From NCBI GenBank assembly GCA_964541905.1, contig CAZIRU010000001.1:141490-205489 (forward strand): a stretch of 64,000 bases of DNA. The letters are read 5' to 3'. Shown here piece after piece: positions 1 to 64,000 of this stretch. A model generated the notes under the pieces. The model saw only the letters and a list, made by a program, of their open reading frames with translations, did not search any database and had not been told where the DNA came from. The DNA is from an uncultured Verrucomicrobiota bacterium. Lineage in GTDB: Bacteria > Verrucomicrobiota > Verrucomicrobiia > CAZIPW01. The position numbers and the translations under genes are program-made. Positions within the stretch are counted from its first letter, which is position 1. Every line of letters begins with the position of its first letter.

Positions 1-118
1 AGAGTAGGGGCGGGGGTAGCCCTGGTGTTGATAGGCAGCTTCTTTTCGCAAAAGAGGCGGAAGCTCAAGCCAACGAAAAATCTCGCTTCGGCTGAATAAT
101 TTTTACAAACTAACATTC

Positions 119-1765
119 ATGATTACGGCTTTTCAAAAAACCTTCCAAAAACACGCGCGCTGGGTCTTTATTACCCTTCTGGTCATCATGGTGATTCCCT
201 TTGTCTTTGCCTATGCGCCCGGATCAAAAGCTTCCTCACTACTTCCGCGCGACAAGGGACGTTTATTCTTGGGGCACGATCTCTCGGATGAGGCGCATGT
301 ACGCGAGCTGGGCCGGGCCGCTTCACTTGAGCAATGGCTCACGCTTGGCTATCCGCCGCAGTCTTCCGAAGAATTCCAGCGGCTTATTTTTGATCACATT
401 ATCCTATCGAACCTCGCCGACAGCCTCACAATCCCAACTCCATCCACCCAACAGCTTTCAGAATACATTGCCACACTACCGCCCTTCCTCGACGAAAATG
501 GCCGATTCAGCCAAGAGCTTTTCACTCAGCTGCAAGAGCGTTTTACCGCGCAAGAAGGTTTTGCCAAAGAATATCTGGGCGCGCGCATTGCTCAAAGCTG
601 GAGGCTCTCCCAGCTTTTCAAAAATCAGGCCGCCTTCTATTTACCCACAAGCCTCCAGCGCGAATATGGGCTTTGGGCCGCTAAATACACCACGGCCGTT
701 GCAATGCTAGAGCCGCACATAGAGGAACCCACGCTTTCGCAAGAAGAGCTGACCGAATATTTTGAAAAACATCAGGCCAACTATCGCACGCCCGAGCTGC
801 GCAGCGGCATTGCTTATGCAATACCCGCGGGAAAGTTTCTCTCGCAAATATCCGAGCCCAGCGAGGAACAGCTGCAGCGCTTTTTTGATTCCATAAGCTT
901 CCGTTTCATCGAGTGGCAAATGCAACAAGACGGGAAGCCCTCAGCTGAACCCAAGGCTCCCGCCTTGGCAGATCATCGCAAAGAAACGCTTGAGCTTTAC
1001 AAGACACAGAGAGCCGCGCGCACAGCAGCTGAAGCGGTGGATGTGATTGTGCAAAAAATATTTAAAGAAAAAATCGTTCCCGGCTCCAAAGCTTGGGAAG
1101 AACTGTTGGAGGCCAGCGGCGCACAGTTGATTGCGCTTGATGCCCTCGCGCGCGACAATCCCGATTGCGATGAGAATACCTTGAACGCACTCTTTGAAGC
1201 GCAACTGAATGTACAGCCCTATAGTGGCGCCTTTGCAACCGAAACGGATGGACGCTTTGTTTTACTCAAGAGCGTGGAGCTCTCGAAGGACCAACCACTC
1301 GAAGCTGTTGAGGAAACGGTCCAAGCAGATGCTCTTGCTGAAAAAAAACAACGCGTAGCGCTCGAGGCGATGGGGAAAAAGGTTGAGGATCTTAAATCGA
1401 CCTTTTTAGCGCAGGAGATGAGCCCTGACGTGGAGGGCCCAAGTTTTGAAGCGCTTGCACGCGAGATGGGGTTTGTCGTCACCACTCCAGAACCCTTCAC
1501 GCTTTCGCGGCCCGCGCTCGAGCTGCAGCGCAATTCGCAAAAGATCCTGCGAGGCCTTTTGGCTACAAGCGAAGGAGGTTTTGTTAGCGACATAACCCCA
1601 AAACAGGCCGTCGTTGTCTGGGTGCGCGCAAAGGACATACCTGTATTTGAGGGGGGAAACCCCGAGGCGTTTTTGCTACGCGGCAGGCTCGAAAGCATTT
1701 ATAAAAACTTACAAAAGCTCTCGTGCTTGGGCGAATGGGCTGCTCTTAACGGCAATAAAAAATAG
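119..1765 (+). CDS. membrane-anchored periplasmic chaperone-like protein (PpiD/SurA-N-like; no clear PPIase motif)
   Basis: 548-aa ORF with one N-terminal TM helix (VFITLLVIMVIPFVFAY) followed by a large soluble domain. The architecture resembles PpiD/SurA-type chaperones. No catalytic motif was recognised. Confidence 0.35.
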   Translation: MITAFQKTFQKHARWVFITLLVIMVIPFVFAYAPGSKASSLLPRDKGRLFLGHDLSDEAHVRELGRAASLEQWLTLGYPPQSSEEFQRLIFDHIILSNLADSLTIPTPSTQQLSEYIATLPPFLDENGRFSQELFTQLQERFTAQEGFAKEYLGARIAQSWRLSQLFKNQAAFYLPTSLQREYGLWAAKYTTAVAMLEPHIEEPTLSQEELTEYFEKHQANYRTPELRSGIAYAIPAGKFLSQISEPSEEQLQRFFDSISFRFIEWQMQQDGKPSAEPKAPALADHRKETLELYKTQRAARTAAEAVDVIVQKIFKEKIVPGSKAWEELLEASGAQLIALDALARDNPDCDENTLNALFEAQLNVQPYSGAFATETDGRFVLLKSVELSKDQPLEAVEETVQADALAEKKQRVALEAMGKKVEDLKSTFLAQEMSPDVEGPSFEALAREMGFVVTTPEPFTLSRPALELQRNSQKILRGLLATSEGGFVSDITPKQAVVVWVRAKDIPVFEGGNPEAFLLRGRLESIYKNLQKLSCLGEWAALNGNKK

Positions 1766-1767
1766 GA

Positions 1768-2682
1768 TCAATCGAAAAGGGTTTGCGCGTCGGGTTTATG
1801 ATCGGGGCCCACGAAAAGCGTTTTTGAAACCGGAAGCTGCTTAAAAAAAGTGCGTTGCTTGCGCGCCAACGCAAGCGTATCTTGTACAATGAGCTCAAGA
1901 AGCGCTTCGCGTGAAGAAATCTCGCCGCGCAAAAAAGCCAAGACCTCGCGATAGTCGATAACACTTGCAGCCTGTGGATTTTGCGAGAGCCCGCTGGCTT
2001 CCAAACGGCGAACTTCTTCTAAAAGTCCTCCATTGAGCATTATTTCGGCACGCAAGCGGATGCGGGCTTTAAGGTCTTCATTTTCGCGCATGAGCATAAC
2101 GACGCGCTTTTGAAAATTCGCATAGGGACGCGGCTGGTTCCGAAACTCTTCATGCAACTCACGAAAGCTCTTTCCGGTGGCACGCACGCGCTCAAGCGCC
2201 TTGATCACTCGGCGGGGATTCCGAGTGTCCAAGCCGGTCAGGTCTTTGCCGCCTCTGCGACGGAGTTCTTTCAGAAGCCCTGCGAGGCCCTCGTTTTTGA
2301 AAAGGTTTGCCACTTCGTTAACAACCTCTTCACCAACGCCTACCCCATCGGTGACATTTTCAAAAAAGCTTTTAAGGTAAAAGGCGCTGCCTCCGGCAAC
2401 AAGGAGCACCTTGTCCCGCAACTGAACGTCAGCAACGACTTGGCGTGCTCGTTCAATATAGTCGGCTACCGAAAAGCGCTCGGTCATAGTTACATAATCT
2501 ATCCCATGGTGAGGAACGGCACGCCGTTCTTCGGCTGTCGGCTTTGCCGTGCCAATATCCATACCCTTGTAAACCAGCGGAGCATCTGCACAAAGAATTT
2601 CCGCATCATGAGCTTGCGCCCACTCAATAGCGAGGGCAGTTTTACCTACAGCTGTTGGACCTATAAGGAAGAAAAGCTTCAT
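1768..2682 (-). CDS. miaA: tRNA dimethylallyltransferase
   Basis: P-loop GPTAVGKT near the N-terminus and overall MiaA-like sequence (DAEILCADAPLVYKGMDIGTAKP). Start moved to the ATG at 2682 (MKLFFLIG), internal to the longer ORF listed in the track. Confidence 0.85.
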   Translation of the reverse strand: MKLFFLIGPTAVGKTALAIEWAQAHDAEILCADAPLVYKGMDIGTAKPTAEERRAVPHHGIDYVTMTERFSVADYIERARQVVADVQLRDKVLLVAGGSAFYLKSFFENVTDGVGVGEEVVNEVANLFKNEGLAGLLKELRRRGGKDLTGLDTRNPRRVIKALERVRATGKSFRELHEEFRNQPRPYANFQKRVVMLMRENEDLKARIRLRAEIMLNGGLLEEVRRLEASGLSQNPQAASVIDYREVLAFLRGEISSREALLELIVQDTLALARKQRTFFKQLPVSKTLFVGPDHKPDAQTLFD

Positions 2683-2717
2683 GCGCAGTCGCATTTTAAG
2701 GGCACGGGCACATTTTT

Positions 2718-4025
2718 TCAAGAAAGAGGACTTGGCAAATGGGGGGCCAACTGAATTTTCTTGAGCCCCACCTTTATCGGCCACCAGAAGTTCCAAGCCA
2801 ATTGCACCGCCCACAACCAAATAATCATACCTGTCACACCAAAGAGCTGCAGCGCACCAGCTCCGCCTAAAATCGCCAGAACGCCGCTAAGCACGTCATA
2901 TTTCCAAAAAGGAAACTCGTTGAAAGCACTCACCAGCGTCACAAAATTGTTGCGGTGATTTTCGAGGATAAAAAAGGCCATGAGCGCGGCCAGCGCAGAA
3001 AGTGGTAAAAGGTGCGTCTTGGCGCTCAAAAGCTGTAGCGCCCATGGGCCCGCCGCCAGAAGGCTAAGCGCAAAAACTGTGTGCCCCAAGAGCGTTTGAC
3101 GGATCTTTTTTAAAAAAAGAGAGCGTAGCGCAGCAAGGTCCCCCGAAGCCGTCAGTGCGTGCAAATGGGGAAGTACCGCCACCATCGGAATTTGTGCCAG
3201 CGCCGTCAGAAATAAGCCAACTTGAACGCTAAAACCGTAAGGCCCCGCCAACTCAACGCCCAAAAGGCGCCCCATCAAAAGCGTTGGGCCGTGATAAATA
3301 AGCGCCTGCCCCAATCTCGAGCAACCCGTGCGCCACGAATTGGGCCAGAGTTTTTGAAACAAATCTCCACGCCACACGCCTCCTTTGAACCGCCGGCAGG
3401 CGACTGTAAAAAGAATATATTGCAGCAACCAGCCCACCGCCAGCGCACTGCAGCCCCAAAAAAGCGAATGGGTGATAAAGAGCACTACCGCCGCAAGCCC
3501 GAAAGTCAGCAAGATGCCGAAACTAAAAAGTTTTTGCGCACCCAAAAGGCGGCCCGCCCCTTGTAGATAAGCATAGCGCTGCGAGACCATAAGCTGCAAT
3601 CCAGCCGCGAAACAATAAAACCACCAAGCGACATACACGCCTGCTGTACGCTCCCACTCGGGCAAAAGCAAAAGACCTCCTAATCCGCCTCCAAGCAAAA
3701 TCAAAAAACCAAGCGCTGCATACAAAAAAGAGGTTGTCGCTAACAAATCTTTCAGGCCGCGCCAGTTGGGCCCCGAACCCTCCACTTCACAAAGCCCTTG
3801 AGGCCGCAAGTCGGCCACTCCAGCCCAGAAATGGCTGCTGCTGCGCAAAACTGCCGCTGAAAGCCCCACATCCAAAAGTTGCACCAACGCACCAAAGCTC
3901 GAAAATAAAAACCACAAGCCGGACGCCGTCTTATCCAACGCGGTTACCGCAGCCATCGTCAGAAAAAAAACGCCAAACGCGCGTGACGCTAGGGCGCTGG
4001 CCGTCCAAAGAGTTTCGCGGCTCAT
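2718..4025 (-). CDS. polytopic membrane protein, MOP/Wzx-type oligosaccharide flippase-like
   Basis: 435 aa with roughly 12 predicted TM helices. It overlaps the start of the downstream GT2 gene by 4 nt, suggesting an operon with the GT2 and GT39/83-like genes. Confidence 0.45.
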   Translation of the reverse strand: MSRETLWTASALASRAFGVFFLTMAAVTALDKTASGLWFLFSSFGALVQLLDVGLSAAVLRSSSHFWAGVADLRPQGLCEVEGSGPNWRGLKDLLATTSFLYAALGFLILLGGGLGGLLLLPEWERTAGVYVAWWFYCFAAGLQLMVSQRYAYLQGAGRLLGAQKLFSFGILLTFGLAAVVLFITHSLFWGCSALAVGWLLQYILFTVACRRFKGGVWRGDLFQKLWPNSWRTGCSRLGQALIYHGPTLLMGRLLGVELAGPYGFSVQVGLFLTALAQIPMVAVLPHLHALTASGDLAALRSLFLKKIRQTLLGHTVFALSLLAAGPWALQLLSAKTHLLPLSALAALMAFFILENHRNNFVTLVSAFNEFPFWKYDVLSGVLAILGGAGALQLFGVTGMIIWLWAVQLAWNFWWPIKVGLKKIQLAPHLPSPLS

Positions 4026-4969
4026 TCGTCGAAACCTTTTTTTTCAACGACCGGGATCTTCCGCCGCACACCTCCTCCTTGGCGCAGAAAAAGCTCCGCT
4101 AGGACTCCGGTCCCAATCATTTGCGCGGCCAGTAGAACGCACATTATGCCAAAAAAGAAAAGTGGCCGCCCGTCAATATAGTTGCCGAAAAATTGATTGA
4201 TCCAAAGATAAAGAAGCGTAAAAAAACCGATCGCGCCGACGATAATTCCAACCCCCCCGAAGAAGTGTCCCGGGCGCGCGCCGAAGCGAGTCATAATCGT
4301 CACGGAGAATAAATCCAATAGCCCCTTCACAAAGCGCCCGAAGCCGTACTTAGAACATCCGAATTTGCGCGCGTGATGTTCAACGGGGATTTCTGCAACG
4401 CGAAAACCTTCGGCGTTTGCAAAGACGGGGATAAAACGGTGCATCTCACCGTACAAAGGGAGCGTCTCCACCACCTCGCGACGATAGGCCTTGTAGCCAT
4501 TGTTGAAATCATGAAGCTTCACGCCCGAGAAAAAACGCACCATAGCGTTAAAAAGAAGGGATGGGAAGGTTTTATCTATAGGATCGTGGCGAATCTTTTT
4601 CCAGCCCGAAACCAAGTCGTAGCCTTCGTCGAGCTTAGCGATAAACCGCGGCATCTCTTTCGGGTCGTCCTGCAAATCTGCATCCATCGTGAAAATAATT
4701 TCCCCGCGAGCCTCGCGAAAACCAGCGGCAAGTGCCGTCGCTTTGCCAAAATTGCGGCGCATCCGTAAAGCCCTGACGCGCGATGGATTTTCTTCCACAA
4801 GGGCTCTCATAACCTTCCACGACCCATCCGTCGAGCCGTCATCCACAAAAAGCACCTCCCATTCGCGCCCGAACTCGGCGGCGTATTGGGAGACTTGCGC
4901 AAACAACTCTCGCAAGGAGAGCTCCTCGTTGTAGGCTGGAATAACCACACTTAAAAACATTTCAGTCAT
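4022..4969 (-). CDS. polyprenol-phosphate glycosyltransferase, GT2 family (ArnC/GtrB/DPM1-like)
   Basis: N-terminal VVIPAYNEE motif, D-rich catalytic region (FVDDGSTDGS, MDADLQDDP) and two C-terminal TM helices, typical of Und-P sugar transferases. Confidence 0.8.
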   Translation of the reverse strand: MTEMFLSVVIPAYNEELSLRELFAQVSQYAAEFGREWEVLFVDDGSTDGSWKVMRALVEENPSRVRALRMRRNFGKATALAAGFREARGEIIFTMDADLQDDPKEMPRFIAKLDEGYDLVSGWKKIRHDPIDKTFPSLLFNAMVRFFSGVKLHDFNNGYKAYRREVVETLPLYGEMHRFIPVFANAEGFRVAEIPVEHHARKFGCSKYGFGRFVKGLLDLFSVTIMTRFGARPGHFFGGVGIIVGAIGFFTLLYLWINQFFGNYIDGRPLFFFGIMCVLLAAQMIGTGVLAELFLRQGGGVRRKIPVVEKKGFDE

Positions 4970-6899
4970 TCAAACGGGCGGATGCCTTCCGGTCAAACAG
5001 GTTTTGCCAGCCCGAAAGCGCTTCTTGGGTCGCCTTAACGCCGTATTTATGGATCAAAAGCTCTCTTGCGGAAGGTTCTCCAACGACCGCCAACGAAAGC
5101 TGCACAGGAGTCGAAATAGCTTTCCACTCGTTAAGGCGAAGGATCTCCTGCGCTTCGACCGGCCCGGTCAAAAGCAAAGCCGCTAGCGCGTTCTCTGTCG
5201 CCGCATTCGTAATGGGTGAAGCTGCGACAAGTTCTCGCCATGCGGAACGATTGCCTTCGAGCTGATAGCAGCACAATCCGGCAATAAACCTTGCCTCGGG
5301 AGAAGGCATGTGGAGTTTGCCAAAAATTTCAAGCCCTTCTCGGCACCATGCGCGGGTAGGGGTTTCGCCGCCTTTTAAGAGAAGATTGTACCGCGCTTGC
5401 AAAAGCCCCTCCCAAATCTCAGAGGAAGTCTTTCCTTCATCTGCAAGCGCTTGAAATTCAAGAGCGGACTGATGATCGCGCCCCACTTTTAAAGCTGCCT
5501 GCGCTCCAAGCAAACGATCCGCCCGCGTTGTATCAACGCGGCCAACTCTCCAAAACGGCAGCGCGCTCGCCAAAACAAAAACAAAGAGCGTCAGGGCCCT
5601 TGCAAAATCACCCTGCGACATCGCGTTTCTAAAGCGCTCGCGCAACTGCACCCAAGCCCCCGTCGCTCCTCCACACAAGACGCAGGCAAAGAGTACGAGC
5701 GGCGACCGAAAACGATCCGAAGGATAAAAAAGCGCGGCACCCAAGGCATAGACAACCGCAAAAAGAGTTACTACCCTCCAAGTTTGGGGTAGGGGCCGAA
5801 AGAACAAGACCGAGAAGAGCGCGACAGCTGCAACAAGGGTAAAATTTAATGGGTTCTGCGCCAAAATCGGATTCTGGGCTTTCTGGAACGAGTAGGTTTT
5901 GTTGTTATAGCCTTCGTGAACATTGAAAAGCGCGTAAAATTTACGAAGATAACCCGCCAAAAATTCAACAGGATTTGAAAACACTTGCTCTATAAAACGC
6001 CCTTGCCAGTAGCGCTCCACCTCAGCATGCGAGGCCGGAGCGCGTCCAGTCTGTTCTTGATATAAAATTTCGGACTCCGCCCGCGCGGGATTCACGCCTT
6101 CTGGCAGCGCGGCTATATCCAACCTTTGCGAAAAAAACTCCCGGCCTGCCTGATTGGCCACGTAGAGATTATAGCCACCTTGTTGCGGCAACAAATAAAA
6201 CCTTCCCGTTCGCGAAAGCTCCGTCCCGATAAAAACACCCCATACCAAAAGCAAGCCGAGGCCAAAAGCAACGGCAGTGGGTTTTGCGCAGCTCTTCTCT
6301 TTCCGCAAAGCGATTGCCAGTAAAACGATAGCCGCCAAGGTCACGGTTAACAGTTGCGGCCGCGTCAAGGTCGCAAGCGAAAGGATCATCCCCGAAAGCA
6401 AGCCCGCTCTTGTGGCATTCTGCGTTTTTTGCTCAATTGCTCTCAAAAGAAAATATATGCCCCACGCCAAAAGCGTCTGGGCCAAGGTTGCGTCCAGAAG
6501 GTCTCCCGCTAAATAAAGGGCCACAGGATAAAACCCGTAAAGGCCCGCCGCCAGAAGCGCACCGCGTCGATCCTCCCATAAAAGGAGCGCCGTTTTGTAA
6601 ATTCCAAGAGCGGTTAAAAGATGCAAAACCAGATTGGCCAGCTGCCCGAAAAACAAAACCCCAGCATCTCCCAACCCTAACTGATAAAAAAGAGAAAGCA
6701 TCCACGCGTAAAGCGGCGCACGATAGAAAGGCTCCGGCACAAGTGCCCCCTCGGCAATTGTACGCGCAAGGAGCTGTTGCTCGCGTGCATCCAATTGCGC
6801 CACCTGCCCCGAAGGCGTCGCGCGGTAAGCCACCCAAAAGGCAAGCGCATAGACACCTATCGCCACCCACCACAGAGTTTTTATGCGCCTCCACTGCAT
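4962..6899 (-). CDS. GT-C fold glycosyltransferase, ArnT/PMT-like (GT39/GT83), with a C-terminal soluble extension
   Basis: 645 aa. The N-terminal ~420 aa are multi-TM with an early periplasmic loop. The C-terminal ~200 aa are soluble and TPR-like. It overlaps the GT2 gene by 8 nt. Confidence 0.5.
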   Translation of the reverse strand: MQWRRIKTLWWVAIGVYALAFWVAYRATPSGQVAQLDAREQQLLARTIAEGALVPEPFYRAPLYAWMLSLFYQLGLGDAGVLFFGQLANLVLHLLTALGIYKTALLLWEDRRGALLAAGLYGFYPVALYLAGDLLDATLAQTLLAWGIYFLLRAIEQKTQNATRAGLLSGMILSLATLTRPQLLTVTLAAIVLLAIALRKEKSCAKPTAVAFGLGLLLVWGVFIGTELSRTGRFYLLPQQGGYNLYVANQAGREFFSQRLDIAALPEGVNPARAESEILYQEQTGRAPASHAEVERYWQGRFIEQVFSNPVEFLAGYLRKFYALFNVHEGYNNKTYSFQKAQNPILAQNPLNFTLVAAVALFSVLFFRPLPQTWRVVTLFAVVYALGAALFYPSDRFRSPLVLFACVLCGGATGAWVQLRERFRNAMSQGDFARALTLFVFVLASALPFWRVGRVDTTRADRLLGAQAALKVGRDHQSALEFQALADEGKTSSEIWEGLLQARYNLLLKGGETPTRAWCREGLEIFGKLHMPSPEARFIAGLCCYQLEGNRSAWRELVAASPITNAATENALAALLLTGPVEAQEILRLNEWKAISTPVQLSLAVVGEPSARELLIHKYGVKATQEALSGWQNLFDRKASARLND

Positions 6900-7004
6900 G
6901 GGTCTATTATTACAATCATACGCCCCCCTCGCAAGACTCCTGCCTCAACTTCGCGCCTTAATGCTTGACTATAGGCGCATACGGGGGTATGATAAACTTT
7001 CCTA

Positions 7005-7078
<74 letters not shown>

Positions 7079-7096
7079 CGTTTTTTGGGGCTACCT

Positions 7097-7675
7097 TTAC
7101 CAATCTTTTTTTAACGTGTCTTCGACCGCCGCCTGCTTAAGCAATTCCGACGCTGTATCGTTTTGAGGATCGTTCTCCAACGTGGCGCGAATCACCCCTT
7201 GCGCCTCCTCTATTCGGCCTTGTTTGAGATAACACTGTGCAAGCAAGACCTGCTCGTGGATAGCTTTAGGCTTGAGGGTCACCACCGATTCCAGCGAAAG
7301 CGCCGCCGTCCCCCACAACTCGCGAGCATAGGCCACTTCCGCAAAGGCCTGATGGGCCGTCACGCTATCTGGCGTTTCCACTAAAATCTGTTCCAGACGA
7401 TTCAGGTAATGCATCGGCGCGTTCACCAGGGCATAATAAATCCGCCAGCAAAAGGTTAAAAGGGCCGCCACCAAGCGCGATTGGCGATGCTCGTTAAGGA
7501 CAACCACCGTTTGCCGCAAAAGTAATCTCAGCTCTGGACAATTTGGATAGCGCCGCAGCAAACCGAATAGCAGCGACCGCGTATAGTGAAAATACCCCCC
7601 CGACATCGCCTTCTGGGATTTTTCCAGCATCAGGCGTGAGGCAGTCTCGAGCTCCGAAAGGGAAATTTCTCGCAC
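7097..7675 (-). CDS. TPR repeat protein
   Basis: 192 aa of helical repeats with TPR-like periodicity (LAQCYLKQGRIEEAQGVIRATLENDP). Confidence 0.5.
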   Translation of the reverse strand: MREISLSELETASRLMLEKSQKAMSGGYFHYTRSLLFGLLRRYPNCPELRLLLRQTVVVLNEHRQSRLVAALLTFCWRIYYALVNAPMHYLNRLEQILVETPDSVTAHQAFAEVAYARELWGTAALSLESVVTLKPKAIHEQVLLAQCYLKQGRIEEAQGVIRATLENDPQNDTASELLKQAAVEDTLKKDW

Positions 7676-7783
7676 TCTGGCTTCCTTTTTATAGCAAAAA
7701 ATTTTCCTGGCAAGCTAAATATGCCTTTTTATTAAAAAGAATACGGGCGGATGTTGCCTTAAATTAACATTTAACGGGCACGC

Positions 7784-9769
7784 TCAACTTTTCAAGACCC
7801 GCTCGTGCGCGTTGGTTTTGAGGGCCTCGACGAGTTTCTCCAGCCGCGCCTGCGCTCTTTTTTGCACAGCCAGGGCCATCTCGTCCACCCCTAGGGGTTC
7901 CCAGACAAAGCAATAAAAACGAACGCTGGGCTGGGTTCCGCTGGGCCGAATGCAAAAACGGCCTCCATCAATGTCGCAAATGATCATAGCCTCCGGCGGG
8001 ACCGTCTCTCCATCTGCATCCAGTATTTTTTCGTGCAGAAAATCGCGCACAGATCTGATCGCGCATTCACCTACGCTCTTCGGTGGGGACTTAATATAGG
8101 AGTCCACCAATTTTTTAAGTTTTGCCGCCCCATCAGCGCCTTCAAACGACACTTCCACCATTTTATCCTGATGGACGCCGTATTTGCGATAGAGCTCCTC
8201 TATGCCATCGGTGATCATTTTGCCTCGGCTAGCTAGGCGTGCCAACATTTCCGCAAACATCAGCACGGCGGCGTTAGCGTCCTTGTCCCTTACGCAATCA
8301 TAACCTAAATATCCATAGCTTTCTTCGCCTCCAAAGACGAAATATTTGCTATACTTCAGCAAAAGCTCACGGCGTTTTTCAAAAGACGTTCGATCATAAT
8401 CCAAGCCCACCCCATCTTTTGCCAACACGGCTTTCAGGCGCTCTTCATACATTCGTACCCGCCCGCATATCCATTTAAAACCGGTCAATGTGTTGATACA
8501 AGCAAGCCCATGCCGCTGGGCTATTTGGTCTTGCATGGGGGTCGTAACAAAAGTCTTTATAAAAACTGCGTTAGGGTGTCCCTCAGCTGGAAGTTGCCCA
8601 AGCTCTTTCATTTTACAAAGACGATCCTCCGCGATAAGGGAACCGATTAAATTTCCATTCAGGATCTTCCAGCCACCATCCGGCAACCGAACTGCCGCTC
8701 CCATGCGGTCACAATCCGGATCAGTAGCCAGCACTGCCTCTGCGCCGGCAACTTCCGCCTTTTTCATTGCAAGCTCAAGTGTCTCGGCATGCTGGGGATT
8801 GGGATATTTGACCGTCGGAAAGCGGCCATCAAAATTATTCTGCTCCTCTACCAGCAAAACCCCTGTTCCATATTTTTCGAAAGCGCGCGGCACCATGACC
8901 CCTCCGGTTCCATGCACGGGGCTGTAAACCATCTTCGGGGGATATTTCTTCAAGATCTCCGGCTCTAGGAGCGTCTCGCCCAGCGCAGTTAGATACGCTT
9001 CGTCAACGCTTGGGGGTAGAATTATTACTCTTGAAAGGTCCCTTTCCAGCAGCGCGAAGGTTTCGTTAAGGCTGATTTTTTCGACCTCTTCAATAATCTT
9101 TCTCTCAGGTTCACCAGAGATGAGCGCCCCATCGCCAAAATAGACTTTATAACCATTGTCGTGCGAAGGGTTGTGGCTGGCGGTGATGGCGACGCCAGCA
9201 GTGGCCCCCGCATATCGGGTTGTGAAGCTTAATTGCGGCACAGAACGCGGTCCTTCAAAAAGAAGCGCCACCCCTCCCAGCCTGACCCAGCAAGAAGCCG
9301 TCAACTCCGCGAAGCGCCTGGAAAAATGGCGGACATCGTGGGCAATGACAAGCTTTGGCGGTGTGAAGGTATGAGAGGTTTGAGCCAAATAATCCTTGCA
9401 ATAACGGAAAAGCCCCATTGTCGCGCGCAAGACGTTAAAGTCGTTCATCATCGCCGAGCCTAAAGCGGCATGCTCGGGCACTCCCCACGAATCAACACGC
9501 GCCTTTTCCGCTTCGGTGGAGGTTATCGCTATGGTTCGGCCGCGTATTCCCGAGGTCCCAAACCTGTTGCGCTTGTAAAACCTATTATTAAATTCGTCGG
9601 CCATCTCTGGGCGCGACAGCTCTTCCAAACTGGCATACACCCAAGAAGGAAAGCCTTCTGTCTCGATATAAGGCCTTGCGTTTTCAAAACTTTCCGGAAG
9701 GATTTTCCCCTGATCCTTTAAGGCGGTCAATCGTTGCAATATTTGCGCTGGGTTTATTTTCTCGGGCAT
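7784..9769 (-). CDS. alpha-D-phosphohexomutase (phosphoglucomutase/phosphomannomutase family)
   Basis: Active-site serine motif TASHNPSHDNGYK, plus the metal-binding DPDCDR and sugar-binding GGEESYG motifs. Confidence 0.85.
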   Translation of the reverse strand: MPEKINPAQILQRLTALKDQGKILPESFENARPYIETEGFPSWVYASLEELSRPEMADEFNNRFYKRNRFGTSGIRGRTIAITSTEAEKARVDSWGVPEHAALGSAMMNDFNVLRATMGLFRYCKDYLAQTSHTFTPPKLVIAHDVRHFSRRFAELTASCWVRLGGVALLFEGPRSVPQLSFTTRYAGATAGVAITASHNPSHDNGYKVYFGDGALISGEPERKIIEEVEKISLNETFALLERDLSRVIILPPSVDEAYLTALGETLLEPEILKKYPPKMVYSPVHGTGGVMVPRAFEKYGTGVLLVEEQNNFDGRFPTVKYPNPQHAETLELAMKKAEVAGAEAVLATDPDCDRMGAAVRLPDGGWKILNGNLIGSLIAEDRLCKMKELGQLPAEGHPNAVFIKTFVTTPMQDQIAQRHGLACINTLTGFKWICGRVRMYEERLKAVLAKDGVGLDYDRTSFEKRRELLLKYSKYFVFGGEESYGYLGYDCVRDKDANAAVLMFAEMLARLASRGKMITDGIEELYRKYGVHQDKMVEVSFEGADGAAKLKKLVDSYIKSPPKSVGECAIRSVRDFLHEKILDADGETVPPEAMIICDIDGGRFCIRPSGTQPSVRFYCFVWEPLGVDEMALAVQKRAQARLEKLVEALKTNAHERVLKS

Positions 9770-9838
9770 AAAAGTCTCCTAAAGCCCTACGGCTCTTTTT
9801 GTCGAAGCTTTTCGAAAAAGAGTAGGAATGAAAACCGC

Positions 9839-11269
9839 TCAAACGAGCACAAGGCCTTCCGTAACCTTTTCGGGCACACGACCTTCGGCGTGGCGAACTT
9901 TAAACTCTTCTAGGGTCTCGGCAAAGAGCGGTGAGATTTCAAAATTCACCAATGGAACACCGTTCGCATCGCAGGGAATCTCAACTCCCACGCTTTTGAA
10001 CCAAAATGCCCACAGCTTAAGCTGGTCCTCGCGGCACGAGACGGCTGAGTCCACGCCTTCCGCGTTTTTAATAGGGCTAAACTCCTCACGCGTGGTTGGT
10101 GTCACCATGCTATTTTCAGCCATAGGAATCGCATCGAAAATAAATTGTTCGAACTTTGTCGCATTCGGCTCAGCCGGCGAGACAATCTTTTCGCCATCCC
10201 AAAAGGGGACTTTTTTATAGGCGCGATGATAGGGAAGGGCGGCCGTCTTGGCGATTTGCCGGATAAAGCTCACATCAATCGCGTGGATGGCGATACTGCC
10301 CTGATTAAAACGCAACTCCCCCTCGCTTGTGCGTTCATTCGCCAGCGCCTCGGGCATATCCACATACTCAATGACACTCACTCTGCCGTCTCTTCTCACA
10401 AAATTGCCGACCTTTTCCATCGGCCCACGCTTGGGAAGGCTCTTGGAGCTAAATTGGCTGCGTAAAATCTTATGAGCCCCTAAAAAGACCGGGTCAAGAA
10501 TACGCACAAGGGGGTTATCCACTTGCCAATAGCTTAAAGTAGCCACGCTGCGCCGCTGCAGCCAGTCCAGCGCTCCCGAATTTTGGAGCCCCTTGATGGC
10601 GCCACCATGTCCATCGGGATTTAGAGCAAGGCTTGTGGGCGAAGCCAAAAGCATCTCGTGCGTTTTTGTATCTACCGCAGGCATGGTCCCCTGCTCAAAA
10701 AAGAAAATTTGCTCCTCTTTGAGGCCAAAAAACTTTTTCTCCCAAAAGTATTCGACTGTTTGATTATTATTTTGCGGGCTTGTCATGATGATCCAGGGGA
10801 TCGTCGCGCCCGAACGACACTGCGCCGTGAGGATTTTCTCCGCAAAAACCTGAAAAAGAGATGCGCGCCGCACGGGGGTGGTCGGAAAGCAGCCCTTTGG
10901 ACCCTCGAACCCCAACCGAGACCCTTGACCGCCCGCGACCACAAAAAGCGCCACTTGCCCGGAAGCAATCATATCTTCGCCTATTTCACGGGCTGTCTTT
11001 TGGTCAAACGCCGCCAGCTCCACCGGCTGCAACTTGTCTGTTTTCACCTTTTCCGCGGAGGGTTTTTCCTTCAAGAGCCTCTTAAGCGCTTCAAAATCAA
11101 CGCTTTCAAGCTCAGCAAAAAGATCGGCTTGTTGTGGCGTCGCCAGGGACTTGAAGTGCGCAATGAGCTTCTTTTGCCCCAGTTTTTCAAGTACGGCAAC
11201 AACTTTATCGCGCGAAATGGAGAATTTGTTCGTTGGGATAGGCATAACCAATTTTTTCTCGGATGACAT
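9839..11269 (-). CDS. UDP-sugar pyrophosphorylase, UDPGP family (UAP1 / UDP-GlcNAc pyrophosphorylase-like, eukaryote-type)
   Basis: Motifs VAGGQGSRLG, MTSPQNN..T..YF and NPDGHGG typical of the UDPGP family. Start moved to the ATG at 11269 (MSSEKK) to limit overlap with the upstream ftsB-like gene. Confidence 0.7.
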   Translation of the reverse strand: MSSEKKLVMPIPTNKFSISRDKVVAVLEKLGQKKLIAHFKSLATPQQADLFAELESVDFEALKRLLKEKPSAEKVKTDKLQPVELAAFDQKTAREIGEDMIASGQVALFVVAGGQGSRLGFEGPKGCFPTTPVRRASLFQVFAEKILTAQCRSGATIPWIIMTSPQNNNQTVEYFWEKKFFGLKEEQIFFFEQGTMPAVDTKTHEMLLASPTSLALNPDGHGGAIKGLQNSGALDWLQRRSVATLSYWQVDNPLVRILDPVFLGAHKILRSQFSSKSLPKRGPMEKVGNFVRRDGRVSVIEYVDMPEALANERTSEGELRFNQGSIAIHAIDVSFIRQIAKTAALPYHRAYKKVPFWDGEKIVSPAEPNATKFEQFIFDAIPMAENSMVTPTTREEFSPIKNAEGVDSAVSCREDQLKLWAFWFKSVGVEIPCDANGVPLVNFEISPLFAETLEEFKVRHAEGRVPEKVTEGLVLV

Positions 11270-11489
11270 GTTTCTGAAATTCCTTGTTGTTTTGCAGCGC
11301 CGCCAGAGTGGTCTTTTGCGCAGTAATATCTTCACGAAGCTCCAGCAAACGAGCTTGTGCGACCCTTTCGCGATCTGAAAAATGGCCATACTCGCGGAAA
11401 CTCTGCAAACCAAAATAAATCGAAAAGACAGTTGCGCCAATTAAAAGCGCTCCCAAAAACCCCAAGAAAAATTTTCCACTAAGCGTCAC
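11205..11489 (-). CDS. septum formation initiator FtsB/DivIC-like
   Basis: 94 aa with a single N-terminal TM (FFLGFLGALLIGATVFSIYF) then coiled coil. The C-terminal EKIGYAYPNEQILHF resembles the FtsB tail. Confidence 0.5.
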   Translation of the reverse strand: MTLSGKFFLGFLGALLIGATVFSIYFGLQSFREYGHFSDRERVAQARLLELREDITAQKTTLAALQNNKEFQKHVIREKIGYAYPNEQILHFAR

Positions 11490-11558
11490 GCCTTCTATTC
11501 AGAAGTAAAATTTATTTTTTGCAAGACAGAAGCAAAAAATTTTGAGAATTTTTACGAA

Positions 11559-12191
11559 CTACCCCCAGACAACCGCCACTTCTGAAGCTCCAACAAAAGC
11601 CGCCGCTTCTGTTTCCGCAGCCAAGATCTCCATAGCGTCGGCCCAACGCGCATCCATGGTTTCGGCCGGCAATCCGTCAAGAACGAGCCTCAAAGAATTT
11701 TGTGCGCCCGTCACAAAGATTGCCGAAGCTGCGCCCGATTTTACAAACCATCCCAGCAAAACCGAAAAAAGGCGCCAAAGCGATGGATCGGTGGCTTTGA
11801 TTTCAAAGGCAACACACTTCTCCTTCTCGAAACGAAAGCGCTGATCATAAGGGAGCATCAAATCCATTAGATCTTTGTTCCCAGCCAAAAACTCGACAAC
11901 ATTGCGATGTGTACACTCTCCACCTTGAGCCATAAGGGTACGAATACGCCTTTGAAGCTGGGCTGACTTGCTACTGGCGTGGATGATCAAATCCAAATGA
12001 GGATCCAAAACATCTTGTTGGGCCCCCTTGAGGGTCTCGGCTAAGGTGCCAATCCCAGCCAAAGCATTATTAACCTCGTGGATAAAGCCACGATAAAGCG
12101 ACACTTGCGCCTCAAGGATTTGCTTTTCCAAAAAAAGCGCAGCTTCTTGAGTTTTTAAAGAACTCAAGCGTTGAGGCAATTCCGCGTCCAT
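11559..12191 (-). CDS. histidine-kinase-like protein (DHp H-box present, ATPase domain degenerate)
   Basis: An H-box FIHEVNNALAGI is preceded by a coiled coil. No clear N/G1/G2 ATP-binding boxes were found in the remaining ~100 aa. Confidence 0.45.
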   Translation of the reverse strand: MDAELPQRLSSLKTQEAALFLEKQILEAQVSLYRGFIHEVNNALAGIGTLAETLKGAQQDVLDPHLDLIIHASSKSAQLQRRIRTLMAQGGECTHRNVVEFLAGNKDLMDLMLPYDQRFRFEKEKCVAFEIKATDPSLWRLFSVLLGWFVKSGAASAIFVTGAQNSLRLVLDGLPAETMDARWADAMEILAAETEAAAFVGASEVAVVWG

Positions 12192-12508
12192 TATTCAGCT
12201 GACTTGCCTTCTAGAAGCGCCAATTCTTTCTTACTCACACGGCCAGCGCGATTATTCGGCACAAAAGTACCTTCAGCGCGATACTGACGGATTTTATTGC
12301 GAAGAGTGCGCAGGCTGACGCCCAAGATTTGGGCAGCGTGAGTACGATTACCGCGAGCAATTCGCAGTGTTTGCAAAATATGCTCTTTTTCGACGGTCGC
12401 CAGCGTGGGGACTTCCTGGCGGTTCATGGGCTTCCAGACAATCTTGGCATTGTCTATGACGATAGAGGGGACAGTGTCGGGGTTGTTCGAAGTAACAGGG
12501 TTTTTCAT
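12191..12508 (-). CDS. stand-alone Fis-family HTH DNA-binding protein (NtrC C-terminal-like)
   Basis: The C-terminal HILQTLRIARGNRTHAAQILGVSLRTLRNKIRQY is a Fis-type HTH_8 motif. Its stop/start overlaps the upstream HK-like gene by 1 nt. Confidence 0.6.
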   Translation of the reverse strand: MKNPVTSNNPDTVPSIVIDNAKIVWKPMNRQEVPTLATVEKEHILQTLRIARGNRTHAAQILGVSLRTLRNKIRQYRAEGTFVPNNRAGRVSKKELALLEGKSAE

Positions 12509-12918
12509 ATAATGTTTATTTTACTAGGGTTGTTATTTTTTGTCAAGAATTAGGGTAATCCTTTATGGAAATTTACAAATGTCAATACCAAAACAAAGTT
12601 TTTTTTACAAAAGGCCATTAATTCCGTATTTTACAACTTTTTTAAATTTTTATACTAAACACTCGTGCAAATTCTACCGATAAGAAGGCGTCGGATGAGA
12701 AAAAGCCCTCCAGTTCTCTCACAAAGAGTCCCCGCAGGGATCAGGCGGCGCATGCGCGGGCGCAGTACCGCTCGAAAAACACGCACACAAGTGGTCGCGC
12801 GCGGCAGAAAACTTATCAAGACGCCCGGCTATCCTCCGCGCCACATAGTTTTACAATTGGCAAAATCTTTTGCCGCCCAAATTCTATCAGAAAGAAACTA
12901 AGGGAGCCGCATCTGGGC

Positions 12919-13656
12919 CTACGGCATTTCGCGGCGATACTTCGCCAATAGCGGAAATAGCCGCAATGCCTCAATATAGCGCCGCCCGGGATGCACTCGC
13001 ATCTGCCGTCTTTGTGCCCGCGGGGTAAAAAAACTCCGGAAAAACCAGCCCAAGAACAAGCTATCTGCCCAATCAGGCACTTGTGTTTGCGCACCTGTTA
13101 AAAGATCTATCGCTCCTCCTGTGCAAAGAATAAGGGGGTGGAATGCTAGATTTTGCTTCAGATATTGTCCCACTGGTTCCTGCGTGCCTCCCCCTAGGTT
13201 AATAACAATAGCCTGCGGTTGGTGCTGTTTGGCCATACTTAAAAGGGCCTCATCGCGGATAGGCTGTGCCTCGGGGTACATTGGCGCGCAATAGTGTGAA
13301 GAAAGTGCTGCCGGAAATTTTTGATCTATCTCTAAAAATAGAGCGTTGCGCTTTTGTGCGGCAGGGGAGGGGTGTACCCATAAAATTCGGTTATTTTTAG
13401 GTCCGCGCAAAAAATCCTTCAAAAAACGCAGTCCGGAAATTCGTTTCAAGCGCTCGCCGCTTAGTAAAAACCAGCTTAAGGTTAAGAATCCGCTATCTAC
13501 AAACCGCACATCCGCCGCCAAAAGAGCCTCACGGTACCGCGCATCACGGTCTAGTGTCGCCAGGCTTGGTCCTGCTGGAAACACACATAACCCGCGCGCC
13601 CTTAAGACCGCCTCTTTGGGGTCTCCGTCATAAAACTCAAGCCCCAGAATGCGCAT
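12919..13656 (-). CDS. WecB/TagA/CpsF family glycosyltransferase (GT26)
   Basis: Family motifs INLGGGTQE and ILCTGGAIDLLTG; 245 aa, typical family size. Confidence 0.7.
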   Translation of the reverse strand: MRILGLEFYDGDPKEAVLRARGLCVFPAGPSLATLDRDARYREALLAADVRFVDSGFLTLSWFLLSGERLKRISGLRFLKDFLRGPKNNRILWVHPSPAAQKRNALFLEIDQKFPAALSSHYCAPMYPEAQPIRDEALLSMAKQHQPQAIVINLGGGTQEPVGQYLKQNLAFHPLILCTGGAIDLLTGAQTQVPDWADSLFLGWFFRSFFTPRAQRRQMRVHPGRRYIEALRLFPLLAKYRREMP

Positions 13657-13671
13657 AAATAATTATATTTA

Positions 13672-13744
<73 letters not shown>

Positions 13745-13802
13745 GAAAAAGCCATTTTCTCAAAAAACTCCTTTCGAGTCAATCTTGAAGCATTTCTAGT
13801 CT

Positions 13803-16553
13803 TTAAAACTCTAAACTCTGCGCATACATAGTCGCGTATAAATACACGCTCACCGCCTTGCCGCTCAACTTCTCAAAGGCCGCCTTGTATGCCAACATTT
13901 GCGGTTTGTAAATTTCAGCAATCTGCTCAAGGGGCATTTGGTCCGTTTTCCAATCCACCACACAAACGCCCTCTGGCGTTTCCAAAAGCAAATCCACGCG
14001 GCCCTCCAATACCATCCCGTCAATTTTTGCAAAGAAAGGCACTTCCGTTGAAGCGTTGCCGGAAGCGATTTTTTGCCAAAGTGAATGTTTTTTTAAAGCC
14101 TCAAGCTCCGCTTTCAGGCGCGGATATTTGAACCGCTCCACCTTTTTAACAAACTCGATTCCACGCGCCCATAAGCCATGCCACGCGTCCCCATATTCAA
14201 GACCACCCTCTTCTTTTCCCTTTCCTCGGATCGCCTCTTCATCCACAAAACTGGTTGGAGAGCGCACCGGACAATCTTGCGGTGTTTGCCATTCCACGGG
14301 GGCGCGCGCTTCTGCTTGCTCACAAACTTCTCCCCAATCAAAACCAGGGGGCCCCAACTGCTTAAAAGCTTCTTCAAAGCAACCTCCCGCTGCAATGCCA
14401 AGCCGCGCTGCTGCAGAATTGGTGGCTGTTTTGTAATACTTCGCATCATCCACCAAAATCAGCGCTTCTTTTGCGCGCGTTTGCGCCACGTACAAAAGAC
14501 GGTTCAGGTTTCCATCTTCCGTTTTTTCATCGTCTTGCCACAAAAGCTTTTTACTTGAAAGGTCCGGGTAGGGGTATTTTTCACGTCCATCATTGTTGGG
14601 CCTGTGCAAAAAAGGAAGCACAACAATGGGCCACTCCAAACCCTTGGCTTTGTGAATGCTCATCAGCTGAATGGCACCTCTCTCAACAGCAAGCTCTGCG
14701 CGCTCTGTCTCCATTTTTTCCAAAAGCTCCGCGGCCGTGTGGCATTGTGTGGCTAGACTAAAAATCCACATTTTTGTCTGACGCCATTCTTGAGCAAAGC
14801 CAGCTCCATACACTCCACCGAGAGCCAGCATCTTTTCATCCAGATTTATCGCCGCTATAATTTTTTTGAGCGCCTCAATGAGCGAATCCTTTCGCCCCCC
14901 AGCCCAACTTGCGCGCAAGGCCAACATCTCTTCCCTTAACGCCACGGGCATATCCTCCGGCAGTGGCGCACTTTCCATAAGCGACAAAACTTGTGGTGTA
15001 TTTTTAGTCACCCGCGAAAGCTCAAGGTCTGAACAAGCCGAAATTTCGCGCAGAAGCCCTACTAGCTCAAAACTATCAAAGGGCCTCCATAGAAGATATA
15101 TGAGGGATTGAAGGGTTTTATAAGCTGCCGACTTGGGTCCGGCAGGCGCGTGAATTTGCACGCGCAAACCTTCCTCTATGAGCGTTATTCGTAGCTTGTG
15201 CAGCCATCTTTTTTGTAATGCCAGGACTGCAATCTCGTGCGCGCGGCCCTCAGGAATTTTGAGCGCCATAATTTTTTTGGCCACCTCTCGTGCCACCGCC
15301 CAATCACTTTTTTCAACCTCAGGAATTTCGCTAAAACTCGGCGCCGGCAGCTTCCAGCGAAACACTCCTCCCTCCGAAGCATCTTCTCGCGCTTCCAGCT
15401 GTACATACTCCGCTTGAGCCGCTCCACCTTGCAACAACGCAGGGCCCACTTTATTCACCCAATCCACCACCTCTCGCGAACAACGGAAGGTTTGCTCCAG
15501 TGTCAACGCCTCAACCCCCTCGTCTCTTTGAAGCTCTTGGTGCATTTTCAAGTAATATGCGATTGAGGCGCGTTCAGGGAAAATCGTCTGTTGAGGATCT
15601 CCGACCATTGTAAGTTGTATTTTCCGCTCTTTCCGAGCGGCCAGCGCACGCAGTATTTCCATTTGTTTAGGGCTGGTATCCTGCGCCTCATCCAAGACAA
15701 TATTCCAAGTCCCCGCTTCGCTATATTCCCTTATTTTTTCAAACGTCACTGCAATAAGGTCCTCAAAAAAATAAATACCCTTTTCGCGCCGCCAACGCGC
15801 AAACCTCCAGGCAATATGCTGCGCATACAACATGCCTTGCTGGCCCTTCCATTTTTCATAAGGCTCAAAAAACTCCCTAAAAAACGGATAGGCCTTCGAT
15901 GTTTTTTCTGGATACTTCGGCAGCTCTGGCATCACCCACTGCGAATCCTCGACTGTTTTTTTGAGCGCTTCCGCATAAACCCGCAAGCGCTCTATAGGCT
16001 TTTTTGCAGGGCCGCTTATTTGGCACTCCTTAATTTTGTGAAAGGGGAAGGGGGGAGCTTGTGTAAATTCGTTTTCAGCAATTTTTCGCGCATCAACCAA
16101 CTCCAACAACCCTTCTCTAAACATTTCAAAATGCCGCCAAAAGCGTTTTTGAATTTCTGTTGAAAAATCATCCAGCGGATTGGGTTCTTCCGCTTCAAAA
16201 CTTGCGTAGACTTTTTTTAAATTCGTCGCTAATTGGATATTTTGCGGCAACGCCCATTTTTTAGCGTTTTTTTTGATTAACTCATGGCAAAAAGAATGAA
16301 TCGTCCCGATAAAAAGCCCCTGCGCCGGCAATGATTTTTTATCCGAACGCAAGCGCGCCTCCAACCGCTCGCGCATTTCTTGCGCGGCTTTTTTAGTGTA
16401 GGTGACGAGCGCTAAAGGTGTTTTTCCCGCCTGCAACATAGCCCTCACGCGGCCTATGATAGCTCGCGTTTTGCCGGCTCCCGCGGGCGCAATGACGCTA
16501 AAGGGTTGCTCTATCTCGCCTTCAAAACGCGCGCGCACCTCTCTATCAGACAT
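13803..16553 (-). CDS. addA: UvrD/REP-type helicase with C-terminal PD-(D/E)xK nuclease domain (AddA/RecB-like)
   Basis: Walker A APAGAGKTRAII, UvrD-like helicase motifs (TYTKKAA, VLDEAQDTSP), and a C-terminal VDLLLETPEGVCVVDWKTD nuclease motif. 916 aa. Confidence 0.75.
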   Translation of the reverse strand: MSDREVRARFEGEIEQPFSVIAPAGAGKTRAIIGRVRAMLQAGKTPLALVTYTKKAAQEMRERLEARLRSDKKSLPAQGLFIGTIHSFCHELIKKNAKKWALPQNIQLATNLKKVYASFEAEEPNPLDDFSTEIQKRFWRHFEMFREGLLELVDARKIAENEFTQAPPFPFHKIKECQISGPAKKPIERLRVYAEALKKTVEDSQWVMPELPKYPEKTSKAYPFFREFFEPYEKWKGQQGMLYAQHIAWRFARWRREKGIYFFEDLIAVTFEKIREYSEAGTWNIVLDEAQDTSPKQMEILRALAARKERKIQLTMVGDPQQTIFPERASIAYYLKMHQELQRDEGVEALTLEQTFRCSREVVDWVNKVGPALLQGGAAQAEYVQLEAREDASEGGVFRWKLPAPSFSEIPEVEKSDWAVAREVAKKIMALKIPEGRAHEIAVLALQKRWLHKLRITLIEEGLRVQIHAPAGPKSAAYKTLQSLIYLLWRPFDSFELVGLLREISACSDLELSRVTKNTPQVLSLMESAPLPEDMPVALREEMLALRASWAGGRKDSLIEALKKIIAAINLDEKMLALGGVYGAGFAQEWRQTKMWIFSLATQCHTAAELLEKMETERAELAVERGAIQLMSIHKAKGLEWPIVVLPFLHRPNNDGREKYPYPDLSSKKLLWQDDEKTEDGNLNRLLYVAQTRAKEALILVDDAKYYKTATNSAAARLGIAAGGCFEEAFKQLGPPGFDWGEVCEQAEARAPVEWQTPQDCPVRSPTSFVDEEAIRGKGKEEGGLEYGDAWHGLWARGIEFVKKVERFKYPRLKAELEALKKHSLWQKIASGNASTEVPFFAKIDGMVLEGRVDLLLETPEGVCVVDWKTDQMPLEQIAEIYKPQMLAYKAAFEKLSGKAVSVYLYATMYAQSLEF

Positions 16554-18711
16554 GGCGCCTCCTTTCCATTAAAACAGGATCCACAGCCCAAGCCGCTTGG
16601 GGTAATATTCCCGCTTTAGCGTAAGGCGAGAAAACTCCACCCTGTTGCCCCAAGACACCGCTTTGGGCTTTTTGGGCCATCTCTTTTTCGCACTCAAAAA
16701 CTTCTTCTTCGCTGACTATTCTTTGTATCGAAAAGCCGGTCTTTTTCGAAAAACGACACAAGCCCCACCTGCCACCCAACAGCCTTGCGTACAAAAGCAG
16801 CTGCAACCCATCCGCTTCTTTAAAATCGCTGATTTTTTTGGAACTTCCGGTTTTGAAATCCACTACTACGCGCTCCCCGTTCACCTCCACAAGCTGATCC
16901 GCCACGCCCACAAGATCAACACCCAACCAAACTCCTCTGAGTTTTTTCTCAATCTCCAAAACACGCACGCCCGAGAGAGCTTTCTGAAAATCCAACGCCA
17001 AGCGTTTTGCTTGTGCGCGCGCGCAAAGCCATCTCAATGCATCCGATGAATTATCTTCTTCAAAAGCGGATTTTCTTTTTGGGGTTGAGGCCCACACCGC
17101 CAGCGCCTCGTGAACCCACTCGCCTATGATCATTTTTTCACTCCAGTCTTTTGGTAAAAGCCCAATAAGTTTATACCAGCACACCTCCGGTTGTGTGAAA
17201 ATTTCCTCCCATGTTTTCGCGCTCGCGCGCAATGGAGGCTCTAGCGCATAATCATTTGGCCCAAAAGGATTTGCTGCATTATTGCGGGTGGCGTGTTTTT
17301 TTTGTAATTCCTCCGCAAAGCTTTTTTGCGCCTTGTATATTCTTTTTTGAACACTGGGAAGCTCAACTGAATTCGCAAGTTTCGCCCATGAACAATTTTC
17401 TTTTGCCAACTCCTCCATTGCAAAGAGTTCCTCGGCATTGTCCGTTCGCGCCCACATACGCGGGTCTTTTTGTTCGAGATTCCACCGCGCCAATTCAGCC
17501 GCAAGCTTTTCTATTTTAACCTCCGGCGCACTTCTTCTACTCCAAAGCACCAATGTCTCATTATCAAAAAGACCTTGCGCGCGCTCAAAAGGCACAACGC
17601 TTATTTCTTCGTACGCGGCCGTTTCCTTCTCATCCATTTGTTCCAACCCCTCCAAATACCACTCGCGCGAAACCTCCTTGGGGAGCATTTTTTTTATTAG
17701 AGATAGCCTTTTAGTAAAAGATTGTGTGCGTTCGGGGAAAAACCCCGCGCAAGCTGCCGTAAATTCCTCTATTGAACCTTTTGGAGGCAGACAAAAAGCA
17801 GGCTCTATGGCCACGAAGGCGCCATCCTTTTTCCACTGTTGTTTGCGGTTTATCCGCAACTGCTCTAGCGCTTCTTTTTCTTCAAATTTGTTTGCGATGG
17901 CACTTTTCATCCATTCTTCATAGAAAGCTTTTTCCTCTAGTGTTTTTCTACAATCCGCCAAAAATGCCCGCTCCCACCAGCCTTGTGTTTCATTTTTAAA
18001 AAGCGCTGCCACTATTCCTAGGGCTTCGTCGCCAGAATAAACCACTCTGGAGAATCTTCTTTTCACTAAACATTCTTTTGTGGCCTCCAAGAGATCTCCC
18101 GCGGTGTCGGTTTCTATTAGGATTTGTTCTATGGCGCCGTTCATCTCGCACACCTCTTGTTCGTATGCAAATTTTTTTTCCCACGTTTCTATCGCGCGCG
18201 CTTGGGCCGCTGAGGGTATCTGCCCCGTCAAAAAACCAATCCCCAGCGATGGATATATACCCATAATTCGCGGATCAAACCCCACCGCAACATCTACCCG
18301 CAGCTCCACTTGCCAGGCTGCCCGAAGCCCCAGCTGGCGCATCGCTGAAAAAACATTTTCCGAAAGCTCTCTAAGGATGTTTTCTTTAAAGAAATCTTCC
18401 GGCACACCCCCGGCAACACCAATTTCCATCAGCGCCTCAGCCCACTCATCAACCCCAACCCAATCATCCTCCCAAGCTCGGCCTATCATTTTTAACTCCC
18501 AAAGCCCCAAACTTCCCTCACGGCGCTCCAACTCACCCCGCGTAATAATATCCCACCCCCAAAACCCTCCTATTTCCTCTAAAATATATTTTTTTATTGT
18601 CTTTTTTTGCTCCGGGGTGGCCACAAGCAACACTCCGTTTTGCTTTTTTTTTAAAAGCGCTTTTAGCCAATTTTCCCAATGTTCTTTTATATTTCGCCCC
18701 AGCCAAATCAT
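16546..18711 (-). CDS. addB: AddB-like PD-(D/E)xK nuclease partner subunit
   Basis: 721 aa with a C-terminal ERVVVDFKTGSSKK nuclease motif. It overlaps the addA-like start by 8 nt, giving the addB-addA order seen in AddAB operons. Confidence 0.6.
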   Translation of the reverse strand: MIWLGRNIKEHWENWLKALLKKKQNGVLLVATPEQKKTIKKYILEEIGGFWGWDIITRGELERREGSLGLWELKMIGRAWEDDWVGVDEWAEALMEIGVAGGVPEDFFKENILRELSENVFSAMRQLGLRAAWQVELRVDVAVGFDPRIMGIYPSLGIGFLTGQIPSAAQARAIETWEKKFAYEQEVCEMNGAIEQILIETDTAGDLLEATKECLVKRRFSRVVYSGDEALGIVAALFKNETQGWWERAFLADCRKTLEEKAFYEEWMKSAIANKFEEKEALEQLRINRKQQWKKDGAFVAIEPAFCLPPKGSIEEFTAACAGFFPERTQSFTKRLSLIKKMLPKEVSREWYLEGLEQMDEKETAAYEEISVVPFERAQGLFDNETLVLWSRRSAPEVKIEKLAAELARWNLEQKDPRMWARTDNAEELFAMEELAKENCSWAKLANSVELPSVQKRIYKAQKSFAEELQKKHATRNNAANPFGPNDYALEPPLRASAKTWEEIFTQPEVCWYKLIGLLPKDWSEKMIIGEWVHEALAVWASTPKRKSAFEEDNSSDALRWLCARAQAKRLALDFQKALSGVRVLEIEKKLRGVWLGVDLVGVADQLVEVNGERVVVDFKTGSSKKISDFKEADGLQLLLYARLLGGRWGLCRFSKKTGFSIQRIVSEEEVFECEKEMAQKAQSGVLGQQGGVFSPYAKAGILPQAAWAVDPVLMERRRHV

Positions 18712-18791
18712 CTTAATTCCAGTCTATTGTATTTTAACAAAATTAACACAAAAAACTTGTCGTTGGCCGCTTTATTTATGAGAATACAGAG

Positions 18792-19136
18792 GTGTATCAG
18801 GTTTTTTTTAATGAAAAAAGCGCGTTGGTTTTTAAAGGTTTCTCTCAACAACGCCAGTTGGAGATTATCAATGCACTCAATACAATTACTCCAGATTCTT
18901 TAGCGCGCCCAGAAGAACCTTTTGGGTGTTTTAAACGAGCAGATACTATCTATTATCGCTACCGTTTTGAAGATTTGCGTTTTTATTTCACACTCAAAGG
19001 GGACCTTATTCACTGCGTCTATATTCTTCAAAAAAACACCTGGGGGGATTTTTGTTTACGCAGTAATTTAGAAAAAGTTTCTGATATTGAAGTTGAGTCC
19101 AAACCTCATTTTTGGGAATTTTTAGAAAACAACTGA
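18792..19136 (+). CDS. small protein with RelE/ParE-toxin-like sequence pattern (tentative)
   Basis: 114 aa. The region YYRYRFEDLRFYFTLKGDLIHCVYILQKN matches the RelE/ParE beta-strand pattern (yRi.vgdyRiiY.i.d..i.ilri). The ORF lies in an AT-rich tract and no antitoxin partner is visible. Confidence 0.3.
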   Translation: MYQVFFNEKSALVFKGFSQQRQLEIINALNTITPDSLARPEEPFGCFKRADTIYYRYRFEDLRFYFTLKGDLIHCVYILQKNTWGDFCLRSNLEKVSDIEVESKPHFWEFLENN

Positions 19137-19603
19137 TTTTAAATTTTTTTGAGGATGTGGATGGAGCCCCACAGGGTGTATTGCAAAAAACCACGGGTTT
19201 AATCATAGAGCTCTATTAACACCTAAAAGTGTGGTTTTCTGTGGAAGTGAGAAAGGCTTATTAAAGCCTTTTTTAATATTAACTGTTTTATAAAGTTACT
19301 TGTTTATAACTTTGTAAATATATTTATATCAAATATTTAATAATGTAATAAAATAAACAACTTGCGAATATTTAGATGAATAAATTTTTTCTCCCCACTT
19401 ATCTACACTACTTCCCTTATCATGTTTTTTATTTCACCCTTTAAATATTACATACTCCCTTTATTATAAACATATTATAAACTTTTTCACAATTTCACAA
19501 CCTATAAGATGATGAAGATTATAAATATAAATACTCTTCTTATACAAACACTCTCATTTACTTTTTTATTGTCACGCCACCCGTAACGCCTTTAACTAAT
19601 CTT
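19137..19603. promoter_or_regulatory. candidate chromosomal replication origin (oriC) with AT-rich unwinding region, immediately upstream of dnaN
   Basis: About 460 bp with no ORFs and very high AT content in a GC-rich genome. DnaA-box-like 9-mers are present: TGTGGATGG at 19156 and TTATCTACA at 19389, plus TGTGGTTTT/TGTGGAAGT. There is an imperfect palindrome TTTATAAAGTTAC..GTTTATAACTTTGTAAA. Nearly all genes to the left (1768-18711) are on the minus strand. Confidence 0.5.
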
Positions 19604-20731
19604 ATGAAAATCAAAATCCATCGTGATCATTTTATCAATGGACTTAATCAGGTCTTAAATGTTGTTGGAACAAGAGCGACTATGCCTATTTTAAGTAACG
19701 TCCATATTGAAGCTCGTCCAGATGGTATTCGTTTAACAACTACAAATCTCGACTTAGGAATGCGCTGTTCGATTAAAGCTGAAGTTATAGAACCAGGAGC
19801 TATCACCCTTCCTGTTAGAAGACTTGCTAGTATTGTAAAAGAACTACCCTCTTTAGATGTGCGGCTAGAAAGTACACAAAAATATCAAACAACACTTGTT
19901 TCAGGCAGCTCACGCTTTAAAATCATGGGACTTTCTCCCGAAGAATACCCTCCTTTGCCAACATTCAACGAAGAACACTCTATTACCCTCTCTCAAAATG
20001 ATTTACAAAGACTTTTAAAACTCGTCTCCTACGCAGCCTCAACCGACGAGAGCCGCTATCAAATGAATAGTGTTTTTTTTGATTTTACCCCTGGAAAATT
20101 AACCCTTGTGGCTACGGACGGCCGCCGCCTGGCGCTTGCTTCACACGACGTAGCAGTAAGTGAAAAAAATGTTGGCAAATTAATACTCCCGCTTAAAACC
20201 GTTGCAGAGGTGGAGCGCGCCCTAGGTCAAGGCGATAACGTAAAACTCACCTTCAACAATCGCCAAATTGCCTTTTCCTTTGAAAATAAAAACTCAGAGA
20301 TGGGCTTTATCGACCAAATCCATCTCGTCTCAAAACTGATTGAAGGAAAATATCCAGACTACAACCAAGTTCTCCCCAAAGAGACCTACAATCGCATTAA
20401 ACTTGATCACAACCTCTTTACTGAGAGCGTAAAGCGTGTTTCCTTGGTCACAACTGAAAAAAACAATTCGATCAAAGTTATTATTTCTCCTAAAAATATC
20501 GAAATTAGCGGTTCATCCCCCGACTTTGGCGAGGCGCAAGAGTCTATTGGCGGTGTCGCATACGAAGGTCCGGATGTCAGTGTTGCCTTCAACCCGCAAT
20601 ATATTCTCGAACCAATGCGGGCGATTACCGAAGACGAGGTGTTTTTAGAGTTTAAGGACGAGGTGAGCCCGGGTGTTTTCAAAACACTCAATAAATTCAC
20701 CTGTGTGGTAATGCCCTTACGTCTATCATAG
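19604..20731 (+). CDS. dnaN: DNA polymerase III beta subunit (sliding clamp)
   Basis: 375 aa with the DnaN-typical N-terminus MKIKIHRDHFINGLNQVLNVVGTRATMPILSNVHIEA and a three-domain length. Confidence 0.9.
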   Translation: MKIKIHRDHFINGLNQVLNVVGTRATMPILSNVHIEARPDGIRLTTTNLDLGMRCSIKAEVIEPGAITLPVRRLASIVKELPSLDVRLESTQKYQTTLVSGSSRFKIMGLSPEEYPPLPTFNEEHSITLSQNDLQRLLKLVSYAASTDESRYQMNSVFFDFTPGKLTLVATDGRRLALASHDVAVSEKNVGKLILPLKTVAEVERALGQGDNVKLTFNNRQIAFSFENKNSEMGFIDQIHLVSKLIEGKYPDYNQVLPKETYNRIKLDHNLFTESVKRVSLVTTEKNNSIKVIISPKNIEISGSSPDFGEAQESIGGVAYEGPDVSVAFNPQYILEPMRAITEDEVFLEFKDEVSPGVFKTLNKFTCVVMPLRLS

Positions 20732-20770
20732 ATAGGTGTAAAAATTTACAGGAACCTTACAACATCGCGC

Positions 20771-21535
20771 CTAGTCGTGCTTTCGTAAAAATTTCGAAAG
20801 CGTCACTTCTCCCGATCTTAGGCTCACAACTTCTTTTCCCGTCTTTACACACAGCGCTCCATCAGCATCTATTCCCAAAACCTTTCCACGCCTAACCCCT
20901 TCTTTATTTTCAAAACAAATATTTTTTCCCGTTAATCCATCATAACACAGCCAAAGCTCAATCATCTCCTCTAAATATATTCCCGCGCAAAAGCGCTCAA
21001 AACTCTCCGCCAAAGACGAACACAAAAGGCTTCGCAATCGCTCCAAATCGAAGGTCTTATGCGCCTCGAGTCTCAGTGAAGTTGCGCGCAGTCCTGCGGG
21101 AAACTTTATCGAATTTACATTTAGACCCACGCCTAAAATCAAAACCCGTCCAACCCCACTCACAACCGGCGCTTCTGCCAAAAGCCCCGCGCATTTCTTT
21201 TGCCCCACCCACAAATCATTGGGCCACTTGAGCCACACCCGCACCCGAGTCTTTTTTGCGATCGCCTCCGCAAGCCTAAGCCCCGCATAAAGCGTGAAAG
21301 TTGGCAGTTCTTTTAGCGGTACCTCCGCCTTGAACGCGGCTGTACAATACAAATTTCCCTCGGGCGAGTGCCATTGCCGGCCCATGCGCCCCCTGCCGGC
21401 GGTTTGATTTTTTGCACTCACAAAAATCGGCGGGGTCTCCTCCGTCAAAAGCCGCAAAGCCTCATCATTGGTGCTGCCGAGCGTGTCGTACTCAAAACAA
21501 GTTACTTTGCCCGAAGGTTGTATTTTAGAAGCCAT
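20771..21535 (-). CDS. birA: biotin--[acetyl-CoA-carboxylase] ligase (group I, no DNA-binding domain)
   Basis: Signature QTAGRGRMGRQWHSPEGNLY. Start set at the ATG at 21535 (MASKIQPSGK). Confidence 0.75.
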   Translation of the reverse strand: MASKIQPSGKVTCFEYDTLGSTNDEALRLLTEETPPIFVSAKNQTAGRGRMGRQWHSPEGNLYCTAAFKAEVPLKELPTFTLYAGLRLAEAIAKKTRVRVWLKWPNDLWVGQKKCAGLLAEAPVVSGVGRVLILGVGLNVNSIKFPAGLRATSLRLEAHKTFDLERLRSLLCSSLAESFERFCAGIYLEEMIELWLCYDGLTGKNICFENKEGVRRGKVLGIDADGALCVKTGKEVVSLRSGEVTLSKFLRKHD

Positions 21536-21554
21536 TCCGCTATTATAAAAACCG

Positions 21555-22739
21555 ATGGAGAATCTTTTTGCAATGGTGATCGTGGGCGTTTTAGCGCTGA
21601 TTTTGGGTGGCGTTCTCGGCCACATATATTCTCAAAAACATGCAACACCTCCGCCCTCCGACGATCTCTTGCGCGAGCGCTTCAAGGCGGCCGCCTCCGA
21701 GGCTATGCAAGTCTCTCAAGCGGGTTTTCTAGCTCAAGCCAAGCTCGTGGTCGAGAACGCGCGCGAGGTGGCTACGAGTGAATTTCAAAAGCAGGGGCTT
21801 ACGCTGCAAAAAAATCTCGAACCGCTCCGCGCCTCTCTCGAAAAACTCGAAAGCAATATCTCCTCCTTGGAAAGGGCCCGCGTGGGCGCTTACGCCGGCC
21901 TCACCCAGCAGCTCGAAAATCTTTCTTTGGCGCAAAAAGATCTTCGCTTGGAGACTTCCGCCCTTGTTCAAGCCTTGCGCGATCCAAAGACGCGAGGCAG
22001 TTGGGGCGAGTTGCAACTCAAACGAGCAGTGGAGTTCGCCGGCATGTCGGCCTATGTGGATTTTCAAACCCAGGTGAGTGTCTCCAATTCCGACGAGCGT
22101 TCTCTGCAGCCCGACATGGTCATCCGTTTGCCGGCGGGACGCCATGTGGTGGTGGACGCCAAAACGCCCATGCGCGCGTATCTCGAGGCGCTTAACGCCA
22201 CCACTCCCGACGAAAAAAAGCGTCTCTTTTGCGATCACGCCCGCCAGTTGCGCGACCACTTCAAAAAGCTCGGCCAAAAACAATACTGGGCGCAGTTTTC
22301 CCCCTCTCCCGAGTTTGTTGTTCTCTTTTTGCCACAAGAGAGTCTGCTTTCGGCGGCGCTTGAGTTTGAGCCGCAGCTGATCGAGGACGCCGTGCGCGAG
22401 CACGTGATTATCGCCACCCCCACCACTCTTATCGCGCTTCTCAAGACGGTCGCTTATGGCTGGGGGGAGTTTCAGGCGGCCGAGCGCGCCCGTCACGTCG
22501 TCTCTTTGGGCAACGAACTTATCGACCGCTTCTCAACCGTTTTGGGCTATTGGAAGGGCGTGGGCGTCGAGCTCAAACAGGCCGTCGAAAAATACAATCA
22601 AGCGGTAGCCTCGACCGAAGCGCGCCTGATGCCGACGGCACGCGCGTTGGCGGGCGAGAAAAAGCTCGAAGAGCCGGAAGGCGTCCAAGTTTTGCCTCGC
22701 GAGATGGCTGTTGCCGAAACTCAAACGCGAGAGGATTAG
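21555..22739 (+). CDS. rmuC: DNA recombination protein RmuC
   Basis: N-terminal TM, long coiled coil, then the RmuC nuclease-like core (GSWGELQLKRAVEFAGM, VVVDAKTP). Confidence 0.8.
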   Translation: MENLFAMVIVGVLALILGGVLGHIYSQKHATPPPSDDLLRERFKAAASEAMQVSQAGFLAQAKLVVENAREVATSEFQKQGLTLQKNLEPLRASLEKLESNISSLERARVGAYAGLTQQLENLSLAQKDLRLETSALVQALRDPKTRGSWGELQLKRAVEFAGMSAYVDFQTQVSVSNSDERSLQPDMVIRLPAGRHVVVDAKTPMRAYLEALNATTPDEKKRLFCDHARQLRDHFKKLGQKQYWAQFSPSPEFVVLFLPQESLLSAALEFEPQLIEDAVREHVIIATPTTLIALLKTVAYGWGEFQAAERARHVVSLGNELIDRFSTVLGYWKGVGVELKQAVEKYNQAVASTEARLMPTARALAGEKKLEEPEGVQVLPREMAVAETQTRED

Positions 22740-23359
22740 CGCTTAAATTTACTAAACCCCAGCCCGCTTAAATCCTCTTCCGTGTAGATCGCAAAAACCT
22801 CACGCTCGCGTCCGTTCTCAAAGATTCTGTAATATCTGAAGTCCGCCCGCGAAAAGTCCTCCAAGCTCCAGCTGGAAACTTTCGCCTCATACGGATTTTC
22901 ACCAAGTGCCTCCGCTGGAGCTTTTTCGTCAAGCGCCTGCCAGATGCCCAGCAACATCCCTGTTTTCTCGCGCATCTTTTTTATCATCTGCAGCCCCTTT
23001 TGTTTTTCAAAAGAAGCCAAAAGGTCAAAACACCACACAAAGTCATAAGAATGCAGCTCGTCAATGAGCGTATAGGCGTTGCCGACGAAAATTCGTTTAT
23101 ACATCGCGCGCTGATAATCTTGCACCAGCGGCGCATAAATTTCGATTCCGTCAATCTGGCTTTTCCACTGGCGCGTGAGCGCGCGACCCTCCCAAATATC
23201 CGTGTACTCGCGGAAGAGAAAGCCCCACTTTCCGCTACCGACACCCAAATCCAAAAAGCTCTCCGGCTTGAATTTCAAAACCAGCTCACGGGTAATTTCC
23301 GTTGCCCTAAACGCTTGCGACATACCGCTATTTTGCAGCAGCTCAAACTGATAAGTCAA
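22736..23359 (-). CDS. class I SAM-dependent methyltransferase-like protein
   Basis: Motif I-like LDLGVGSGKWGF; 207 aa. Confidence 0.4.
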   Translation of the reverse strand: MTYQFELLQNSGMSQAFRATEITRELVLKFKPESFLDLGVGSGKWGFLFREYTDIWEGRALTRQWKSQIDGIEIYAPLVQDYQRAMYKRIFVGNAYTLIDELHSYDFVWCFDLLASFEKQKGLQMIKKMREKTGMLLGIWQALDEKAPAEALGENPYEAKVSSWSLEDFSRADFRYYRIFENGREREVFAIYTEEDLSGLGFSKFKR

Positions 23360-23392
23360 TTCACTCTCCGCTCTTGGGCAAAAAAGCGCGCC

Positions 23393-23851
23393 CTACATTT
23401 CCACCTTAACGACAATTTTTTTAACCTCACTAGTCGCCTCCGCGCGCATTCCCGGGGCATGGGCATCCCAAGGGAAAAAGATCGCAAAGGCGCCCGCGCG
23501 AAGCCGCAATTGCAGTCCTTGCGCTACCGCTTCTTTATAAAACGCGAGGTCTTTTTCTTCGTCAAAAACGCCCTCCGGCGTCAACCCCTCTACTTCGCGC
23601 GCGCCCAAAAGCTCCTCTCCGTGAGCCAAAAGCTGGATGTCGGCATAACGCCGATGCGACTCAAATTTCCCTTCGCTTGGGGGTTTGGGCGCATATTCCT
23701 GAACGCTTGCATAGACGCGCGTTCCGTCGATCTCTGTGCGCCCACAGGCCAGCGCCGCAAGATCGGCTTTTTTGAGCCACGCGAAAGCTGTCGCAAAGTT
23801 TGCGCTCAAGCCATTGTAGGCTGAGGTGTTTTTTAACAAGTCGAATATCAT
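23393..23851 (-). CDS. YhcH/YjgK/YiaL (DUF386) family protein
   Basis: A ~150-aa protein matching YhcH-family layout (RYADIQLLAHGEE, IFFPWDAHAPG, KIVVKV). Start moved to the ATG at 23851 (MIFDLL), giving an ATGA overlap with waaA. Confidence 0.55.
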   Translation of the reverse strand: MIFDLLKNTSAYNGLSANFATAFAWLKKADLAALACGRTEIDGTRVYASVQEYAPKPPSEGKFESHRRYADIQLLAHGEELLGAREVEGLTPEGVFDEEKDLAFYKEAVAQGLQLRLRAGAFAIFFPWDAHAPGMRAEATSEVKKIVVKVEM

Positions 23852-25134
23852 AAAGTTTTTACGCCTTCGGGCAAAAGCTCCAGCCACTCCAGCGTCCGAA
23901 GCGTAGCCCCCCGATTTTTCTCAAAGTAAGCGCGGGCCGCTTCTCCCATTGTGCGGCGATAATCTTCATGAGCGAGCAAATACGCCAGAGCCTCTTCCAG
24001 CTCCATAGCCGAACCCACAAAAGCCCCGCCTTTAGCCTCTTCTAGCTCTTGAGCGATCTGCCTAAAGTTGCTCATGCCGCGGCCCATCAAGATAGGTTTG
24101 CCAACGGCGGCGGCCTCAAGAGGGTTTTGGCCGTCTTTATGTGGCGGGAGGCTTTTTCCAATAAAAACAAGCGCACAGAGCTGCGTCAAAGCCGCCAGCT
24201 CGCCGGTCGTGTCAGCCAACACCACCTCTGGGGCTCCGTTTACCAGCCCTCGGCTGCGCATATGATAAGTGCAGCCGCAATTTTTTAAGAGAGGCTCCAC
24301 TTCGCTCCTGCGTTCGGCGTGGCGCGGCACAAGTAAGAGCCGCAGCTTCTCGTTTTGCGCCTTGAGCTTCAAAAAAGCGTCGAGTAATATTTTTTCCTCT
24401 CCCGCCCACGTCGAGGAACCTAAAAGGATAACCGCATCCTTCGGGAAACCCAGCGAGGTCCACAGTTCCGTGCGAGCTGCTTCCGGCAGAGGTTTGGGAT
24501 TGACTGCGTCAAACTTCAAACTTCCCAGCTTTGTTAAAAGCTCCGGATTGGCGCCCAAGCGCAAATAACGCTCAGCATCCTGCTGTGTTGCGGCCAAAAT
24601 ACCTGAGACCTTCGCTAAAAGTTGCCTCGTCATGCCCTTAAAGCACGAAAAGCGCCTAAAGGACCTGTCCGAAAGGCGCGCTCCGATGATATAGACGGGG
24701 ATATTCTTTTTTCGCGCCTGCCAAAGCAGCTCCGGCCAAAGCTCCCCTTCCACAAAGATAATCCGGTCTGGATTGAGCCGTGATAGCGCTTTGGGCGAGA
24801 AGTTGTCGATGGGAAATGTAAAAAGGTAAGTGTAAAAATCCTTAAGTTTGTTCTCAGCAATAGCGCGCGCGGTGGTGGTTGTTACTGAAAGGCACACTTC
24901 CACCGCCGGATTATTCTTAAGCTCCCGCAAAAGAGGCCCAATCGAATTAAGCTCGCCAACCGAGACGGCGTGGAGCCAAAGGCGCTCTACGCCGGCTTTG
25001 CGCGCTGGAGGGCGGATAAAGCCGAAACGTTCCCGAAGATGCCATTTGCCGCCGCGTCTCCAAAGTCGCAACATGTAGTTGGGCAAGAGGATAAGGAAAA
25101 GCGGCCAAAACAAAAGACGATACAGCCAGATCAT
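23848..25134 (-). CDS. waaA: 3-deoxy-D-manno-octulosonic acid (Kdo) transferase (GT30)
   Basis: N-terminal TM, the hallmark HAVSVGE motif, and a C-terminal GT-B domain; 428 aa. Confidence 0.8.
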   Translation of the reverse strand: MIWLYRLLFWPLFLILLPNYMLRLWRRGGKWHLRERFGFIRPPARKAGVERLWLHAVSVGELNSIGPLLRELKNNPAVEVCLSVTTTTARAIAENKLKDFYTYLFTFPIDNFSPKALSRLNPDRIIFVEGELWPELLWQARKKNIPVYIIGARLSDRSFRRFSCFKGMTRQLLAKVSGILAATQQDAERYLRLGANPELLTKLGSLKFDAVNPKPLPEAARTELWTSLGFPKDAVILLGSSTWAGEEKILLDAFLKLKAQNEKLRLLLVPRHAERRSEVEPLLKNCGCTYHMRSRGLVNGAPEVVLADTTGELAALTQLCALVFIGKSLPPHKDGQNPLEAAAVGKPILMGRGMSNFRQIAQELEEAKGGAFVGSAMELEEALAYLLAHEDYRRTMGEAARAYFEKNRGATLRTLEWLELLPEGVKTL

Positions 25135-25976
25135 AAGCTCTCCAGTTTATCCCTTTTAGAGGGGTTTGACAATGCCGGTCGCCGTGAAATTTTTTGCGGT
25201 TTTTGCGCAAAAGAATCTGTTTTTTTGCGCTTTTTCCGCAAAAAAGGTTTGTAAAAAACCTTCTCCAAGTAAAGGCCGCAAGCGGGGGCTGTTACAATTT
25301 CGTGTGTCCTTTTTTTACTTTTAAAGATTTGTTTAAGGCGCATAAGCGGGAGTTTCCCGCGCGCAACCTCAATGGCCGTGCCGACAATGCTGCGCGCCAT
25401 TTTGTAAAGGAACCCACTGCCTATCAAAACGATAGTGATGTTTTTTTGACGAATGGAGGCGCTGCATTTAAAAAGCGTTTTTTGCTGGGTCTCCTCTTTG
25501 AGGACATTTCCCGCCAAGGCCGAAAAATCGTGCCGGCCCTCGAAGCTTTTTAAAGAATCTTTAAGTAGTTTAATATCAATCGGATGCCTTATGCTCCAAA
25601 AATAGCGGTTTTCAAAAGGGGTGGCGGGAGCGCATTTTATTTTGTATATATAGCGCTTGGCCTGCGCGCAAAAACGGGCGTGAAAATCTTTCGAAGCTTT
25701 TGATAGAGAACAAATTAAAATTGTTTTTGGCAGGTGGGTTTGCAGCGCGTTTTGAAGTTTTTTGCAAGAATATTTCCATTGCGCGTCAAAATGTCCCACT
25801 TGCCCCTGTGCGTGGACACCGCTATCCGTCCGGCTGGCTCCATGTAGGCGAATGGGCTCTTTAAAAACTTTCCTAAGTGATTCCTCTATAGCATCTTGCA
25901 CAGCTTTACCATTAGGCTGGCTCTGCCAGCCTTGAAAATCCGTGCCATCATAGGCGATGATCATTTTAAAGCGCAT
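25131..25976 (-). CDS. truA: tRNA pseudouridine(38-40) synthase
   Basis: Motifs IIAYDGTDFQGWQSQ and the catalytic RTDSGVHA. Start moved to the ATG at 25976 (MRFKM). Confidence 0.85.
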   Translation of the reverse strand: MRFKMIIAYDGTDFQGWQSQPNGKAVQDAIEESLRKVFKEPIRLHGASRTDSGVHAQGQVGHFDAQWKYSCKKLQNALQTHLPKTILICSLSKASKDFHARFCAQAKRYIYKIKCAPATPFENRYFWSIRHPIDIKLLKDSLKSFEGRHDFSALAGNVLKEETQQKTLFKCSASIRQKNITIVLIGSGFLYKMARSIVGTAIEVARGKLPLMRLKQIFKSKKRTHEIVTAPACGLYLEKVFYKPFLRKKRKKTDSFAQKPQKISRRPALSNPSKRDKLESL

Positions 25977-25983
25977 AATGCTC

Positions 25984-26427
25984 TTATTCAGGATGTTGTG
26001 CAAGATACTCCTCCAAAAGAAGCGCCGCCGCCTTGGAATCAACCGTTCCATCGCGCTGAGGGTGCCCTTTTTTGATCTTTGGCTTGGGAAGCGTAGATTC
26101 GGCCTCGAAAGAGGAAAGGGTTTCGTCAATCGTTCGGATGGGGATGTTGAGTGAGGTTAAGATGTTTTTTATAAATGTCTCAACTTCAATTGTTAATGGG
26201 CTTTTATCGCCGCTGGGTAGAAGAGGAAGGCCCACCAATATGAGGTTGATTTTACGCGAAACAAGCGTTTCTTTAAAATACGCAAGTCTTTCTTCAAAAT
26301 GTGTTTGCGTTGCTGCCGGAAGGGTAAAAACAACGCGCAACTCATCACAAAACGCCAACCCCCACCTTTTTCGGCCGTAGTCGAGTGCTAAAATTCTTTT
26401 AAAATTTTTGAACTTTTCTTCAACCAT
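25984..26427 (-). CDS. ruvX: Holliday junction resolvase-like protein RuvX/YqgF
   Basis: N-terminal ILALDYGRKRWGLAF (the YqgF catalytic-Asp motif); 147 aa. Confidence 0.8.
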   Translation of the reverse strand: MVEEKFKNFKRILALDYGRKRWGLAFCDELRVVFTLPAATQTHFEERLAYFKETLVSRKINLILVGLPLLPSGDKSPLTIEVETFIKNILTSLNIPIRTIDETLSSFEAESTLPKPKIKKGHPQRDGTVDSKAAALLLEEYLAQHPE

Positions 26428-26431
26428 TCGT

Positions 26432-26520
26432 GTCTAAGAGTATAGAAATTTTTCGCACAGGGCGAGAGAGTTTCTCATAGGTTTTTAAGGCCGCTCGAGT
26501 TTTCTCGGGCGGCTTTTTTG
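26432..26520 (+). ncRNA. candidate small RNA / terminated leader element, copy 1
   Basis: A ~90-nt segment ending in the hairpin GCCGCTCGAGTTTTCTCGGGCGGC plus TTTTTTG. It is paralogous to the element at 26698-26784, sharing GTCTAAGA..GAATTT..AGGGC..GAGTTTCTCATAGGTTTT. Confidence 0.35.
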
Positions 26521-26697
26521 TCCGCCTCCGCAGAAGACCACGCCTTTCGGCGTTGAATAAGGCAAGAGGGCTTCTGACTACGGCGAGATGTTGCGCCTTG
26601 AGTGCGTAGCACGAAGGACCGCGGGCTTGCCCGTGGGGGCTCCATTGGAAAGGTGATTTTTTTGAATATTACTCTGAACCTTTTGCAAAATTTCTCC

Positions 26698-26784
26698 GTC
26701 TAAGACTGCGTAAGAATTTCAAAAAGGGCTCAAGGAGTTCTTCATAGGTTTTGAACCGTCCGGTTTGCGCCGGACGGTTTTTTG
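26698..26784 (+). ncRNA. candidate small RNA / terminated leader element, copy 2
   Basis: Paralog of copy 1. It ends in the perfect intrinsic terminator CCGTCCGG-TTTGCG-CCGGACGG followed by TTTTTTG (26756-26784). Confidence 0.4.
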
Positions 26785-26818
26785 TTGGGGTGGTCGAAAA
26801 ATTCCATTACGATAGGGC

Positions 26819-27502
26819 ATGCGTTTTTGGGGCAAAGGCAAAGAGGTGGGGGCGTGGGTGCCCTTAGGGAAGGAAGAGGCGCATCATGCGCGCGTGGCGC
26901 GTCTGCGTCAGGGGGAGGCGGTGGAGATTTTGGACGGGGAGGGAAACTTTTGGAAGGGAACCTTTGAAAAAGAGGGAGTGAAAATAGGAAGCGTGGGGGC
27001 CGCCGAGCGTGAGGCGCGACAAATTGCGCTTATGGTAGGGCTTACGCAAGGAGGCACGTTTGAGATGATCGTGCGTCAGGCGGCGGAGCTTGGCGTGGCG
27101 CGGGTCGTGCCGCTTTTGACAAAAAACAGTGCCCCTTTTGGGGATGAAAAAAGGCTGCGCGCCAAACTTGAGCGCTGGAAAAGAATTTCAGAGGAGGCAT
27201 GCAAGCAAAGTGGGAATTATTGGTGCACAGAAGTTGGCGCGCCCCTGCGTTTTGCCGAGGCCCTGAAAGAAGAGGATGGTGCACTTAATTGCGTGGCCTC
27301 TCTGGAGAAGGGAGGCTTGGGGCGCCCGCAACTACCCAAGGACGGGCGTGTCTGCGTATGGGTGGGCCCCGAAGGAGATTTTGCGCCGGAGGAATATGCT
27401 CAGTTGCGTGCGCTCGGAGGGGCGGAGGTGAGCCTTGGGCGTAATGTGCTCAAGGTTGAAACGGCATGTGTGGCGATTTTGGCTATAGTGAGGGCTTCGT
27501 GA
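26819..27502 (+). CDS. rsmE: 16S rRNA (uracil1498-N3)-methyltransferase
   Basis: Typical RsmE size (227 aa) with the C-terminal GPEGDFAPEE motif. Confidence 0.7.
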   Translation: MRFWGKGKEVGAWVPLGKEEAHHARVARLRQGEAVEILDGEGNFWKGTFEKEGVKIGSVGAAEREARQIALMVGLTQGGTFEMIVRQAAELGVARVVPLLTKNSAPFGDEKRLRAKLERWKRISEEACKQSGNYWCTEVGAPLRFAEALKEEDGALNCVASLEKGGLGRPQLPKDGRVCVWVGPEGDFAPEEYAQLRALGGAEVSLGRNVLKVETACVAILAIVRAS

Positions 27503-27525
27503 GGCCCCATCGGGCGCCGCTCGCG

Positions 27526-28335
27526 TTATTTGCTTTTTTTTCGACTGGTCCTTAGCCATAACCATGCTCCCACAGGCAGCATGAAAAGTGAATAGAAGAC
27601 GCCGCGGGAGAGCCCAAGAATAAGAGAGGCATCCGGCTCGCGAAAACCCTCGCCCACGATGCGCACAAGCGCATAAAGGATGAGAAACTCTGCCGTCAGG
27701 CGCCCTGCCGGCTGAAGGCGCGTCTGGCGCGCGCGCAATTGCGTGTAGAGCAAAAGAAAGAGGCCCTCAAGCGCGGCTTCGTAGAGCTGGGAAGGGTGGC
27801 GTGGCGCGATGAGCGAAACGGGAGTGCCTTCAGGAGCGCTTTTTGGGAAGATGACCGCCCATGGGACGTAGGCGATTTTGCCCCAAAGCTCCCCATTGAT
27901 AAAATTGGCCAGGCGACCCAGTAAAAGCCCCGCGGGGGCCATGACGCAGGTTGCATCCGCTAAAAGCCAAAAGGAAACTTTACGCCGCCGCGCAAAAAGA
28001 AGGCTCGCCAGAGCGCTGCCGAGAAGCCCCCCGTGGCTCGACATGCCCCCCTGCCAAAAAAAGAAAAAACGCAGAGGATAGGCGATGAAAGAGCCGAAGT
28101 CGTAAAGGAGCATGAAGCCAAGCCTGCCGCCAATGATGATGCCAAGGAGCTGGTAGAAGAGAAATTGCGCGCGCGCGTGCGCGTCGAGTGGAAGGGCCCC
28201 GCGCTTACATAAGCGGATGAGAAATGCCCACGCAATGAGGAGCCCCGCTGCATACGCAAGGCCATACCAACGCACGCCAAAGTTCTCGCCAAACTGGAGC
28301 GCAAAGGGGGAAAGATTATGAAGCCAGTAGGTCAT
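27526..28335 (-). CDS. lgt: prolipoprotein diacylglyceryl transferase
   Basis: Lgt motifs WQGGMSSHGG, NFINGELWG and RHPSQLYEA; polytopic membrane protein. Confidence 0.85.
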   Translation of the reverse strand: MTYWLHNLSPFALQFGENFGVRWYGLAYAAGLLIAWAFLIRLCKRGALPLDAHARAQFLFYQLLGIIIGGRLGFMLLYDFGSFIAYPLRFFFFWQGGMSSHGGLLGSALASLLFARRRKVSFWLLADATCVMAPAGLLLGRLANFINGELWGKIAYVPWAVIFPKSAPEGTPVSLIAPRHPSQLYEAALEGLFLLLYTQLRARQTRLQPAGRLTAEFLILYALVRIVGEGFREPDASLILGLSRGVFYSLFMLPVGAWLWLRTSRKKSK

Positions 28336-29300
28336 GAGGAGGGGAGAGGGGTTTTCTTGCGGCCAAGAAGCGCACCGAGGAGGTCGTCCATCGTGATAAG
28401 ACCCAGCGTCTGTCCGGAGGGGCCCTCAAGCAGACAGAGCTCTTGGCGATTTTTGACTAGCTGCTGGAGAACGTCTATCGCGGAGAGCTCGCTTTTGACG
28501 ATAAGAAGGGGCTTCATAAGTGAGCGGACGGTTTGATCGTGGCGATCGAGGGCGCTCGCGTGCAGGAGATCGTCGCGCAGCGCCACGCCGATAAATTTGG
28601 CTCCATCATAGACGGGCAGGCGGCTGAAGTTGCCAATGTGACGCAGGACGCTCGAGACACTTTCGTTGGCAGGAAGTGCAAGGATGTTGCCCAAAGGGGT
28701 CATTAGCCTCGAAAGAGGAATGTCGTCCAGCGCAAGCGTGTTTGAGACGATTTCGTGCTCGGTCACCGAAAAAATGCCATCCCGATGCGCCTTGTTCATC
28801 AAAAGCAAGACCTCCTCGGCGCGTTCTTCATCGGAGATGCGCGTGCGCGGCGGGAGTACGGCTGTCACGAAACGTTTGCAGAGATTTGCCAGAGGGCGCA
28901 TGAAGAAAACAACCATATCCAGAATCCGCGTAAGAAAAACCGCCAGATTGCGGCGAAAAAGTACCCCCATGTTCTTAGGCAGAATTTCGCAGAAAAGAAG
29001 CAAAATGAGAGTAAGAATAACGGTCAGTATGGCTACGCCTTGAGCGCCAAAAAGCCTGCCCGCCAGATAGCCTGCGAAGGCCGAGCCTGCCGCATTGGCT
29101 ATCGTATTGAGCGTGAGGATGGCGGCCGTGGTGTGTTCGATTTGGGTTTTGAGAAGCTCAAGGCGCTGGCCAATGGAGGGGTGGCGCTGCTTGAGGGCTT
29201 CAATTTCGGCCGTGGAGATGCTGAGGATGAAACCTTCCAAGAGAGAGCAAAAGAAGGAGATGCCTAGTGTTAGCGCGAGAATGGCCAAAAGGAGTGTCAT
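28332..29300 (-). CDS. DUF21 (CNNM) plus tandem CBS domain protein, hemolysin C / CorC-like
   Basis: Four N-terminal TM helices followed by CBS-pair-like sequence. Start set at the ATG at 29300 (MTLLLAIL), abutting the PAP2 gene. Confidence 0.6.
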   Translation of the reverse strand: MTLLLAILALTLGISFFCSLLEGFILSISTAEIEALKQRHPSIGQRLELLKTQIEHTTAAILTLNTIANAAGSAFAGYLAGRLFGAQGVAILTVILTLILLLFCEILPKNMGVLFRRNLAVFLTRILDMVVFFMRPLANLCKRFVTAVLPPRTRISDEERAEEVLLLMNKAHRDGIFSVTEHEIVSNTLALDDIPLSRLMTPLGNILALPANESVSSVLRHIGNFSRLPVYDGAKFIGVALRDDLLHASALDRHDQTVRSLMKPLLIVKSELSAIDVLQQLVKNRQELCLLEGPSGQTLGLITMDDLLGALLGRKKTPLPSS

Positions 29301-29301
29301 A

Positions 29302-30042
29302 TCAGGAGCGCGGCGGCGGAAGGGTTTTTTTGACGGCCAGGCCAAATGCCGCGCCAAAAAGAGTGCCGAAAAGCATGCCCGCATAAAGGTCGCTCAAACG
29401 ATGGCGGTTAAGCTGAAAGCGCGCCCACGAGACGGCCACAGCCGCTCCCAACACGGGTATGCCTACCGGAGGGGCCACAATCAGAATGGGCAGCGCGGTT
29501 GCGAAAGCAGTTGTGGCGTGGCCCGAAGGAAAGGATTGGTAGCCGTAGTCGAAAAAGACAAAACTGTTTTTACCCGTCTTGAAGCGCGGGCCGTAGAGAC
29601 CATCGGGAGCTTTTTCAGCAGGACGCGGACGGCCGCTTAAAACACGGATGCCTAGCGAGAGAACTCCCGCACACAGGGTGGCGTAAAGCATGGCGAACGC
29701 CAGAAGCTGCAAGCGGGGCTTTTTTAGAAAAAAACCAACGGCAAAAAAAACGACCATTAAGGCGGCGCAACCATTGTAAAAATCGCCGCGCAGGCTGATG
29801 AGCTTGGCGAGGTGATGCGCGGAGGTATCGTTGGGGAAGCGCCACAGTTGCAGCGTCAGATCGTCAAAGGGGATCATCAGAAAGAACGGGACGAGGACGA
29901 GAAAATACCAAGGACTTGCGCGACGGCAAAGGATTTTCCAAGCGTTTTGCCAAAGGGCTTGCGCGCGGGAAAATTGCGTTTGCAGAAAAGAGCGAAAGGC
30001 GCAAGAGGCCTTTGCTTGGCAGGCGGAAGGAATTTTAGTCAT
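29302..30042 (-). CDS. PAP2 superfamily phosphatase (undecaprenyl-diphosphatase / lipid phosphatase-like)
   Basis: PAP2 motifs KxxxxxxRP-like, SFPSGHA and SWARFQLNRHRLSD; multi-TM. Confidence 0.75.
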   Translation of the reverse strand: MTKIPSACQAKASCAFRSFLQTQFSRAQALWQNAWKILCRRASPWYFLVLVPFFLMIPFDDLTLQLWRFPNDTSAHHLAKLISLRGDFYNGCAALMVVFFAVGFFLKKPRLQLLAFAMLYATLCAGVLSLGIRVLSGRPRPAEKAPDGLYGPRFKTGKNSFVFFDYGYQSFPSGHATTAFATALPILIVAPPVGIPVLGAAVAVSWARFQLNRHRLSDLYAGMLFGTLFGAAFGLAVKKTLPPPRS

Positions 30043-30959
30043 GGGAGCAGGCCCTTTTCTATCATAAACTCGCGCAAGACCTCAACTCTCTTGCGTTCTT
30101 TGGTCTGGGCCGAGACTTCTTTACGGCTAAGTGTCTCGTCGTCGGAGGTTAAAAGCCGACGCAGCTGCACTTGCGCTTCGGTCTCGATTTGGCGGACGCG
30201 TTCGCGGGTAAGCCCCAACACTTCACCGATCTTATCGAGCGTCAGCGGCGGGATACCCCCCAACCCGTGGCGATAGCGCAGTACGGCCGCGGAGCGCTCC
30301 TCAAGGCGCGAAAGCGCGGCATTGATACGCTCGGAGGCCGTTTTTTGCAGAAGCTGGCGGAGGGGGTCTATTGTTTTTTCGTCACTTAGGGTCTCTTCAA
30401 GCGGGATGCTGCCAGCGGCAGTAACAGGCGCATCAAGGGAGATGGTGGAAGCGAGAATTTCACGCAGCGAGATGATGCGTTTTTGGCTAAGATGAGAGGC
30501 CTTGGCGAGTTCGGCGAGGGTAGGTTCTCGCTTAAGCGACGCTGTCAACTCGGAGGTCGCACGACGCAGGCGGGCGATTTTTTCCACGACATGGAGCGGC
30601 AGGCGGATGAGTTTACCTTGATCGGCCAGGGCTTTTTTTACATTTTGGCGAATCCACCACGCCGCATAAGTGGCCAGGCGTCCTCCCCGATTGGAACGAA
30701 AACGATCTATGGCCTTGATGAGGCCCAGGGTGCCCTCGCTAATGAGGTCAAGCAAGGGGACTCCCATGTGGGAATAGTCGTAGGCGATTTTTACAACCAG
30801 CCGCAAATTGGCCAAAATCATTTTGTCTCGGGCGGCCTTGTCTCCACGCCGTGCCTTTTCGGCCAGAGCGAACTCCTCTTTTTCGGACAAAAGTGCGGCG
30901 CGGCCGACCGCCTGCATATAGCGATCCAAAAGCGCCATTTCGGAGAGGTTTTCGCTCAT
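30039..30959 (-). CDS. RNA polymerase sigma factor, sigma-70 family (regions 2-4; group 2/3-like)
   Basis: Region 2 motifs LISEGTLGLIKAIDRFRSNRGGRLATYAAWWIRQNV, and a region-4 HTH LTLDKIGEVLGLTRERVRQIETEA. Confidence 0.8.
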   Translation of the reverse strand: MSENLSEMALLDRYMQAVGRAALLSEKEEFALAEKARRGDKAARDKMILANLRLVVKIAYDYSHMGVPLLDLISEGTLGLIKAIDRFRSNRGGRLATYAAWWIRQNVKKALADQGKLIRLPLHVVEKIARLRRATSELTASLKREPTLAELAKASHLSQKRIISLREILASTISLDAPVTAAGSIPLEETLSDEKTIDPLRQLLQKTASERINAALSRLEERSAAVLRYRHGLGGIPPLTLDKIGEVLGLTRERVRQIETEAQVQLRRLLTSDDETLSRKEVSAQTKERKRVEVLREFMIEKGLLP

Positions 30960-31071
30960 ACTTCAAATCTAACGCGCGGGGGGTATAAGTCGAGCCGTCG
31001 ATGGTCCCTTTTGCTACTTTGGCAAAAGAAAGTTGCCCGAAGCGTGCAGGTGTGCTAGGATAATGCTTCTG

Positions 31072-31153
31072 GCCCAGGTGGCGGAATTGGCAGACGCGTC
31101 GGACTCAAAATCCGATTCCGTGAGGAGTGTGGGTTCGACCCCCACCCTGGGTA
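31072..31153 (+). tRNA. tRNA-Leu (anticodon CAA)
   Basis: Fold: GCCCAGG-TG-GCGG AATTGGCAGA CGC..-GTCGGACTCAAAATCCGAT-long variable arm (TCCGTGAGGAGTGT)-GGGTT CGACCCC CAC-CCTGGGT-A. The long variable arm and CAA anticodon indicate Leu. Confidence 0.8.
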
Positions 31154-31189
31154 GCTTGATTTTTGTCAAAAATAGGTTAAAATTAAGCT

Positions 31190-32086
31190 GTGGCGATAAC
31201 AATAATACAGCCGGAAGAAGTTAGGACTTATTTGGACTCCGAAGGAGCGGCGTTCAAAGAAAAGCCGAAGCTGCATACGCTTTTGGGTAAGTTGACTCAG
31301 GCAATGGAAGTCTGTGCCAGATATGCCGGGTCTCCCCTCAAGGACGCGAAGACGCTCCACTTGCCTGCCTATCATCATGATACCGAGGAGGAGCGCTGGG
31401 ATTGTCATCAGTTGATGGCGGACAACGGACATTATCATCCGCTTATGATGGGCGTGAGCCCTTATTTGCCGATGGCAAGCAAGGAAGAGATAAACAAGGT
31501 TGTTCAGCGTGCGCGACGCGATGGGACGGAAAAGAATTTTTTAATTTTTTATTATTTCACCACTTATGGAATGATTTACCTCCGAGAAGAGGTCGCGTTA
31601 TTCAATGAGATGGGGGACTGGTACAATGACATCAAGAGATCGGGCCAGATTAAGGAGCTTGATCGAACTGAGGGTATTATTAAGCTGCATGTGGACACTC
31701 TTTACATCAACAGGCAGCCTTTTATTGCGGGAGGGGAACCTAGCGAAGCCGATTTCCACTTTTTTGACAACGGAGCTTCGCGGAATACCAAAGATTTGGA
31801 TAGCTTGGCGCAATGGCTGACTACGTTTCCGGAAAAAGTAACAATGGATCTTGTAATTGAAGAAATTCCGTCTCTTCTTTGGGGTTTCCTTAACAGGCCC
31901 AAGGAACGCACTTCGGCCTGTTTGCGGGTCATCAAAGGATATGAAGCCACTGGGCTTCTTAAGCATGTGCCGTCGGAAATTATGAAGCAAATAGCCGAGC
32001 AGGAAATCGCTATGATGCGGGAGGGTAAACTACCCCTGCGGATGTGGCCCGATCGCGACAAATGCGGAGGGTTAGATATTGAATAA
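31190..32086 (+). CDS. hypothetical protein (ORFan; no recognised domain)
   Basis: 298-aa ORF starting 37 nt after tRNA-Leu. It contains a His-rich patch (YHHDTEEERWDCHQLMADNGHYHP) and appears lower in GC than its neighbours. Confidence 0.5.
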   Translation: MAITIIQPEEVRTYLDSEGAAFKEKPKLHTLLGKLTQAMEVCARYAGSPLKDAKTLHLPAYHHDTEEERWDCHQLMADNGHYHPLMMGVSPYLPMASKEEINKVVQRARRDGTEKNFLIFYYFTTYGMIYLREEVALFNEMGDWYNDIKRSGQIKELDRTEGIIKLHVDTLYINRQPFIAGGEPSEADFHFFDNGASRNTKDLDSLAQWLTTFPEKVTMDLVIEEIPSLLWGFLNRPKERTSACLRVIKGYEATGLLKHVPSEIMKQIAEQEIAMMREGKLPLRMWPDRDKCGGLDIE

Positions 32087-32107
32087 CTTGTGCTATAATA
32101 GGAGAAT

Positions 32108-33073
32108 ATGGAAGAAGAATTTAAGAGCTACCCCGATTACATAAAAGAATGGCCCGATAAGTTTATTGATGCACAAGCTATAGAAAACGATGCGGCCGAG
32201 TTGAAATATATAACTAAATCTCAAGATAAGATAACTCTTGAAAACTCTCGTTTAGTTTTTGAGGCCATTCATAAAAACGGCTTAGAGCCTCTTGGAGAAT
32301 TATGCGGAGGCCTTAATCCAGAGGCGTTCCGACGGATTTATCTTGGAAGTGATTGTCGAGATTATGTAAAACCGCATATTGATGGGCAGAATATCCGGAG
32401 CAAGGATTTGGACTTTCGTTCCGGTGCAAGATTCTTGAGGGCGCTGGCGTTGTTTTTGCCACAGTTCGAGATCAAGAAGGGAGAGGAAGACGAGGAAAAG
32501 CGCGTGAGATTCATTATGAGAGAACCTCGGGTTTGGGGAGATGAACCTGTGAAGATTGTGCTTCCCGAAATAGACAAATTGATGGTGCAGACGGATGTTT
32601 CAATACCCGTGGAATCTTTCCCGACCATTCCTTATGTGGATGAGCAAGGCGGTGTCCCCTACGAAGTCCTGCAAGGGGTGTGCACAACGGAACAACCCTA
32701 CGGGAAAGAGGGGCCGCAGGTTCGCTTGATAGATCCGATGTCCATAATACTTGCGAAAATGGGTGCCATTCAGGGAGGTGTTCCCTATCAGAAGAAGCAC
32801 AAGTATCGCTGGCACATGAGAATTTGCGCGCTTTGCGTCCCGTATTACCTAGAGGAGAAAACCGCGCAATTTAAAGAAGGTAAGATTGATCGAGACCCTG
32901 CAGTAACAGCGCGGCGACTTTTGGTGGATTTGGACAGGTCAGATTATGAGTATTACTTGATTTTCGACAACAATCGCAAAGCGCTCGATGCCCTCAAGAA
33001 AGCACTCGCGCCGTATGCGCGGGGTGTGCAAAAGGAAATTTATGGGGCCGACGATATAAGGCCAATTCGCTAA
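32108..33073 (+). CDS. hypothetical protein (ORFan; no recognised domain)
   Basis: 321-aa ORF 21 nt downstream of the previous one, with a possible SD-like GGAGAA upstream. A Cys/His cluster (HKYRWHMRICALCVPYY) is present. It ends 2 nt before the convergent GH57 gene. Confidence 0.5.
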   Translation: MEEEFKSYPDYIKEWPDKFIDAQAIENDAAELKYITKSQDKITLENSRLVFEAIHKNGLEPLGELCGGLNPEAFRRIYLGSDCRDYVKPHIDGQNIRSKDLDFRSGARFLRALALFLPQFEIKKGEEDEEKRVRFIMREPRVWGDEPVKIVLPEIDKLMVQTDVSIPVESFPTIPYVDEQGGVPYEVLQGVCTTEQPYGKEGPQVRLIDPMSIILAKMGAIQGGVPYQKKHKYRWHMRICALCVPYYLEEKTAQFKEGKIDRDPAVTARRLLVDLDRSDYEYYLIFDNNRKALDALKKALAPYARGVQKEIYGADDIRPIR

Positions 33074-33075
33074 GC

Positions 33076-34353
33076 CTATTTTGCAACGCGGCGGCAAAAT
33101 TCCTTGCCCCATTCGGGCCAGATGCCCTCCCCCCAGTAGCGGAAGCAGGAGGTCTGGGCGCACAGCAGATTGAAAAGATCGGCGTTCTCGAGCGGGTTGG
33201 AAGGCAGCGCTTCGCCATATTTCTTGTGGAAGGCCACCGAGGCGTTCTCCATGTCGCCCAGCAAACCTTCGTAGCCCTTGACCCAGCTAATATTATTGGT
33301 CCAAGTTCCGCCGTCCATGTGGAAACGATAGTCTGCACGTTTGCACGCCTCGATAGCGGCGGATGCATCGCCCTTGTATTCGCGGAAGAAGGCGGCTTGA
33401 TGGATCGGCTGGCAGGCGGGCAGCATTTCAGCCTGCACACCCATCTCGCGAAGTGTGCCCAGATACTCCGTGCCGTTCATGAAGCGCGTGGGGCCGTCAT
33501 TGTGGCCGAGGGTACGCACAACCTCCATGTATTTGGAGGGGAACTCATTCATCATGACGCCGCCGTTTTCGCCGTCGGCGATTTGCGCTGAAATGGGAGG
33601 GACCCGCAGCGTGCCGAGTTTGGCTGGCGAGAGCGACAGCGCCTCGAAATAGGGCTGCATCTGCGCCACAAGCTTGGTATCGGAGCCCTGCGTTTTGATG
33701 ATCGCCATGATGGCGGCCGTCTCGCCCTTGGTATTGCGGCAAACAAGCCGATGTGGAAGATAGCGCTCGCGCAAAGAGCTGCCGTCCTCAAGTTCGACGG
33801 TGTGCTCTTGAACAATAACCCATACAAAGCCTTCTTCGCGGAGGGTTTTGACAAATTCATAGGCGATATCGGGATGGTTGGGCAGCGCCATTTCGGAAGG
33901 CGAAAAACCTTTGACGCGGGAGAGCGCCTCATCACCGAAGAGATGGCGAAAGTTTTCTTTCCACGCGCGCACGTGTAAGCGATAGTCTGCCGGAGGAGTA
34001 GAAGGGGCGACGGCATGGCCCCAGGCGGTGCCAAGCCACTCGACTTCGAGGGGGTAGTGATGGGCGAGCGTGCGGAGCTTTTCGAGAGATTCGGCGCACT
34101 TCATTTGCTCGAGCCCCCAAAAGAGATTGCCGGAAAAATCGAGCATTACGCGCGGGGAAGCGCCCTGGCCGACAAGTTGGGGAACAAAATCGCCCATACG
34201 CTCGTAACAACGCAAAAAAACGGGCGCATTGTGATTGTCGCCGATCGAGAAATTGTTCCACATGTGCTGGAGGTTGGAGATCGGTGCGCCATCGGGGCCA
34301 GCCGGAATGATCGGCTGGTGCATGTGTAGAGAAATGGCGAAAGCGGAGTTCAT
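33076..34353 (-). CDS. glycoside hydrolase family 57-like protein (alpha-glucan-active)
   Basis: The N-terminal LHMHQP motif is typical of GH57 enzymes. 425 aa. Confidence 0.5.
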   Translation of the reverse strand: MNSAFAISLHMHQPIIPAGPDGAPISNLQHMWNNFSIGDNHNAPVFLRCYERMGDFVPQLVGQGASPRVMLDFSGNLFWGLEQMKCAESLEKLRTLAHHYPLEVEWLGTAWGHAVAPSTPPADYRLHVRAWKENFRHLFGDEALSRVKGFSPSEMALPNHPDIAYEFVKTLREEGFVWVIVQEHTVELEDGSSLRERYLPHRLVCRNTKGETAAIMAIIKTQGSDTKLVAQMQPYFEALSLSPAKLGTLRVPPISAQIADGENGGVMMNEFPSKYMEVVRTLGHNDGPTRFMNGTEYLGTLREMGVQAEMLPACQPIHQAAFFREYKGDASAAIEACKRADYRFHMDGGTWTNNISWVKGYEGLLGDMENASVAFHKKYGEALPSNPLENADLFNLLCAQTSCFRYWGEGIWPEWGKEFCRRVAK

Positions 34354-34373
34354 AGCGTGTTATTCGGACTTTT

Positions 34374-35033
34374 TCAGGTTAAGCTGAAGGAAAATGCAGA
34401 GGCCAAGAGCTTTTTTACGGGCCAGCGCAGCTCAAAAATGGCCCGAAGCGGCTCAACGGAAGGGCCGGCCAGAAGCAGATGCAGGCGATAGATGCCAGAG
34501 GCGGAGAGCTCTTTTTTAAAAAGAGAAGGGAAGGTGAGCGTCATAGGAGCCCATGTTTTGGCGCCGAGAGTAAAACGAAGAAGGTCGGCGTAGTGCTCCA
34601 TCCCTCCAAAAAACTCAATCGTGGCTCCATGAGAGAAAGCCCAGTTAAGAGGAAGCGAGTCGTCGCAAAGAAGCGTGCGAGTGCCTTTGACGTCTTGGCG
34701 CTCAAGACGCGTCAGGAAGAGCCGCGCGGGGCCCGCGTTGGCGTTGGTCGGATTACTGACATGCGCACGGAGATAGACTTCTCTGGATTTCCCGGAGGTG
34801 AAGATGCAGCCGCACGTGGTTGTGTCGGTGGGAACAAACGCAAATTTGAGTTGGGCGCCCATGCGAGCGTTATAACAGACGCCTTGCGGCAATGACAAGG
34901 GATAAAAAAGCTCCGCCAAAAGACGGAGCTTTTTAAAAGATAGATGGGAGTTATTTTTCGCCCTCGACTTCGATTCCCATGTTTTTTGCCGTTCCGACGA
35001 TGATGCGATAGGCTGCTTCATCGTTTTTGGCAT
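34374..35033 (-). CDS. hypothetical protein
   Basis: 219-aa ORF whose 5' end overlaps rplK. The true start is probably an internal ATG (MGAQLKF, near 34865). No known domain. Confidence 0.3.
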
Positions 35034-35382
35034 TGAGGTCGGCTTTCTTAATTTTGACGATCTCTTGAATTTGCTTTTTGGTGACCTTGCCCACTTTTTC
35101 CTTGTTGGGTATTTTGCTGCCCTTCTCGACTCCGGCTGCTTTTTTGAGCAGAACGGAAGCCGGAGGGCTCTTGAGGATAAAGGTAAAGGATTTGTCGGCG
35201 TAGACGGAAATTACAACCGGCAAAATCATGCCATTTTGATCTTTGGTCTTCGCATTGAATTCTTTGCAGAAGGCCATAATATTGACGCCTTTGGCACCCA
35301 AAGCGGGGCCGACGGGAGGCGCGGGATTGGCAGCGCCTGCGGGCAGCTGCAAACGAATTTCTCCAACAACTTTTTTAGCCAT
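34951..35382 (-). CDS. rplK: 50S ribosomal protein L11
   Basis: Clear L11 sequence ([35 protein letters not shown]). Start moved to the ATG at 35382 (MAKKVVGEI). It is not flanked by nusG or rplA. Confidence 0.85.
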
Positions 35383-35624
35383 AGTATTTATGTGTTTCTC
35401 GCCCGCCAAAGTTGAGGCAATCCAATGCGGACAAGGGCTCTAGACTAGCACAGCCGGGCTCGCAGAGGCAAGCAAATAAGTTAGAGCGTGTTTAGAATCT
35501 ATTTGGCAGTATTGTTGGGATGATTTTGGCGTTTTGGCAAGGCAAGCCCCGATGAAATCGGGGTTCTTCGAGCGAGCAACACGGGCTAGAAGCCCGAAAT
35601 GCGAACGAGAAACGCCGCCAAAAC

Positions 35625-35660
35625 ACAAAAGCGCCCAACCCGAAGGGCGCCGCTCATTAT
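35625..35660 (-). terminator. intrinsic terminator
   Basis: On the minus strand: GCGCCC-TTCGGGTT-GGGCGC followed by TTTTGTGTTTTG, downstream of the 35776-36078 gene. Confidence 0.45.
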
Positions 35661-35775
35661 TGTTTATCAGCAAATTATGCGGCGCAATATGGCGAAGAGA
35701 TTCTGAACACGCTCTTAGATGGGCAGCAGAACCTCACCGGCAATTTGCCGTTCGGGTTGAATGAGGGTTGCGGGC

Positions 35776-36078
35776 TTAGATCAATTTGACGGCGGCGCGT
35801 TTGACCCACTTGAACATCATAAGACCCACGGCCTCCAAAACAAGAATTGCCGCAAGTCCCATAAAGGCCCAAGTTTCGTTAATCATGTCACGAGGATTGG
35901 CCACCAGTGGCGAGAGATTGAAGCTCATGCGGATGTAAGAAGTGTAGGCGTCGAATGCGTTCATCAAGCAGGCAAAGGCGAAAATAAAGAATGCCAAACG
36001 ATAGAGGGTTGCTCCATTGAGGTTTATGGAAGTCTCAGACATGAACGTTAAATACAAAACAAAAGGGACAAAGTCCAC
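35776..36078 (-). CDS. small membrane protein, hypothetical
   Basis: 100 aa with three predicted TM helices. Its start is 15 nt below the end of the hybrid kinase gene. Confidence 0.4.
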   Translation of the reverse strand: MDFVPFVLYLTFMSETSINLNGATLYRLAFFIFAFACLMNAFDAYTSYIRMSFNLSPLVANPRDMINETWAFMGLAAILVLEAVGLMMFKWVKRAAVKLI

Positions 36079-36092
36079 TTCTTTTTTGGTGA

Positions 36093-37673
36093 CTATTTTA
36101 CGCCGCCTTGAGCTTCGGAGATAGCTTTGCGAACAGCGTCAATGAGGGTTTGTGCGGGGCAAGGCTTGCTGAGAATATCGCCGATGCCACACGCTTTGGC
36201 CTCTTCGGCCTTAATGCGCTCGTTATAACCAGAGATGAGAATCGCAGGGGTAGAGATGTGCTTTTCGCGGATTTTTTTAACCATCTCAATGCCATTGAAC
36301 TCGGGCATGGTAAGGTCAGTGATGATCAGGTCGAAAGCGTTCGGGTCTTTTTCGAGTAGGGAAAGAGCCTGGCGAGGATGGTTGACGGCCTGCACCTGAT
36401 AACCCATTTCGCCGAGCAGCTCGCTACCCACCGACGTGATTAGGGGCTCGTCATCGACGAGCAGGATACGTTCACCGCCAGACCGTGCTGGGGAAACGGA
36501 AGACAATTCGTCTTTTGTAAGTTGTTTTTCCACGATAGGAAGAAAAATTTCGAAAGTTGAGCCAACGTTCTCTTTGCTATCAAAACGGACATACCCCTCA
36601 TGACGCAAGACGATACCATGAACAATCGCCAGTCCCATCCCAGAGGTCTGAATACCTTCGGCCGTAGAAGCGAAGGGTTCAAAAATGCGCGGTTTAAGGG
36701 CCTCTTGAATGCCGCGACCGTTATCCCGGATGGAGATTTTGATGCAGTGCACGGCGCGCCCGTGGCCCTGGGCGACTGCCGAAGGAAACTCTTGCCAGGT
36801 TTCTTCGACAAAAACCCCCATCTTCGGATTTTCCCGACCGTCAAGCGATTGAAGAGCATTTGTAAAAAGATTCAACAGCATCTGATTGATTTCGTCGCTA
36901 ACAATCATCACGACAGGAAGCTGCTCGGGGATATGGGTGTCAATCTGAACGGCGCGCGGCGTGGCAGACCGGATGAACTCAACCGCGTGGCGGACAATGG
37001 GGCAAATATCGATGTGCTTTTTCTGGCCTTCTCCGCGTTTGCTGAAAGTGGACATTTGCGAGACGAATTCTTTGGCCTGAGTCGTGGCTTTAAGAATTTT
37101 TTGAACGCGATCCGCGACCTTGGGATTGTCAGAGCCAATCATGCCTAAAATTTCGGCATGTCCCATAATGGCCGCCAGCATGTTATTGAAGCGATGCGCG
37201 ATGCCGCCAATCAGCGTGCCAATAGACTCCAGCCGATGCATGGCTTGCAGGTGGCGCGCGATGGTTTGCTCCCGGGTGCGGTCAATGCCCACGCCGACGT
37301 AGGCGACTAATTTTCTTTTGGCGTCAAAAACCGCGCTTACGGAAGTCTGAAGGTCTAGAATAGCTCCCGTTTTTGTCTTAACTTGCAAAACTCCGTGCCA
37401 GCGTTCCCCAGCCTTTACGAGGTTAAGGCTATGCTCCACCCACTCGGAGCCATCCATGAGCTGAATGAAGTCCAGGGTTTTTCCAAAGACTTCCGTTTCG
37501 GAAAAACTGGTTTTTTCGCAAAAAGCGGCGTTGACACTTTGGACGTGCCCAGAGGGGTCCACAACAACGACAAGCTCGTGGGTCAAATTGACAACCTTCT
37601 CGAGAGTAACAGCCCGCAAGTCTTCATTGCGCTGCGCGCCGAAGAGGTTGGGAAACGGAGGGTGGGTGTTCAT
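36093..37673 (-). CDS. hybrid sensor histidine kinase / response regulator (PAS-HisKA-HATPase-REC)
   Basis: N-terminal PAS-like region, H-box HRFNNMLAAIMGHAEIL, ATPase G-box region (IRDNGRGI, TSGMGLAIV), and a C-terminal receiver (ILLVDDEP...DLIITDLTMPEFNG...K). Confidence 0.85.
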   Translation of the reverse strand: MNTHPPFPNLFGAQRNEDLRAVTLEKVVNLTHELVVVVDPSGHVQSVNAAFCEKTSFSETEVFGKTLDFIQLMDGSEWVEHSLNLVKAGERWHGVLQVKTKTGAILDLQTSVSAVFDAKRKLVAYVGVGIDRTREQTIARHLQAMHRLESIGTLIGGIAHRFNNMLAAIMGHAEILGMIGSDNPKVADRVQKILKATTQAKEFVSQMSTFSKRGEGQKKHIDICPIVRHAVEFIRSATPRAVQIDTHIPEQLPVVMIVSDEINQMLLNLFTNALQSLDGRENPKMGVFVEETWQEFPSAVAQGHGRAVHCIKISIRDNGRGIQEALKPRIFEPFASTAEGIQTSGMGLAIVHGIVLRHEGYVRFDSKENVGSTFEIFLPIVEKQLTKDELSSVSPARSGGERILLVDDEPLITSVGSELLGEMGYQVQAVNHPRQALSLLEKDPNAFDLIITDLTMPEFNGIEMVKKIREKHISTPAILISGYNERIKAEEAKACGIGDILSKPCPAQTLIDAVRKAISEAQGGVK

Positions 37674-37779
37674 GAGCGGCTTACTTCAGATTGACAGGGC
37701 TGGGCATACTTTTCAAGCATGAAAGACCTGCGATATCCCCACGGCGCCTGCGTTCAGCTTTAATTAGACACAACCAGTG

Positions 37780-39258
37780 TTATTTCGCTTGGATGAGGTT
37801 GTAGACGTTAATGTAGTGCTGGACGAAGTTGCTCCAGGAGAAATTATACTTCATACCTTGTAGCGCCAGTTGTTTGTAATATTCCGGCGCGTCCAAATAA
37901 AGCCCTTTGGCGCGGACAAGCGCGCTTTCGATGGCCCAGTAGTCTTCTTGGTGGAAGACAAACCCATTGCGCTCTTCGCGGGGATGTGCGGTGTCGTTGT
38001 CCCAATCGAAGACAGTATCGGCAAGCCCGCCCGTGTAGCGAACAATCGGCGGAGTGCCATAGCGCAGCGAGATCATCTGGACGAGCCCGCAAGGTTCGAA
38101 AAGAGAGGGAACCACCAGATAGTCGGCGCCAGCATAAAGCAGGCGACCAAGTTCATTGCTAAAGCCAATGTGTAAATGGCAGTCGCGATTGCCGCTGAGA
38201 TGATTTTTAAGGTGCTTGAAGTGTCCATCGATCGTGGAATCGGAGGGCGGCCCAACCAGCACAAATTGGCAGCCGTTTTGGATGCTCCAGAAAAGCGCGT
38301 GGCGGATCAGATGCAAGCCCTTTTGATCGTCGAGCCTCCCGACATAGGCAAAGATGGGCTTGCGCAAATCGCGATTGAGATTGAAGCGCTCTTGCAGGGC
38401 CTCTTTGTTCTTGAGCTTGCGCTCATAAGTCTCGGCGGTGTAACCAAAGGGGATATGAATGTCGTTTTCGGGATTCCAACGTTCCTGGTCGAGACCGTTA
38501 AGGATGCCGCCGAACTTATCCTGATGTTTATCGAGGGTATTGCCCAGGCCGTAGTTCAAGGGTGTGTGGCGTACCTCCCAGGCGTGATGGGGAGAGACGG
38601 TATTGACGTAGTTTGAAAAAACAATACCACCCTTCATGTAATTGATGCAGCCTTTGTTGAAGTCGTCCTGGAGGCGGTCTTTGGAATAGAAAAAGTCCGG
38701 ACGGCCCAGCCCTGTGGCGTTGAGCACGGCGGCGGGAGCCTGTCCTTGGTGTTTGAAATTGTGGATGGTATAGCAAACCCGTTGCTTATCCAAGCCCGCG
38801 TTTTTATAGAGCTCGAAAAGCATCACCGGTAAAAGGCCCGTCTGCCAGTCGTGGCAATGAATGACATCCGGACGGCGATTGGTCTTGAGCATGAACTCGA
38901 GCGCGGCCTTGGAGAAAAACGCCCAACGCATGTAGTCGTCATTTTGGCCGTAGTAGGCAAAACGATTGAAGAAGAGGTCGTTACTGTGAGCGTCGATAAA
39001 GAGACATTTGACGTGATGTACTAGCCCCGAGAGCACCGTACAGTGAATTGAGCCGCCGTACCAAGGAACCCACAGATCGTTATAGACGGGAGTAAGCGCG
39101 TGGATCTGGTCATAGCGCATACAGTCGTATTTGGGCAGAATAACCTCGACTGCGTGGCCGTTGCGTTCCAGCTCCCGTGAGAGCCCGTAAACAACATCGC
39201 CCAAACCGCCGACCTTCGCGACAGGATCCATTTCAGTGGCTACTTGAACGATATACAT
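37780..39258 (-). CDS. glgA: glycogen synthase (GT5)
   Basis: N-terminal KVGGLGDVV motif and GT5 length (492 aa). Confidence 0.85.
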   Translation of the reverse strand: MYIVQVATEMDPVAKVGGLGDVVYGLSRELERNGHAVEVILPKYDCMRYDQIHALTPVYNDLWVPWYGGSIHCTVLSGLVHHVKCLFIDAHSNDLFFNRFAYYGQNDDYMRWAFFSKAALEFMLKTNRRPDVIHCHDWQTGLLPVMLFELYKNAGLDKQRVCYTIHNFKHQGQAPAAVLNATGLGRPDFFYSKDRLQDDFNKGCINYMKGGIVFSNYVNTVSPHHAWEVRHTPLNYGLGNTLDKHQDKFGGILNGLDQERWNPENDIHIPFGYTAETYERKLKNKEALQERFNLNRDLRKPIFAYVGRLDDQKGLHLIRHALFWSIQNGCQFVLVGPPSDSTIDGHFKHLKNHLSGNRDCHLHIGFSNELGRLLYAGADYLVVPSLFEPCGLVQMISLRYGTPPIVRYTGGLADTVFDWDNDTAHPREERNGFVFHQEDYWAIESALVRAKGLYLDAPEYYKQLALQGMKYNFSWSNFVQHYINVYNLIQAK

Positions 39259-39440
39259 GGCAAAGGGGTTTGTTATTCGATTTTCCCAAGAATTTCAAGG
39301 GATTAATTCGAATACATTTTTGGACGGAATTTTTTGGAGCGGAATTTAGAGTTAGTTGGGAAGTTTTCTATCCAAAAGTGTAGTAGCCGAAAAGCATTTT
39401 TTTTGCCAGAAATTTACACGCATGAAATCGCCAGCTTCTT

Positions 39441-39852
39441 TTAGAGCTTGAGCGGGTTGAAATCAGTCTGGCGATCGAAGAAATCTTCGCCCTCAAAGCG
39501 CTTGACCGCGCGGACGAGAGGAATGGTGATCGGTAGCGCGATGATTTCCCAAAGAACTTTCAAGGCCCAACCAGAAGCGGCCAAGAGTAGTAAATCTGTG
39601 AAAGGCAAAGACCATCAGAAGTTGCGCGGCAATGCCTGTCCAGAGGATCCTGCGGGTAGCCGCATAGCCATAAACCTCCGTCAGGATATCGCTGAAAACG
39701 TAGGCAAGAGGGAAAAGAATAATGCCAGCCGCAACGGTCAGTGGGCCTAGCGAGATAAGTTTACCTGCGATAGTATTCGAGATGAGCAGCGTTGCTACAA
39801 ATAAGCCGGAGAATACCGGAAGGAGCTGGCTTTTGCATCCAGGCATGAGCAA
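39441..39852 (-). pseudogene. YhhQ/Vut_1-family (queuosine-precursor transporter-like) membrane protein gene, apparently frameshifted
   Basis: In the ORF's frame the N-terminal ~93 aa match the Vut_1 pattern (ISNTIAGKLISLGPL...ILFPLAYVFSDILTEVYGY..RRILWTG) and then leave it. A different frame between 39441 and 39600 encodes the typical C-terminal tail ...ALKVLWEIIALPITIPLVRAVKRFEGEDFFDRQTDFNPLKL*. Confidence 0.45.
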
Positions 39853-39923
39853 ATCATTGGGCCTGCTGCAAATTTACGCAAGGATATACCCCTATGGATT
39901 CACTGCGTGCTTCTTCCCTGAGT

Positions 39924-41759
39924 TCACTTGCTATCCGCGTAACGCTTAAGCCCAGTTATGGTGTAGCTCTGGCCGCCCACGGAAACACTCTCGCCAGTGC
40001 GTTTGCCCAAGAGGCCCTGCGCCAGAGGCGTTTTGTAGGAGAGGATGTTTTTCTCGGGGTTGCCATCCCAGGCGCCCAAAATCGTATAGGATGCCTTGCC
40101 GGAAGAAGTTTGCAGCTCAACGATCGAACCGACGCCGACCATATCGGTTGGGCAGTCGATAAAGTCTGTCCCGCGTGCGATGCGCAGCTCGGCCTCCATT
40201 TGCGATTTTTGAGCCATAAACGTGTCTTGGTCCTGGCGCGCCATTTTGTATTCGGAGTTTTCCGAAAGATCTCCGTGTTCGCGTGCAATGGCGATGTCTT
40301 CTTTGTTTTTAGGAATCTTTACCGTGACCAAGTGCTGATAGTCGGCCTTGCGTTTTTCGAGGCTCTCCCACGAAACAATAAGCCCATCTTCTTGAGCGGT
40401 GCTCTCTTCGGTCGAGATAAGCGACTGGATTTCGGGGAATTGCTTGATAAAGCGGGCCAAAAGCGAGCGCTTAGTCAATGTTTCGAAGCCTTGGCTCATC
40501 AGCAATGTATTGGCTAGATCTCGAGCCATCTCGGGGGTGGCCGTCGAAAGTAACTCTCCGACCAGCTCGCGGTCCTCGGCCAGCAGTTCTACCAAGCTGA
40601 TGCGCTTTGAGCTGGCGTTTTGGATGGCTTCGCGGTCGATAGCGTAGAAAATGGCGCTAAAGAGCCGCGGCGAAATTAGCGGACTGAGCATCGTGGAATA
40701 GCGACGGACATTGCGATTCTTTAAAATCCACGAAATGAGAGGGGCTTTTAAGAGCTGCTCGTCCAGCCACTTATTTAGCATCTCGTTGAGGGTGGAGCTT
40801 TGATTGTTATCAAGCAGAAAGCTGACGCACTCTTGCGTGAATTTGCCGGATGAGTTTTTAAGCAAATCGAAAAGAATGTTGGTCCAGTCATTGGGATGAG
40901 CCTCCATAAGCGCATTGAGCAGGCGCGCTTGATATTGAGAGGGCAGCTTCTCCGCCAGCTCCTGCAACTCGCGGCTTTCTCTGACAATAGCGGCTGCAGA
41001 GGGCTGCATAGACGAACCGTCGATTTTGGCCAGATGCGCCAGATCGTCGCGGACCCATGAGCCCTGCAGCTTCTCACTGGGGGTTAGGATGCGGGATTCA
41101 GAAAGGGCTGCATTCAGCTCAGAAATGAGGGTCGGGAGCTTGGAGATGATTTCTTGCGAAAGACTTGTCTTCTCCAGCAAGCTTGAGGCAAGCTCAATCT
41201 TCTTTTTGACATTTTTGGTTTTGTAAAAGGCCACAAGAGCTTCGTCTTCGGCTGCAACGGGCTCACTATGCAGCTGGTAGCGATCGGTTTTCTTTTCAGG
41301 AAAGGTGATGCGGCCGTCTTTTGCGGCACGCTTCTTGGCGGGAGAAAGCCACTTTTTGTAATTTTCGCCCAACAAATACTGGAGGGTCTCTTCCATCTCA
41401 ATAACACTCATCGAGCCGTCGGGGGTTTGGGAAAGAATAAGCAAAAAGACTTCGGCGGGATTAGTGTCCAGCAGCGCTTGGATCTCAGCGGGTTCGCGGC
41501 GGTGACGCGCGATGATGTGGTTTTCTGGCAAAAGCGTGAGTTTGGATACAAAAAAACCAGGGTCCATTGAGCGAGGCTCACCCTGGTTCTCGAAAGCGAC
41601 CATCAGCTTGCCGGAGCTTTCGTCAAAATCGGTGATACACCCGACTCCCCAGGCGCGATGAACGCAGTAGGAGCCTTTTTTGAGCTGTTTGAGCTTGTCT
41701 TTCTGGCCAGTCAAAGAGGGGTTTGTTTTTATAATTGAATCAATAAGGGCAGCTTCCAT
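39924..41759 (-). CDS. GreA/GreB-family transcription elongation factor with a long N-terminal extension
   Basis: The C-terminal ~150 aa carry Gre coiled-coil and FKBP-like domain signatures (REHGDLSENSEYKMARQDQ...GSIVEL...G..SY.ILG). The preceding ~450 aa are unique. This architecture is known from Chlamydia GreA. Confidence 0.6.
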   Translation of the reverse strand: MEAALIDSIIKTNPSLTGQKDKLKQLKKGSYCVHRAWGVGCITDFDESSGKLMVAFENQGEPRSMDPGFFVSKLTLLPENHIIARHRREPAEIQALLDTNPAEVFLLILSQTPDGSMSVIEMEETLQYLLGENYKKWLSPAKKRAAKDGRITFPEKKTDRYQLHSEPVAAEDEALVAFYKTKNVKKKIELASSLLEKTSLSQEIISKLPTLISELNAALSESRILTPSEKLQGSWVRDDLAHLAKIDGSSMQPSAAAIVRESRELQELAEKLPSQYQARLLNALMEAHPNDWTNILFDLLKNSSGKFTQECVSFLLDNNQSSTLNEMLNKWLDEQLLKAPLISWILKNRNVRRYSTMLSPLISPRLFSAIFYAIDREAIQNASSKRISLVELLAEDRELVGELLSTATPEMARDLANTLLMSQGFETLTKRSLLARFIKQFPEIQSLISTEESTAQEDGLIVSWESLEKRKADYQHLVTVKIPKNKEDIAIAREHGDLSENSEYKMARQDQDTFMAQKSQMEAELRIARGTDFIDCPTDMVGVGSIVELQTSSGKASYTILGAWDGNPEKNILSYKTPLAQGLLGKRTGESVSVGGQSYTITGLKRYADSK

Positions 41760-41876
41760 AAAGAGCGCTATTGTAAATAAAAAACCCGCACGGAGTCAAG
41801 GGTCTGGCAGGGTTTGGCAACTTTGCTTTTTTCGCTTGCTTTTAGTTTTCAATATATGGTAGACTGTCTTTTCTCC

Positions 41877-42191
41877 ATGAAAGCGATCATCCAGACTCAG
41901 GGCCGCCAGTTCACTGTGAATGAGGGCGATATCCTTTTTGTCAACCGTTACCCCGATACCAAAGCGGGCGATACCGTTACAATTGACAGCGTTCTTGCCG
42001 CAGGCGAGGGCTCCGAGATGAAGTTCGGCACGCCAACGCTCAAGGGTGCGACAGTCAAGGCCACCATTCTCGAGAACAAGCGTGGCGAAAAGGTTACTAT
42101 TATCAAAATGAAACGCCGCCACGGCTATCGCCGCAAGCAGGGGCATCGCCAAGAGCTCTCCGTTATCAAAATTGAGACGATCAAGGCCTAA
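41877..42191 (+). CDS. rplU: 50S ribosomal protein L21
   Basis: [22 protein letters not shown] is the conserved L21 N-terminus. Start moved to the ATG at 41877. Confidence 0.85.
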
Positions 42192-42216
42192 CTAAATTTA
42201 GAAAGAAAGACTTACA

Positions 42217-42462
42217 ATGGCTCATAAAAAAGGACAAGGAACATCTTCCAACGGACGCGACTCCCAAAGTAAGCGCTTGGGCGTTAAGGTTCACGATGGT
42301 CAAAAAATCTTGGCAGGCGGCATTATCATGCGGCAGCGCGGCAGTCGGTTTCATCCGGGTGCCAATGTCGGAGTCGGCCGCGACTGGACGCTTTTTGCCC
42401 TCCGCGAGGGCAAAGTCAAGTGGGACGCTACCCACCGCAAGGTGAATGTTTTGGAGGCCTAA
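42217..42462 (+). CDS. rpmA: 50S ribosomal protein L27
   Basis: [24 protein letters not shown], the canonical L27 N-terminus; 81 aa. Confidence 0.9.
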
Positions 42463-42480
42463 TAGCCTATTTTCAGAAAA

Positions 42481-42507
42481 GCCCCGAAAAAATCGGGGCT
42501 TTTTTAT
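42481..42507 (+). terminator. intrinsic terminator after rpmA
   Basis: GCCCCGA-AAAAA-TCGGGGC followed by TTTTTTATT. Confidence 0.7.
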
Positions 42508-42658
42508 TGGCGAGGGGGCTGGTTGGGCGCGTTGCGCGAGGAAGCAGGGATGTCTTTCGCGGAGCTTGAGGGGCTGCGGCTAAAAAAGCGTTTGATGCGG
42601 GGCGGTTTTGATAAGGGTATTTTCCTTGAAAGCACGGAATAGCCTACGGTTATTTGCC

Positions 42659-42730
42659 CGCTCCCGTCGGGAGTCGAACCCGAATCGCCGGCTTCGGAGG
42701 CCAGCATTCTATCCATTGAAATACAGGAGC
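42659..42730 (-). tRNA. tRNA-Arg (anticodon CCG)
   Basis: The reverse complement folds with acceptor GCTCCTG/CGGGAGC, anticodon stem CTGGC/GCCGG, loop CTCCGAA (U33, anticodon CCG, A37), T-arm GGGTTCGACTCCC. 72 nt; CCA not encoded. Confidence 0.7.
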
Positions 42731-42779
42731 CTTACAGATGGCTATTCTTGCAGAAAAACACGCATGGGTCAATGCGCGG

Positions 42780-44321
42780 CTACCGTTGGCGCTCGATGAC
42801 CTTTCGGGCGTAATCCAAAAGGTCTGTTTCCATGGCGTCATTTTGCTCAGCGCTTATGAGAGAAAGCTGGAGCGTAGAGCGGGACGGAAGGCGTTTGTGC
42901 TGCAGAAAATCCTGCCATCTGTCGGCGTGCTCCATGCGGTCACGCGTATCGGTGGGGTCGGGTGAGAGGCGGAAAAATAACAGCGTCGCAAACTGGCCCG
43001 CTGGATTTTTGAAGCGCGAAAGGGTTCCAGGGAGCGAGGGCTCGGCGGGTTTTTGACCCTCCAAAAAGACAGACCGCGAGTCGAGCATTTCCCAGCCTAC
43101 GTTGGGCAGGCAATTTTCCGGATGGTGGCTGGCGCTCCCAAGGCGCGAAAGGCGCGGGGAGGCCCATTCGAAATAGAAAAGTTGGTACAGACCTTTGGTA
43201 TCTTTCCAGCGCCAAGACTCTCCCTTGGAAAAAAAGAGCGACGAGCGGAAGCGTGCCGCATCGGGAGTTACAACCGAGGCCGGGAGCCTCGCGTCTTGCG
43301 GTTTCGCAAGAGTATAGCCAGAACTCTCTTCGTGAGGATAGTATAGAGGCGTCAGTAGCGGTCCTGCAATAACCAACCCTAACACGCTCAGCGAAAGCCG
43401 TAGGGGCAGCGGAGGGATCGCCTGCCGTGTAAGGACCGTCGAACCCGTCTTTTTGCGCGGCAAAAAAGTGGCAACGCCATAGAGTGCCGCAAAGCTCAAA
43501 ACGAAAACACTCCAGCCGGCCGTATCGTGCAAAAGCAGAGGTAAGGCGGCTCCTGAGGTTGCGGCTGTCAGTATAAGCAAAAGCGAGCGCAGCAAATTGA
43601 AAACAAGTGAAAAGATTACCGAAAGAACAAACAAAAGCCCTCGAGCGTGTCCCCTCAGGCGAAAGTATTCGCCAAGCACTCCCGCCGCGAAAAGATTACC
43701 CACGAGCGAACGAATGCCCGAGCATGCTTCCTCCACCCCAACGACCGTGCCATTGCCCAAAAGGATGAGGTTCCCCATGGCCCTTGCCGAAAGCCCCAAA
43801 AGGTGCGTGATGTCCACGGCTGCAAAAGTAAGCCCCTCCTGGAGCGCTCCCGAAACAGCCCGCATAAAAAGTGTTGGCCAAGGTACGCACAAAAGGGGCA
43901 GAACCGCAAGCGGCCAAAACCGGCGCAGCATCGGCGGCCCGCCGTAGCGGTACGCGAGCGCGCAAGTAAGCGCTGCGCACAGCAGGGCCTGCGCCCAAAT
44001 AACCCCGCGCCAATCGGCGTTGGCCTCAAAAAGAAGGTGTAGCGGCACGCAAAAAATTGTCCCCAGAAGAATTGTCGCCTCCAACGCTTTTCTCCGCGTT
44101 CCCATTGGAGCCGCCGCAACATCGGCAGCAAAGTCCCTTGCGCGTTCATAAACCAACAGCCCAAGAATAATGGGCGCCAAAAGCGCAAATTCATACAGCG
44201 GGTTGTGGGCGTATTCCGTGAAAAGTTCCGAAAAAAAGAGTAGCCAAGGCGCACACAAAGCGGCGATACTAAGACGATGCCTCCACGAGGGCTTTGCCGG
44301 TTCTTGCAAGGAGCTTTCCAT
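42780..44321 (-). CDS. exosortase-family transpeptidase (Xrt) with C-terminal EpsI-like periplasmic domain
   Basis: N-terminal polytopic domain with the exosortase active-site Cys motif VGVEEACSGIRSL, followed by a ~200-aa soluble C-terminal domain. The start is uncertain: the ATG at 44321 (or a TTG at 44309) overlaps the divergent response-regulator start. Confidence 0.55.
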   Translation of the reverse strand: MESSLQEPAKPSWRHRLSIAALCAPWLLFFSELFTEYAHNPLYEFALLAPIILGLLVYERARDFAADVAAAPMGTRRKALEATILLGTIFCVPLHLLFEANADWRGVIWAQALLCAALTCALAYRYGGPPMLRRFWPLAVLPLLCVPWPTLFMRAVSGALQEGLTFAAVDITHLLGLSARAMGNLILLGNGTVVGVEEACSGIRSLVGNLFAAGVLGEYFRLRGHARGLLFVLSVIFSLVFNLLRSLLLILTAATSGAALPLLLHDTAGWSVFVLSFAALYGVATFLPRKKTGSTVLTRQAIPPLPLRLSLSVLGLVIAGPLLTPLYYPHEESSGYTLAKPQDARLPASVVTPDAARFRSSLFFSKGESWRWKDTKGLYQLFYFEWASPRLSRLGSASHHPENCLPNVGWEMLDSRSVFLEGQKPAEPSLPGTLSRFKNPAGQFATLLFFRLSPDPTDTRDRMEHADRWQDFLQHKRLPSRSTLQLSLISAEQNDAMETDLLDYARKVIERQR

Positions 44322-44913
44322 GACACCTATGTTAAAAATTCTGATAGCCGAAGACGATGAAATTTCGCGCAAGCTGATCTCTACCATTTTGCAGCAGCTG
44401 GGTTATGAGGTCGAGGCTTTTGCGGATGGCGAGGCGGCCTGGGAATATTTCGCCAAGGAGCCCACCTCCATCCTTATTACCGATTGGCTGATGCCCAAGA
44501 TGGACGGTCTTGCGCTCACACGTCGCCTTCGCGCGCATCGGGCGGATGCCTACACCTACATCATTTTGCTCACGGCCAATGTGCAGAGCACCGAAAACTA
44601 TTACGCCGCGATGGAAGCGGGGGTGGACGACTTTATCGAAAAACCGCTCGACCGCGAAAAGCTTTGGAGTCGCCTGCGAGTAGCGGAACGAATTTTGAGC
44701 TACACCCATCGCATCGGCCGCTTGGAGGCGATGATGCCGATTTGCAGCTATTGCAAAAAAGTTCGCGACGGCGCGGAGTATTGGAAACAGGTCGAGGATT
44801 ATATGCAGGAGCAGACCGGCACGACCTTTAGCCACAGTATTTGTCCCGACTGCTACGAGAAAATTGTCAAGCCCCAGCTCGAAGAGATGGAGAGGAAGAA
44901 GCATGGAAATTAA
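44320..44913 (+). CDS. response regulator: receiver domain plus C-terminal Cys4 zinc-ribbon-like domain
   Basis: REC motifs ILIAEDDE, ILITDWLMPKMDG and ILLTA..K. The C-terminal CSYCKK...CPDCYEK gives four Cys. A strong SD AAGGAG lies 7 nt upstream of the ATG at 44320. Confidence 0.75.
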   Translation: MTPMLKILIAEDDEISRKLISTILQQLGYEVEAFADGEAAWEYFAKEPTSILITDWLMPKMDGLALTRRLRAHRADAYTYIILLTANVQSTENYYAAMEAGVDDFIEKPLDREKLWSRLRVAERILSYTHRIGRLEAMMPICSYCKKVRDGAEYWKQVEDYMQEQTGTTFSHSICPDCYEKIVKPQLEEMERKKHGN

Positions 44914-45865
44914 GAAAGTCCGGCTTATCAGTCCCTCGCAGATGTATGCGGCTTTCCCAATGTCTGGGCGTCAGGCCACCTTTGATTCTATCTATAGGGC
45001 ATTTCCAAAACTGGAATTGAGCATGGGCTTTCTAAGCGGAGAGGAACACCCTGCTGGCCTAGATGTTTGCGGCGAATGTGCAGGAACTCCTCAAGAGCGT
45101 CTGCGAGAGCTCGATGAAGCTCTTCTCGACCCGACTGTGGACGCCGTGTGGACGACACGCGGAGGACATATGCAAATGAGCCTTGCGCGTTTGTTGCGGA
45201 GGTACCGACCGGCCAAGAAAAAACCCATCTTTGGTATGTCCGATAACACACTTATATTGGCGTGGGCTCATAAGCAGGGTATGCCTGCCTTCTATGCCCC
45301 GGGCTTCAACGATTTTTCCCGCGAACCGGGTAGGCCAACTTTCGAGAGCCTACGCAAAGTCTTCTCCGGGGATTTCTCCTGGTCGCTAAAGCCCTCCCCG
45401 GAATATAAAGACTGGGTCGGAGAGCAATCGCAGTGGCAACCAAATCCAGGAGCATGGATTTTGCAAGAGGGAAGGGCTCGAGGCGAAACTATTGTAGGGC
45501 ATATGGGGCGCCTGTTGTGCTCAGCAACCCTAGGCTGGCTGCCGAATCTAAAAGGGAAACTGCTTTTTGTCGACGATACCAGCACTTCAGCGAAGGTTTT
45601 TTATGCAGAGTTGGACCACCTTCTGAGTCTTTGCGGCGCTGACAAAATCCGCGGCCTTTGTATCGGTCGTTTCGCTGGAGCTCCAACCATAACGCGCGAA
45701 GCGCTCACTCAGATTATCGCGGCGCTCCCTGAGCTCAAAAACAAGCCTGTTGTTGCCAACCTCGATTTTGGCCATACCTATCCGATTGTCACACTTCCTT
45801 TTTCGGGACGCGCAACACTCGTTGCTGAGAAAAACGAACTTTTTTTGGAAGGCTGCGCCCGATAA
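44903..45865 (+). CDS. LD-carboxypeptidase (peptidase S66, MccF/LdcA-like)
   Basis: S66-like Ser motif FGMSDNT, 321 aa. Start at the ATG at 44903, preceded by GAGGAAGAAG. Confidence 0.5.
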   Translation: MEIKKVRLISPSQMYAAFPMSGRQATFDSIYRAFPKLELSMGFLSGEEHPAGLDVCGECAGTPQERLRELDEALLDPTVDAVWTTRGGHMQMSLARLLRRYRPAKKKPIFGMSDNTLILAWAHKQGMPAFYAPGFNDFSREPGRPTFESLRKVFSGDFSWSLKPSPEYKDWVGEQSQWQPNPGAWILQEGRARGETIVGHMGRLLCSATLGWLPNLKGKLLFVDDTSTSAKVFYAELDHLLSLCGADKIRGLCIGRFAGAPTITREALTQIIAALPELKNKPVVANLDFGHTYPIVTLPFSGRATLVAEKNELFLEGCAR

Positions 45866-45886
45866 AACTTTTTCAAAACTAATAAA

Positions 45887-46858
45887 ATGCGATTCTTAAT
45901 TATTGGCGCGGGGGCTTGGGGAACAGCGATGGCGGTGCACTTGGGGCGCGGCCGTCACGAGGTGATTTTGGGCTGTCGCGACGAGGCGCAACTTGCAAAA
46001 ATCAATGCGACTGGCGAGAATGTGGATTTTCTCCCAGGCGTGAAGGTGGCCGGCGTTGAGTGTGTCGTCTCTCAAAACGCGCGCGGGGCTTTTGATGCCG
46101 TTTTTGTGGCGCTACCAAGCTATGCTTTTGAAGAAGGTTTGCGTGACGTTTCGTTGGATGCCCGCCGTTGGATAAATCTTGCGAAGGGTTTCGACATCGA
46201 GACGCTCGAAAGCGGCGGCGAAAAGCTCGAAAGGCTTTTGCCCGGGCGAATTGTCATGGCCTTGAGTGGTCCAACCAATGCGCGGCTTGTGGCCGAAGAG
46301 ACTCCTTGCGCGATGGTGGTTTCGGGCCGCATTGACGAAACTACGCGCGCGCTTCAAGAGGCGATTAGCTCGCCAGCCATGAGGCTTTATACTTCTGCCG
46401 ATCGGCGCGGCGCAGAACTGGGCGGGGCTCTCAAAAATGTTTTTGCGGTGGCGGCGGGCGTTTGCGACGGCTTGGGCCTAGGAGATAACGCCAAGGCGGG
46501 GCTTTTGACGCGCGCAGTGGCCGAAATGGCGCGGCTTGGGATGGCGCTTGGCGGACAAAAAGAGACCTTTTGGGGGCTTACGGGAGTGGGAGATTTAATG
46601 GCAACTAGTTACGGCGTCTGGAGTCGCAATCGTCAACTGGGCGAGCGCGTTGCGCGCGGCGAGGACCCAAGGTGGCTTACAACCGAGGGGGGGCTAACGG
46701 CCGAGGGTTATCGCACAAGCCTTGCGCTTCGCAAACTTGCGCGAGGCAAGGGAGTTGATGCGCCAATTGTCGAAGCAGTTGCGGCCATTCTTTATGAGAA
46801 TCGAGCCCCGAGAGATATTGTCTGTGAACTCATGGGAAGGACGCTCAAGGGCGAATAG
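45887..46858 (+). CDS. gpsA: NAD(P)H-dependent glycerol-3-phosphate dehydrogenase
   Basis: N-terminal Rossmann MRFLIIGAGAWGTAMA and GpsA-typical motifs (GDLMATSYG..SRN). Confidence 0.85.
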   Translation: MRFLIIGAGAWGTAMAVHLGRGRHEVILGCRDEAQLAKINATGENVDFLPGVKVAGVECVVSQNARGAFDAVFVALPSYAFEEGLRDVSLDARRWINLAKGFDIETLESGGEKLERLLPGRIVMALSGPTNARLVAEETPCAMVVSGRIDETTRALQEAISSPAMRLYTSADRRGAELGGALKNVFAVAAGVCDGLGLGDNAKAGLLTRAVAEMARLGMALGGQKETFWGLTGVGDLMATSYGVWSRNRQLGERVARGEDPRWLTTEGGLTAEGYRTSLALRKLARGKGVDAPIVEAVAAILYENRAPRDIVCELMGRTLKGE

Positions 46859-46912
46859 CGCAGGAATAATCTCGAGTGATTCAAGGCAATCTTGCTCTCT
46901 GACATTCTCGGA

Positions 46913-48220
46913 TTACTTCCCTATGGCTCGAAGCACTTCTTCCATGAAAGCTTTGGCGTCGATAGGTTTTTGAATGAGACGCGTGACCCCCATGTTACCC
47001 AAGCGTACAACCTCCGGCAGCTGGATGTTCCCGGTAACGATGAAAATCGGCAACGCTGCGTCTGTTTGTCGCGCTTGCGCAACAAAATCTACGCCATTGA
47101 TTCCTGGCATGCGAAAATCGGTAATGATAAGGCTAAACCGCTCCTTTCTCATGGCTAGAAGCGCTTCGGAGGGGTTGTTAAGCTTTAGGGCTCCGAGTTT
47201 GCAGCTCTCCAGCAAATCCACTACCATTTGCGCGTGCAGATCTTCGTCATCGAGCACTAAAACCCGCGCAGGAGTTTTTGCGTCTTTGAAAGGTGTTGAG
47301 CTGAGGTGCTTAAGCGCTTTTTGCACGCTGTCGGGGTTGTGAATATGGCCCAGTCCGGCAATCTTCGGCAACTTCAATTCTAGATTCCCTAAAAAGAGGT
47401 AAAATTCATCATCAATAGCCTTTTCTTCATAGAGGGCATCCAATTCCTTGTTCAGGCAAAATAAAAACCGCACGTTGGGAAGTTTTTCAAAGGGCGCCTC
47501 TTTCTTCGCGATTCGGTAAAAGAGTGTTCGTTCGGCTTCCGAAAGCGCCTCGATGCGCTCAACAAGAAAAAGGGTCGGCGAGGAACCGACTGCGCGTAAG
47601 AGCCCTTCCTCGCGCGCATAATCCGCTTGCCATGGAAGAAGTTTCTCGCCGGCAGCGCTGTGCTTGGCAAATTCTTCGGCTACGGCTCGGAAGGGGCTGG
47701 ACTCGTCGCCAATAAGTAACAAGGTGCCCCTAAAATCTACAAGCGTTTGGAGCTTTTTAAAGAAAAGCTCGCGGCTGACCGTTGAGCCGAAAGGCGTTTG
47801 AGTAAAACCGCGAATGCCCGGATCGGGAGTGGCCAAACCAGACGCCTTTACGCTTCCGTTGAAAAGCTCTTCCACTCGTTTGAGCAGCGCAAAAATATTG
47901 AGTGGTTTGAAGAAGATGCCCGAAACCCCCAAATTCACAAATTCTTGCGCCGAGTCGTGGTCCAAAAAGCCCGAGATTACAATGACAGGAAGGGTGGAGT
48001 GCTTCTTTCTAATCTCGCGCAGCAGCTCAACTCCGGTTGTTTCTCCAAGGCGCTGATCTATCACAAGCAAATCATATGCAGCCTCGGCTAAAAAGGCCGC
48101 GGCCTTTTCCGCTTTTGTGGTGGAGCTGACGCCGTAACCTGCTTGCGTCAGAATTTCCGTCAGCAGACTGACAAAGTCGCCATCGTCATCAATGATAAAA
48201 ATATTTTGAGACTGCCCCAC
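46913..48220 (-). CDS. dual-receiver response regulator with degenerate sigma-54-type AAA+ central domain
   Basis: N-terminal REC (IFIIDDDGD...LLVIDQRLG), a central region resembling NtrC AAA+ but with a degenerate Walker A (LLLIGDESSPFR), and a C-terminal second REC (VLVLDDEDL...LIITDFRMPGINGV...K). No HTH. Confidence 0.6.
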   Translation of the reverse strand: MGQSQNIFIIDDDGDFVSLLTEILTQAGYGVSSTTKAEKAAAFLAEAAYDLLVIDQRLGETTGVELLREIRKKHSTLPVIVISGFLDHDSAQEFVNLGVSGIFFKPLNIFALLKRVEELFNGSVKASGLATPDPGIRGFTQTPFGSTVSRELFFKKLQTLVDFRGTLLLIGDESSPFRAVAEEFAKHSAAGEKLLPWQADYAREEGLLRAVGSSPTLFLVERIEALSEAERTLFYRIAKKEAPFEKLPNVRFLFCLNKELDALYEEKAIDDEFYLFLGNLELKLPKIAGLGHIHNPDSVQKALKHLSSTPFKDAKTPARVLVLDDEDLHAQMVVDLLESCKLGALKLNNPSEALLAMRKERFSLIITDFRMPGINGVDFVAQARQTDAALPIFIVTGNIQLPEVVRLGNMGVTRLIQKPIDAKAFMEEVLRAIGK

Positions 48221-48288
48221 GGTCTAAAAAGCTATCGCAAGTGCCCCGTCAAAGCAAGCCCCGCACAGGCTCAAAGCGCTCATGCAAA

Positions 48289-48921
48289 TCATTTCCATTG
48301 GAGCCTCAAGCGATGGTTTTCGATAAACAGATCGGATATTTCTTGCCACGAATGAAGAAGTTCTTCACTCGAAGGGTCTCCAAATATTTTCCAAAAAACA
48401 GCCATTATAGCAGGTTGAACAATGGCGTGCGGGAGGGGAAGGCTTCCCAGATAGGATTTTTGCGCGCTGAAATAAAATCCTTGAGGCCCGAGTTTAAAGG
48501 CGCCGCTTGTTTGAAAAACAAACGCTTGTTTATTGAGCGACGCGGGATAGCCCATCACCCCAATCTGGAAAAGCCCCGGCAAAATACGGACATTGGAGGT
48601 AAAAAGCGGCGCTTGACCTTCTTTTGTTTTTAAGCCCTCCCTCAAAAAAGTGTTAAATTCGCCCTCGGAGAGGGTGAGGGTGGAGGAGCGTCGTTCTGCC
48701 ATTGCGGCGATTTTTTCTCTCCACGCGCTGCCACCACTTTCGGTGCCGGCCTGATAGAATCTTTTTAGGGCTTCCGGCTTGGAGGGGAGCGTTTCGACCA
48801 CTTCGACGGGCCTCAGGATTAACTCGGCCGCGCCCAGACAAAGGCCCAGTCCTAAAGAGATCGTGGAGGCGAAAAAAAGCCCCCAACGAGAGCCTACCGG
48901 ACTGCTGCGCTGTGCTTGCAT
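48289..48921 (-). CDS. hypothetical protein with N-terminal signal/TM anchor
   Basis: 210 aa with an N-terminal hydrophobic segment; no recognised domain. Confidence 0.35.
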   Translation of the reverse strand: MQAQRSSPVGSRWGLFFASTISLGLGLCLGAAELILRPVEVVETLPSKPEALKRFYQAGTESGGSAWREKIAAMAERRSSTLTLSEGEFNTFLREGLKTKEGQAPLFTSNVRILPGLFQIGVMGYPASLNKQAFVFQTSGAFKLGPQGFYFSAQKSYLGSLPLPHAIVQPAIMAVFWKIFGDPSSEELLHSWQEISDLFIENHRLRLQWK

Positions 48922-48966
48922 AAGAGTTTTACTAACGGAAGAAATGAGCTTTGGCGCAAGGGCTGT

Positions 48967-49566
48967 TTAAGTATAACGGAGATTCCGAATCGTAAGGCTC
49001 AAGTGACAGACCATTAGGCTGGCTCCCAGAAAATAACTGGCTCCGAAAAGATAAATGCCGCCCAAAGCGATAAGCCCATAGCAGCTCAGGGCGGGGAGTA
49101 TCCAATGACGCCGCAATTTCCACCACTGGGGCAATACTTTCTCGAATTCGAGCCCGAGGAAAAGCCGCTCCGGATCGTCCTCGACTACGACTAAGGCCAA
49201 AGAAGAGAGCGTTAAAGCCAAAATCCAAGCTAACCCCCACACAATTGGCGAGATAAAGTCGAGCAAGATAAGTTGCAGTAGGTTGTCAATGCCATATCCC
49301 AAGAACAGCGGCGTGAGAAAGTAAAAAGCTCCCGTTGGCAAGGCCGCAAAGGTTTGTTTCACAAAACGTGAGTCAAAGTGAAACTCAGGCAGCTCCAACT
49401 CGGCGCTCGAGCTTGCCAGCTTGGCCAGATTGCGCAGATAGCCAAAGCCCAAAAGGACAGTGCACATGAGCGCCCCAATAAGGATTTTGTGCCAAGACTG
49501 CGCGCGGAAAAAAAGTTCTCGCAAAAGTCCCTCAAGGCTGGTCAACATAATGGAAATCTGCCACAC
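48967..49566 (-). CDS. hypothetical polytopic membrane protein
   Basis: 199 aa with about five predicted TM helices. Confidence 0.35.
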   Translation of the reverse strand: MWQISIMLTSLEGLLRELFFRAQSWHKILIGALMCTVLLGFGYLRNLAKLASSSAELELPEFHFDSRFVKQTFAALPTGAFYFLTPLFLGYGIDNLLQLILLDFISPIVWGLAWILALTLSSLALVVVEDDPERLFLGLEFEKVLPQWWKLRRHWILPALSCYGLIALGGIYLFGASYFLGASLMVCHLSLTIRNLRYT

Positions 49567-49574
49567 TTCGGCCT

Positions 49575-50444
49575 ATGAGGTCAATGTCGTTTGAAAAACA
49601 ATACGCCGCGTTTCAGTCTCCCGTTGAAGCGCTTATCAAAAAATATCCATTCGGAGTCTCGACCGTTGAGCGCGGCGCCCGCTATAGTTTGGAGCTTCCC
49701 GGCAAGCGCGTGCGCCCCGTGATGCTCATGGCGGCCGCTCGTCAGACGCGCAAAAAAGGTGCGCGTAGTCTTGGTAACCCCGTCTATGCAGCCGTGGCGC
49801 TCGAAATGGTTCACACCTTTTCGCTTATGCATGACGACTTGCCTTGCATTGACAACGCGACATTGCGGCGAGGTAAAAAATGCGTCCACAAGGTTTTCGG
49901 CGAGGCGCAAGGGCTTTTGGCGGGAGATCTGCTCCTTAACGAGGCCTTCCGCTTGGTTTCGCAAAGCTATCCCGCTGAGCTGGCCGGAAGGCTGGTAAAA
50001 ATTCTCGCAGCCGTCGCCAGGGACCTCATCGTTGGCGAGGCTTGTGATGTCGAGGCGGATTTTTTGCCTGTCAAAAAGGTGGACATTGGTTTTATTTACC
50101 AAAACAAAACGGCGCGCATGATTGGTGCGCCAATCGCCTTAGGGCTTACCTTGGCTGGCTGGCGCGAGGCGGCTATGCGCGAACAGGTCTTGGCCGCCGA
50201 AAAGATCGGCATTGCTTTTCAGTTGGTGGACGATCTTTTGGACGTGCGTTCTTCCGCGAAAAAGTTAGGCAAGGATGTCGGTCAGGACGCGCGCAAAAAG
50301 ACCTTCCTCAAACAAAAAGGAGCGGCCTGGTGCGAAGCGGAAGCGCTGCGGCTTTCAAAGGCAGCGATGAAGACCTTTTCGAGGCTGCCGCGGCCAGAAT
50401 TCTTGATGGAGCTTGCACAGCGTCTTATCTATCGCCAGTCTTAA
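49575..50444 (+). CDS. ispA: polyprenyl diphosphate synthase (farnesyl/geranylgeranyl diphosphate synthase)
   Basis: First aspartate-rich motif LMHDDLPCIDNATLRRGK and second motif FQLVDDLLD. Confidence 0.8.
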   Translation: MRSMSFEKQYAAFQSPVEALIKKYPFGVSTVERGARYSLELPGKRVRPVMLMAAARQTRKKGARSLGNPVYAAVALEMVHTFSLMHDDLPCIDNATLRRGKKCVHKVFGEAQGLLAGDLLLNEAFRLVSQSYPAELAGRLVKILAAVARDLIVGEACDVEADFLPVKKVDIGFIYQNKTARMIGAPIALGLTLAGWREAAMREQVLAAEKIGIAFQLVDDLLDVRSSAKKLGKDVGQDARKKTFLKQKGAAWCEAEALRLSKAAMKTFSRLPRPEFLMELAQRLIYRQS

Positions 50445-51180
50445 CGCCTATCTTGTGGGCGGGCGGCTCCAGCTTGGCTTTTTTGAATTCCGCCACGACC
50501 TCTTTGGGCGATCCCGACATCCGGACTCCCCCGTGTTCAATCCACAAGACGCGCGTGCAGAGATTCTCCAAAATGTCGAGGTGATGCGAGATAAGCACCA
50601 TCGTTTTGTCTCCGTGGAATTTTTGTTTAAGCGTTTTTTCCGACTTTTCTTGAAAAGCGAAATCCCCCACGCCCAAAAGCTCGTCCAGTAGAATAACATC
50701 GGGGTCGCATTCCATCGCAACCGAAAACCCCAGCCTCATGACCATTCCCGAAGAGTAAGTGTTTACCGGATATTCAAAGAAGTCTCCCAGCTCGCTGTAC
50801 TCTTTGATGGCCTCCACCCGCTCGAGCATCGTCTGCCGCGACTTTCCCAGCAGCATTCCGTTGAGCACGGCATTCTCTCTGCCCGAAAGCGAGCCTTCAA
50901 AGCCGACACCCAGCGAAAGCAGCTGGACGTGAAGCTTTTTGTGCCACAAAAGTTTACCCTCAGAGGGTGCGAAAATTCCGGCCAGCATTCTCATAAGCGT
51001 ACTTTTGCCCACTCCGTTGCGGCCCAAGAGCCCCAGCTTTTCGCCCTCAAAAATTTGGAAGTCCAAGCCCCTAAGCGCCCAAATTTCGCGCGGCTTTTGA
51101 AGAAGTTGTTTGCGCAGGCGATAACAAAGGCCAACGTTTTGGGCGCTCAAAATTGCCGAAGCGGGCGTGGCGGTGTTCAT
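50425..51180 (-). CDS. ABC transporter ATP-binding protein (polysaccharide/teichoic-acid exporter type, Wzt/KpsT/TagH-like)
   Basis: Walker A GRNGVGKST, ABC signature YSSGMVMRLGFS, Walker B VILLDE. Confidence 0.75.
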   Translation of the reverse strand: MNTATPASAILSAQNVGLCYRLRKQLLQKPREIWALRGLDFQIFEGEKLGLLGRNGVGKSTLMRMLAGIFAPSEGKLLWHKKLHVQLLSLGVGFEGSLSGRENAVLNGMLLGKSRQTMLERVEAIKEYSELGDFFEYPVNTYSSGMVMRLGFSVAMECDPDVILLDELLGVGDFAFQEKSEKTLKQKFHGDKTMVLISHHLDILENLCTRVLWIEHGGVRMSGSPKEVVAEFKKAKLEPPAHKIGVKTGDR

Positions 51181-51956
51181 AGGTTTACCTCCTTAAGCAG
51201 TTTTTTGTCGAACTTTTTGCAGATGCTCCACCCCAATACCATGAGCCCCACTCCCCAAATTGCGGCATAACCCAGCAGCCCTAGGCTGGGTGCGGCGTGC
51301 CGCAAAACCACCGCTCGATAGCTTTCCAAAAGACAGGCCATCGGATTTGCAAAGAACGCTCCCCGCAGGCCCTCCGGCAGTAAATCCGGTGCAAAGAAAA
51401 TTCCCGAAAGATAAAACAGCAAGCGCGTGCAGGCCTGCGAAATTTTCGCGGTATCTTCATTATAGGCCACAGGGATGCTCAGCGCCCACGCCAGCCCTGC
51501 AACAATCGTCAATTGTACCGCCACTATCAAAGGTATCCACAGCCATGTCCATGAAGCTCCCGCCCCCCAGAAGACATTAACCAGCAAAATCAGCGCGAGT
51601 ACGCAGATAAATTTCCAGGTGGCCGTCCCCACATGCACGAGCGGGAAAAGTTGTTTAGGTAAGGGAATTTGCAGCAGGATGTGCAATTTCGATTTTAAGC
51701 CCATCATTCCTTCGTTGAGCGCCGCCTCAAACCATTGCCAAGCGATCATGCCGATAATCAAAAACCACAGATAGTCCGGTGATTTTGTGTTCAGCAGCAC
51801 TCCGAAGACGAGGAAGAAGATACCCGTCATCAAGAGCGGATCGAGGGCAAACCACAAATAACCCAGATAATTCTGCCGCGCCTCGCTTTTGAGCTGTGCC
51901 CAAATGCGGTATAAAATAATATCTCGATAGCGTCCGAGGCGGGAGAACATGGCCAC
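51177..51956 (-). CDS. ABC-2 type exporter permease (Wzm/KpsM-like)
   Basis: 259 aa with six TM helices. It overlaps the downstream ATPase gene by 4 nt. Confidence 0.65.
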   Translation of the reverse strand: MAMFSRLGRYRDIILYRIWAQLKSEARQNYLGYLWFALDPLLMTGIFFLVFGVLLNTKSPDYLWFLIIGMIAWQWFEAALNEGMMGLKSKLHILLQIPLPKQLFPLVHVGTATWKFICVLALILLVNVFWGAGASWTWLWIPLIVAVQLTIVAGLAWALSIPVAYNEDTAKISQACTRLLFYLSGIFFAPDLLPEGLRGAFFANPMACLLESYRAVVLRHAAPSLGLLGYAAIWGVGLMVLGWSICKKFDKKLLKEVNL

Positions 51957-52032
51957 ACGAGAATAATCGCTTACCCGTTTTCTGACCAGAAAAATATCGA
52001 CGGGGTTCCTTAAAAAGTGTCAATATTCCCGT

Positions 52033-52662
52033 GTGAATACCCTGCTGTATTTTTTCAAGGTGATCGTGGCTCTTTTTGCGATTGTCTCGCCGCTTTCGAC
52101 GGTGCCGACATTTCTGAGCATGACTCCCACGAATACGCCTTCCGAGCGACTGCGGATGGCGCGCTTGGCGTGCATTGTGGCGGGGGCGGTGATTTTTATT
52201 TTTGCGCTGATCGGCGAATTGATTTTTCGCCTAATGGGGATTACGCTGCCGGCCTTTCAAGTGGCGGGCGGGTTGCTGCTTTTCGGAATTGGCTATGACA
52301 TGCTGCATGCGCGCGAGAGCGAAAGCAAAATCTCCCCCGAGGAGCGCGACGAGGGCGAGAAGCTCGACAACGTCGCCATTACCCCATTGGCCGTGCCTCT
52401 TTTGGCGGGGCCGGGGGCTATTTCCACGGTTATCTTGCTTATGGGCGAGGCGGTGGGTTGGTGGCAAAAGATCGTCGTTTTGGGTTGCGTGCCGCTGACG
52501 GCAGTCGTCTCCTATTACATTTTTAAAATTTCCGCAGAAGGCGCCACCTGGATCAGCCCGATTGTTTTGAAGGTTATTCGGCGGTTGACGGGGCTTATTC
52601 TTGCGGCACTTGCCGTGCAATTCGTTGTCAACGGCTGGCAGAGCGTGATGATACGCCTCTAA
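52033..52662 (+). CDS. MarC family (UPF0056) membrane protein
   Basis: 209 aa, six TM helices. The N-terminal FAIVSPLSTVPTFLSMT resembles the MarC NPLG-region. Confidence 0.55.
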   Translation: MNTLLYFFKVIVALFAIVSPLSTVPTFLSMTPTNTPSERLRMARLACIVAGAVIFIFALIGELIFRLMGITLPAFQVAGGLLLFGIGYDMLHARESESKISPEERDEGEKLDNVAITPLAVPLLAGPGAISTVILLMGEAVGWWQKIVVLGCVPLTAVVSYYIFKISAEGATWISPIVLKVIRRLTGLILAALAVQFVVNGWQSVMIRL

Positions 52663-52906
52663 GCGCGTTGGGCAAGGCCTTTTCGTCGAGGGGCAGCTTG
52701 AGTTTTTTGAGGCGTGCGGTTTTTCCCGAAACGATTTTTATCGCTTGCGCCTCCAGCTTTAGCGTTTTTGCTAAAAAGCGCACAAGCGCCTCGTTGGCCT
52801 CTCCTTTTTCCGGGCAGGCCGCCACGTCCACATAAAGGATACCGTTTTCGTAACGCTTGATAACGTTACAGGAGGCATGCGGGCTTACCTTGACCGAAAG
52901 GATCAT
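52628..52906 (-). CDS. YggU family protein (DUF167)
   Basis: About 92 aa: LSVKVSPHASCNVIKRYENGILYVDVAACPEKGEANEALVRFLAKTLKL matches the DUF167 pattern. Start moved to the ATG at 52906. Confidence 0.55.
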   Translation of the reverse strand: MILSVKVSPHASCNVIKRYENGILYVDVAACPEKGEANEALVRFLAKTLKLEAQAIKIVSGKTARLKKLKLPLDEKALPNALRGVSSRSASR

Positions 52907-53005
52907 TGCTTTTATTTTACGCGCAACTCTCCCGCGCGTCACTTCAAAACCCGCATGCGCGTTAAAGATTGCCAAGAAATTTATTTATTCGTAGCGTCAT
53001 TTTCG

Positions 53006-54106
53006 ATGATAAGACTCGCAGACGTTGCTGAAGAGATTCGGGCCAAGCAAAAGGCTTTGCGCCGCAGCCGCGTGCTGGTGGGCTTTGACGCAACCGTTGA
53101 TAAAATCGTGGAAGCGGTGGACAAGCGCTTGGGCCTGGGGGAGGCCTACGCTCCCATTCCTTCGATTACGGCCTTTGGCGGTCGCGTCAGCGCGGCGGCT
53201 CACAAGAGCACAAATATCGAGCTTTTTCAAAAAAGAGAAAAGATCGGCGGCAATGCGGCTATCATGGCGGGGGCGTTGGCTTCGTTGGGGGCGCGCCCGA
53301 CGCTATTGGCCGACTTGGGCCAAAAAAAGCTGCATCCGGTTTTTAAGCCTCTGCGCAAGAAGGCCCAGCTCAAGCGGCTTGGCGACCCGACCGAAACCCA
53401 CGCTCTGGAGTTTTCCGATGGCAAGATCATGTTTTGCTACACCCGCAACCACGAGGCGATTACCTTCACTAATATCCGCCGCAAGCTTGGGGTTGCCTTC
53501 AAGCCGACCTTCCGTCGCGCGCAGCTTGTAAGCTTGGTCAATTGGACGATGACGCCCGGGATGACGGAGATTTTGCGACGGCTGGCCCGCGAAGTTCTTG
53601 AGCCCCTCTCCGGCCAGACGTTTTTCTTCGATCTCGCCGATCCCGAAAAGCGTCCCACCTCCGAGCTGCGCGAAGTTCTTGAGCTTTTGCCAACCTTTGA
53701 GCGGTTTGGCCCCGTCATCTTGGGACTCAACCTCAAAGAAGCCGTGCAAGTTTGCGAAGTGCTCCACGTTGGGCTTGTTTCCGAAGAAAGCGAGGCGTTG
53801 CAAAAAACAGCGCAGGCCTTGCGCGAAAAGCTCAACATCCATTGTGTTATCATTCACCCTTCCGATTTCGCGGTTTGCGCTACGCTGGAGGGTGCATTTT
53901 TTGCCCAAGGGCCTTTCATCAAGGCGCCCAAAATAAAAACGGGCGCGGGAGACCATTTCAACGCGGGGTTTGCGGCGGGAGTTTTGATGGGACTTGGTAC
54001 GCAAGGAGCCTTGACCTTGGGGGTTGCGGCCTCCGGCTACTATGTGGCCGAAGGAAAAACGCCCAGCCTCAACGAAATAATTGCCAGTCTTTCTGCCGGC
54101 TGGTAG
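53006..54106 (+). CDS. PfkB/ribokinase-superfamily carbohydrate kinase
   Basis: GGNAAIMAGALASLG early and a GAGDHFNAGF catalytic-base motif late. Start at the ATG at 53006. Confidence 0.5.
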   Translation: MIRLADVAEEIRAKQKALRRSRVLVGFDATVDKIVEAVDKRLGLGEAYAPIPSITAFGGRVSAAAHKSTNIELFQKREKIGGNAAIMAGALASLGARPTLLADLGQKKLHPVFKPLRKKAQLKRLGDPTETHALEFSDGKIMFCYTRNHEAITFTNIRRKLGVAFKPTFRRAQLVSLVNWTMTPGMTEILRRLAREVLEPLSGQTFFFDLADPEKRPTSELREVLELLPTFERFGPVILGLNLKEAVQVCEVLHVGLVSEESEALQKTAQALREKLNIHCVIIHPSDFAVCATLEGAFFAQGPFIKAPKIKTGAGDHFNAGFAAGVLMGLGTQGALTLGVAASGYYVAEGKTPSLNEIIASLSAGW

Positions 54107-54115
54107 GCTAGGGCC

Positions 54116-54805
54116 ATGGCGGGGCTGTTGATTAGTTTTGAGGGCGGCGAGGGTGTTGGCAAGGGGACTCAAGTTGCTTTGCTCAAAGAGGCGCTTGAGA
54201 CTGCCGGCTATCAGGTGGAGCTTACGCGCGAACCCGGAGGCACGCCTATCGGCGAGAAAATCCGCCATCTTCTGAAGTTCGACGAAGAGGCTCGCAACAT
54301 GAAGGCGGAGGCTGAGCTTTTACTTTTCGTGGCCGCGCGCGCGCAGAATTTTGCCGAGCGGATTGCTCCGGCGTTGCAAGCTGGCAAAATCGTCATCTGC
54401 GATCGCTTCATCGATTCTTCCGTCGTTTATCAAGGCATTTGCCGTGGCCTAGGGGTGGAGTTCGTCGAGCGCATCAATAGTTTTGCCACGCGTGGCCGCA
54501 AGCCCGATCTTACTTTCCTTTTGGATCAGCCCGCCGAAGTTGGGTTGGCGCGCGTGCGCAAAATTTCGCAAGGCGAGCAGCTAAAGCTGAATATTTCCCT
54601 GCCGCAACAAGAAGCGCGCGCCCAAGACCGGATGGATGTCTTTGGGTTAAGCGTGGCGCAGCAGCTCCGCGAAGCTTATTTACAACTGGCCTTGGGCGAG
54701 CCGGAGCGTTTTATTGTCGTTGATGCCCATCGCGACGTCCAAACCATTGCAAAGGAGGTGTTTGCCCATGTCCAAAATCGACTGGCCGCAGCTGTTGCAA
54801 GATAG
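54116..54805 (+). CDS. tmk: thymidylate kinase
   Basis: P-loop ISFEGGEGVGKGTQ and the DRF/lid region; 229 aa. Confidence 0.85.
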   Translation: MAGLLISFEGGEGVGKGTQVALLKEALETAGYQVELTREPGGTPIGEKIRHLLKFDEEARNMKAEAELLLFVAARAQNFAERIAPALQAGKIVICDRFIDSSVVYQGICRGLGVEFVERINSFATRGRKPDLTFLLDQPAEVGLARVRKISQGEQLKLNISLPQQEARAQDRMDVFGLSVAQQLREAYLQLALGEPERFIVVDAHRDVQTIAKEVFAHVQNRLAAAVAR

Positions 54806-55655
54806 TGCGGCGGCCCGTTCTCTGGAGCGCGCGCTCGAGCAGGGGCGGCTGGGACATGCGCTTGTCTTCGTTGCCAACGATGTAACTTTGGCCGATGGGG
54901 CGGCGCGCGCGCTTGCGCAAGGACTTTTAGGCGGGAGTTATAATACAGACTACGCCTTTGCCTCTCCCGAGAACAAAATGCGCCAAATTGGCGTTGACGC
55001 AATGCGGGGCTTGCGCGAGTTCCTCCAAAAAAGCACCCATAGCGGCCGTAAGGTCGTCCACATCAGCCAAGCCGATCGTTTGGGGCGCGAGGGAGCCAAT
55101 CTTTTCTTGAAAATCTTTGAAGAGCCGCCGGAGGGCAGCACAATTATTCTTACAACTTCCGAGCCGGCAGCGCTTATGCCGACCCTCCTAAGCCGGGCGA
55201 TGCGCTTTCGCTTCGACACAACTGCACGAGCGGAGGCTTCCGGCTCGCTGGCTTCCTTTTGCGAACATTTCCGCGCGCTTTTACAAAAGGGTGCAGACCC
55301 GCTTTCTGAGGCTTGTGTGATGCATGAGGCATATCAGCTCCTGCAGCAGGCGGAGGAGGATGCCGAAAAGCAAGCCAAGGCGCTTGCCAAGACAAGCGAA
55401 GACGAAATCCCCGAAGAGCAGCTCTCAGCGCAGGTCGCGCAGCGTCAAAAGGCCTTTAAAAAGGAGCTTTTTTCTGCAATCGAGCGAGAGATTATTGATT
55501 TTTACGAAAATCAGCCATCCAAAAGCTTTGCGCTTAAAAAGGCGTTGGTCTGCGTTGAGCGGGCTTATCGGCTGACGGTTTTTAACCTCAACTCGGCTGT
55601 AGCCCTCGAAGCCGCCATAGGGGGAGCTACCCAAGCGTTTGCCGAATGTAAATAG
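54768..55655 (+). CDS. holB: DNA polymerase III delta-prime subunit
   Basis: It overlaps the tmk 3' end, the conserved tmk-holB arrangement. Contains GHALVFVANDVTLADGAARALAQGLLG and an AAA+-like core. SD AAAGGAGG upstream of the ATG at 54768. Confidence 0.65.
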   Translation: MSKIDWPQLLQDSAAARSLERALEQGRLGHALVFVANDVTLADGAARALAQGLLGGSYNTDYAFASPENKMRQIGVDAMRGLREFLQKSTHSGRKVVHISQADRLGREGANLFLKIFEEPPEGSTIILTTSEPAALMPTLLSRAMRFRFDTTARAEASGSLASFCEHFRALLQKGADPLSEACVMHEAYQLLQQAEEDAEKQAKALAKTSEDEIPEEQLSAQVAQRQKAFKKELFSAIEREIIDFYENQPSKSFALKKALVCVERAYRLTVFNLNSAVALEAAIGGATQAFAECK

Positions 55656-55667
55656 TAGGCAAAATAG

Positions 55668-56435
55668 TTGACAAAACAGGCCTCTATCCATAAAAAATCT
55701 GCTATGTCTTTGCGGCCCGCCATTGGAATCACCTGCGATACCACGCAAATAAATGGACAAGTTCGCTATATGCTGCGTCCGGAATATGTAAAAGCCGTCA
55801 ATAAGGCGGGCGGAACGGCCATTATCTTGCCTCATACTAAAGAGGACATCCCAAGCCAACTTGCTCTATGTCATGGGTTTATATTGACTGGCGGTGACGA
55901 TCCCGACATGCGAGCCTACGGCGAGTCCAATCACCCCTCGACCAAAACAATGGATCCGCAACGTCAGGTCTACGAGGAAGCGCTCATAGACGCCCTCAAG
56001 CAAACGCGACATCCGGTTTTGGGCATTTGCCTAGGGATGCAACTCATGGCGCTTCGGAATGGGGGCAAACTAACGCAACACCTTGACGAGAAATCGCTTT
56101 TAGTGCATTCTGGGCAAAAAGAGCACATTGTAAAAACGACTCCAGACGCCCCTTTCCCTTCCGACGGCGCGAGCGTCCTCTCCAGTCATCATCAAGCGCT
56201 TAATACCTCGGGAGCTTTGGCAATTTGGGCCAGGGGTCCGCACGATATTATCGAGGGGGTTTGCGCGCCAGAGATGCTCAAAAAAGGGTGGCAGGCGGCT
56301 TCCTGTCGTTTTTATCTAGGCGTCCAATGGCATCCAGAAAGAACTCAGGATAGAAATCTAGGCTTGGGACTTTTTGAGGCCCTCGTCGCTGCGGCTACTC
56401 GTTTCAGCGAGGGGCCAGAGTCTATTTTAACTTAA
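55668..56435 (+). CDS. class I glutamine amidotransferase-like hydrolase (peptidase C26 / PuuD-like)
   Basis: Catalytic Cys motif GICLGMQLM and a C-terminal His region (VQWHPE). Confidence 0.65.
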   Translation: MTKQASIHKKSAMSLRPAIGITCDTTQINGQVRYMLRPEYVKAVNKAGGTAIILPHTKEDIPSQLALCHGFILTGGDDPDMRAYGESNHPSTKTMDPQRQVYEEALIDALKQTRHPVLGICLGMQLMALRNGGKLTQHLDEKSLLVHSGQKEHIVKTTPDAPFPSDGASVLSSHHQALNTSGALAIWARGPHDIIEGVCAPEMLKKGWQAASCRFYLGVQWHPERTQDRNLGLGLFEALVAAATRFSEGPESILT

Positions 56436-57223
56436 AACCGATTAGCTTCTGCCCATTTTGATGCCTTTTCTGCCAAAAGCTGTGGAGCTTCAATATGGGC
56501 GTTATGGCCGCAGGGGAGCGCCTCCATTTTTGCCGCCGGAAAATGCTCATGTATAAGGGACAAATCCTCCGGCAGCAGATAACGCGCCTTTTCGGCTCTC
56601 AAAAAAAGCGCAGGAATATCACTTAAGTCGTTCTTATCTAATGGATTATTAGCCAAAAGCGGCAGGTCTCTCAAAATAAGCTCGAAATTACAGCTCCAGC
56701 GAAACCGCCGGCCATCCTGCCGGAGGTTCTTTAGAAGTAGTGTCCGGAAAGTCTTATTGGGAATATATTGCCTTAGCTCTTCTTCAGCCTCGTTTATTGA
56801 GGTGATTTTGGCAAGGTTTAACTCTAAACATGCGCGCAGTTCCTGTTGATAATTAGGTATATAAGCCTTCGGAGCTATATCTACTGCGCAAAGCCCGCAT
56901 AAGCCTCCTTGGAATTCCTTGGCGTAGCGGGTGGCCAAAAGCATGGCCAGCTTTCCGCCCAAACTATGCCCCAGCACGAAAAAAGGTTTTTTGCTGCCCG
57001 AGCGCCAATATTGTAAAAAATCTTCTGCGAGTTCCTGATAATCAAGTTTTTGGCTCCAAGGGCTTTCTCCGTGGTCGCGGAAATCTGGGATTTCGACACA
57101 AAACCCCTTTTCGGCCAAGATAGTGCCGACCGGCAACCAGTCGGCCGAACTGGAGCACAGGCCATGCAGGATAATAAATAGCGGCCTATCTTTCTCTCCC
57201 AGAGTGCGAAAAAAGAGTTTCAT
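56432..57223 (-). CDS. alpha/beta hydrolase fold esterase
   Basis: Nucleophile elbow GHSLGG and HG oxyanion motif LFIILHGL. Confidence 0.65.
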   Translation of the reverse strand: MKLFFRTLGEKDRPLFIILHGLCSSSADWLPVGTILAEKGFCVEIPDFRDHGESPWSQKLDYQELAEDFLQYWRSGSKKPFFVLGHSLGGKLAMLLATRYAKEFQGGLCGLCAVDIAPKAYIPNYQQELRACLELNLAKITSINEAEEELRQYIPNKTFRTLLLKNLRQDGRRFRWSCNFELILRDLPLLANNPLDKNDLSDIPALFLRAEKARYLLPEDLSLIHEHFPAAKMEALPCGHNAHIEAPQLLAEKASKWAEANRF

Positions 57224-57270
57224 GCGTATTTGCTTGAGACCATAGCCCTCTGCGGAGAAAATGGCAAAAC

Positions 57271-58224
57271 ATGTCTTTTGCCATTGAGGCAGTCGAGCTT
57301 TCCAAGAACTACGGTCCGATTCAGGCTTTGTGCAGTCTAACCTTTGCCGTGCCCCAAGGGGAGATCGTCGCCTTTTTGGGGCCTAATTCGGCGGGCAAAA
57401 CGACGACCCTCAAGATTTTAGCCGGCATTATGCCCGGCAGCCGCGGCTCGGTGACGGTGGCGGGCTATTCTGCCGCCTATCAATCCCGCGAGGTCAAGCG
57501 CCATGTGGGTTATATGCCCGAGCACAATCCCCTTCCGGAGGACATGACGGTCGAAGAATATCTTTGTTATCGCGCGCGCTATAAAGAGCTGCCGCATGAT
57601 TGCGTGCGCGCACAGGTGCAGCATGTCGCAGAGCTTTGCAATCTCTCCGGCAAGATCGTCAAGCGGCCCATCGGCGTCCTTTCGCGAGGAGTGCGCCAGC
57701 GCGTGGGGATTGCTGATGCGCTTTTGCGCGAGCCCCCCATCCTTATCCTCGACGAGCCGACGATCGGGCTCGATCCGCACCAGGTCTTGCTCTTGCGCGA
57801 TTTGATAGCCTCCATGCGCGGAACGCGCACCGTGATTCTTTCCACCCACATTCTCTCCGAGGCTGAAATCATGGCGGACCGCGTACTCATTATTAATAAA
57901 GGCCAAAAGGTCGCTTTCGGGACTCCCGCCGAGCTTAAAAGTGCTTATGCCGAGGAGTGTGTATGGCAGCTGCGAACGGCGCTTCCCGAGCAGACCTTGC
58001 GCCTTTTGGCGGAAGGTCTGGGGGGCAAGCTTGAAAAACGCGAGGCTCTGCGGCAGGACGCGCGTTATACCGTTTCGCTGCCCAACGAAGCGGCCGCAGA
58101 GGCGCTTTTGAAGAGAGTCCTCGAACATCCTAACGCGGCGCTGACGGAATTTGTTCGCCCCTCGCCGAGTCTTGAAAATATCTTTATGGAGGCGACGTCA
58201 CGGAAAGAGGAGGGGGAAAAATGA
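57271..58224 (+). CDS. ABC transporter ATP-binding protein (ABC-2 subfamily, GldA-like)
   Basis: Walker A GPNSAGKTT, ABC signature LSRGVRQRVGIA, Walker B ILILDEPT. Confidence 0.8.
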   Translation: MSFAIEAVELSKNYGPIQALCSLTFAVPQGEIVAFLGPNSAGKTTTLKILAGIMPGSRGSVTVAGYSAAYQSREVKRHVGYMPEHNPLPEDMTVEEYLCYRARYKELPHDCVRAQVQHVAELCNLSGKIVKRPIGVLSRGVRQRVGIADALLREPPILILDEPTIGLDPHQVLLLRDLIASMRGTRTVILSTHILSEAEIMADRVLIINKGQKVAFGTPAELKSAYAEECVWQLRTALPEQTLRLLAEGLGGKLEKREALRQDARYTVSLPNEAAAEALLKRVLEHPNAALTEFVRPSPSLENIFMEATSRKEEGEK

Positions 58225-58967
58225 GACAAGTTTGGACCGTCTTCAGCGAGGAATTGCGTCGAGCTTTCCGGAGCCCGACGACGTTCGCGTTATTGTCGCT
58301 GTTTTTTCTAATGACCGGCGCGCTGTACCTCTCCGCCTTTTTTCAGGCCAGTACAGAGCCGCTGCGCGTAAGTCCCTTGGCGCTCTTTTGGGAGTTGCAA
58401 TGGTTGCCCAATCTGGTATGGGTGCCTCTCTTGACCATGCGGCTTTTGGCTTCGGAGCGTCGCGCGGGACTTTTGGCATCGACCTTGGCCACACCGATAA
58501 CGCCCTTCGGGGTTGTTTTTGGGAAGTATCTGAGCGCTTTGTTTTTTTACATCTTGGGTTGGCTTTCGGTTGGGCTTTGGGGGATTTTGACCCGCTTTAG
58601 CGGGCTTTCTGCGGCGGAGCTTGCGCTTATTTTTTCGCCTTCGGCGATCGCGGGCGGAGCGCTCTTTTGTTTTGTAAGCGGCTGCGGTTTCCTTGCTTTG
58701 GGACTGTGGTGCAGCAGCCTGACGCATAACACGATTTTGGCGGGTGCGTTGACGATTTGCCTGATGCTCCTTTATATGCTGCTGCCGACTTTTTTTTCAT
58801 CGCTGACGCCGGGGAGCTTCGGCTATTTAAAGCCCTTTGCCCATCTGGAGAATCTTTCCGAATACGTTTCGGGAGCCTTGCCCCTTTCGGTCGCGGTGGC
58901 TTATATGATCGTGGGGATGGTCTTTTTGTTTTTATCGGCGCTTTCGCTTGAGAGGAGGGGCGAATAA
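58221..58967 (+). CDS. ABC-2 family permease (GldF-like)
   Basis: 248 aa with six TM helices. ATGA overlap with the upstream ATPase gene. Confidence 0.6.
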   Translation: MRQVWTVFSEELRRAFRSPTTFALLSLFFLMTGALYLSAFFQASTEPLRVSPLALFWELQWLPNLVWVPLLTMRLLASERRAGLLASTLATPITPFGVVFGKYLSALFFYILGWLSVGLWGILTRFSGLSAAELALIFSPSAIAGGALFCFVSGCGFLALGLWCSSLTHNTILAGALTICLMLLYMLLPTFFSSLTPGSFGYLKPFAHLENLSEYVSGALPLSVAVAYMIVGMVFLFLSALSLERRGE

Positions 58968-60329
58968 ATGCGCATCGTCCGTTTTGAAAAAGCCGAGCGT
59001 TTTCGGGCGCTCAATCGAATGGCGCAGATCGTCCTTTTTGCGACGGCGTGTCTGATGACTTTTCTGCTTTCGTGGAAGCGCTTACCTGTTCTGGACATCA
59101 CTAAAGAGGGGCGCTATTCGCTGACGCCGGAGACGACAGCGTATTTGCGTGCGTTGCCCAAAGAGGTCGAGATTGTCGGCTCGTGGGCGCTTGGGGAAGA
59201 GTCGTCATTGGGCGTTGGGCGATTGCGTGAGCTTCAAAATTTAACGATGGCTTATGCGGCGATGAGTCCTCGACTGAAAGTGCAGTGGGTGGATGCCTTT
59301 CGGGCACAGGCTGAATTTGGCTTTAAAAATCCCTATCGCATACTTTTGCGCAGCGCCGATGCGCAGGTCTGGGTTTCGCCCGAAGAGCTTTATTTTACTC
59401 AGGATGAAATTTTCTTGGGCGAACGTGCTTTGACGAGCGCTCTGTGGCGGCTTTTGCATCCGGCGCGCCCCAAGGTGGTTATCGTGACGGCCTCCGAGCG
59501 TTATAATGCCGATGGCAGCTGGGGCTTTCGTCTTTTGGGGGAGTTTTTGAGCGCGCACAATGCCGAGGTGAGCTATTTGTCGCCAGATGAAGTTTCCCGA
59601 GGTATACCAGCGTGCGAGGCGATTTTTGTACTGGGAGGCGGCGAGAGCCTTTCTACTGAAGCGTTATCTGTTCTCCAGCGACTTTTGAATGACCGCAAAT
59701 GCAATTTGCTGATGGCTTTCGACGAGGCCGCTTCCGAGCCGCTCGTGCGCTTTCTGTATTACAATGGGGTTGTTTGGTCGGGCCTGCGCGTGGAGGAAAA
59801 TGAGATTTTGCAGAAAACCCCGCTGGGCGAAGCTCTGGTGCGCGATTTTGCCCCGCACCCTGTCACGACGGCACTCATCCGTGACGAACGAATGGTTTTA
59901 AGCCGCGGGCGTTTTTGGGCTTTGGAAGCGCGAGGAGCCACTCTTTTGGACGCGACGGTCAAAGGTCTTCTTCAAAGCTCGGCAAAAAGCTCGGCATCTG
60001 AGGATGCCCGCGTGGGCCCGTTTATGCTGATGATGGCTGTGGAAAAAAAGTCCGCGCAGGAGGCGGCTTCGCGCCTGTTGGTTTGCGGCAGCAGCGATTT
60101 TCTTGCCAATGCCTATCTTTCCTATCGGGGCAATCAGGTGCTTATGGAGGGCATTTTTAACTGGCTGGTCAACGAAAATAAACTCCTTTCGATTCCGCCT
60201 CGCACGCGCGCGGCGCATCAGTTGGGAATGACTTCCGTGCAGCTGTGGCGGTTGGGAGCGGCAATCTTGGGTTGTAGTCTTGTTCTTTTGGTGATCGGTG
60301 GGTTAAAATGGATGCTGCGGCCACGCTAG
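58968..60329 (+). CDS. GldG-like ABC-transporter auxiliary protein (ABC_transp_aux family)
   Basis: 453 aa with N- and C-terminal TM anchors around a large soluble domain. Its position after the ABC-2 ATPase/permease pair matches the GldAFG-like gene order. Confidence 0.5.
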   Translation: MRIVRFEKAERFRALNRMAQIVLFATACLMTFLLSWKRLPVLDITKEGRYSLTPETTAYLRALPKEVEIVGSWALGEESSLGVGRLRELQNLTMAYAAMSPRLKVQWVDAFRAQAEFGFKNPYRILLRSADAQVWVSPEELYFTQDEIFLGERALTSALWRLLHPARPKVVIVTASERYNADGSWGFRLLGEFLSAHNAEVSYLSPDEVSRGIPACEAIFVLGGGESLSTEALSVLQRLLNDRKCNLLMAFDEAASEPLVRFLYYNGVVWSGLRVEENEILQKTPLGEALVRDFAPHPVTTALIRDERMVLSRGRFWALEARGATLLDATVKGLLQSSAKSSASEDARVGPFMLMMAVEKKSAQEAASRLLVCGSSDFLANAYLSYRGNQVLMEGIFNWLVNENKLLSIPPRTRAAHQLGMTSVQLWRLGAAILGCSLVLLVIGGLKWMLRPR

Positions 60330-60335
60330 AAAAAT

Positions 60336-61955
60336 ATGAAACTTCGATGGACATTTGTTTTATTCGCAATCAATGCGCTGCTGTTGTGGGGCGTACTTGA
60401 GCACTTGGCAGTGCCGGCTTCGGAACGCGCTTTTGCCGCTCAGGCCAAATCTTTCCTGCCTTTGGGGCGTGGAGAGTGGTCGGGACTGGCAGTCAAACGC
60501 GCGGATGGGAGCTTCTGGAGCGCACAAAAAGATCGCTGGGGCCGCTGGTGGCTTAAGGCCCCTTACGAGTGGCCGGCAAAAACCTTACCGATTTCGCAAA
60601 TAAACGGTCTGCTTTCTTCGCTTGAGGTCGAGTCCGCGTTTGCCGTCTCGGAGCTTTTGAGGGTGGGGCAAAACCTGCGGTCTTACGGCCTTGAAACGCC
60701 GCGAAGTATCCTTGAGGTTAGTAACGCTTCACGTCGGCTTTCCTACAAAATTGGCAACCCAACGCCCTTGGGCGGGAAGCTTTACATCCTCTCTCCCGAC
60801 GAAAAAGAGGTGTGGGTGGTGGATGCCAAATTGGAAGAATGCTTAGCCTATACGCCGGCGCAATTGCGCGAGGCGGGAATGTTCCCTTTTAGCGTGGTTG
60901 AATTGGAAGCGCTAGAGGTAGAGCAGGGCTCGAAAAAAATTCGCTACGAGCGAAAAACGGGAGAGAATCGCTGGCAACTAAAACTTGCCTCCGGCATGCT
61001 GCCTTTGGATGAGGGACGTTGGGATATTTATCTTTCACAGATGAACAGTGCCGAACCTCTCGAGGTCTCTCAAGAAGCGCTCAAGCAAGTCTTCTGTCGG
61101 TTTGGTTTTCAGATGCTTTATGGAAGACGGAATCTTATCGTGGGAGAGAAGACGGCTGATGGGCGGGGTTATTTGGCTGCTTGGGAGGGCTCACAAAGCG
61201 TTTTCGGACTTCCGTCTGAGTTCGTTTCGGCGCTTAATCCAGAGAATTTCCTCGTTTCAAGACCTCTGCCCTTCAATGTCAATGAAATCCTTTCTTTAGA
61301 TTGGACTGTAGGCGAAAAAACGCTGGCCTTGCGGCGCCTCGAGAGTGGGCAATGGGTGATCGCTTCTGCCGACAATACGCCCGCCGACTCAAAAGAGGTT
61401 GAAAATTTACTGGAGCGTCTTTGCGCGCCAGAGGGAAAAATTCAGTTTTTTCAAAGTTCGGAGCTTCCGACACTTTCCGAAAAGCTTCGGCTTCAAACCT
61501 CCGGATGCAATGTCGAGTTTCTGGTCTGGCGCGATTCGGATTCGGTAAAGCTTTTCCATCCGTCTTCCGAAGTTTCCTATCAATTGCCCGCTTTGCCGGC
61601 AGCTCCGCCGGCAGCTTCACTTGCGGATAGGAGGCTTTTTATTCCGCCACTTCCCGAGCCCGAAAGTGTGATCTTTCGTGTGCTGGGCGCGCCGCCCGCC
61701 GAGAATGTGTATGCGGGAGCCTCTCCCCAACAGCAGGCGCTTTGGGCGCTTTTGAAAGCTCAGCCGCGAGCCAAACATTGGGTCGAGCCGCCGTTGGCGA
61801 ATCCCACCCATCAGCTGGAGCTTAAAGTTGACAAGCAAACTTTCGTCATGGATTTTTGGCGGCAGGGGCCGACTTGGATTGGAAGGTTTTCCGGACGCGC
61901 GTTCGAGTTGGACGAGGACTTTGGCGCATTGCTGGATACTTTTCTTTCTTTATGA
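60336..61955 (+). CDS. DUF4340-like protein (commonly encoded after GldG-like genes)
   Basis: 539 aa with an N-terminal TM anchor. The synteny is consistent with DUF4340. Confidence 0.35.
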   Translation: MKLRWTFVLFAINALLLWGVLEHLAVPASERAFAAQAKSFLPLGRGEWSGLAVKRADGSFWSAQKDRWGRWWLKAPYEWPAKTLPISQINGLLSSLEVESAFAVSELLRVGQNLRSYGLETPRSILEVSNASRRLSYKIGNPTPLGGKLYILSPDEKEVWVVDAKLEECLAYTPAQLREAGMFPFSVVELEALEVEQGSKKIRYERKTGENRWQLKLASGMLPLDEGRWDIYLSQMNSAEPLEVSQEALKQVFCRFGFQMLYGRRNLIVGEKTADGRGYLAAWEGSQSVFGLPSEFVSALNPENFLVSRPLPFNVNEILSLDWTVGEKTLALRRLESGQWVIASADNTPADSKEVENLLERLCAPEGKIQFFQSSELPTLSEKLRLQTSGCNVEFLVWRDSDSVKLFHPSSEVSYQLPALPAAPPAASLADRRLFIPPLPEPESVIFRVLGAPPAENVYAGASPQQQALWALLKAQPRAKHWVEPPLANPTHQLELKVDKQTFVMDFWRQGPTWIGRFSGRAFELDEDFGALLDTFLSL

Positions 61956-64000
61956 GAAAGCCGCTTCGATTTTTAGCCGTTGGACTGGGGCTTGGCTTGG
62001 GGCTATTTTATTGTCTGCTGCGCTTCGAATGGCCGTTGCCAACGATGGCCCAGACGGCGATAAAAAAAGAGCTGCAAAAGAAAGCCATTGAACTGGACTT
62101 TGCCTCTGCTCATTTCGATCTTACCGGGAATATTCGCCTGCAGGGAGTAAGCGGACGCTGGAGCGGGCTTTTGAACTTTTCGGCCGAGCAGCTCTTGCTT
62201 CGTTGGGCTTTTCCCTCGCAATGGCGTTTGGTTATCGATTCCGGGCGGCTTTCCACGGCTTTTCTGCCGCTGCCATTGCCGGAAAACATTCGTTTTTGCG
62301 GCGCGCTAAGTTTGCGCGGCGACGAGGTTGAATTTAGATCGTTGCGCTTGAGTACCCCAAAGCTTTCGCTTGTTCTCGAAGGCCGCATGCGCACCGCCTC
62401 CAACAATGGAAACGTCTCCTTGGGGTTGTCGCCCCTTTCGCTTATGAGCCCCGCCCCAAAGGAGATTGCGTCGTTACTGGGAGCGTTTTTTTCTTCGGAT
62501 CAACCCTGGGCGGCCACGCTGCGTTTTTTGGGAGAACGGAGCTTTTTGACATTGTCGGGCAAAGAGCTCAATTTCCAAGGCGCGCGTCTTTCCGCGCCGG
62601 TTGTAACGTTGTTGTTGCCCTCCTCTCGTTTTTTACTTAGCGCCGATTCCCTTGAGGTTGCCTCGGCGCAAATGAAAAAGGTAGCGCTTTCCTATACCGC
62701 CTCCGAAGACGATCTTTGGCGGGGTTTTGTACAGGAGGGTTCCTATTCCAATATGGTGGCTCGCCAGATTTCCTTCCAAACCCATTGGAAAGTTTCGCAA
62801 CTTGCGCAACCTTCTGCGATGCGCGATTTGCAAGGACAGTTGCAGCTACAGGATGCTGCGCTATCTTTTTGGCAAGGGTCGCTCGAGCCGCTCCAAGCGC
62901 AGCTTCGCGGGACTCTGCCGGCCGGTTTTCTAAAGAATTTTAGAGTGAAGATAGAGGCGCCTAGCCACGTGGAAGCCAAATTCGCCAATGGTGAACTCTT
63001 CTTTCGCGCGCGTTATGCCGCCGGCGATTTCTATTCCCTTCCTTTCCGTTCTTTGATAGCAGAAGGGAAGCTTTCCAAGACGGGAGCGGACATTTCAGGC
63101 TTTGTGCTCGAAGACGGTCGTTCGTCGGCCTGCGGGAGTCTGCACTACGATTTTGCGACGCGGCGGGCGCGTTACGCTCTTTTGGCGCGCGCCGATCCGC
63201 TTTTGCTTCCTTGGTTCGGCAAAAAATGGACGCAGGCTTTCGAGCCCGTAGGCGCCAGTTACCCTTTTTCGGCCCTGTGTTTTGAGTCTGTTCCGCGCGG
63301 CCCCTTTTTCGCTTCTGGCGTTGGACTTTTACGCGATCACAAATATCGTTCGCTTTCGTTGGATGAAACGGCTTCTGCCTACTACGCCCGGGAAGGAAAG
63401 GCGCAGGTCTATTTAAAAACCCGCCGCGGAGCCGAAGCTCTCGAAGCCCAATTGCATTTCGATCCCGACTTGACGGCCACGTTTAAGGGAAACGCAACTC
63501 CTGCGAGTTTGGCGGGAGCCTATCTCAATGTGGTGCCGCCGGTCTTGTTAAAATTCGCTTTTTCGCAAATTCCATCGGTTGAGGGGAATATGACGTGGAA
63601 TACGTATAACATTTCTTTAAAAGCTCCGGGGGCTACAAGGTTCTATTCTCTCGAGTTTAGCGATGCGCAGGCAAACGCTCACGGAGAAAAAGAGCGATTT
63701 ACATTAGATTCCTTGGGCTTTGGTTTTGCAGGAGGGCGGGGGAACCTGACGTTGCAAGTGGATGCCCTGGGCACGGGAAGCGGAAATGTAAAAATTCGCG
63801 ATGCCGCTCTGGGGGAATGGTCGCTTTTGGGGCCGCTTTCCGAGCTTATCCGCACCAAGTGGCTTTCGTTTGCCGAACTCAAACTCAACGCTGCCGACGC
63901 CTCCTTTGACTTAACTGCGCAGCGCGTGAATGTTCCCTATGTGAATCTTTGGGGTCGCGAGCACGCCGTTTCCGGCAGCGGTTCCATAGACACGACAACC
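61952..64000 (+). CDS. large membrane-anchored hypothetical protein (5' partial ORF; AsmA/TamB-like length)
   Basis: I read an open frame from the ATG at 61952 (ATGA overlap with the upstream stop) to the window end without a stop, at least 683 aa. It is absent from the ORF track because no stop occurs in the window. N-terminus: MRKPLRFLAVGLGLGLGLFYCLL. Confidence 0.5.
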   Translation, partial: MRKPLRFLAVGLGLGLGLFYCLLRFEWPLPTMAQTAIKKELQKKAIELDFASAHFDLTGNIRLQGVSGRWSGLLNFSAEQLLLRWAFPSQWRLVIDSGRLSTAFLPLPLPENIRFCGALSLRGDEVEFRSLRLSTPKLSLVLEGRMRTASNNGNVSLGLSPLSLMSPAPKEIASLLGAFFSSDQPWAATLRFLGERSFLTLSGKELNFQGARLSAPVVTLLLPSSRFLLSADSLEVASAQMKKVALSYTASEDDLWRGFVQEGSYSNMVARQISFQTHWKVSQLAQPSAMRDLQGQLQLQDAALSFWQGSLEPLQAQLRGTLPAGFLKNFRVKIEAPSHVEAKFANGELFFRARYAAGDFYSLPFRSLIAEGKLSKTGADISGFVLEDGRSSACGSLHYDFATRRARYALLARADPLLLPWFGKKWTQAFEPVGASYPFSALCFESVPRGPFFASGVGLLRDHKYRSLSLDETASAYYAREGKAQVYLKTRRGAEALEAQLHFDPDLTATFKGNATPASLAGAYLNVVPPVLLKFAFSQIPSVEGNMTWNTYNISLKAPGATRFYSLEFSDAQANAHGEKERFTLDSLGFGFAGGRGNLTLQVDALGTGSGNVKIRDAALGEWSLLGPLSELIRTKWLSFAELKLNAADASFDLTAQRVNVPYVNLWGREHAVSGSGSIDTTT

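Follow-up and report, generated by a model that had tools for sequence, protein, structure and literature searches.

The AT-rich DNA directly upstream of dnaN, at positions 19276–19560 of the 64-kb stretch that was analysed (the window), is likely to be the chromosomal origin of an Opitutales host, or at least a module of DnaA boxes and an unwinding region, with dnaA situated elsewhere. The initial annotation had proposed an oriC upstream of dnaN and a dnaA located at another site. This proposal was supported, mostly on grounds other than its own, namely a core element that is conserved among relatives and the GC skew of those relatives. With respect to the features by which an oriC is recognized, an AT-rich region adjoining boxes and adjacency to dnaN were found, as was a skew switch once an inversion had been corrected for. 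To our knowledge, no origin has been studied experimentally in the Opitutales, and a literature search did not retrieve an Opitutales origin.

An AT-rich spacer precedes dnaN

The spacer between a small ORF and dnaN (19137–19603, 467 bp) has a GC content of 27.4%, compared with 51.8% for the window, and no ORF of at least 30 aa starting with ATG was found within it. The 200 bp with the lowest GC content of the whole window (20%) start at 19271. The ORF-free AT-rich stretch 5' of dnaN was thus confirmed as it had been annotated, and so were its AT-rich imperfect palindromes, e.g. 19272–19298 and 19307–19333, which are 74% complementary. The left part of the spacer (19137–19275, + strand, 36.7% GC) contains hairpin-forming repeats, among them the inverted repeat 19184–19201/19224–19241, and does not align among relatives. 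By eye, a terminator-like stem with a T-run behind it can be made out in the sequence at about 19253–19275; a scan did not report this stem. The left part probably represents the 3' flanking region of the small ORF. The extremely AT-rich body that follows (19276–19560, 21.1% GC) is the candidate origin proper and would be the region where the duplex unwinds. Close to dnaN a putative promoter (19569–19597, + strand) is composed of TTGTCA, 17 nt and then TTAACT/TAACTA. The hexamer TTGTC(A/T) is kept at the matching alignment columns in relatives, and the segment is probably the dnaN promoter. Another AT-rich patch in the window, at 12.5 kb, was rejected as a candidate; it is located upstream of a Fis-family gene and is devoid of boxes with a CAC core.

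DnaA boxes and a conserved core

The 9-mers initially described as DnaA-box-like were all recovered: TGTGGATGG at 19156, TGTGGTTTT at 19230, TGTGGAAGT at 19240 and TTATCTACA at 19399. Conservation was observed for TTATCTACA and not for the other three, which are weak evidence because they lie inside the non-conserved hairpin-forming segment 19137–19275. A strict scan of the spacer gave one site with at most one mismatch to TTATCCACA, which is not decisive. With up to two mismatches seven sites were detected, several of them AT-only near-matches, a density that no other 500 bp of the window reaches. In local shuffles 2.2 ± 1.4 such sites were obtained, and 0.3% of the shuffles reached seven. 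The expected enrichment of boxes over background was therefore present but modest. Using the pattern TTWTNCACA, five sites in the spacer showed at most one mismatch (three of these lack the CAC core) and one matched exactly. Experimentally defined origins often possess more near-consensus boxes than this spacer does, and their small number here speaks against an origin.

Three forward boxes stand at conserved positions in relatives, whose loci are designated by L numbers. The putative box A (TTATCTACA, 19399–19407, + strand) is located about 205 bp before dnaN and has one mismatch to TTATCCACA. Equivalent forward boxes at −205 to −222 from the dnaN ATG were found in L001 (TTGTCCACA), in L002 (TTATTCACA) and in L004 and L005 (both TTTTTCACA). 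Nearer to dnaN, two weak box-like repeats TTATAAAC(A/T) at 19464–19483 (+ strand), of which TTATAAAC is kept in L004, L005, L006 and L001, are followed by the putative tandem forward boxes B1 (TTTTTCACA) and B2 ((A)ATTTCACA) at 19483–19499 (+ strand). B1 is the exact match to TTWTNCACA. A proximal box was retained in eight of nine lineages, in the form of TTATTCACA, TTTTTCACA, CTATTCACA, ATATTCACA, TCATCCACA or TTATTCACC, and the local box type can be written as TT(A/T)TTCACA.

A profile HMM delimited a conserved core element of about 105 bp (19452–19556, + strand). In nhmmer searches it was found with an E-value of 2.5e-12 in the window and of 1e-11 to 1e-18 in relatives. Each locus with a match had a single one, located upstream of dnaN and on the dnaN strand in every case; no further match was seen in the window or elsewhere in the loci retrieved. 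Its presence upstream of dnaN extends over nine independent Opitutales lineages with DnaN identities of 53–84%, and it is kept though the gene on its upstream side varies (glgB, uvrB, a CDP-alcohol phosphatidyltransferase gene or the small ORF). The HMM did not match in L012, L003 and L009. L012 provides a negative control: its DnaN is 80% identical, the core has been lost, the spacer measures 108 bp and the skew does not switch at dnaN.

In the core, a forward DnaA box is followed, after a spacer of 3 nt, by 4–10 NAN triplets and then by a TTTTATATAAAT-like tract. In the window the spacer ACC (19500–19502) separates the boxes from a trinucleotide array at 19503–19534 (+ strand; TA TAA GAT GAT GAA GAT TAT AAA TAT AAA TAC), which comprises ten consecutive NAN triplets from 19505, is purine-rich and shares its strand with the forward boxes. 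In all nine lineages the array begins 3–5 nt after the proximal box and a run of 4–10 NAN triplets is found on the forward-box strand, and in eight of the nine a TTTTATATATAAAT-like AT tract lies behind the array. The canonical, complementary strand contains at most two triplets in seven of the nine. The location of the array on the non-canonical strand is a point against an origin. The 5'-GAW-3' repeats vary between lineages in how many AAG/ATG units they contain and in how these are ordered. In single-stranded form the purine-rich strand of the array reads 5'-TATAAGATGATGAAGATTATAAAT-3'.

That the conserved module beside the proximal box is a strand-swapped DnaA-trio unwinding system is conceivable but doubtful. 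Binding of the array as single-stranded DNA would mean either that DnaA is placed on the opposite strand, or with opposite polarity, relative to every origin studied so far, or that the array is recognized by a different origin protein. A strand-swapped array, if real, would offer a test case for box orientation dictating which strand DnaA captures. Behind box A, the window and L001 show a pattern that can be read as a canonical unwinding module of the B. subtilis type (BUS), and L004 shows it weakly; a further one can be read in L005 and L016 by means of weak reverse boxes to the right of the array. Both were rejected, as they are not conserved. Three further interpretations were discarded. 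As for an RNA leader or other RNA element, Rfam gave no family at the gathering score, relaxed searches returned matches at chance level (rimP leader, E 0.16) and the RNA fold was not significant (z = −1.45). Tiny upstream ORFs starting from an ATG in the triplet array were judged by eye to be 5–25 codons long, and neither their lengths nor their sequences are conserved. For a sigma-70 promoter with TTCACA as −35, no constant distance to −10-like hexamers is kept.

The spacer could also be a promoter and regulatory region of dnaN only, in which the DnaA boxes are operators that tie dnaN expression to the level of DnaA and the origin is found elsewhere, for example beside dnaA. We regard this as unlikely. 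A plausible promoter, TTGTCA-N17-TAACTA, is conserved beside the dnaN ATG, the convincing boxes number two to four, and boxes placed before dnaN could serve transcriptional control, which also weighs against an origin. Furthermore, dnaA lies outside the window with its surroundings out of view, and in the verrucomicrobium Methylacidiphilum infernorum the skew-defined origin is situated 250 nt upstream of dnaA (PMC2474590). However, a promoter needs about 45 bp, whereas the core lies 50–150 bp further upstream, and the AT tract and the array would be superfluous for an operator. The dnaN of L012 looks functional without the element. In addition, the sign of the skew changes at dnaN in three distant relatives, and it does so in the window after the correction described below.

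GC skew and a local inversion

From left to right the skew in the window is negative and then positive, which is the polarity of an origin. It was computed on local windows (64 kb here), and the minima given below are local ones, which limits the case for an origin. The minimum of the cumulative skew was found at 24,764, which is 5.2 kb to the right of the spacer and in its raw form argues against an origin there; a step model placed the change at 24.75 kb rather than at 19.4 kb, with a log-likelihood advantage of about 60 units. A lineage-specific inversion of 2.6 kb just downstream of dnaN explains this offset. The block concerned (20751–23376), which contains birA (−), rmuC (+) and an ORF of 207 aa (−), is inverted compared with L001, L005 and L006. 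Judging from these three relatives, it appears to retain the skew of the right arm in flipped form and thereby to displace the local minimum. When the block was re-inverted in silico, the minimum moved from 24764 to 20521, inside dnaN, so that a check that had seemed to refute the origin came to agree with it. A change of sign of the GC or GC3 skew at dnaN was observed in the more distant relatives L014, L015 (Cerasicoccus fimbriatus) and L002/L008; the cumulative GC3 minimum was at 10596 in L014, where dnaN starts at 10001, and at 11250 in L015. Two observations in the window weigh against an origin at the spacer: dnaN itself has a left-arm-like GC3 skew of −0.37, a stronger bias than its relatives show (−0.24 to +0.07), and the DUF386 gene and kdtA (23.4–25.1 kb) are still weakly negative. 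Where origins are called from skew only, a small recent inversion can move the local minimum by several kb.

An origin at the raw minimum itself, in the region of 24.8–26.8 kb and for instance in the 391-bp spacer between ruvX and rsmE (26428–26818), is very improbable. Apart from the cumulative minimum and the step model, the divergent orientation of ruvX (−) and rsmE (+) would fit such a position. Yet 24.8 kb falls inside kdtA, which overlaps with truA, and the ruvX/rsmE spacer has 49% GC, no site with two or fewer mismatches to TTATCCACA and two terminator-like hairpin modules. The core HMM did not find a match in this region, and the inversion accounts for the offset.

Neighbouring genes and the absence of dnaA

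The dnaN gene (19604–20731, + strand) encodes a beta sliding clamp of 375 aa in which all three Pfam domains were recognized (E 1e-24 to 1e-32). Its homologues are 53–84% identical, the nearest relatives belong to the Opitutales and it is the sole clamp gene seen. The absence of dnaA from the vicinity, remarked on in the initial annotation, was verified: Pfam scans of 40 ORFs, including long ORFs of the size of DnaA, identified none in the 64 kb, and tblastn with E. coli DnaA gave no match in the window. As a control, tblastn recovered a deltaproteobacterial dnaA beside dnaN at E 1e-116. In ten of ten relatives no dnaA was present within about 10 kb of dnaN (tblastn, gene tables). Published Opitutaceae genomes do contain dnaA (PMC5698493, PMC8636102).

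On the left, AddA-like and AddB-like genes (13803–18711, − strand) form a neighbour that L016 and L017 have in common. Pfam assigned UvrD-helicase (5e-37), UvrD_C and PDDEXK_1 to the 916-aa protein, and PDDEXK_1 (5e-10) to the 721-aa protein. This agrees with the addBA-like operon that had been suggested, a UvrD helicase with a PD-(D/E)XK nuclease and then a second PD-(D/E)XK protein. Between these genes and the spacer lies the conserved small ORF of 114 aa (18792–19136, + strand), which travels with the candidate origin element: its orthologues precede the element in four loci (L006, L010, L016 and L017), and in L014 a single gene separates the two. The small ORF may have a RelE/ParE-like fold. 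A profile of the orthologues compared with the PDB matched RelE3 (3bpq_B) alone, with an E-value of 0.028, and the Foldseek search with a single-sequence AF2 model (pLDDT 64) had RelE3 as its top match at E 0.64, whereas six orthologues had no Pfam match at E-values up to 5. The earlier designation as RelE-like is thus weakly supported. The gap of 80 bp upstream of the small ORF is too short for an antitoxin gene.

The idea that gene orientation diverges at this point was correct for the left side, where the minus strand carries every protein gene between 2718 and 18711. The genes on the right are of mixed orientation and therefore the divergence is one-sided; that they are not co-oriented with a rightward fork is an observation against an origin. 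A horizontally acquired low-GC segment without origin function, made up of the AT-rich stretch, the small ORF and dnaN, is hardly credible in spite of the GC3 values (small ORF 0.31, dnaN 0.39, most neighbours 0.5–0.65), as the arrangement of small ORF, element and dnaN recurs in relatives spanning the order, the element is conserved together with DnaA boxes, and dnaN, the only clamp gene seen, has its closest relatives in the Opitutales.

Proposed initiation and implications

If the spacer is the origin, DnaA would bind to the forward boxes at 19399 and 19483–19499, and probably to the weaker TTATAAAC repeats too. It would then oligomerize toward the triplet array and the AT-rich tract (about 21% GC), where the duplex would open. 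Helicase loading would follow, after which forks would depart both ways, and the last 40 bp or so of the spacer would hold the dnaN promoter. Binding of DnaA, unwinding and origin firing at the spacer are predictions from the DNA sequence. The spacer would correspond to the half-origin between dnaA and dnaN of Bacillus (incC/oriC2), kept by dnaN after dnaA and dnaN were split, as in cyanobacteria.

The element supplies a concrete, sequence-defined candidate origin for the Opitutales, an abundant and mostly uncultured order. Such an anchor would help in the orientation of metagenome-assembled genomes, in peak-to-trough estimates of growth rate and in the design of replicating vectors.

Comparison with known origins

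Compared with origins of the Ori-Finder/DoriC type, a skew switch, box-like sites and adjacency to dnaN are all present at least qualitatively. Measured by the E. coli consensus, the cluster of boxes is weak, and the skew needs the correction for the inversion.

In B. subtilis the experimentally defined unwinding module (basal unwinding system, BUS; Richardson 2016/2019, Pelliciari 2021) is arranged as TTATCCACA-AATCCACA-GGCC-trios-AT tract, directly upstream of dnaN (PMC8287927). The incC/oriC2 BUS and the window have in common two abutting forward boxes of 9 and 8 nt (boxes 6 and 7 in B. subtilis) and the order of boxes, a spacer of 3–4 nt, a trinucleotide run, TTTTTATAAAT-like DNA and dnaN. 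Read from left to right the letters are alike, with GATGATAATGAAGATGAT in B. subtilis and TAAGATGATGAAGATTAT in the window. In contrast to B. subtilis, dnaA is not the upstream neighbour here, and the NAN run in all nine lineages is on the forward-box strand, unlike in B. subtilis and E. coli. The trio array of Helicobacter likewise lies on the strand complementary to the box. For B. subtilis and E. coli, the tabulated NAN (3'-GAT-5') triplets belong to the complement of the strand that carries the forward box (PMC8287927 Tables S1, S2). The rules taken from that study place the box 0–16 nt from the triplets and at least three NAN triplets on the complementary strand (PMC8287927). At the conserved site the distance between box and triplets falls within this range and a distal AT tract is present, but three or more triplets on the canonical strand were not found.

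In cyanobacteria oriC is linked to dnaN, with dnaA separate, as a rule (PMC4009838). This was confirmed experimentally in Synechococcus elongatus PCC 7942 and Anabaena PCC 7120 and is predicted phylum-wide (PMC4009838, PMC7198777), whereas the candidate origin in the window is a prediction from sequence. The architecture proposed here therefore has a precedent. The spacer does not contain TTTTCCACA; the window has one copy of it, on the minus strand at 60038, which the box scans listed with one mismatch. Nor does the spacer contain the cluster of perfect boxes that serves as a criterion in cyanobacteria. The window also departs from the cyanobacterial origins in its Verrucomicrobiota host, in having far fewer near-consensus boxes and in the small conserved ORF on the other side. 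Common to both are the position of the origin directly upstream of dnaN, an unlinked dnaA and a shift in skew at that site (PMC4009838, PMC7198777), and in both the boxes deviate from the E. coli consensus to T at position 3 (TTTTCCACA in cyanobacteria, TTTTTCACA/TTATTCACA here). The candidate origin would thus extend the dnaN-linked arrangement with a separate dnaA beyond the cyanobacteria.

The spacer upstream of dnaN and its gene neighbourhood

The AT-rich, ORF-free stretch that the initial annotation had placed before dnaN was borne out. The spacer (19137-19603) measures 467 bp, contains no ATG-initiated ORF of at least 30 aa and has a base composition of 27.4% GC versus 51.8% across the window; the lowest-GC 200 bp in all 64 kb (20% GC) start at 19271. 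It is bordered at the right by a full-length beta clamp gene with three of three Pfam domains (dnaN, 19604-20731) and at the left by a 114-aa ORF on the plus strand (18792-19136) and, on the minus strand, paired AddA-like and AddB-like genes, for which the label addBA-like was supported. The best DnaN matches were uncultured Verrucomicrobiota and Opitutales (78-84% identity), with Cerasicoccus and many Opitutales MAGs in a second tier (53-59%). A public run carries an identical 12.9-kb contig (L013). GC3 was low in the small ORF (0.31) and dnaN (0.39) (18792-20731) and 0.5-0.65 in most neighbouring genes. Second in AT-richness within the window is a patch at 12509-12918, with 27.5% GC in the 200 bp starting at 12501; it is situated upstream of a minus-strand Fis-family HTH gene of 105 aa (12191-12508) and is devoid of CAC-core DnaA boxes. 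Elsewhere, a 611-aa protein (39924-41759, minus strand) has GreA/GreB domains confined to residues 462-597, and its ~460-residue N-terminal extension had no Pfam match.

That dnaA is not nearby was confirmed by Pfam scans of 40 window ORFs, including long ORFs of DnaA-like size, none of which showed a DnaA domain. Tblastn with E. coli DnaA gave no match in the window, nor in the dnaN flanks of up to 10 kb of Opitutales/Verrucomicrobiota relatives; as a control, the query matched dnaA immediately upstream of a deltaproteobacterial dnaN (E 1e-116). Because published Opitutaceae genomes have dnaA (PMC5698493, PMC8636102), the gene is presumably located elsewhere in the genome rather than missing.

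The 114-aa ORF is conserved beside the element across Opitutales at 32-56% identity (L006:168-509, L010:575-943, L016:5578-5922, L017:5746-6114 and L014:8506-8874) and shares the motif YYRxRxxDxRFYF. It had no Pfam family. A six-orthologue profile against PDB matched RelE3 only, and weakly (E 0.028); an AF2 model of mediocre quality (pLDDT 64) also ranked RelE3 first, non-significantly. No antitoxin partner gene was visible beside it. A RelE-like nature is thus unproven, and a toxin gene would not usually be conserved next to the origin element throughout the order. If the ORF is RelE-like, a solitary gene of this kind retained at an origin would be unusual.

A conserved core in the spacer

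For comparison with the window, dnaN loci were collected from 10 further lineages. In nine lineages the spacer is long and AT-rich and has retained a conserved core, even though the gene upstream of it varied (glgB, uvrB, CDP-alcohol phosphatidyltransferase or the small ORF). A profile HMM of the core gave one match per locus, always upstream of dnaN and on the dnaN strand, with E-values of 2.5e-12 in the window (19452-19556) and 1e-11 to 1e-18 in the relatives; a second match was absent throughout the window. From left to right the core consists of two TTATAAAC repeats (19464 and 19475), tandem candidate forward boxes (TTTTTCACA at 19483 and ATTTCACA at 19492), a 3-nt spacer ACC, a trinucleotide array (19503-19534; TA TAA GAT GAT GAA GAT TAT AAA TAT AAA TAC) and AT-rich DNA. 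In relatives the proximal box reads TTATTCACA, TTTTTCACA, CTATTCACA, ATATTCACA, TCATCCACA or TTATTCACC, and the AAG/ATG units differ in number and order, which argues for selection on the repeat and not on a fixed word. A second forward box (TTATCTACA, TTGTCCACA, TTATTCACA or TTTTTCACA) is conserved 205-222 bp before the ATG. In most relatives an ATG within the array starts a very short ORF (5-8 codons; 25 in the window, 19509-19586); as the ORF sequences are unconserved, these probably arise incidentally from the ATG/AAG repeats. Reading the element as an RNA was unsupported.

A pure dnaN promoter or operator would be in keeping with a conserved promoter-like pair, TTGTC(A/T)-N17-TA-rich. This pair is confined to the last ~45 bp of the spacer, so that the rest is unnecessary for dnaN expression, and this explanation is unlikely. 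In L012 (DnaN identity 80%) the element is lost: dnaN has a 108-bp spacer (9893-10000) and sits behind a divergent Laminin_G_3 gene, and the flagellar cluster located after dnaN in L010, L016 and L017 is upstream with its order reversed. dnaN and the element are therefore separable.

All four 9-mers quoted as DnaA boxes in the initial annotation are present (19156, 19230, 19240 and 19399), of which three (TGTGGATGG, TGTGGTTTT and TGTGGAAGT) fall in the left part, 19137-19275, which aligns with no relative. This part has 36.7% GC, forms hairpins (AAAACCAC paired with GTGGTTTT) and carries a terminator-like stem and T-run at ~19253-19275; we take it to be 3' flanking sequence of the small ORF and not part of the origin. 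Within 1 mismatch of the E. coli consensus the spacer holds one candidate site, TTATCTACA at 19399. Within 2 mismatches it holds seven, several of them pure A/T near-matches; no other 500 bp in the window are as dense in such sites, and local dinucleotide shuffles gave 2.2 +/- 1.4. Scored against this consensus, the enrichment over chance is modest.

GC skew and the position of the probable origin

The skew of the window is negative at the left and positive at the right, an origin-type switch. Its raw cumulative G-C minimum, 24,764, seemingly contradicted an origin at the spacer, and in a step model 19.4 kb was worse by ~60 log-likelihood units. On the plus strand, GC3 skew remains left-arm-like right of the spacer (dnaN -0.37, birA -0.40, 207-aa ORF -0.27), weakly so in DUF386 and kdtA, and is positive only from rsmE onwards. 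The gene order dnaN(+), 207-aa ORF(+), rmuC(-), birA(+) is found in L001/L007 and L005, and L006 has at least dnaN(+) and the 207-aa ORF(+) up to its contig end, whereas the window has dnaN(+), birA(-), rmuC(+), 207-aa ORF(-). By gene order, the block ~20751-23376 is evidently a clean inversion relative to L001, L005 and L006. A recent inversion inside one replication arm reverses the sign of the skew. After re-inversion in silico the cumulative minimum lay at 20,521 and the favoured changepoint at 20.5 kb: the block keeps the skew of its former orientation and alone displaces the local minimum by ~4 kb, which accounts for the offset.

Minima of relatives also lie in or at the end of dnaN (L010 2345; L014 10596, with dnaN from 10001; L015 11250). 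They fall inside the gene and not upstream because nearly every relative has an intrinsically negative coding-strand GC3 skew in dnaN (-0.01 to -0.24); that of the window (-0.37) is more extreme than any. In L014, L015 and L002/L008 the skew is negative upstream and positive downstream of dnaN regardless of the genes' coding strand; in L012 dnaN sits in uniformly positive skew with no switch.

An origin at the raw minimum is very improbable: AT-rich DNA or a box cluster is absent around 24.8-26.8 kb, 24.8 kb is the interior of kdtA, and the 26428-26818 spacer has 49% GC and two terminator-like hairpin modules. These similar modules (26468-26521 and 26735-26785, ~265 bp apart) between ruvX(-) and rsmE(+) each read GAGTT(T/C)(C/T)TCATAGGTTTT(T/G)AA, then a GC-rich hairpin and T-run, and are separated by a GC-rich stretch. 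They matched no Rfam family and might be small RNA genes or copies of a duplicated terminator. Horizontal acquisition of a low-GC segment is the least credible explanation; like the other two, it fails to account jointly for three observations: that the core is conserved, that it is unique, and that in distant relatives the skew switches at dnaN. These observations support the earlier reading of an oriC upstream of dnaN with dnaA elsewhere, and the spacer probably functions as a replication origin. On the best reading, dnaN has kept beside it an origin that depends on DnaA, or the unwinding half of one, as dnaA moved off.

Comparison with known origins

The layout closely parallels that of the module located immediately before dnaN in B. 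subtilis, TTATCCACA-AATCCACA-GGCC-CTACTATTACTTCTACTA-TTTTTTATA (given as the complement of its row in Table S1 of PMC8287927). The trio-type NAN triplets (3'-GAT-5') of B. subtilis and E. coli are carried by the complement of the forward-box strand. Here, unlike in those species, the NAN run (4-10 triplets) shares the forward-box strand in 9/9 lineages. A run of at least 4 has a chance of ~0.3 per sequence; the nine lineages, being related, do not count as independent trials. The canonical strand has at most 2 triplets in 7/9 lineages. A canonical-polarity pattern after the candidate box at 19399 occurs in the window and L001 and is unconserved, and the weak reverse boxes that L005 and L016 have to the right of the array are no more than AT-rich DNA would give by chance. 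For these reasons the element was not classed as a canonical basal unwinding system (DnaA boxes plus DnaA-trios); that the array is a strand-swapped trio-type module is doubtful.

Among the papers searched, none dealt with Opitutales origins. In the verrucomicrobium Methylacidiphilum infernorum the skew-defined origin is upstream of dnaA (PMC2474590), so within the phylum linkage to dnaN only appears to characterise the Opitutales lineage. An oriC beside dnaN with dnaA elsewhere is described as near-universal in cyanobacteria and has experimental confirmation in S. elongatus PCC 7942 and Anabaena PCC 7120 (PMC4009838, PMC7198777). A dnaN-linked origin without dnaA is thus already known, and the probable origin described here is a further case of that architecture.

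Follow-up and report, generated by a model that had tools for sequence, protein, structure and literature searches.

A Predicted Pair of Sibling Small RNA Genes with ECF-Type Promoters beside ruvX in Uncultured Verrucomicrobia-Like Bacteria

Two Related Segments between ruvX and rsmE

The genes ruvX and rsmE both point away from the gap that separates them (positions 26428–26818 of the window, by which we mean the whole 64-kb stretch of DNA that was analyzed), and the question raised by this locus is what that gap encodes. An earlier note on this DNA had described two related segments of about 90 nt here, each ending in an intrinsic terminator, and had left the choice between small RNA genes and a duplicated attenuator transcribed toward rsmE. 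Both segments are indeed present. Pairwise alignment of 26425–26525 with 26691–26790 gave 61 identical columns out of about 100, the shared 18-mer GAGTTYYTCATAGGTTTT has exactly two occurrences in the 64 kb (0.21 expected), and the pattern GAAC-N16–20-GTCTAAG likewise occurs exactly twice, against an expectation of 0.06 and with none of 100 shuffled sequences reaching two. It also holds that no protein gene lies between ruvX and rsmE, as the gap contains only short open reading frames of 33–56 aa in sequence that is unconserved in relatives. Because both flanking genes diverge from the gap, neither of them runs into the terminators. We refer to the two segments as copy A (next to ruvX) and copy B (next to rsmE), and to the RNAs predicted from them as sRNA-A and sRNA-B; the coordinates of all features are listed in table 1.

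Several other accounts of the repeat were rejected. Mobile or repetitive DNA does not fit two copies in 64 kb at a locus with conserved synteny. A coding role on the plus strand was dismissed as the RNA has no internal start codon. On the minus strand, the ATG within AAACCTATGA opens reading frames of 8 to more than 17 codons, which could suggest a small peptide or type I toxin; these mini-ORFs have no Shine-Dalgarno sequence, and, read by hand, neither their length nor their sequence is conserved across the copies. The segment between the two copies (26521–26675) was considered as a third RNA and discarded, given that it is unconserved in relatives and that its fold has no advantage over shuffled sequence (z = 0.03). 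The distance from A to B is about 155 nt in the window versus 31–62 nt in the three relatives with both copies, and the spacer probably lies outside the sRNA system.

Seven contigs from independent Logan and JGI assemblies (L003, L004, L005, L006, L013, L014, and L017) end in or near the ruvX–rsmE gap; L003 begins at 26562 and L004 stops at about 26590, leaving a 29-nt overlap. Possible reasons for these breaks are poor coverage at the GC-rich hairpins and strain variation within the 155-nt spacer, which is not conserved; copies A and B have too little exact sequence in common to interrupt an assembly graph at k = 31.

Elsewhere in the window, the minus strand encodes a 611-aa protein (39924–41759) in which a long N-terminal extension precedes a GreA domain at the C terminus and which matches the NCBIfam GreA models PRK06330 and PRK14720 for a fused "transcript cleavage factor/unknown domain" protein. 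In the stretch 13803–18711 the minus strand also encodes a 916-aa AddA/RecB-like helicase-nuclease, and the open reading frame directly upstream of it on the same strand encodes a 721-aa protein with a PD-(D/E)XK nuclease domain that has no NCBIfam match and is probably a divergent AddB-like partner.

Table 1. Features of the Window Discussed in the Text
Feature	Positions	Strand	Evidence or remark
ruvX (YqgF)	25984–26427	−	NCBIfam TIGR00250, 73.8 bits; divergent neighbor of sRNA-A
−35 element TTGAAC, putative sRNA-A promoter	26408–26413	+	inside ruvX codons 5–7, opposite strand
−10 element GTCTAA, putative sRNA-A promoter	26432–26437	+	G, T, T, A, A invariant; C in 13 of 14 members
Predicted sRNA-A, ~76 nt	26443–26519	+	covariance model match 26442–26519, 70.3 bits
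sRNA-A P1 hairpin	26444–26452 with 26467–26475	+	folding, covariation
sRNA-A invariant linker CATAGGTTTT	26476–26485	+	
sRNA-A terminator	stem 26487–26499 with 26504–26515; T-run 26514–26519	+	
Spacer between sRNA-A and sRNA-B genes, G+C-rich	26520–26673	no strand	no similarity to any relative
−35 element CTGAAC, putative sRNA-B promoter	26674–26679	+	B-type signature CTCTGAACyTTT in window, L007, L013, L018
−10 element GTCTAA, putative sRNA-B promoter	26698–26703	+	preceding C gives CGTCTAA
Predicted sRNA-B, ~74 nt	26710–26783	+	covariance model match 26710–26783, 67.5 bits
sRNA-B P1 hairpin	26712–26720 with 26734–26742	+	folding
sRNA-B invariant linker CATAGGTTTT	26743–26752	+	
sRNA-B terminator	26754–26763 with 26770–26779 (perfect 10-bp inverted repeat); T-run 26778–26783	+	
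rsmE	26819–27502	+	NCBIfam TIGR00046
Four tRNA genes	6940–7004, 13745–13800, 31010–31071, 42731–42790		canonical sigma-70-type promoters
ABC ATPase gene (wzt)	50425–51180	−	start region 51170–51190; overlaps stop of ABC-2 permease gene 51177–51956

Distribution of the Element among Relatives

Relatives of the window were taken to be metagenomic RuvX homologs with 52–71% identity to the RuvX encoded in the window, the next homologs having at most 37% identity; the contigs of nine such homologs were collected, and JGI metagenomes were additionally scanned with a DNA pattern. Copy A was identified in ten distinct lineages, whose RuvX proteins are 54–71% identical to that of the window, and every relative has TCATAGGTTT, followed by a terminator, in the region upstream of ruvX, on the strand opposite to that gene. 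In four cases (the window, L007, L013, and L018), copy B is present in tandem with copy A. A third paralog, which we refer to as copy C, was found on the plus strand of a metagenomic contig (L028:131–228, contig Ga0181520_10000332) at a locus unrelated to ruvX, where it is convergent with a gene for a periplasmic binding protein; it has the same promoter, invariant linker, and terminator together with a short P1 hairpin. Genomes carrying the element probably hold more copies than are seen at the ruvX locus.

The A and B types are each recognizable across the window, L007, L013, and L018 by their own signatures, TTGAACC...TAGAGA for A versus CTGAACyTTT...TAAGAA for B at the DNA level and UUUCUC for A versus UUCUUC for B in the RNA. 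The two siblings are best explained by an old tandem duplication. The gene beyond copy A, by contrast with its constant neighbor ruvX, differs among lineages: it is rsmE in the window, L007, L016, L018, and L022, a gene for a class-Ib aminoacyl-tRNA synthetase in L008–L011, a NuoG-like gene in L012, and a convergent gene in L015. The elements are therefore anchored to ruvX and not to rsmE, which refines the picture given by the earlier note.

A covariance model built from 14 distinct members detects copies A and B and no further copy in the window; it has no match in the loci searched from Opitutales and Omnitrophota, and none beside the ruvX gene of a relative with 36% identity. The metagenome pattern scan returned 15 matches, three of which are real (L022, L028, and L033); the other 12 have GTTTAA and no terminator and were discarded as chance matches, as was the single match in viral contigs. 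When species genomes in GTDB were scanned with RsmE, only two distant relatives were recovered (31–33% identity), both without the element. The family is restricted to a narrow clade of uncultured Verrucomicrobia-like bacteria. For one protein encoded in the window, the closest named homologs are from Puniceicoccales and Opitutaceae (56–63% identity), and judging from such similarity the host belongs to a Verrucomicrobiota lineage that is probably related to Opitutae.

Each Copy Has a Putative ECF-Type Promoter

Upstream of the predicted RNAs, TGAAC is invariant in all 14 family members and is always located 18 nt before GTCTAA, without insertions or deletions. In the 14-sequence alignment the −10 block reads GTCTAA in 13 members and GTTTAA in L016, and mean pairwise identity is 0.91 in the −35 block, 0.31 in the 18-nt spacer, 0.87 in the −10 block, and 0.39 in the next five bases. 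Two conserved blocks at a fixed distance with an unconserved spacer between them are the signature of a promoter. Consequently, the GTCTAAGA block, which the earlier note had counted as part of its ~90-nt elements, is most likely a −10 promoter element and hence a DNA signal rather than part of the RNA; the segments do span about 90 nt, and the transcripts predicted from them are about 75 nt long.

In Escherichia coli the sigma-E promoter consists of a −35 element GGAACTTTT and a −10 element (T/C)GGTCAAAA with a spacer of 15–19 nt and a discriminator of 5–6 nt (PMC1312014), and the consensus has also been summarized as "GGAACTT" and "GTC" (PMC6648896). ECF promoters in general have AAC at −35 and CGT at −10, and the −35 box of SigW is ATTGAAACCTTT (PMC8103513). 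The promoter in front of the sRNAs, TGAAC-N18-GTCTAA, fits the ECF/sigma-E consensus GGAACTT-N16-GTCaaA; counted as for sigma-E, its spacer has 17 nt, one more than the E. coli optimum. All 14 members have the two-block arrangement of ECF promoters, for which GAAC or AAC at −35, GTC or CGT at −10, a fixed spacing of 16–17 nt, and a difference from the housekeeping promoter would be expected, and the CGT in the −10 box of sRNA-B matches the ECF hallmark. The promoters of the four tRNA genes in the window, on the other hand, are canonical sigma-70-type sequences (TTGACT-N17-TATGAT, TTGACT-N17-GAAAAT, TTGCCC-N17/18-TAGGAT, and TTGACC-N17-AAGAAT), which shows that the promoter of the sRNAs is not of the organism's housekeeping type and which makes these four promoters a useful housekeeping reference for the lineage. 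From these similarities, dependence of the sRNA promoter on an ECF sigma factor appears reasonably probable.

TGAAC-N18-GTCTAA occurs nowhere else in the ~140 kb scanned (the window and related loci), and neither the 64-kb window nor the related loci (about 75 kb) yielded a gene for an ECF sigma factor. A 306-aa sigma factor encoded on the minus strand (30039–30959) was considered as the cognate sigma factor and rejected, as it is an RpoS/RpoD-like group-2 protein and not an ECF sigma factor. Its gene is 3 kb away from the sRNA pair and is part of an rsmE-lgt-CNNM-PAP2-sigma arrangement that recurs in L003, a contig of the same organism.

The start codon of ruvX (26425–26427) is located between the −35 and −10 elements of sRNA-A, 12 nt inside the promoter. 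Comparison of the window with eight relatives (L006, L008, L012, L013, L015, L016, L018, and L022) revealed that the ruvX start overlaps the −35 hexamer in L012 or lies about 3–52 nt upstream of the hexamer. Given this position in or near the sRNA-A promoter, the promoter of ruvX-truA-waaA, on the opposite strand, must share sequence with the sRNA-A gene or with the sRNA-A promoter.

A Conserved RNA Fold Is Supported by Covariation

If the sigma-E discriminator length of 5–6 nt applies, the 5' ends would be near 26443 for sRNA-A and near 26710 for sRNA-B. Each segment folds into a hairpin followed by a terminator, with an energy of −34.8 kcal/mol for segment A (z = −5.5) and −31.3 kcal/mol for segment B (z = −3.8). 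The second terminator, which had been described as a perfect 8-bp stem, is in fact a perfect stem of 10 bp. The AGGGC that had been put forward as part of a shared skeleton occurs in both segments, but the hairpin loop that contains it is unconserved among relatives (identity of the loop 0.15).

All members share one fold, which comprises a 5' hairpin (P1), a single-stranded CAUAGGUUU(U), and a GC-rich terminator that ends in six or seven U. P1 is formed by AGARAYUUU and the nine bases directly before CAUAGG, the CAUAGGUUU(U) linker is invariant in all three paralog types, and the terminators are very stable with stems of 10–13 bp and at least six U. In a MAFFT alignment of the family, 92.8% of cells are paired in P1 and the terminator, versus 45–57% when the partners are slid by one to three columns. 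Both sides have changed in 11 of the 19 base pairs (four of nine in P1 and seven of ten in the terminator), and two reciprocal exchanges of pairs, one from G-C to A-U and one from A-U to G-C, distinguish type A from type B at the base of P1. Neither the observed paired fraction nor the covariation score was reached by any of 500 shuffles. The compensatory changes for which the earlier note had suggested looking in an alignment of related genomes are thus found in both the 5' hairpin and the terminator. Moreover, the frequent G-U pairs would be A-C mismatches on the other strand, which fixes the RNA to the plus strand.

RNAalifold prefers a fold in which the 5' arm is paired with the invariant AUAGGUUUU, and 96.9% of cells are compatible with this alternative pairing, so that the linker may not always be free. 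As the AUAGGUUUU side never varies, the alternative is neither supported nor excluded by the alignment. In type C, a duplicated UAGGUUUU replaces the 3' arm of P1 and leaves its second copy free, which favors P1 with a free linker.

Apart from the four tRNAs, no Rfam 15 family matches the window at its gathering threshold. At an E value less than 10, the best matches to 26350–26900 are rnk_leader (27.9 bits versus a threshold of 50) and PyrR (27.1 bits versus 54), so that the Rfam scan proposed earlier returned nothing convincing; these matches and one to L10_leader are below threshold and driven by the terminator, and were rejected. Based on conservation and covariation, copies A and B are likely to be independently transcribed sRNA genes, and that they are such genes and also depend on an ECF-type promoter is, taken jointly, a conclusion we hold with moderate confidence. 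As predicted here, the RNAs constitute a new, previously undescribed sRNA family of a familiar kind of regulator.

Proposed Function and Search for Targets

We propose that each gene would be transcribed on the plus strand from its own sigma-E-like ECF promoter to its own intrinsic terminator, giving an RNA of about 75 nt. An ECF sigma factor released under stress, most plausibly envelope stress, would turn on both A and B, and the two RNAs would then use the invariant linker to regulate mRNAs in trans, with a pairing region that may extend into the 3' arm of P1 (UUUCUC in A and UUCUUC in B). The linker is the reverse complement of AAACCUAUGA, which contains a start codon, and could therefore cover the start codon of a target; occlusion of translation initiation would be the natural guess for its effect. 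Taken as a whole, the best reading of copies A and B appears to be that of sibling trans-acting sRNAs of a stress regulon under an alternative sigma factor. That they act by base pairing through the invariant linker is a more tentative proposition, to which we give somewhat less than even weight.

Among the 55 start regions in the window, none stood out in a scan with RNAduplex. The best sequence match in the window is the start region of wzt (AAGGAGGUAAACCUAUGAAC), which is perfectly complementary to the conserved core of sRNA-B over 11 nt. The wzt gene and the adjacent permease gene look like a Wzm/Wzt-type exporter, with homologs annotated as LPS transport ATP-binding protein; since the homologs of this ABC-2-type pair carry the annotation of an LPS-export system, wzt would make an attractive target. 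However, wzt was rejected as a conserved target, since a 71% identical ortholog in L035, from a sample that also holds a lineage with copy A, reads aaggaggtgtcggcATGAAA at this position. The likeness of YUCAUAG to the anticodon loop of tRNA-Met was set aside as a coincidence, because no supported fold places the motif in a hairpin loop.

Alternative Readings of the Locus

The duplicated attenuator of the earlier note corresponds to a reading in which the elements are cis-acting leaders whose terminators set the read-through into a co-oriented gene, rsmE in the window, without any function in trans, so that the downstream gene would come under the control of a stress sigma factor. The terminator of sRNA-B does end about 35 nt before the rsmE ATG, no clear promoter for rsmE was detected, and a close co-oriented gene follows in six relatives (rsmE in L007, L016, L018, and L022, the aminoacyl-tRNA synthetase gene in L008, and the NuoG-like gene in L012). 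Yet the downstream gene is inconstant, being convergent in L015 and L028, so that copy A is not an rsmE leader. No conserved antiterminator pairing overlaps the terminator stem, the sole alternative helix detected (that with AUAGGUUUU) leaving the stem untouched; the stability and long U-runs of the terminators are also at odds with regulated read-through, and the variability of the hairpin loop speaks against a ligand-binding core. We therefore regard leaders or attenuators as improbable, and of the two possibilities offered earlier it is the small RNA genes that conservation and covariation support. Even less can be said for elements that act only as DNA, as protein-binding sites or bidirectional terminators with no functional RNA. 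The conserved blocks are short, and expression of the RNA is predicted only, but the compensatory changes that maintain two helices, including G-U pairs that only the plus strand can form, the presence of T-runs after the hairpins on the plus strand only, and the divergence of both flanking genes away from the terminators make this reading very hard to sustain.

A different possibility is that the invariant CAUAGGUUU(U) binds or sequesters a protein, perhaps an RNA chaperone or a translational regulator, and is not a pairing seed. This would agree with a 10-nt block that is invariant in three paralog types while its surroundings drift and with the lack of a conserved mRNA target in the search of the window, although the window offers too little sequence for such a search to be fair. 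Each RNA has a single motif, whereas the known sequestering RNAs CsrB and RsmZ have several, and no candidate protein was identified; we consider protein binding in place of pairing unlikely. The position of copy A raises the further possibility that sRNA-A regulates the divergent ruvX-truA-waaA operon in cis, a role that could coexist with one in trans. When the ECF promoter fires, it would occlude transcription of ruvX or cause a collision with it, or the sRNA would pair with the antisense 5' UTR of ruvX. Copy A adjoins ruvX in every lineage of known context whatever lies on the opposite side, the ruvX ATG is found as far as 12 nt into the promoter, past the −35 hexamer, and in the other direction as far as about 52 nt upstream of that hexamer, and L008 leaves no room for a ruvX promoter outside the sRNA gene. 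Nevertheless, no canonical promoter is recognizable on the ruvX strand within the element, and inspection of the relatives likewise reveals no conserved one; copies B and C carry the same invariant core without ruvX as a neighbor, so that the conserved core is not explained by ruvX; and the tight linkage may merely reflect a lack of room for rearrangement. Regulation of ruvX in cis thus seems rather unlikely, if slightly less so than the leader or protein-binding readings. A bolder version, in which sRNA-A and ruvX form an obligate interlocked divergent unit that works as a dual cis/trans stress switch, is an outside chance that we rate on a par with leaders. With an ECF-type promoter placed on the ruvX start in every lineage, firing under stress would shut down ruvX-truA-waaA (16S processing, tRNA modification, and LPS core) in cis through promoter occlusion or antisense pairing, and in trans the invariant core YUCAUAGG, which is complementary to start-codon regions with CCUAUGA, would at the same time damp translation initiation of a set of mRNAs. 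If true, this would link envelope stress to ribosome and LPS biogenesis.

Comparison with Known Small RNAs

We continue to favor the reading of A and B as sibling trans-acting sRNAs. In a limited literature search, no sRNA regulator described from Verrucomicrobiota or from elsewhere in the PVC group came up, and searches for the conserved core sequence returned nothing relevant. The proposed sRNA pair changes no general concept. It does offer a compact sRNA family backed by covariation, and its readable non-housekeeping promoter could help to delimit the regulon of an ECF sigma factor in Opitutae-like bacteria, as yet uncultured, of peat and humic lakes, while the 10-nt invariant core would provide a handle for target prediction with complete genomes.

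Sigma-E-dependent sRNAs are known in distant phyla, among them MicA, RybB, and MicL in enterobacteria and FoxJ in Fusobacterium, where FoxI is a further analogue. The RNAs predicted here resemble them in being encoded by short stand-alone intergenic genes of about 75 nt, in having a non-housekeeping promoter of the two-block ECF/sigma-E type, and in ending with an intrinsic terminator after a U-rich single strand (in MicA, AAAUUUU directly precedes the GGCC... of the terminator), as well as in their presumed role in a stress regulon. They differ from MicA, RybB, and MicL in that there is no homology in sequence or structure, with no Rfam match to these families even at an E value less than 10. 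Furthermore, the most conserved single strand lies between the hairpins here and at the 5' end in MicA and RybB, and the host is Verrucomicrobia-like, with any dependence on the sigma factor or on Hfq, and any targets, being putative. The family may represent a further case of sigma-E-type sRNAs that arose independently of MicA and RybB.

GsrN of Caulobacter, which depends on the ECF sigma factor sigma T/EcfG and acts in the stress response, is likewise a stress sRNA with an ECF-type promoter outside the enterobacteria. Its ECF group is a different one, for which the motif is of the type GGAAC-N16–17-CGTT; GsrN also differs in structure and processing and has no homology to the RNAs described here. 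With regard to the tandem arrangement, the closest parallels are the sibling pairs OmrA/OmrB, PrrF1/PrrF2, and AbcR1/AbcR2, which are under OmpR, Fur, or LysR-type control. Their sequences are unrelated to those of A and B and the promoter of A and B is ECF-like; what they have in common with the predicted pair is that they are head-to-tail paralogs, each with its own promoter of the same type and its own terminator, that an identical core is retained while the remaining sequence has diverged, and that the two siblings occur as a pair in some lineages and as a single gene in others.

Follow-up and report, generated by a model that had tools for sequence, protein, structure and literature searches.

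A rarely seen two-gene module downstream of tRNA-Leu in an uncultured Verrucomicrobiota bacterium: a possible AbiE/MenAT-like nucleotidyltransferase pair

The closest known systems to the locus described here are AbiE (AbiEi/AbiEii), a type IV toxin–antitoxin and abortive-infection system, and the related MenAT of Mycobacterium tuberculosis (DUF1814 nucleotidyltransferase toxins, PF08843). Both are bicistronic, with a partner of ~200–300 aa (the antitoxins AbiEi and MenA) encoded upstream of an enzyme of ~300 aa; the enzyme carries hGG and DhD motifs near its N-terminus and is helical towards its C-terminus, and the distribution of these systems is patchy. A nucleotidyltransferase domain joined to a helical bundle within one protein, or encoded next to one, is also found in MntA-HepT (type VII toxin–antitoxin) and in kanamycin-nucleotidyltransferase-like two-domain enzymes, which possess the Pol-beta signature G[GS]...DxD. 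The nucleotidyltransferase of MNT-HEPN pairs acts as the antitoxin and comprises ~100–150 aa, compared with 321 aa for the candidate enzyme of our locus, which bears the same signature. The Pol-beta catalytic motif has been defined as hG[G/S]x9-13DhD, and its residues are essential for the toxicity of AbiEii and for GTP binding (PMC3985639).

We analysed a 64,000-nt stretch of DNA from an uncultured Verrucomicrobiota bacterium (hereafter, the window). Within it, a tRNA-Leu(CAA) gene (31072–31153, + strand; ARAGORN; Rfam RF00005, 56.6 bits) is followed, after a 36-nt spacer, by gene A (31190–32086, + strand; GTG start at 31190, 298 aa) and, after a 21-nt gap, by the co-directional gene B (32108–33073, + strand; ATG start, 321 aa), both as given in the ORF list. 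The stop codon of B ends at 33073, and that of a convergent gene encoding a GH57 glycoside hydrolase (33076–34353, − strand; Pfam PF03065, E = 3e-10) starts at 33076, with 2 nt between them. Only A and B lie between tRNA-Leu and the GH57 gene, which is the right-hand boundary and stands outside the A-B module. This anatomy (tRNA-Leu, proteins of 298 and 321 aa, a 21-nt gap, abutment on GH57) had been described in an earlier sequence-only reading, every structural statement of which was verified. Genes of the neighbourhood encode a sigma-70 factor, PAP2, CNNM, LGT, GH57 and L11. A further ORF without annotation (34374–34862) is located next door.

Scans of Pfam, NCBIfam, PADLOC and PHROGs with A and B returned zero family matches, and the defence-system HMMs of PADLOC-DB v2 gave zero families at E ≤ 1 for either protein. 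Pfam searches relaxed to E ≤ 10 with seven B-family members, four isolated N-terminal domains and the A homologues yielded nothing relevant, and PDB sequence searches with the B-family profile and with A alone yielded nothing useful. Protein A has no recognisable domain; no helix-turn-helix, winged-helix or AbiEi-like domain was detected in it. A word-indexed search of 5.8 billion proteins retrieved only self-matches for both proteins. When 1.84 billion representative proteins were scanned in full with HMMER, six distant relatives of B emerged (P0003–P0008; E = 4e-44 to 4e-4; 30–51% identity), of which three came from an anaerobic digester; the sole addition from the profile search was P0008. 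Neither the B alignment nor A picked up a relative in metagenome and viral contig scans (IMG/VR included), and tblastn against 72,556 plasmids and 50,697 phages gave no match to A or B. B and these six proteins make up a family of seven, of which B is the founding member. The pair had been called ORFan, but B, with its six distant relatives, is not strictly an orphan.

The family provides evidence that A and B belong together. At one of the loci (L083), a 219-aa ORF is located directly upstream of the B homologue and ends 50 nt before it. It aligns with residues 1–118 of A, Met1 to Met1 (pairwise E = 5e-4; z = 5.9; score reached by 1 of 2000 shuffles). Because L083 carries an A-like gene directly upstream of its B homologue, we regard the pair as a module: A-B appears to be a small, seldom-seen bicistronic unit whose gene order recurs, by remote match, in one other locus, the outcome of a neighbourhood check that the earlier reading had called for. 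Its description of a two-gene system is supported in that both ORFs are real genes and act as a unit. At L082, a co-directional ORF abuts the B homologue as well; it has no significant similarity to A and was dropped as a candidate A homologue.

The B family is patchy and its genomic context differs at every locus, consisting mostly of housekeeping genes, not defence islands. One copy (L085) is truncated by IS630; a tRNA-Gly is 1.3 kb away, and IS630 fragments separate the two. Such patchy spread, differing contexts and a copy disrupted by an insertion sequence are typical of accessory modules.

The N-terminal half of B is poorly conserved in the family except for two short motifs. Residues 65–68, L-C-G-G (32300–32311, + strand), correspond in the family alignment to nucleotidyltransferase motif I, hG[GS], which reads LCGG, LCGG, LVGG and IIGG in the four of four members whose N-terminus is available. 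Residues 98–102, S-K-D-L-D (32399–32413, + strand), correspond to motif II, DhD, with putative metal-binding aspartates; the four of four intact members read SKDLD, SHDGD, SKDID and SKDLD, so that what is kept in this half of the protein is hGG together with S-[KH]-D-x-D. The IS630-truncated L085 copy reads SKDGN, that is, D-G-N versus D-x-D elsewhere. An acidic residue follows ~20 residues past motif II in B (F-E-I, 120–122). Motifs I and II are separated by 18, 28, 29 and 37 residues in the four intact members, whereas the definition gives 9–15. The corresponding spacer of DUF1814, too, exceeds the Pol-beta consensus (x = 15) (PMC3985639), but that of the B family (18–37) is longer still.

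The best-conserved part of the family covers residues 146–317 of B (32543–33058, + strand), as delimited by matched homologue stretches and invariant columns. It includes E169 in an h-[ED]-h strand motif conserved in all seven members, QG at 189–190, the stretch LLDPxSxxLxK (D209, K217), in which a Lys/Arg is likewise kept in 7/7, and G-K-x-x-R-N-P-A-x-x-A-x-R-L (G258, R262, P264, A268, R270, L271). The AlphaFold model of B has an overall pLDDT of 50; residues 200–310 are predicted to be helical (pLDDT 56–87), and values fall below 50 across the putative catalytic domain. At the level of motifs only, and with an unusually long spacer, B has the Pol-beta catalytic signature of hG[GS] and [DE]h[DE]h followed by a third carboxylate on a later strand. 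Neither HMM nor fold searches gave a match to a nucleotidyltransferase, and a motif regular expression and an HMM search run unfiltered over 5,615 ORFs of the loci compared turned up no nucleotidyltransferase for comparison. We infer the fold from the motifs, which suggest that the N-terminal half of B is a divergent Pol-beta-type nucleotidyltransferase; according to the model, the C-terminal half is a conserved helical domain.

The A-B pair resembles AbiE and MenAT in being bicistronic, in encoding the partner upstream, in the placement of hGG and DxD near the N-terminus of the second protein ahead of a putatively helical region, and in its patchy distribution. In contrast to them, it matches neither PF08843 nor the AbiEi families (Pfam at E ≤ 10, seven B members and four N-terminal domains). 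DUF1814 motif III, KLxAaxxR, occurs in 0/7 B members by regular expression, the only conserved Lys/Arg being that of LLDPxSxxLxK, and motif IV, +DxxD, is likewise found in 0/7. The motif II arginine of AbiEii (R63) stands four residues before the first aspartate; an arginine occupies position −3 in B and the L085 copy and −4 in the L087 member, and, unlike in AbiEii, it is absent in P0005 and P0006. An upstream antitoxin of the AbiEi (COG5340, winged-helix) or MenA type was not recognised: A, like its L083 homologue, has no match in Pfam, NCBIfam or PDB. The invariant C-terminal G-K-x-x-R-N-P-A-x-x-A-x-R-L signature sets the B family further apart from AbiE/MenAT. As for MntA-HepT, no NCBIfam or PADLOC model matches A or B, and the HEPN motif Rx4-6H is absent from the C-terminal domain of B in an alignment read by eye.

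Several candidate expression signals surround the two genes. No terminator-like site was found between 31153 and 31190, and tRNA-Leu and gene A are therefore probably co-transcribed. The same spacer contains promoter-like hexamers TTGATT and TAAAAT separated by 16 nt (31156–31183, + strand; 9/12 matches in the promoter scan), and sites of that quality occur in the region at chance level. Overlapping them is a perfect 7-1-7 palindrome, ATTTTTG-T-CAAAAAT (31159–31173), a candidate operator comparable to the AbiEi operators at the AbiE promoter. Palindromes of equal quality number 25 per 64 kb versus 16 in shuffles, and the chance of one such palindrome landing in the 36-nt spacer is ~1%. Directly ahead of the ATG of gene B, a perfect extended −10 element, TGCTATAAT (32091–32099, + strand), is immediately followed by the Shine-Dalgarno sequence AGGAG (32100–32104, + strand). 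The string TGNTATAAT occurs twice in the window versus 0.65 expected. The segment 32091–32104 possibly serves as an internal promoter and/or a ribosome-binding site for B.

We tentatively propose that A-B is a nucleotidyltransferase toxin–antitoxin-like pair of the AbiE/MenAT type, though not a member of that family, and give this reading a probability of roughly 0.38. In such a scheme, B would be a two-domain enzyme composed of an N-terminal nucleotidyltransferase of the Pol-beta superfamily, in which hGG is succeeded by S-K-D-x-D and by acidic residues on the next strands, and a C-terminal helical bundle. It would bind an NTP with Mg2+ via D100 and D102 and transfer a nucleotide onto a macromolecular target, whereas A, encoded just upstream, would be its dedicated partner, restraining or regulating it; the palindrome overlapping the promoter-like site before A could act as an autoregulatory operator. 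B would thus take the putative role of toxin and A that of antitoxin. Since B bears a nucleotidyltransferase-type signature, it is reasonable to consider a toxin/antitoxin-like or defence-like role, and the defence or toxin-immunity functions raised in the earlier reading are supported to that extent, but none of the known defence-system HMMs matches. If B is an active nucleotidyltransferase under the control of A, it would represent a very rare new branch beside AbiEii and MenT, bringing a new C-terminal domain and a partner of unknown fold, and would help to explain how such enzymes choose their targets and are neutralised.

Several other interpretations have to be weighed against the proposed toxin–antitoxin-like pair. 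A quite possible one, though not the one we favour, is that A and B are ordinary lineage-specific genes of a deep-branching, almost unsampled bacterium and have some other role (structural, regulatory or metabolic-accessory), with the GG...DxD residues being non-catalytic. The L11, sigma factor and GH57 proteins of the source genome are each singleton clusters at 90% identity among ~15 billion proteins, and the closest GH57 protein among 185,579 species representative genomes shares just 58% identity. Eighty GH57 loci (≤58% identical, from many phyla and with no shared synteny) contained no relative of A or B, and the only sister contig (L089) ends short of the locus. The source genome is thus unsampled, which explains much of the orphan status of the two genes. 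Composition and codon usage normal for the window, the unannotatable ORF next door, homologues sitting among housekeeping genes and the lack of nucleotidyltransferase HMM or fold matches also agree with native genes. However, under-sampling accounts for missing close relatives and not for the recovery of only six proteins in 1.84 billion, given that neighbouring genes have hundreds of relatives at 55–60% identity. Moreover, the positions conserved in the divergent N-terminal half are precisely the canonical hGG and DxD residues, and the context differs at every locus, with one copy disrupted by an insertion sequence. Should the genes be merely lineage-specific, the locus would serve as a reminder that, when a lineage is unsampled, neither the lack of known relatives nor a place beside a tRNA gene points on its own to horizontal transfer.

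The toxin–antitoxin-like reading can also be extended. In this bolder form, which we consider doubtful, A-B would be a previously unrecognised nucleotidyltransferase two-component system, i.e. a toxin–antitoxin or abortive-infection module, in which B represents a new Pol-beta-fold branch with its own C-terminal domain and A is a partner of a new kind without a known fold. The system may nucleotidylate tRNA or another component of translation and would so far have been seen only in a few uncultured bacteria of the anaerobic-digester type.

The pair shares several traits with tRNA-linked islets: a position directly 3′ of a tRNA, small cargo of unknown function and locally lower GC. The 1.9-kb segment could accordingly be viewed as a decayed, horizontally acquired remnant that integrated at the tRNA-Leu 3′ end with defence or toxin-immunity cargo and has lost its integrase and attachment repeats. 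In favour of this view, the pair fills the entire space between the tRNA and the next gene, and the tRNA-Gly and IS630 fragments near the L085 copy, together with the patchy distribution of the family, fit it as well. The GC content of A (0.479) and B (0.466) is ~10 points below that of the two flanking genes (0.567 and 0.576), as had been noticed from the sequence alone, but it is within the normal spread of the window: among 49 genes (mean 0.523, sd 0.042), A has z = −1.04 and B z = −1.36. Values for GC3 (−0.47 and −1.18) and Karlin codon bias (+0.64 and −0.03) likewise fall inside the range of these 49 genes, and the proposed check of GC and codon usage thus speaks against an atypical composition. 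The dip is largely due to low GC at codon position 2 (0.36 in A, 0.35 in B), which reflects amino-acid content, and to unusually GC-rich neighbours. Elsewhere, dnaN has a GC content of 42%.

Unlike tRNA-linked islets, the segment contains or adjoins no integrase or recombinase ORF, and the 3′-terminal 21 nt of the tRNA are not repeated anywhere in the window, even with 3 mismatches allowed; both absences had been reported before and were verified. The sole flanking repeat matches at 16 of 19 nt (31155–31173 and 32956–32974) with one copy inside gene B, and by our estimate it is what chance gives in 4.6 kb. No att-like repeats were found. With no anomaly of composition, no integrase, no att-like repeat and no relative in the plasmid, phage and viral-contig collections, recent import of A-B is not demonstrable, the mobile-islet interpretation is not supported, and we regard a decayed islet as unlikely.

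Conspicuous His/Cys runs occur in A (YHHD..CHQLMADNGHYHP) and in B (HKYRWHMRICALCVPYY); metal binding had been suspected from them, and they might hint at, e.g., zinc-dependent enzymes or metallochaperones. The runs exist in both proteins as described, but they are not conserved in homologues. In the L083 homologue of A, mostly non-liganding residues occupy these positions (H62Y, H73E, H81Q, H83R; C72 pairs with Ile), while H63 is replaced with Cys. Within the B family, the other members all have Leu or Ala in place of C240, just three of seven retain C243, and H229 of the HKY run is unique to B, the others having Glu or a different residue there; only H236 is largely kept (5/7). Given this lack of conservation, we rejected the metal-cluster idea as very improbable.

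A and B are real genes: that one or both frames stay open merely by chance within a long intergenic stretch, a view to which the absent family matches and the single remote homologue of A might lend some colour, has a negligible likelihood, being effectively refuted for B by homologues reaching E = 4e-44 and opposed for A by a positional homologue with a co-linear N-terminus, while both are the longest frames of their region, follow GC1 > GC3 ≥ GC2 like neighbouring genes, have average codon bias and are called as genes in two independent assemblies. The public annotation of A (P0001) gives 284 aa from a TTG at 31232, as opposed to 298 aa from the GTG at 31190. The latter start is favoured, because the alignment of A with its L083 homologue begins at residue 1 of both proteins.

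The tRNA-Leu(CAA) gene (31072–31153) is followed, after a 36-nt spacer, by gene A (31190–32086; GTG start, 298 aa) and, 21 nt further on, by gene B (32108–33073; ATG start, 321 aa), which faces a convergent GH57 gene (33076–34353; Pfam PF03065). Open reading frames and gaps agree with the arrangement described in the sequence-only reading, which regarded the pair as a candidate horizontally acquired orphan islet. The stop codons of B and GH57 are separated by only 2 nt, so their transcripts must overlap, and there is no space for terminators between the two genes. Antisense within the 3′ end of B (33007–33021, minus strand) there is a weak hairpin resembling a terminator for GH57 transcription.

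The status of B as a gene is certain from its sequence relatives: among 1.84 billion representative proteins, a filter-only HMMER scan picked out six homologues (P0003–P0008; E = 4e-44 to 4e-4, 30–51% identity). At locus L083, a 219-aa ORF on the same strand, 50 nt upstream of the B homologue P0006, aligns with residues 1–118 of A (pairwise E = 5e-4; score 5.9 standard deviations above shuffles and reached by 1 of 2000), and the alignment begins at residue 1 in both proteins (MAITIIQPEEVRTYL versus MAFITITPQHIKDFL). This match supports A as a gene, conservation of the A–B order and GTG 31190 as the start codon. The public annotation starts A at TTG 31232 (P0001, 284 aa) and misses 14 N-terminal residues conserved in the L083 homologue. 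A co-directional ORF adjoins the B homologue at L082 as well; its similarity to A is below significance. We conclude that A and B form a genuine two-gene module, and one that is very rare.

Several database entries of the B family are under-called at the N-terminus. The frame of P0007 (L087, 1–751), called as 188 aa, continues open as far as the contig edge and takes in the GG and SKDLD motifs, and at L085 similarity to the family reaches upstream of the called start. In a family alignment rebuilt from extended sequences, the N-terminal half is weakly conserved, retaining a hydrophobic-Gly-Gly motif (LCGG, LCGG, LVGG and IIGG in the four members with an N-terminus) and, 18–37 residues later, S-[KH]-D-x-D (SKDLD, SHDGD, SKDID and SKDLD in the same four); a copy at L085 disrupted by an insertion sequence reads SKDGN, with D-G-N at the DxD site. 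Further on, all seven members share h-[ED]-h, QG, LLDPxSxxLx[KR] and G-[KR]-x-x-R-[ND]-P-x-x-x-A-x-R-L. The two N-terminal motifs read as the putative hG[G/S]...DhD catalytic signature of Pol-beta-superfamily nucleotidyltransferases, whose residues are needed for GTP binding and toxicity of AbiEii, and the inter-motif spacer of DUF1814 proteins, the family of AbiEii/MenT toxins, already exceeds the consensus length (PMC3985639). The secondary structure predicted for B residues 44–137 (helix, GG, helix, DLD, helix, strand, strand) is compatible with a nucleotidyltransferase core. Across the putative catalytic domain, model confidence stays under 50; the C-terminal domain is helical in the model (pLDDT 56–87).

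Pfam at E ≤ 10 gave no match for any family member or isolated N-terminal domain, a PDB sequence-profile search with the family returned none, and the best Foldseek match for B had E = 1.4. The hGG...DxD motifs of B recall DUF1814/AbiEii proteins but stand 18–37 residues apart, and the DUF1814-specific motifs III (KLxAaxxR) and IV (+DxxD) are absent from all seven members. Together with the negative statistical searches, this excludes membership in DUF1814; at best, B represents a new, divergent nucleotidyltransferase family, and we lean slightly towards its having a nucleotidyltransferase fold.

In our preferred reading, to which we assign a probability of about 0.38, A–B may be an enzyme-plus-partner module working like the AbiE/MenAT nucleotidyltransferase toxin–antitoxin pairs. 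B would nucleotidylate a cellular target, and A, the product of the first gene, would hold B in check or regulate it, possibly acting at a palindrome too. The earlier suggestion of a toxin–immunity function gains a concrete, unproven lead from the candidate signature of B. No terminator-like site was seen between tRNA-Leu and A, so read-through from the tRNA promoter into A is plausible. The spacer contains promoter-like hexamers (TTGATT, 16 nt, TAAAAT; 31156–31183) overlapped by a perfect 7-1-7 palindrome, ATTTTTG-T-CAAAAAT (31159–31173), a possible operator; palindromes as good as this number 25 in the window and 16 in shuffles, and the chance of one in the spacer is ~1%. B is preceded by a perfect extended −10 element (TGCTATAAT, 32091–32099), then AGGAG. 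The element ends 8 nt before the ATG and would, if used, give a leaderless or very short-leader transcript; the only other perfect one in the window is at 48404–48412.

Alternatively, A and B may be ordinary lineage-specific genes of unrelated function from an unsampled lineage, a possibility that we rate slightly lower. No match to either was found in Pfam, PADLOC, NCBIfam or PHROGs, as the absence of any known family in the sequence-only reading had implied; its orphan claim holds for a word-indexed search of 5.8 billion proteins, where A and B each retrieved only themselves, but not for B under HMMER. The source genome as a whole is unsampled: when ~15 billion proteins are clustered at 90% identity, its L11, sigma factor and GH57 each form a singleton; the closest GH57 relative across 185,579 species genomes shares 58% identity; and L001 and L089, the only near-identical contigs, stem from sister sequencing runs, seemingly of the same organism. 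The absence of close relatives of A and B is therefore uninformative. What stays unusual is how few relatives B has at any distance, only six versus at least 258 for neighbouring GH57. Between GH57 and the L11 gene there is a third unannotatable ORF (34374–35033, minus strand; 162 aa as publicly called, up to 219 aa; no Pfam match), so the pair does not account for every orphan gene here.

Flanking genes differ among all B-family loci: a U32 peptidase and an ABC-F ATPase at L083, xseB and an M48 peptidase at L084, an HTH_25 protein at L087, KdpA and tRNA-Gly at L085. P0003, P0004 and P0007 originate from municipal waste treated in a laboratory anaerobic digester (PMC10793357). The L085 gene is a decayed copy on an anaerobic-digester metagenome contig, 1.3 kb from tRNA-Gly and N-terminally truncated by a frameshifted IS630-family transposase; the order at 2480–4490 is tRNA-Gly(TCC), transposase (HTH and DDE_3 in separate frames), truncated gene. 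Neither A nor B occurs in 80 GH57 loci from other phyla, none of which has a comparable tRNA-Leu/GH57 junction. Most of them have glgA as the gene immediately upstream of GH57; in the window (33076–39258), 3.4 kb with L11, a 526-aa gene and small ORFs separates the two, so the neighbourhood is rearranged.

A decayed islet integrated at tRNA-Leu, a reading of origin and not of function, is improbable. The GC content of A and B (0.47–0.48) is indeed below that of the two flanking genes (0.57–0.58), yet against 49 window genes the dip is unremarkable (z = −1.0 for A, −1.4 for B), as are GC3 (−0.5, −1.2) and codon bias (+0.6, 0.0); much of it stems from codon position 2 (0.36, 0.35) and thus reflects amino-acid content. 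The dnaN gene is itself 42% GC. The locus contains no recombinase and the window no second copy of the tRNA-Leu 3′ end, in line with the sequence-only reading; the sole flanking repeat (16/19 nt, one copy inside B) is at about chance expectation by our estimate, and no relatives turned up in plasmids, phages or viral contigs. Horizontal acquisition or mobility is consequently unsupported.

A metal-binding role, proposed from His/Cys clusters, is rejected as very improbable, since the clusters are not conserved: the L083 homologue of A carries H62Y, H63C, H73E, H81Q and H83R, mostly non-liganding with Cys only at H63, and within the B family the other members have Leu or Ala in place of C240 and Glu or some other residue in place of H229 (HKY run), C243 persists in only three of seven, and H236 alone is kept, in five of seven. 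That A, B or both are mere open frames is scarcely credible given the homologues of each.

Elsewhere, the chromosomal origin of replication probably falls within the window (18700–25500). The minimum of cumulative GC skew is at ~24–25 kb (skew itself is negative over 1–25 kb and positive over 25–48 kb), beside dnaN (19604–20731) and a 33%-GC stretch at 19–20 kb; genes on both sides are mostly on the minus strand. DnaA-box-like 9-mers number 16 versus 7.4 expected, without clustering near the minimum. Directly left of the AT-rich dnaN region, two large genes (13803–18711, minus strand) with UvrD-helicase/PDDEXK and PDDEXK domains are an AddAB-like helicase–nuclease pair, as annotated on the identical contig L089.

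Follow-up and report, generated by a model that had tools for sequence, protein, structure and literature searches.

An exosortase gene head-to-head with a REC-Cys4 response regulator in an uncultured Verrucomicrobiota bacterium: probable inherited gene order and candidate promoter elements within opposing coding sequences

The 64,000-nucleotide stretch of uncultured Verrucomicrobiota DNA analyzed here (the window) carries an EpsH-family exosortase gene head-to-head with a predicted operon, in which an orphan response regulator with a four-cysteine (Cys4) module is followed by (ldcA and) gpsA. On balance we lean towards interpreting this locus as clade-specific synteny, an inherited gene order in which each promoter would lie within the opposite gene, and not as a dedicated regulatory circuit. 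The genes and protein features concerned are as follows.

42659..42730, minus strand: tRNA-Arg(CCG), on the strand of the exosortase and 49 nt past its stop (tRNA/Rfam scan)
42780..44321, minus strand: exosortase (EpsH family) CDS, 513 aa from ATG 44321 (PF09721, TIGR04178, 13-homolog alignment)
42783..43370, minus strand: putative C-terminal extracytoplasmic domain, EpsI-like, bounds approximate (sub-threshold matches of its own plus homolog matches)
43515..43535, minus strand: LLH(287)DTAG(291), His-x3-Gly motif (alignment; motif per PMC1569441)
43584..43601, minus strand: FN(264)LLR(267)S, Asn-x-x-Arg motif (alignment; motif per PMC1569441)
43716..43733, minus strand: EEAC(222)SG, catalytic Cys-x-Gly motif (alignment; motif per PMC1569441)
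44320..44913, plus strand: REC-Cys4 response regulator CDS, 197 aa (194 aa from ATG 44329)
44338..44676, plus strand: receiver (REC) domain with pocket D12/D13, phospho-acceptor D55, T85 and K108 (PF00072, residues 7-119)
44737..44853, plus strand: Cys4 module, P-I-C142-x2-C145-K-K-V-R ... W155 ... F-S-H172-x2-C175-P-x-C178 (48-copy alignment)
44903..45865, plus strand: LD-carboxypeptidase (Peptidase_S66), its start overlapping the regulator's stop (domain match, gene call)
45887..46858, plus strand: gpsA, NAD-dependent glycerol-3-phosphate dehydrogenase, conserved downstream partner of the regulator

The exosortase-regulator pair was found in ten loci, all of them within a narrow Opitutales-like clade, so these counts represent one clade and not independent events. 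In the same genomes the exosortases are 41-49% identical and the regulators 72-78%, and retention of the adjacency across this degree of exosortase divergence could reflect a functional tie within the clade. Outside the clade the association disappears in both directions, with no exosortase within 10 kb of REC-Cys4 relatives (38-74% identity) in any of 80 species-level genome loci, and no Cys4 protein near more distant exosortases in 80 loci. Even within the clade it is not obligatory. The regulator of locus L006 (74% identity) nests within the pair clade in a neighbour-joining tree of regulators, yet lies in the order hydrolase, regulator, gpsA, without the exosortase and without either of the sequence elements described below (a 16-nt block and an NTA second codon), suggesting that this in-clade ortholog has lost the exosortase and kept regulator-gpsA. 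The gpsA gene lies directly 3' of the regulator in L003, L086, L088, L089, L171, L173, L006 and L004, and is the regulator's steadier partner. Full-text literature searches found no description of the exosortase-regulator pairing.

These data bear directly on an earlier sequence-only reading of this DNA, which suggested that PEP-CTERM protein sorting has a non-canonical regulator of its own. That tempting inference is removed by the absence of reciprocal co-occurrence (0/80 and 0/80), by L006, and by the closer link to gpsA; the regulator architecture is kept elsewhere without an exosortase. It is improbable that the exosortase or its substrates are targets of the regulator within the clade, with the tight divergent layout serving to co-regulate the two. 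Divergent regulator-target pairs are common in bacteria, the pair is held in ten loci despite exosortase divergence, and the junction sequence is constrained on both strands, all of which fit such control. Against it, in addition to the distribution, the regulator evolves far more slowly than the exosortase, which fits a housekeeping role, and no DNA-binding fold or family is recognisable in its Cys4 module. Furthermore, the sole PEP-CTERM regulatory system named in PMC1569441 is PrsK/PrsR, whose regulator is a sigma-54 enhancer-binding protein.

By its sequence the exosortase is a genuine, unclassified member of its family, a predicted membrane cysteine transpeptidase with a putative EpsI-like tail. 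The open reading frame at 42780..44387 (minus strand) matches PF09721 (Exosortase_EpsH) with an E value of 1.4e-31 and 110.2 bits (cutoff 25.7), and the exosortase/archaeosortase signature TIGR04178 is also above its cutoff (49.4 bits, cutoff 23). The TIGR02602 (8TM_EpsH) score of 52.8 is under the cutoff of 105.55, and all 14 named Xrt subtype models (XrtA to XrtW and the cyanoexosortases) fall far under theirs, the top-scoring being XrtD at 81.4 against 400. The invariant EpsH motifs are C-x-G, N-x-x-R and H-x3-G (PMC1569441), and a 14-sequence alignment shows no variation at the corresponding residues C222/G224, N264/R267 and H287/G291. The active-site Cys motif reported previously is therefore confirmed and, with the conserved Cys, Arg and Asn all in place, the exosortase call survives. 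The fused EpsI-like domain is putative. The tail of the window's own protein is sub-threshold against PF11984 (17.4 bits, E 0.0038, cutoff 26.1), TIGR02914 (14.3 bits, E 0.021, cutoff 42.8) and XrtU_C (E 9e-4), but seven of the 14 aligned clade exosortases match PF11984 at E ≤ 0.01 (best 1.2e-7), lending the assignment weak support through homologs only.

From its family membership, the exosortase would be expected to process the C-terminal sorting signals of proteins with genes elsewhere in the genome. A regular-expression search of ORF tails in the 64 kb window found no PEP-CTERM-like tails, and no exopolysaccharide (EPS) biosynthesis genes were seen there; the neighbours of the pair are GreA, rplU/rpmA (L21/L27), the tRNA-Arg, ldcA, gpsA and glycogen synthase. 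In relatives a gene for a small secreted protein follows the exosortase gene; this protein was considered as a substrate and rejected, having no PEP-CTERM tail and being absent from the window.

The regulator was described in the sequence-only reading as a receiver domain joined to a four-cysteine module instead of a helix-turn-helix (HTH), and this is borne out. The receiver domain matches PF00072 with an E value of 3e-27 and 95.3 bits (cutoff 30.2), its AF2 model has pLDDT above 90, and D12/D13, D55, T85 and K108 are invariant or near-invariant columns in the homolog alignment; judged from these residues the domain is phosphorylatable, with an intact phospho-acceptor pocket. A domain search of the regulator found neither an HTH nor an AAA+ domain. 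The four cysteines C142, C145, C175 and C178 are arranged as CxxC-x29-CxxC, and across 48 diverse copies of the module the proline, all four cysteines (there C22, C25, C55 and C58) and the tryptophan are invariant, the arginine and histidine near-invariant. At E ≤ 1e-3 the module has 19,795 cluster representatives (50%-identity clusters), in which it sits after REC, PAS, Reg_prop/Y_Y_Y or TM regions, and some proteins carry two.

Comparison of the module with Pfam, NCBIfam and PDB, using both the single sequence and a 48-sequence profile, returned sub-threshold noise only, and full-text literature searches found neither a description nor a name for it. The AF2 model of the module is of low confidence (pLDDT 55-73; 67 when modelled alone); a Foldseek search of this low-confidence model against PDB gave no match with E ≤ 1, and no DNA-binding fold or family could be recognised with Pfam, NCBIfam, PDB or Foldseek. 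The module is widespread and, as an output, uncharacterised; it presumably binds zinc. We suggest that the regulator is switched by phosphorylation and acts through the Cys4 module, on targets that would not be the exosortase specifically.

Two short sequences mark the junction between the genes.

44308..44313, plus strand: AAGGAG, Shine-Dalgarno (SD)-like, 6 nt before ATG 44320 (sequence; unconserved among the remaining pair loci)
44319..44322, both strands: CATG, in which the exosortase ATG (44321-44319, minus) and the regulator ATG (44320-44322, plus) share two bases (sequence)

The reported overlap of the start codons is thus seen at CATG, and pair loci L089 and L171 have the same geometry. 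Across the pair loci the gaps between start codons are -2, -2, -2 (or +7), 6, 6, 6, 6, 7, 18 and 54 nt, the last being that of L170. The regulator start at ATG 44320 had been regarded as well supported, and the AAGGAG is indeed present, but SD motifs are sparse in this genome (15 of 57 long ORFs, versus a 16% background), so the motif gives weak support. Moreover, a second ATG at 44329 yields the product MLKILIAEDD, an exact match to homolog N-termini, and the regulator may start there instead of at 44320. An upstream start at ATG 44170 (a 247-aa ORF) was rejected because the extension has no counterpart in homologs. The exosortase ATG 44321 had been called the only in-frame N-terminal ATG, which is incorrect, as the ORF is open to ATG 44387. 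That start was likewise rejected, residues 1-22 having no counterpart in homologs. The exosortase may instead start at TTG 44309, the public gene call, giving 509 aa.

We think it very unlikely that the overlap is an artefact of annotation, such that other starts (TTG 44309 or later for the exosortase, ATG 44329 for the regulator) abolish it and restore a normal intergenic promoter region. The public call does leave a 10-nt gap, and the regulator homologs begin at a Met aligned with 44329, but at most 19 nt separate the genes under any combination of starts. A later TTG at L44 would delete R-L-S-I-A-A-L, which aligns with the conserved M-x-L-S-L-x-F-L-A-A in TM1 of the homologs, and a 6-7 nt gap is recurrent across independent assemblies. 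Of the two possibilities offered previously, an internal or non-ATG exosortase start or promoters embedded in the opposite coding sequence, the near-zero gap in ten loci and nucleotide constraint on both sides favour the latter.

With so short a distance between the start codons (-2 to +7 nt), the core promoters would lie inside the opposite genes, and the pattern of sequence constraint would place each within the first codons. Three candidate elements can be delineated.

44231..44246, plus strand: 16-nt block AAAAAAAGAGTAGCCA, antisense of exosortase W-L-L-F-F (TGG CTA CTC TTT TTT), invariant in 10/10 pair loci
44265..44270, plus strand: GATACT, putative regulator -10, 18 nt past TAGCCA (read from the sequence)
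44329..44334, minus strand: candidate -10 that reads TAACAT towards the exosortase (ATGTTA on the plus strand), 7 nt upstream of ATG 44321 (pair-loci comparison)

The 16-nt block lies within the first codons of the exosortase and occurs once in the window. Among 112 synonymous-capable invariant-residue columns in the ten exosortases, the only ones that use a single codon are the consecutive CTA CTC TTT TTT; by our arithmetic the chance of four random columns being consecutive is 109/C(112,4), or about 1.8e-5. The block is a candidate for the A-tract plus -35 element (TAGCCA) of the regulator promoter, and the probable promoter of the regulator operon lies in exosortase codons about 11-25, composed of the block, an 18 nt spacer and GAkACT. 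At the position of GATACT the other pair loci read GAGACT, AAGACT or GATAGT, with TGn preceding. The mirror-image arrangement, in which a hexamer that ends in the exosortase CAT would be a leaderless -10 of the regulator, was rejected: that hexamer is nnCCAT or CCACAT, without the TA.

On the other strand, ATGTTA is composed of the alternative regulator start and a rare Leu codon. The hexamer TA[AGT]CAT is present in eight of the ten pair loci, 6-7 nt ahead of the exosortase start codon, and in none of 84 non-pair relatives; L089 and L171 do not have TAnCAT and contain TATTAAAAT 4 nt upstream in its place. The second codon of the regulator is TTA, CTA or ATA in seven loci, and also in the window when read from the second ATG, and these codons account for just 16-17% of the codons for Leu or Ile there. 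The first base of this NTA codon varies while the TA is constant, and it is found in 0/84 non-pair relatives. A distance of 6-7 nt is canonical between a -10 element and the transcription start site (TSS), and equals the hexamer-to-ATG distance here. Sequence constraint thus points to the regulator ATG and its rare NTA codon 2 as probably forming a weak exosortase -10, TA[A/G/T]CAT, from which the mRNA would be leaderless or near-leaderless. The proposed -35 elements are weak, and a sigma-70 consensus scan of 43900-44800 (+/-400 nt) returned no promoter-like sites, with a consensus that may not be that of the Verrucomicrobiota.

The 16-nt block could alternatively work at the level of the exosortase mRNA or of its translation, as an RNA structure, an attenuator, a slippery U7 or a protein/sRNA site, and not as a regulator promoter. 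Its position, at roughly nucleotides 30-50 of the exosortase mRNA, and its content of a U7 run and a rare CTA codon, are in keeping with this idea, which we nevertheless judge unlikely. RNAalifold of the ten aligned junctions found no conserved structure on either strand (-1.5 and -3.7 kcal/mol), a terminator scan of 43900-44800 gave two terminator-like sites, a chance-level number and neither at the block, and an Rfam scan of the junction and the whole window matched tRNAs and one chance match only. The U-run is not a canonical X XXY YYZ heptamer in frame, and the regulator must have a promoter in the stretch that holds the block because a 1.5-kb gene on the opposite strand lies upstream.

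A stronger version of the preferred reading, of inherited order with embedded promoters, is doubtful but worth stating. The promoters would form a dual-coded, mutually interfering pair with RNA polymerases facing each other over 10-45 bp, so that expression of the exosortase would be anticorrelated with that of the regulator-gpsA (phospholipid-precursor) operon, and the Cys4 module would constitute an undescribed major signalling output domain.

The junction appears to be a clean natural example of candidate promoter elements in two overlapping coding starts, visible as frozen synonymous sites, and such sites bear on start-site annotation and leaderless expression in the Verrucomicrobiota. Irrespective of this locus, the four-cysteine module, with its about 20,000 clusters and its C-terminal position on REC, PAS and HAMP sensors, is without a family model, a structure or a name in the libraries searched and is a worthwhile structural and biochemical target.

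Among known systems, the exosortase resembles the EpsH/exosortase family (PF09721, TIGR02602/TIGR04178) in being a polytopic membrane protein with C-x-G, N-x-x-R and H-x3-G, and it would resemble fused EpsH-EpsI proteins in its putative C-terminal EpsI-like region, whereas it falls under the cutoffs of all the named Xrt subtypes. The usual, although not obligatory, exosortase setting is among exopolysaccharide genes; the neighbours in the window are of other kinds and no PEP-CTERM-like substrates were seen in the 64 kb. The last 60 residues of the regulator belong to the same family as those of response regulators and PAS/HAMP sensors ending in CxxC...H-x2-CxxC, with nothing distinctive. C4 zinc ribbons and treble-clef fingers such as DksA/TraR (PF01258) likewise have two CxxC knuckles, the second at a helix N-terminus in the AF2 model, but the match of PF01258 to the Cys4 module is sub-threshold (E 0.052), and the module differs from DksA/TraR in its 29-residue spacing and in the W, R and H that it conserves.

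The regulatory comparison is with PrsK/PrsR/PrsT (Haft et al. 2006, PMC1569441), the common point being a two-component-type receiver protein able to lie near an EpsH gene. PrsR, the partner of the kinase PrsK, resembles NtrC in being a sigma-54 enhancer-binding protein that carries AAA+ and Fis-type HTH domains (PMC1569441), whereas the window regulator is a 197-aa protein of REC plus Cys4 only, has no adjacent kinase, and is not phylogenetically linked to exosortases; the PrsR model TIGR02915 is not among the best 25 of 89 NCBIfam families for it. In bacteria the two strands commonly share promoter elements, and the divergent TSSs then lie 7-25 bp from each other (bioRxiv 10.1101/2020.01.31.928960). 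In such bidirectional promoters (bioRxiv 10.1101/2020.01.31.928960; PMC12825309) key -10 positions coincide with functional bases of the other strand, as we propose here. However, those promoters share an intergenic -10 and diverge, whereas the candidate elements at this junction lie within two coding sequences and, because the proposed TSSs face each other, the 5' ends of the two transcripts would overlap.

The exosortase and the response regulator are joined head-to-head by the following features of the window.

42780 to 44387, minus strand: exosortase open reading frame, matching Pfam Exosortase_EpsH (E 1.4e-31) and the TIGR04178 signature above cutoff
44320 to 44913, plus strand: regulator gene, encoding a receiver domain, a long helix and then a four-cysteine (Cys4) module
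44308 to 44313: AAGGAG, ahead of the regulator ATG at 44320
44319 to 44322: CATG, common to both start codons
44231 to 44246: 16-nt block AAAAAAAGAGTAGCCA, antisense of the exosortase codons W-L-L-F-F

Both protein identifications in the sequence-only reading are borne out. In addition to its Exosortase_EpsH match, the exosortase carries the three family-defining motifs Cys-x-Gly, Asn-x-x-Arg and His-x3-Gly (PMC1569441), which are invariant in an alignment with 13 homologs (C222/G224, N264/R267 and H287/G291 in the numbering of the 535-residue ORF). None of the named Xrt subtype models comes near its own cutoff with this protein, EpsI resemblance is weak in its C-terminal 200 residues, and PF11984 is matched by seven of the 14 aligned clade members; the exosortase is an unclassified, new member of its family. 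The regulator has a receiver with the complete phospho-transfer set (D12/D13, D55, T85 and K108) and a Cys4 module of the form P-I-C-x2-C-K-K-V-R...W...F-S-H-x2-C-P-x-C.

The AAGGAG and the CATG overlap were also correctly placed by that reading, but ATG 44321 is not the sole candidate start of the exosortase. Its homologs begin M-x-L-S-L-x-F-L-A-A-P-W, and their initiating Met aligns with H37 of the window ORF. As this position offers no start codon, translation must begin upstream, either from ATG 44321 or from TTG 44309, which the public call uses (509 aa). Starts further downstream than TTG 44309 would cut the first transmembrane helix, and ATG 44387, rejected as a start, would add 22 residues without counterpart in the homologs. 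The regulator may likewise start at ATG 44320 (MTPMLKIL...) or ATG 44329 (MLKIL...), the latter giving the N-terminus of its closest homologs, and the AAGGAG does not decide between them because few ORFs of this genome carry an SD-like motif (15 of 57 long ones, versus a 16% background). Any combination of starts leaves the genes spaced by −2 to about 19 nt.

Ten loci contain the pair: the window and the relatives L003, L086–L089 and L170–L173. The start codons are separated by −2 nt (CATG) in the window, L089 and L171, by 6 nt in L003, L086, L088 and L172 (and in L087 if GTG is used), by 7 nt in L173, and by 54 nt in L170. Both starts have a 1.5-kb opposite-strand gene upstream, which obliges each promoter to lie within the partner's coding sequence. 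A consensus promoter scanner found nothing at the junction, so any promoters there would be non-consensus. Good comparative evidence argues that the expression signals of each gene are written into the other's first codons.

The 16-nt block is identical in all ten pair loci; it occurs in none of the 164 further loci compared and only once in the window. In the exosortase alignment, 112 columns hold an invariant residue whose codon could vary synonymously; just four of them show a single codon in all ten sequences, and these are the consecutive CTA CTC TTT TTT; by our own arithmetic the chance of four random columns being consecutive is 109/C(112,4), about 1.8e-5, and the other invariant Leu columns use three to four different codons. 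These frozen codons, a signal of selection at the nucleotide level, support a regulator promoter inside the exosortase coding sequence. Read toward the regulator, the block presents an A-tract and TAGCCA, followed by a fixed 18 nt and then GATACT, GAGACT, AAGACT or GATAGT; the weaker of these candidate −10 hexamers all have TGn in front, and the regulator ATG lies 7 to 63 nt beyond. Block and hexamer together make a plausible candidate for a sigma-70-type promoter of the regulator. Other roles for the block gained no support: no conserved RNA fold, Rfam match or terminator was found there.

On the regulator side, seven loci have TTA, CTA or ATA as second codon, as does the window after its second ATG. 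Seen from the exosortase strand, ATG-NTA becomes TA[A/G/T]CAT, which keeps −10 positions 1, 2 and 6 with position 3 drifting, and ends 6–7 nt ahead of the exosortase start codon, the canonical distance from −10 to +1. A leaderless or near-leaderless exosortase mRNA would fit this arrangement. In these genes NTA accounts for only 16–17% of the codons for Leu or Ile, and ATG-NTA occurs in none of 84 regulator relatives without an adjacent exosortase, whose N-termini read M-K/R/N-I-L and are one residue shorter. The rare second codon thus supports an exosortase promoter inside the regulator coding sequence. The exceptions are L089 and L171, with TATTAAAAT 4 nt upstream in place of TA[A/G/T]CAT, and L170, which retains TAGCAT but with a 54-nt spacer.

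Dedicated regulation of PEP-CTERM sorting by the regulator, as proposed from the sequence alone, is not supported. Full-length relatives of the regulator number in the thousands, in Opitutales, in other Verrucomicrobiota and in further phyla, and the regulator is conserved there without exosortase linkage: tblastn and a clade HMM found an exosortase in none of 80 species-representative genome loci of these relatives with 10-kb flanks. Conversely, among 80 metagenome loci that carry more distant exosortases, a receiver domain of any kind turned up in a single one and the Cys4 module in none. By the refutation criterion that the sequence-only reading itself set, these counts refute the proposal outside the clade. 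The pair is confined to the closest exosortase homologs (41–49% identity), which share contigs with the closest regulator homologs (68–78%). Even within this clade the proposal is weakened by locus L006, whose regulator (74% identical, nested within the pair clade in a neighbour-joining tree) lacks an exosortase, the order being acyltransferase, tRNA, hydrolase, regulator, gpsA. That hydrolase also occurs in the pair loci, just past the exosortase, so the exosortase slot is the hydrolase–regulator interval and its occupant can be lost. The alpha/beta hydrolase gene of L006 (9297–10588) shares 4 nt (ATGA) with the start of the regulator, which implies that the two are co-transcribed in L006 rather than that an embedded promoter is used.

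Directly downstream of the regulator lies gpsA, a more constant companion than the exosortase; only in the window does ldcA intervene, its ATG at 44903 overlapping the last regulator codons (44903–44913). The 64-kb window contains housekeeping genes, with no EPS cluster and no PEP-CTERM-like tails. No kinase adjoins the orphan regulator, the nearest histidine kinase being a PAS-HisKA-HATPase-REC hybrid (36093–37673, minus strand). Two genes from the regulator is a 435-aa protein of unusual architecture (46913–48220, minus strand): it has two receivers, one on either side of a weak Sigma54_activ_2 match, and lacks an HTH. A 611-aa GreA (39924–41759, minus strand) has an N-terminal extension of ~450 aa and matches best, within NCBIfam, the long chlamydial GreA models PRK14720 and PRK06330, which suggests a host in the PVC superphylum. 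In relatives, a small secreted protein of 83–105 aa (a signal peptide, then KSYQVTGPVLEV...), without a PEP-CTERM tail, lies directly downstream of the exosortase (L003 643–909; L087 6522–6839; L088 6510–6761; L172 1841–2098); a tRNA-Arg occupies this position in the window. Long antisense frames cross the regulator gene on the minus strand (window 44332–44904; L003 913–3048, which prolongs the exosortase frame without a break by 645 nt upstream of the start codon); they are not conserved as protein and are probably a by-product of codon bias.

The regulator belongs to a large, unnamed family with a four-cysteine signalling module. When its last 77 residues were scanned against the full set of 1.84 billion cluster representatives, 19,795 proteins matched at E <= 1e-3, of which 3,708 also did so at E <= 1e-10. 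The only labels that public sources give the module are 'hypothetical', 'response regulator' and 'sensor with HAMP'; neither sequence nor profile searches turned up a Pfam or NCBIfam model or a relative in the PDB. The module is at the extreme C-terminus in 135 of 174 copies, following REC, PAS, Reg_prop/Y_Y_Y or polytopic membrane regions; occasionally it is N-terminal to PilZ or LacI-type domains, and some proteins have two copies. Across 48 diverse copies the Pro, the four Cys and one Trp never vary, and one Arg and one His hardly do. AlphaFold models the receiver confidently and the module, at pLDDT of only 55–73, as knuckle-helix-knuckle-helix, with which Foldseek found nothing. Its placement after signalling helices marks it as a putative output or interaction module, which presumably binds zinc. 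In the polytopic membrane proteins P0209 and P0213 each of two copies follows a transmembrane-helix block, which argues against a purely cytoplasmic DNA-binding role. The first Cys knuckle holds three of the six synonymous-invariant regulator codons (S143, C145 and R149, window 44743–44766; AGC, TGC and CGC in 9/9 loci), which may reflect codon bias or another nucleotide-level constraint.

In sum, one Opitutales-like clade has an unclassified exosortase set directly against an orphan operon of REC-Cys4 regulator and gpsA. It is speculation that the inferred facing start sites, 10–45 bp apart, would allow interference. Closely spaced opposite-strand initiation with common −10 bases is documented in bacteria (bioRxiv 10.1101/2020.01.31.928960). 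The regulator and the junction are new variations on known types.
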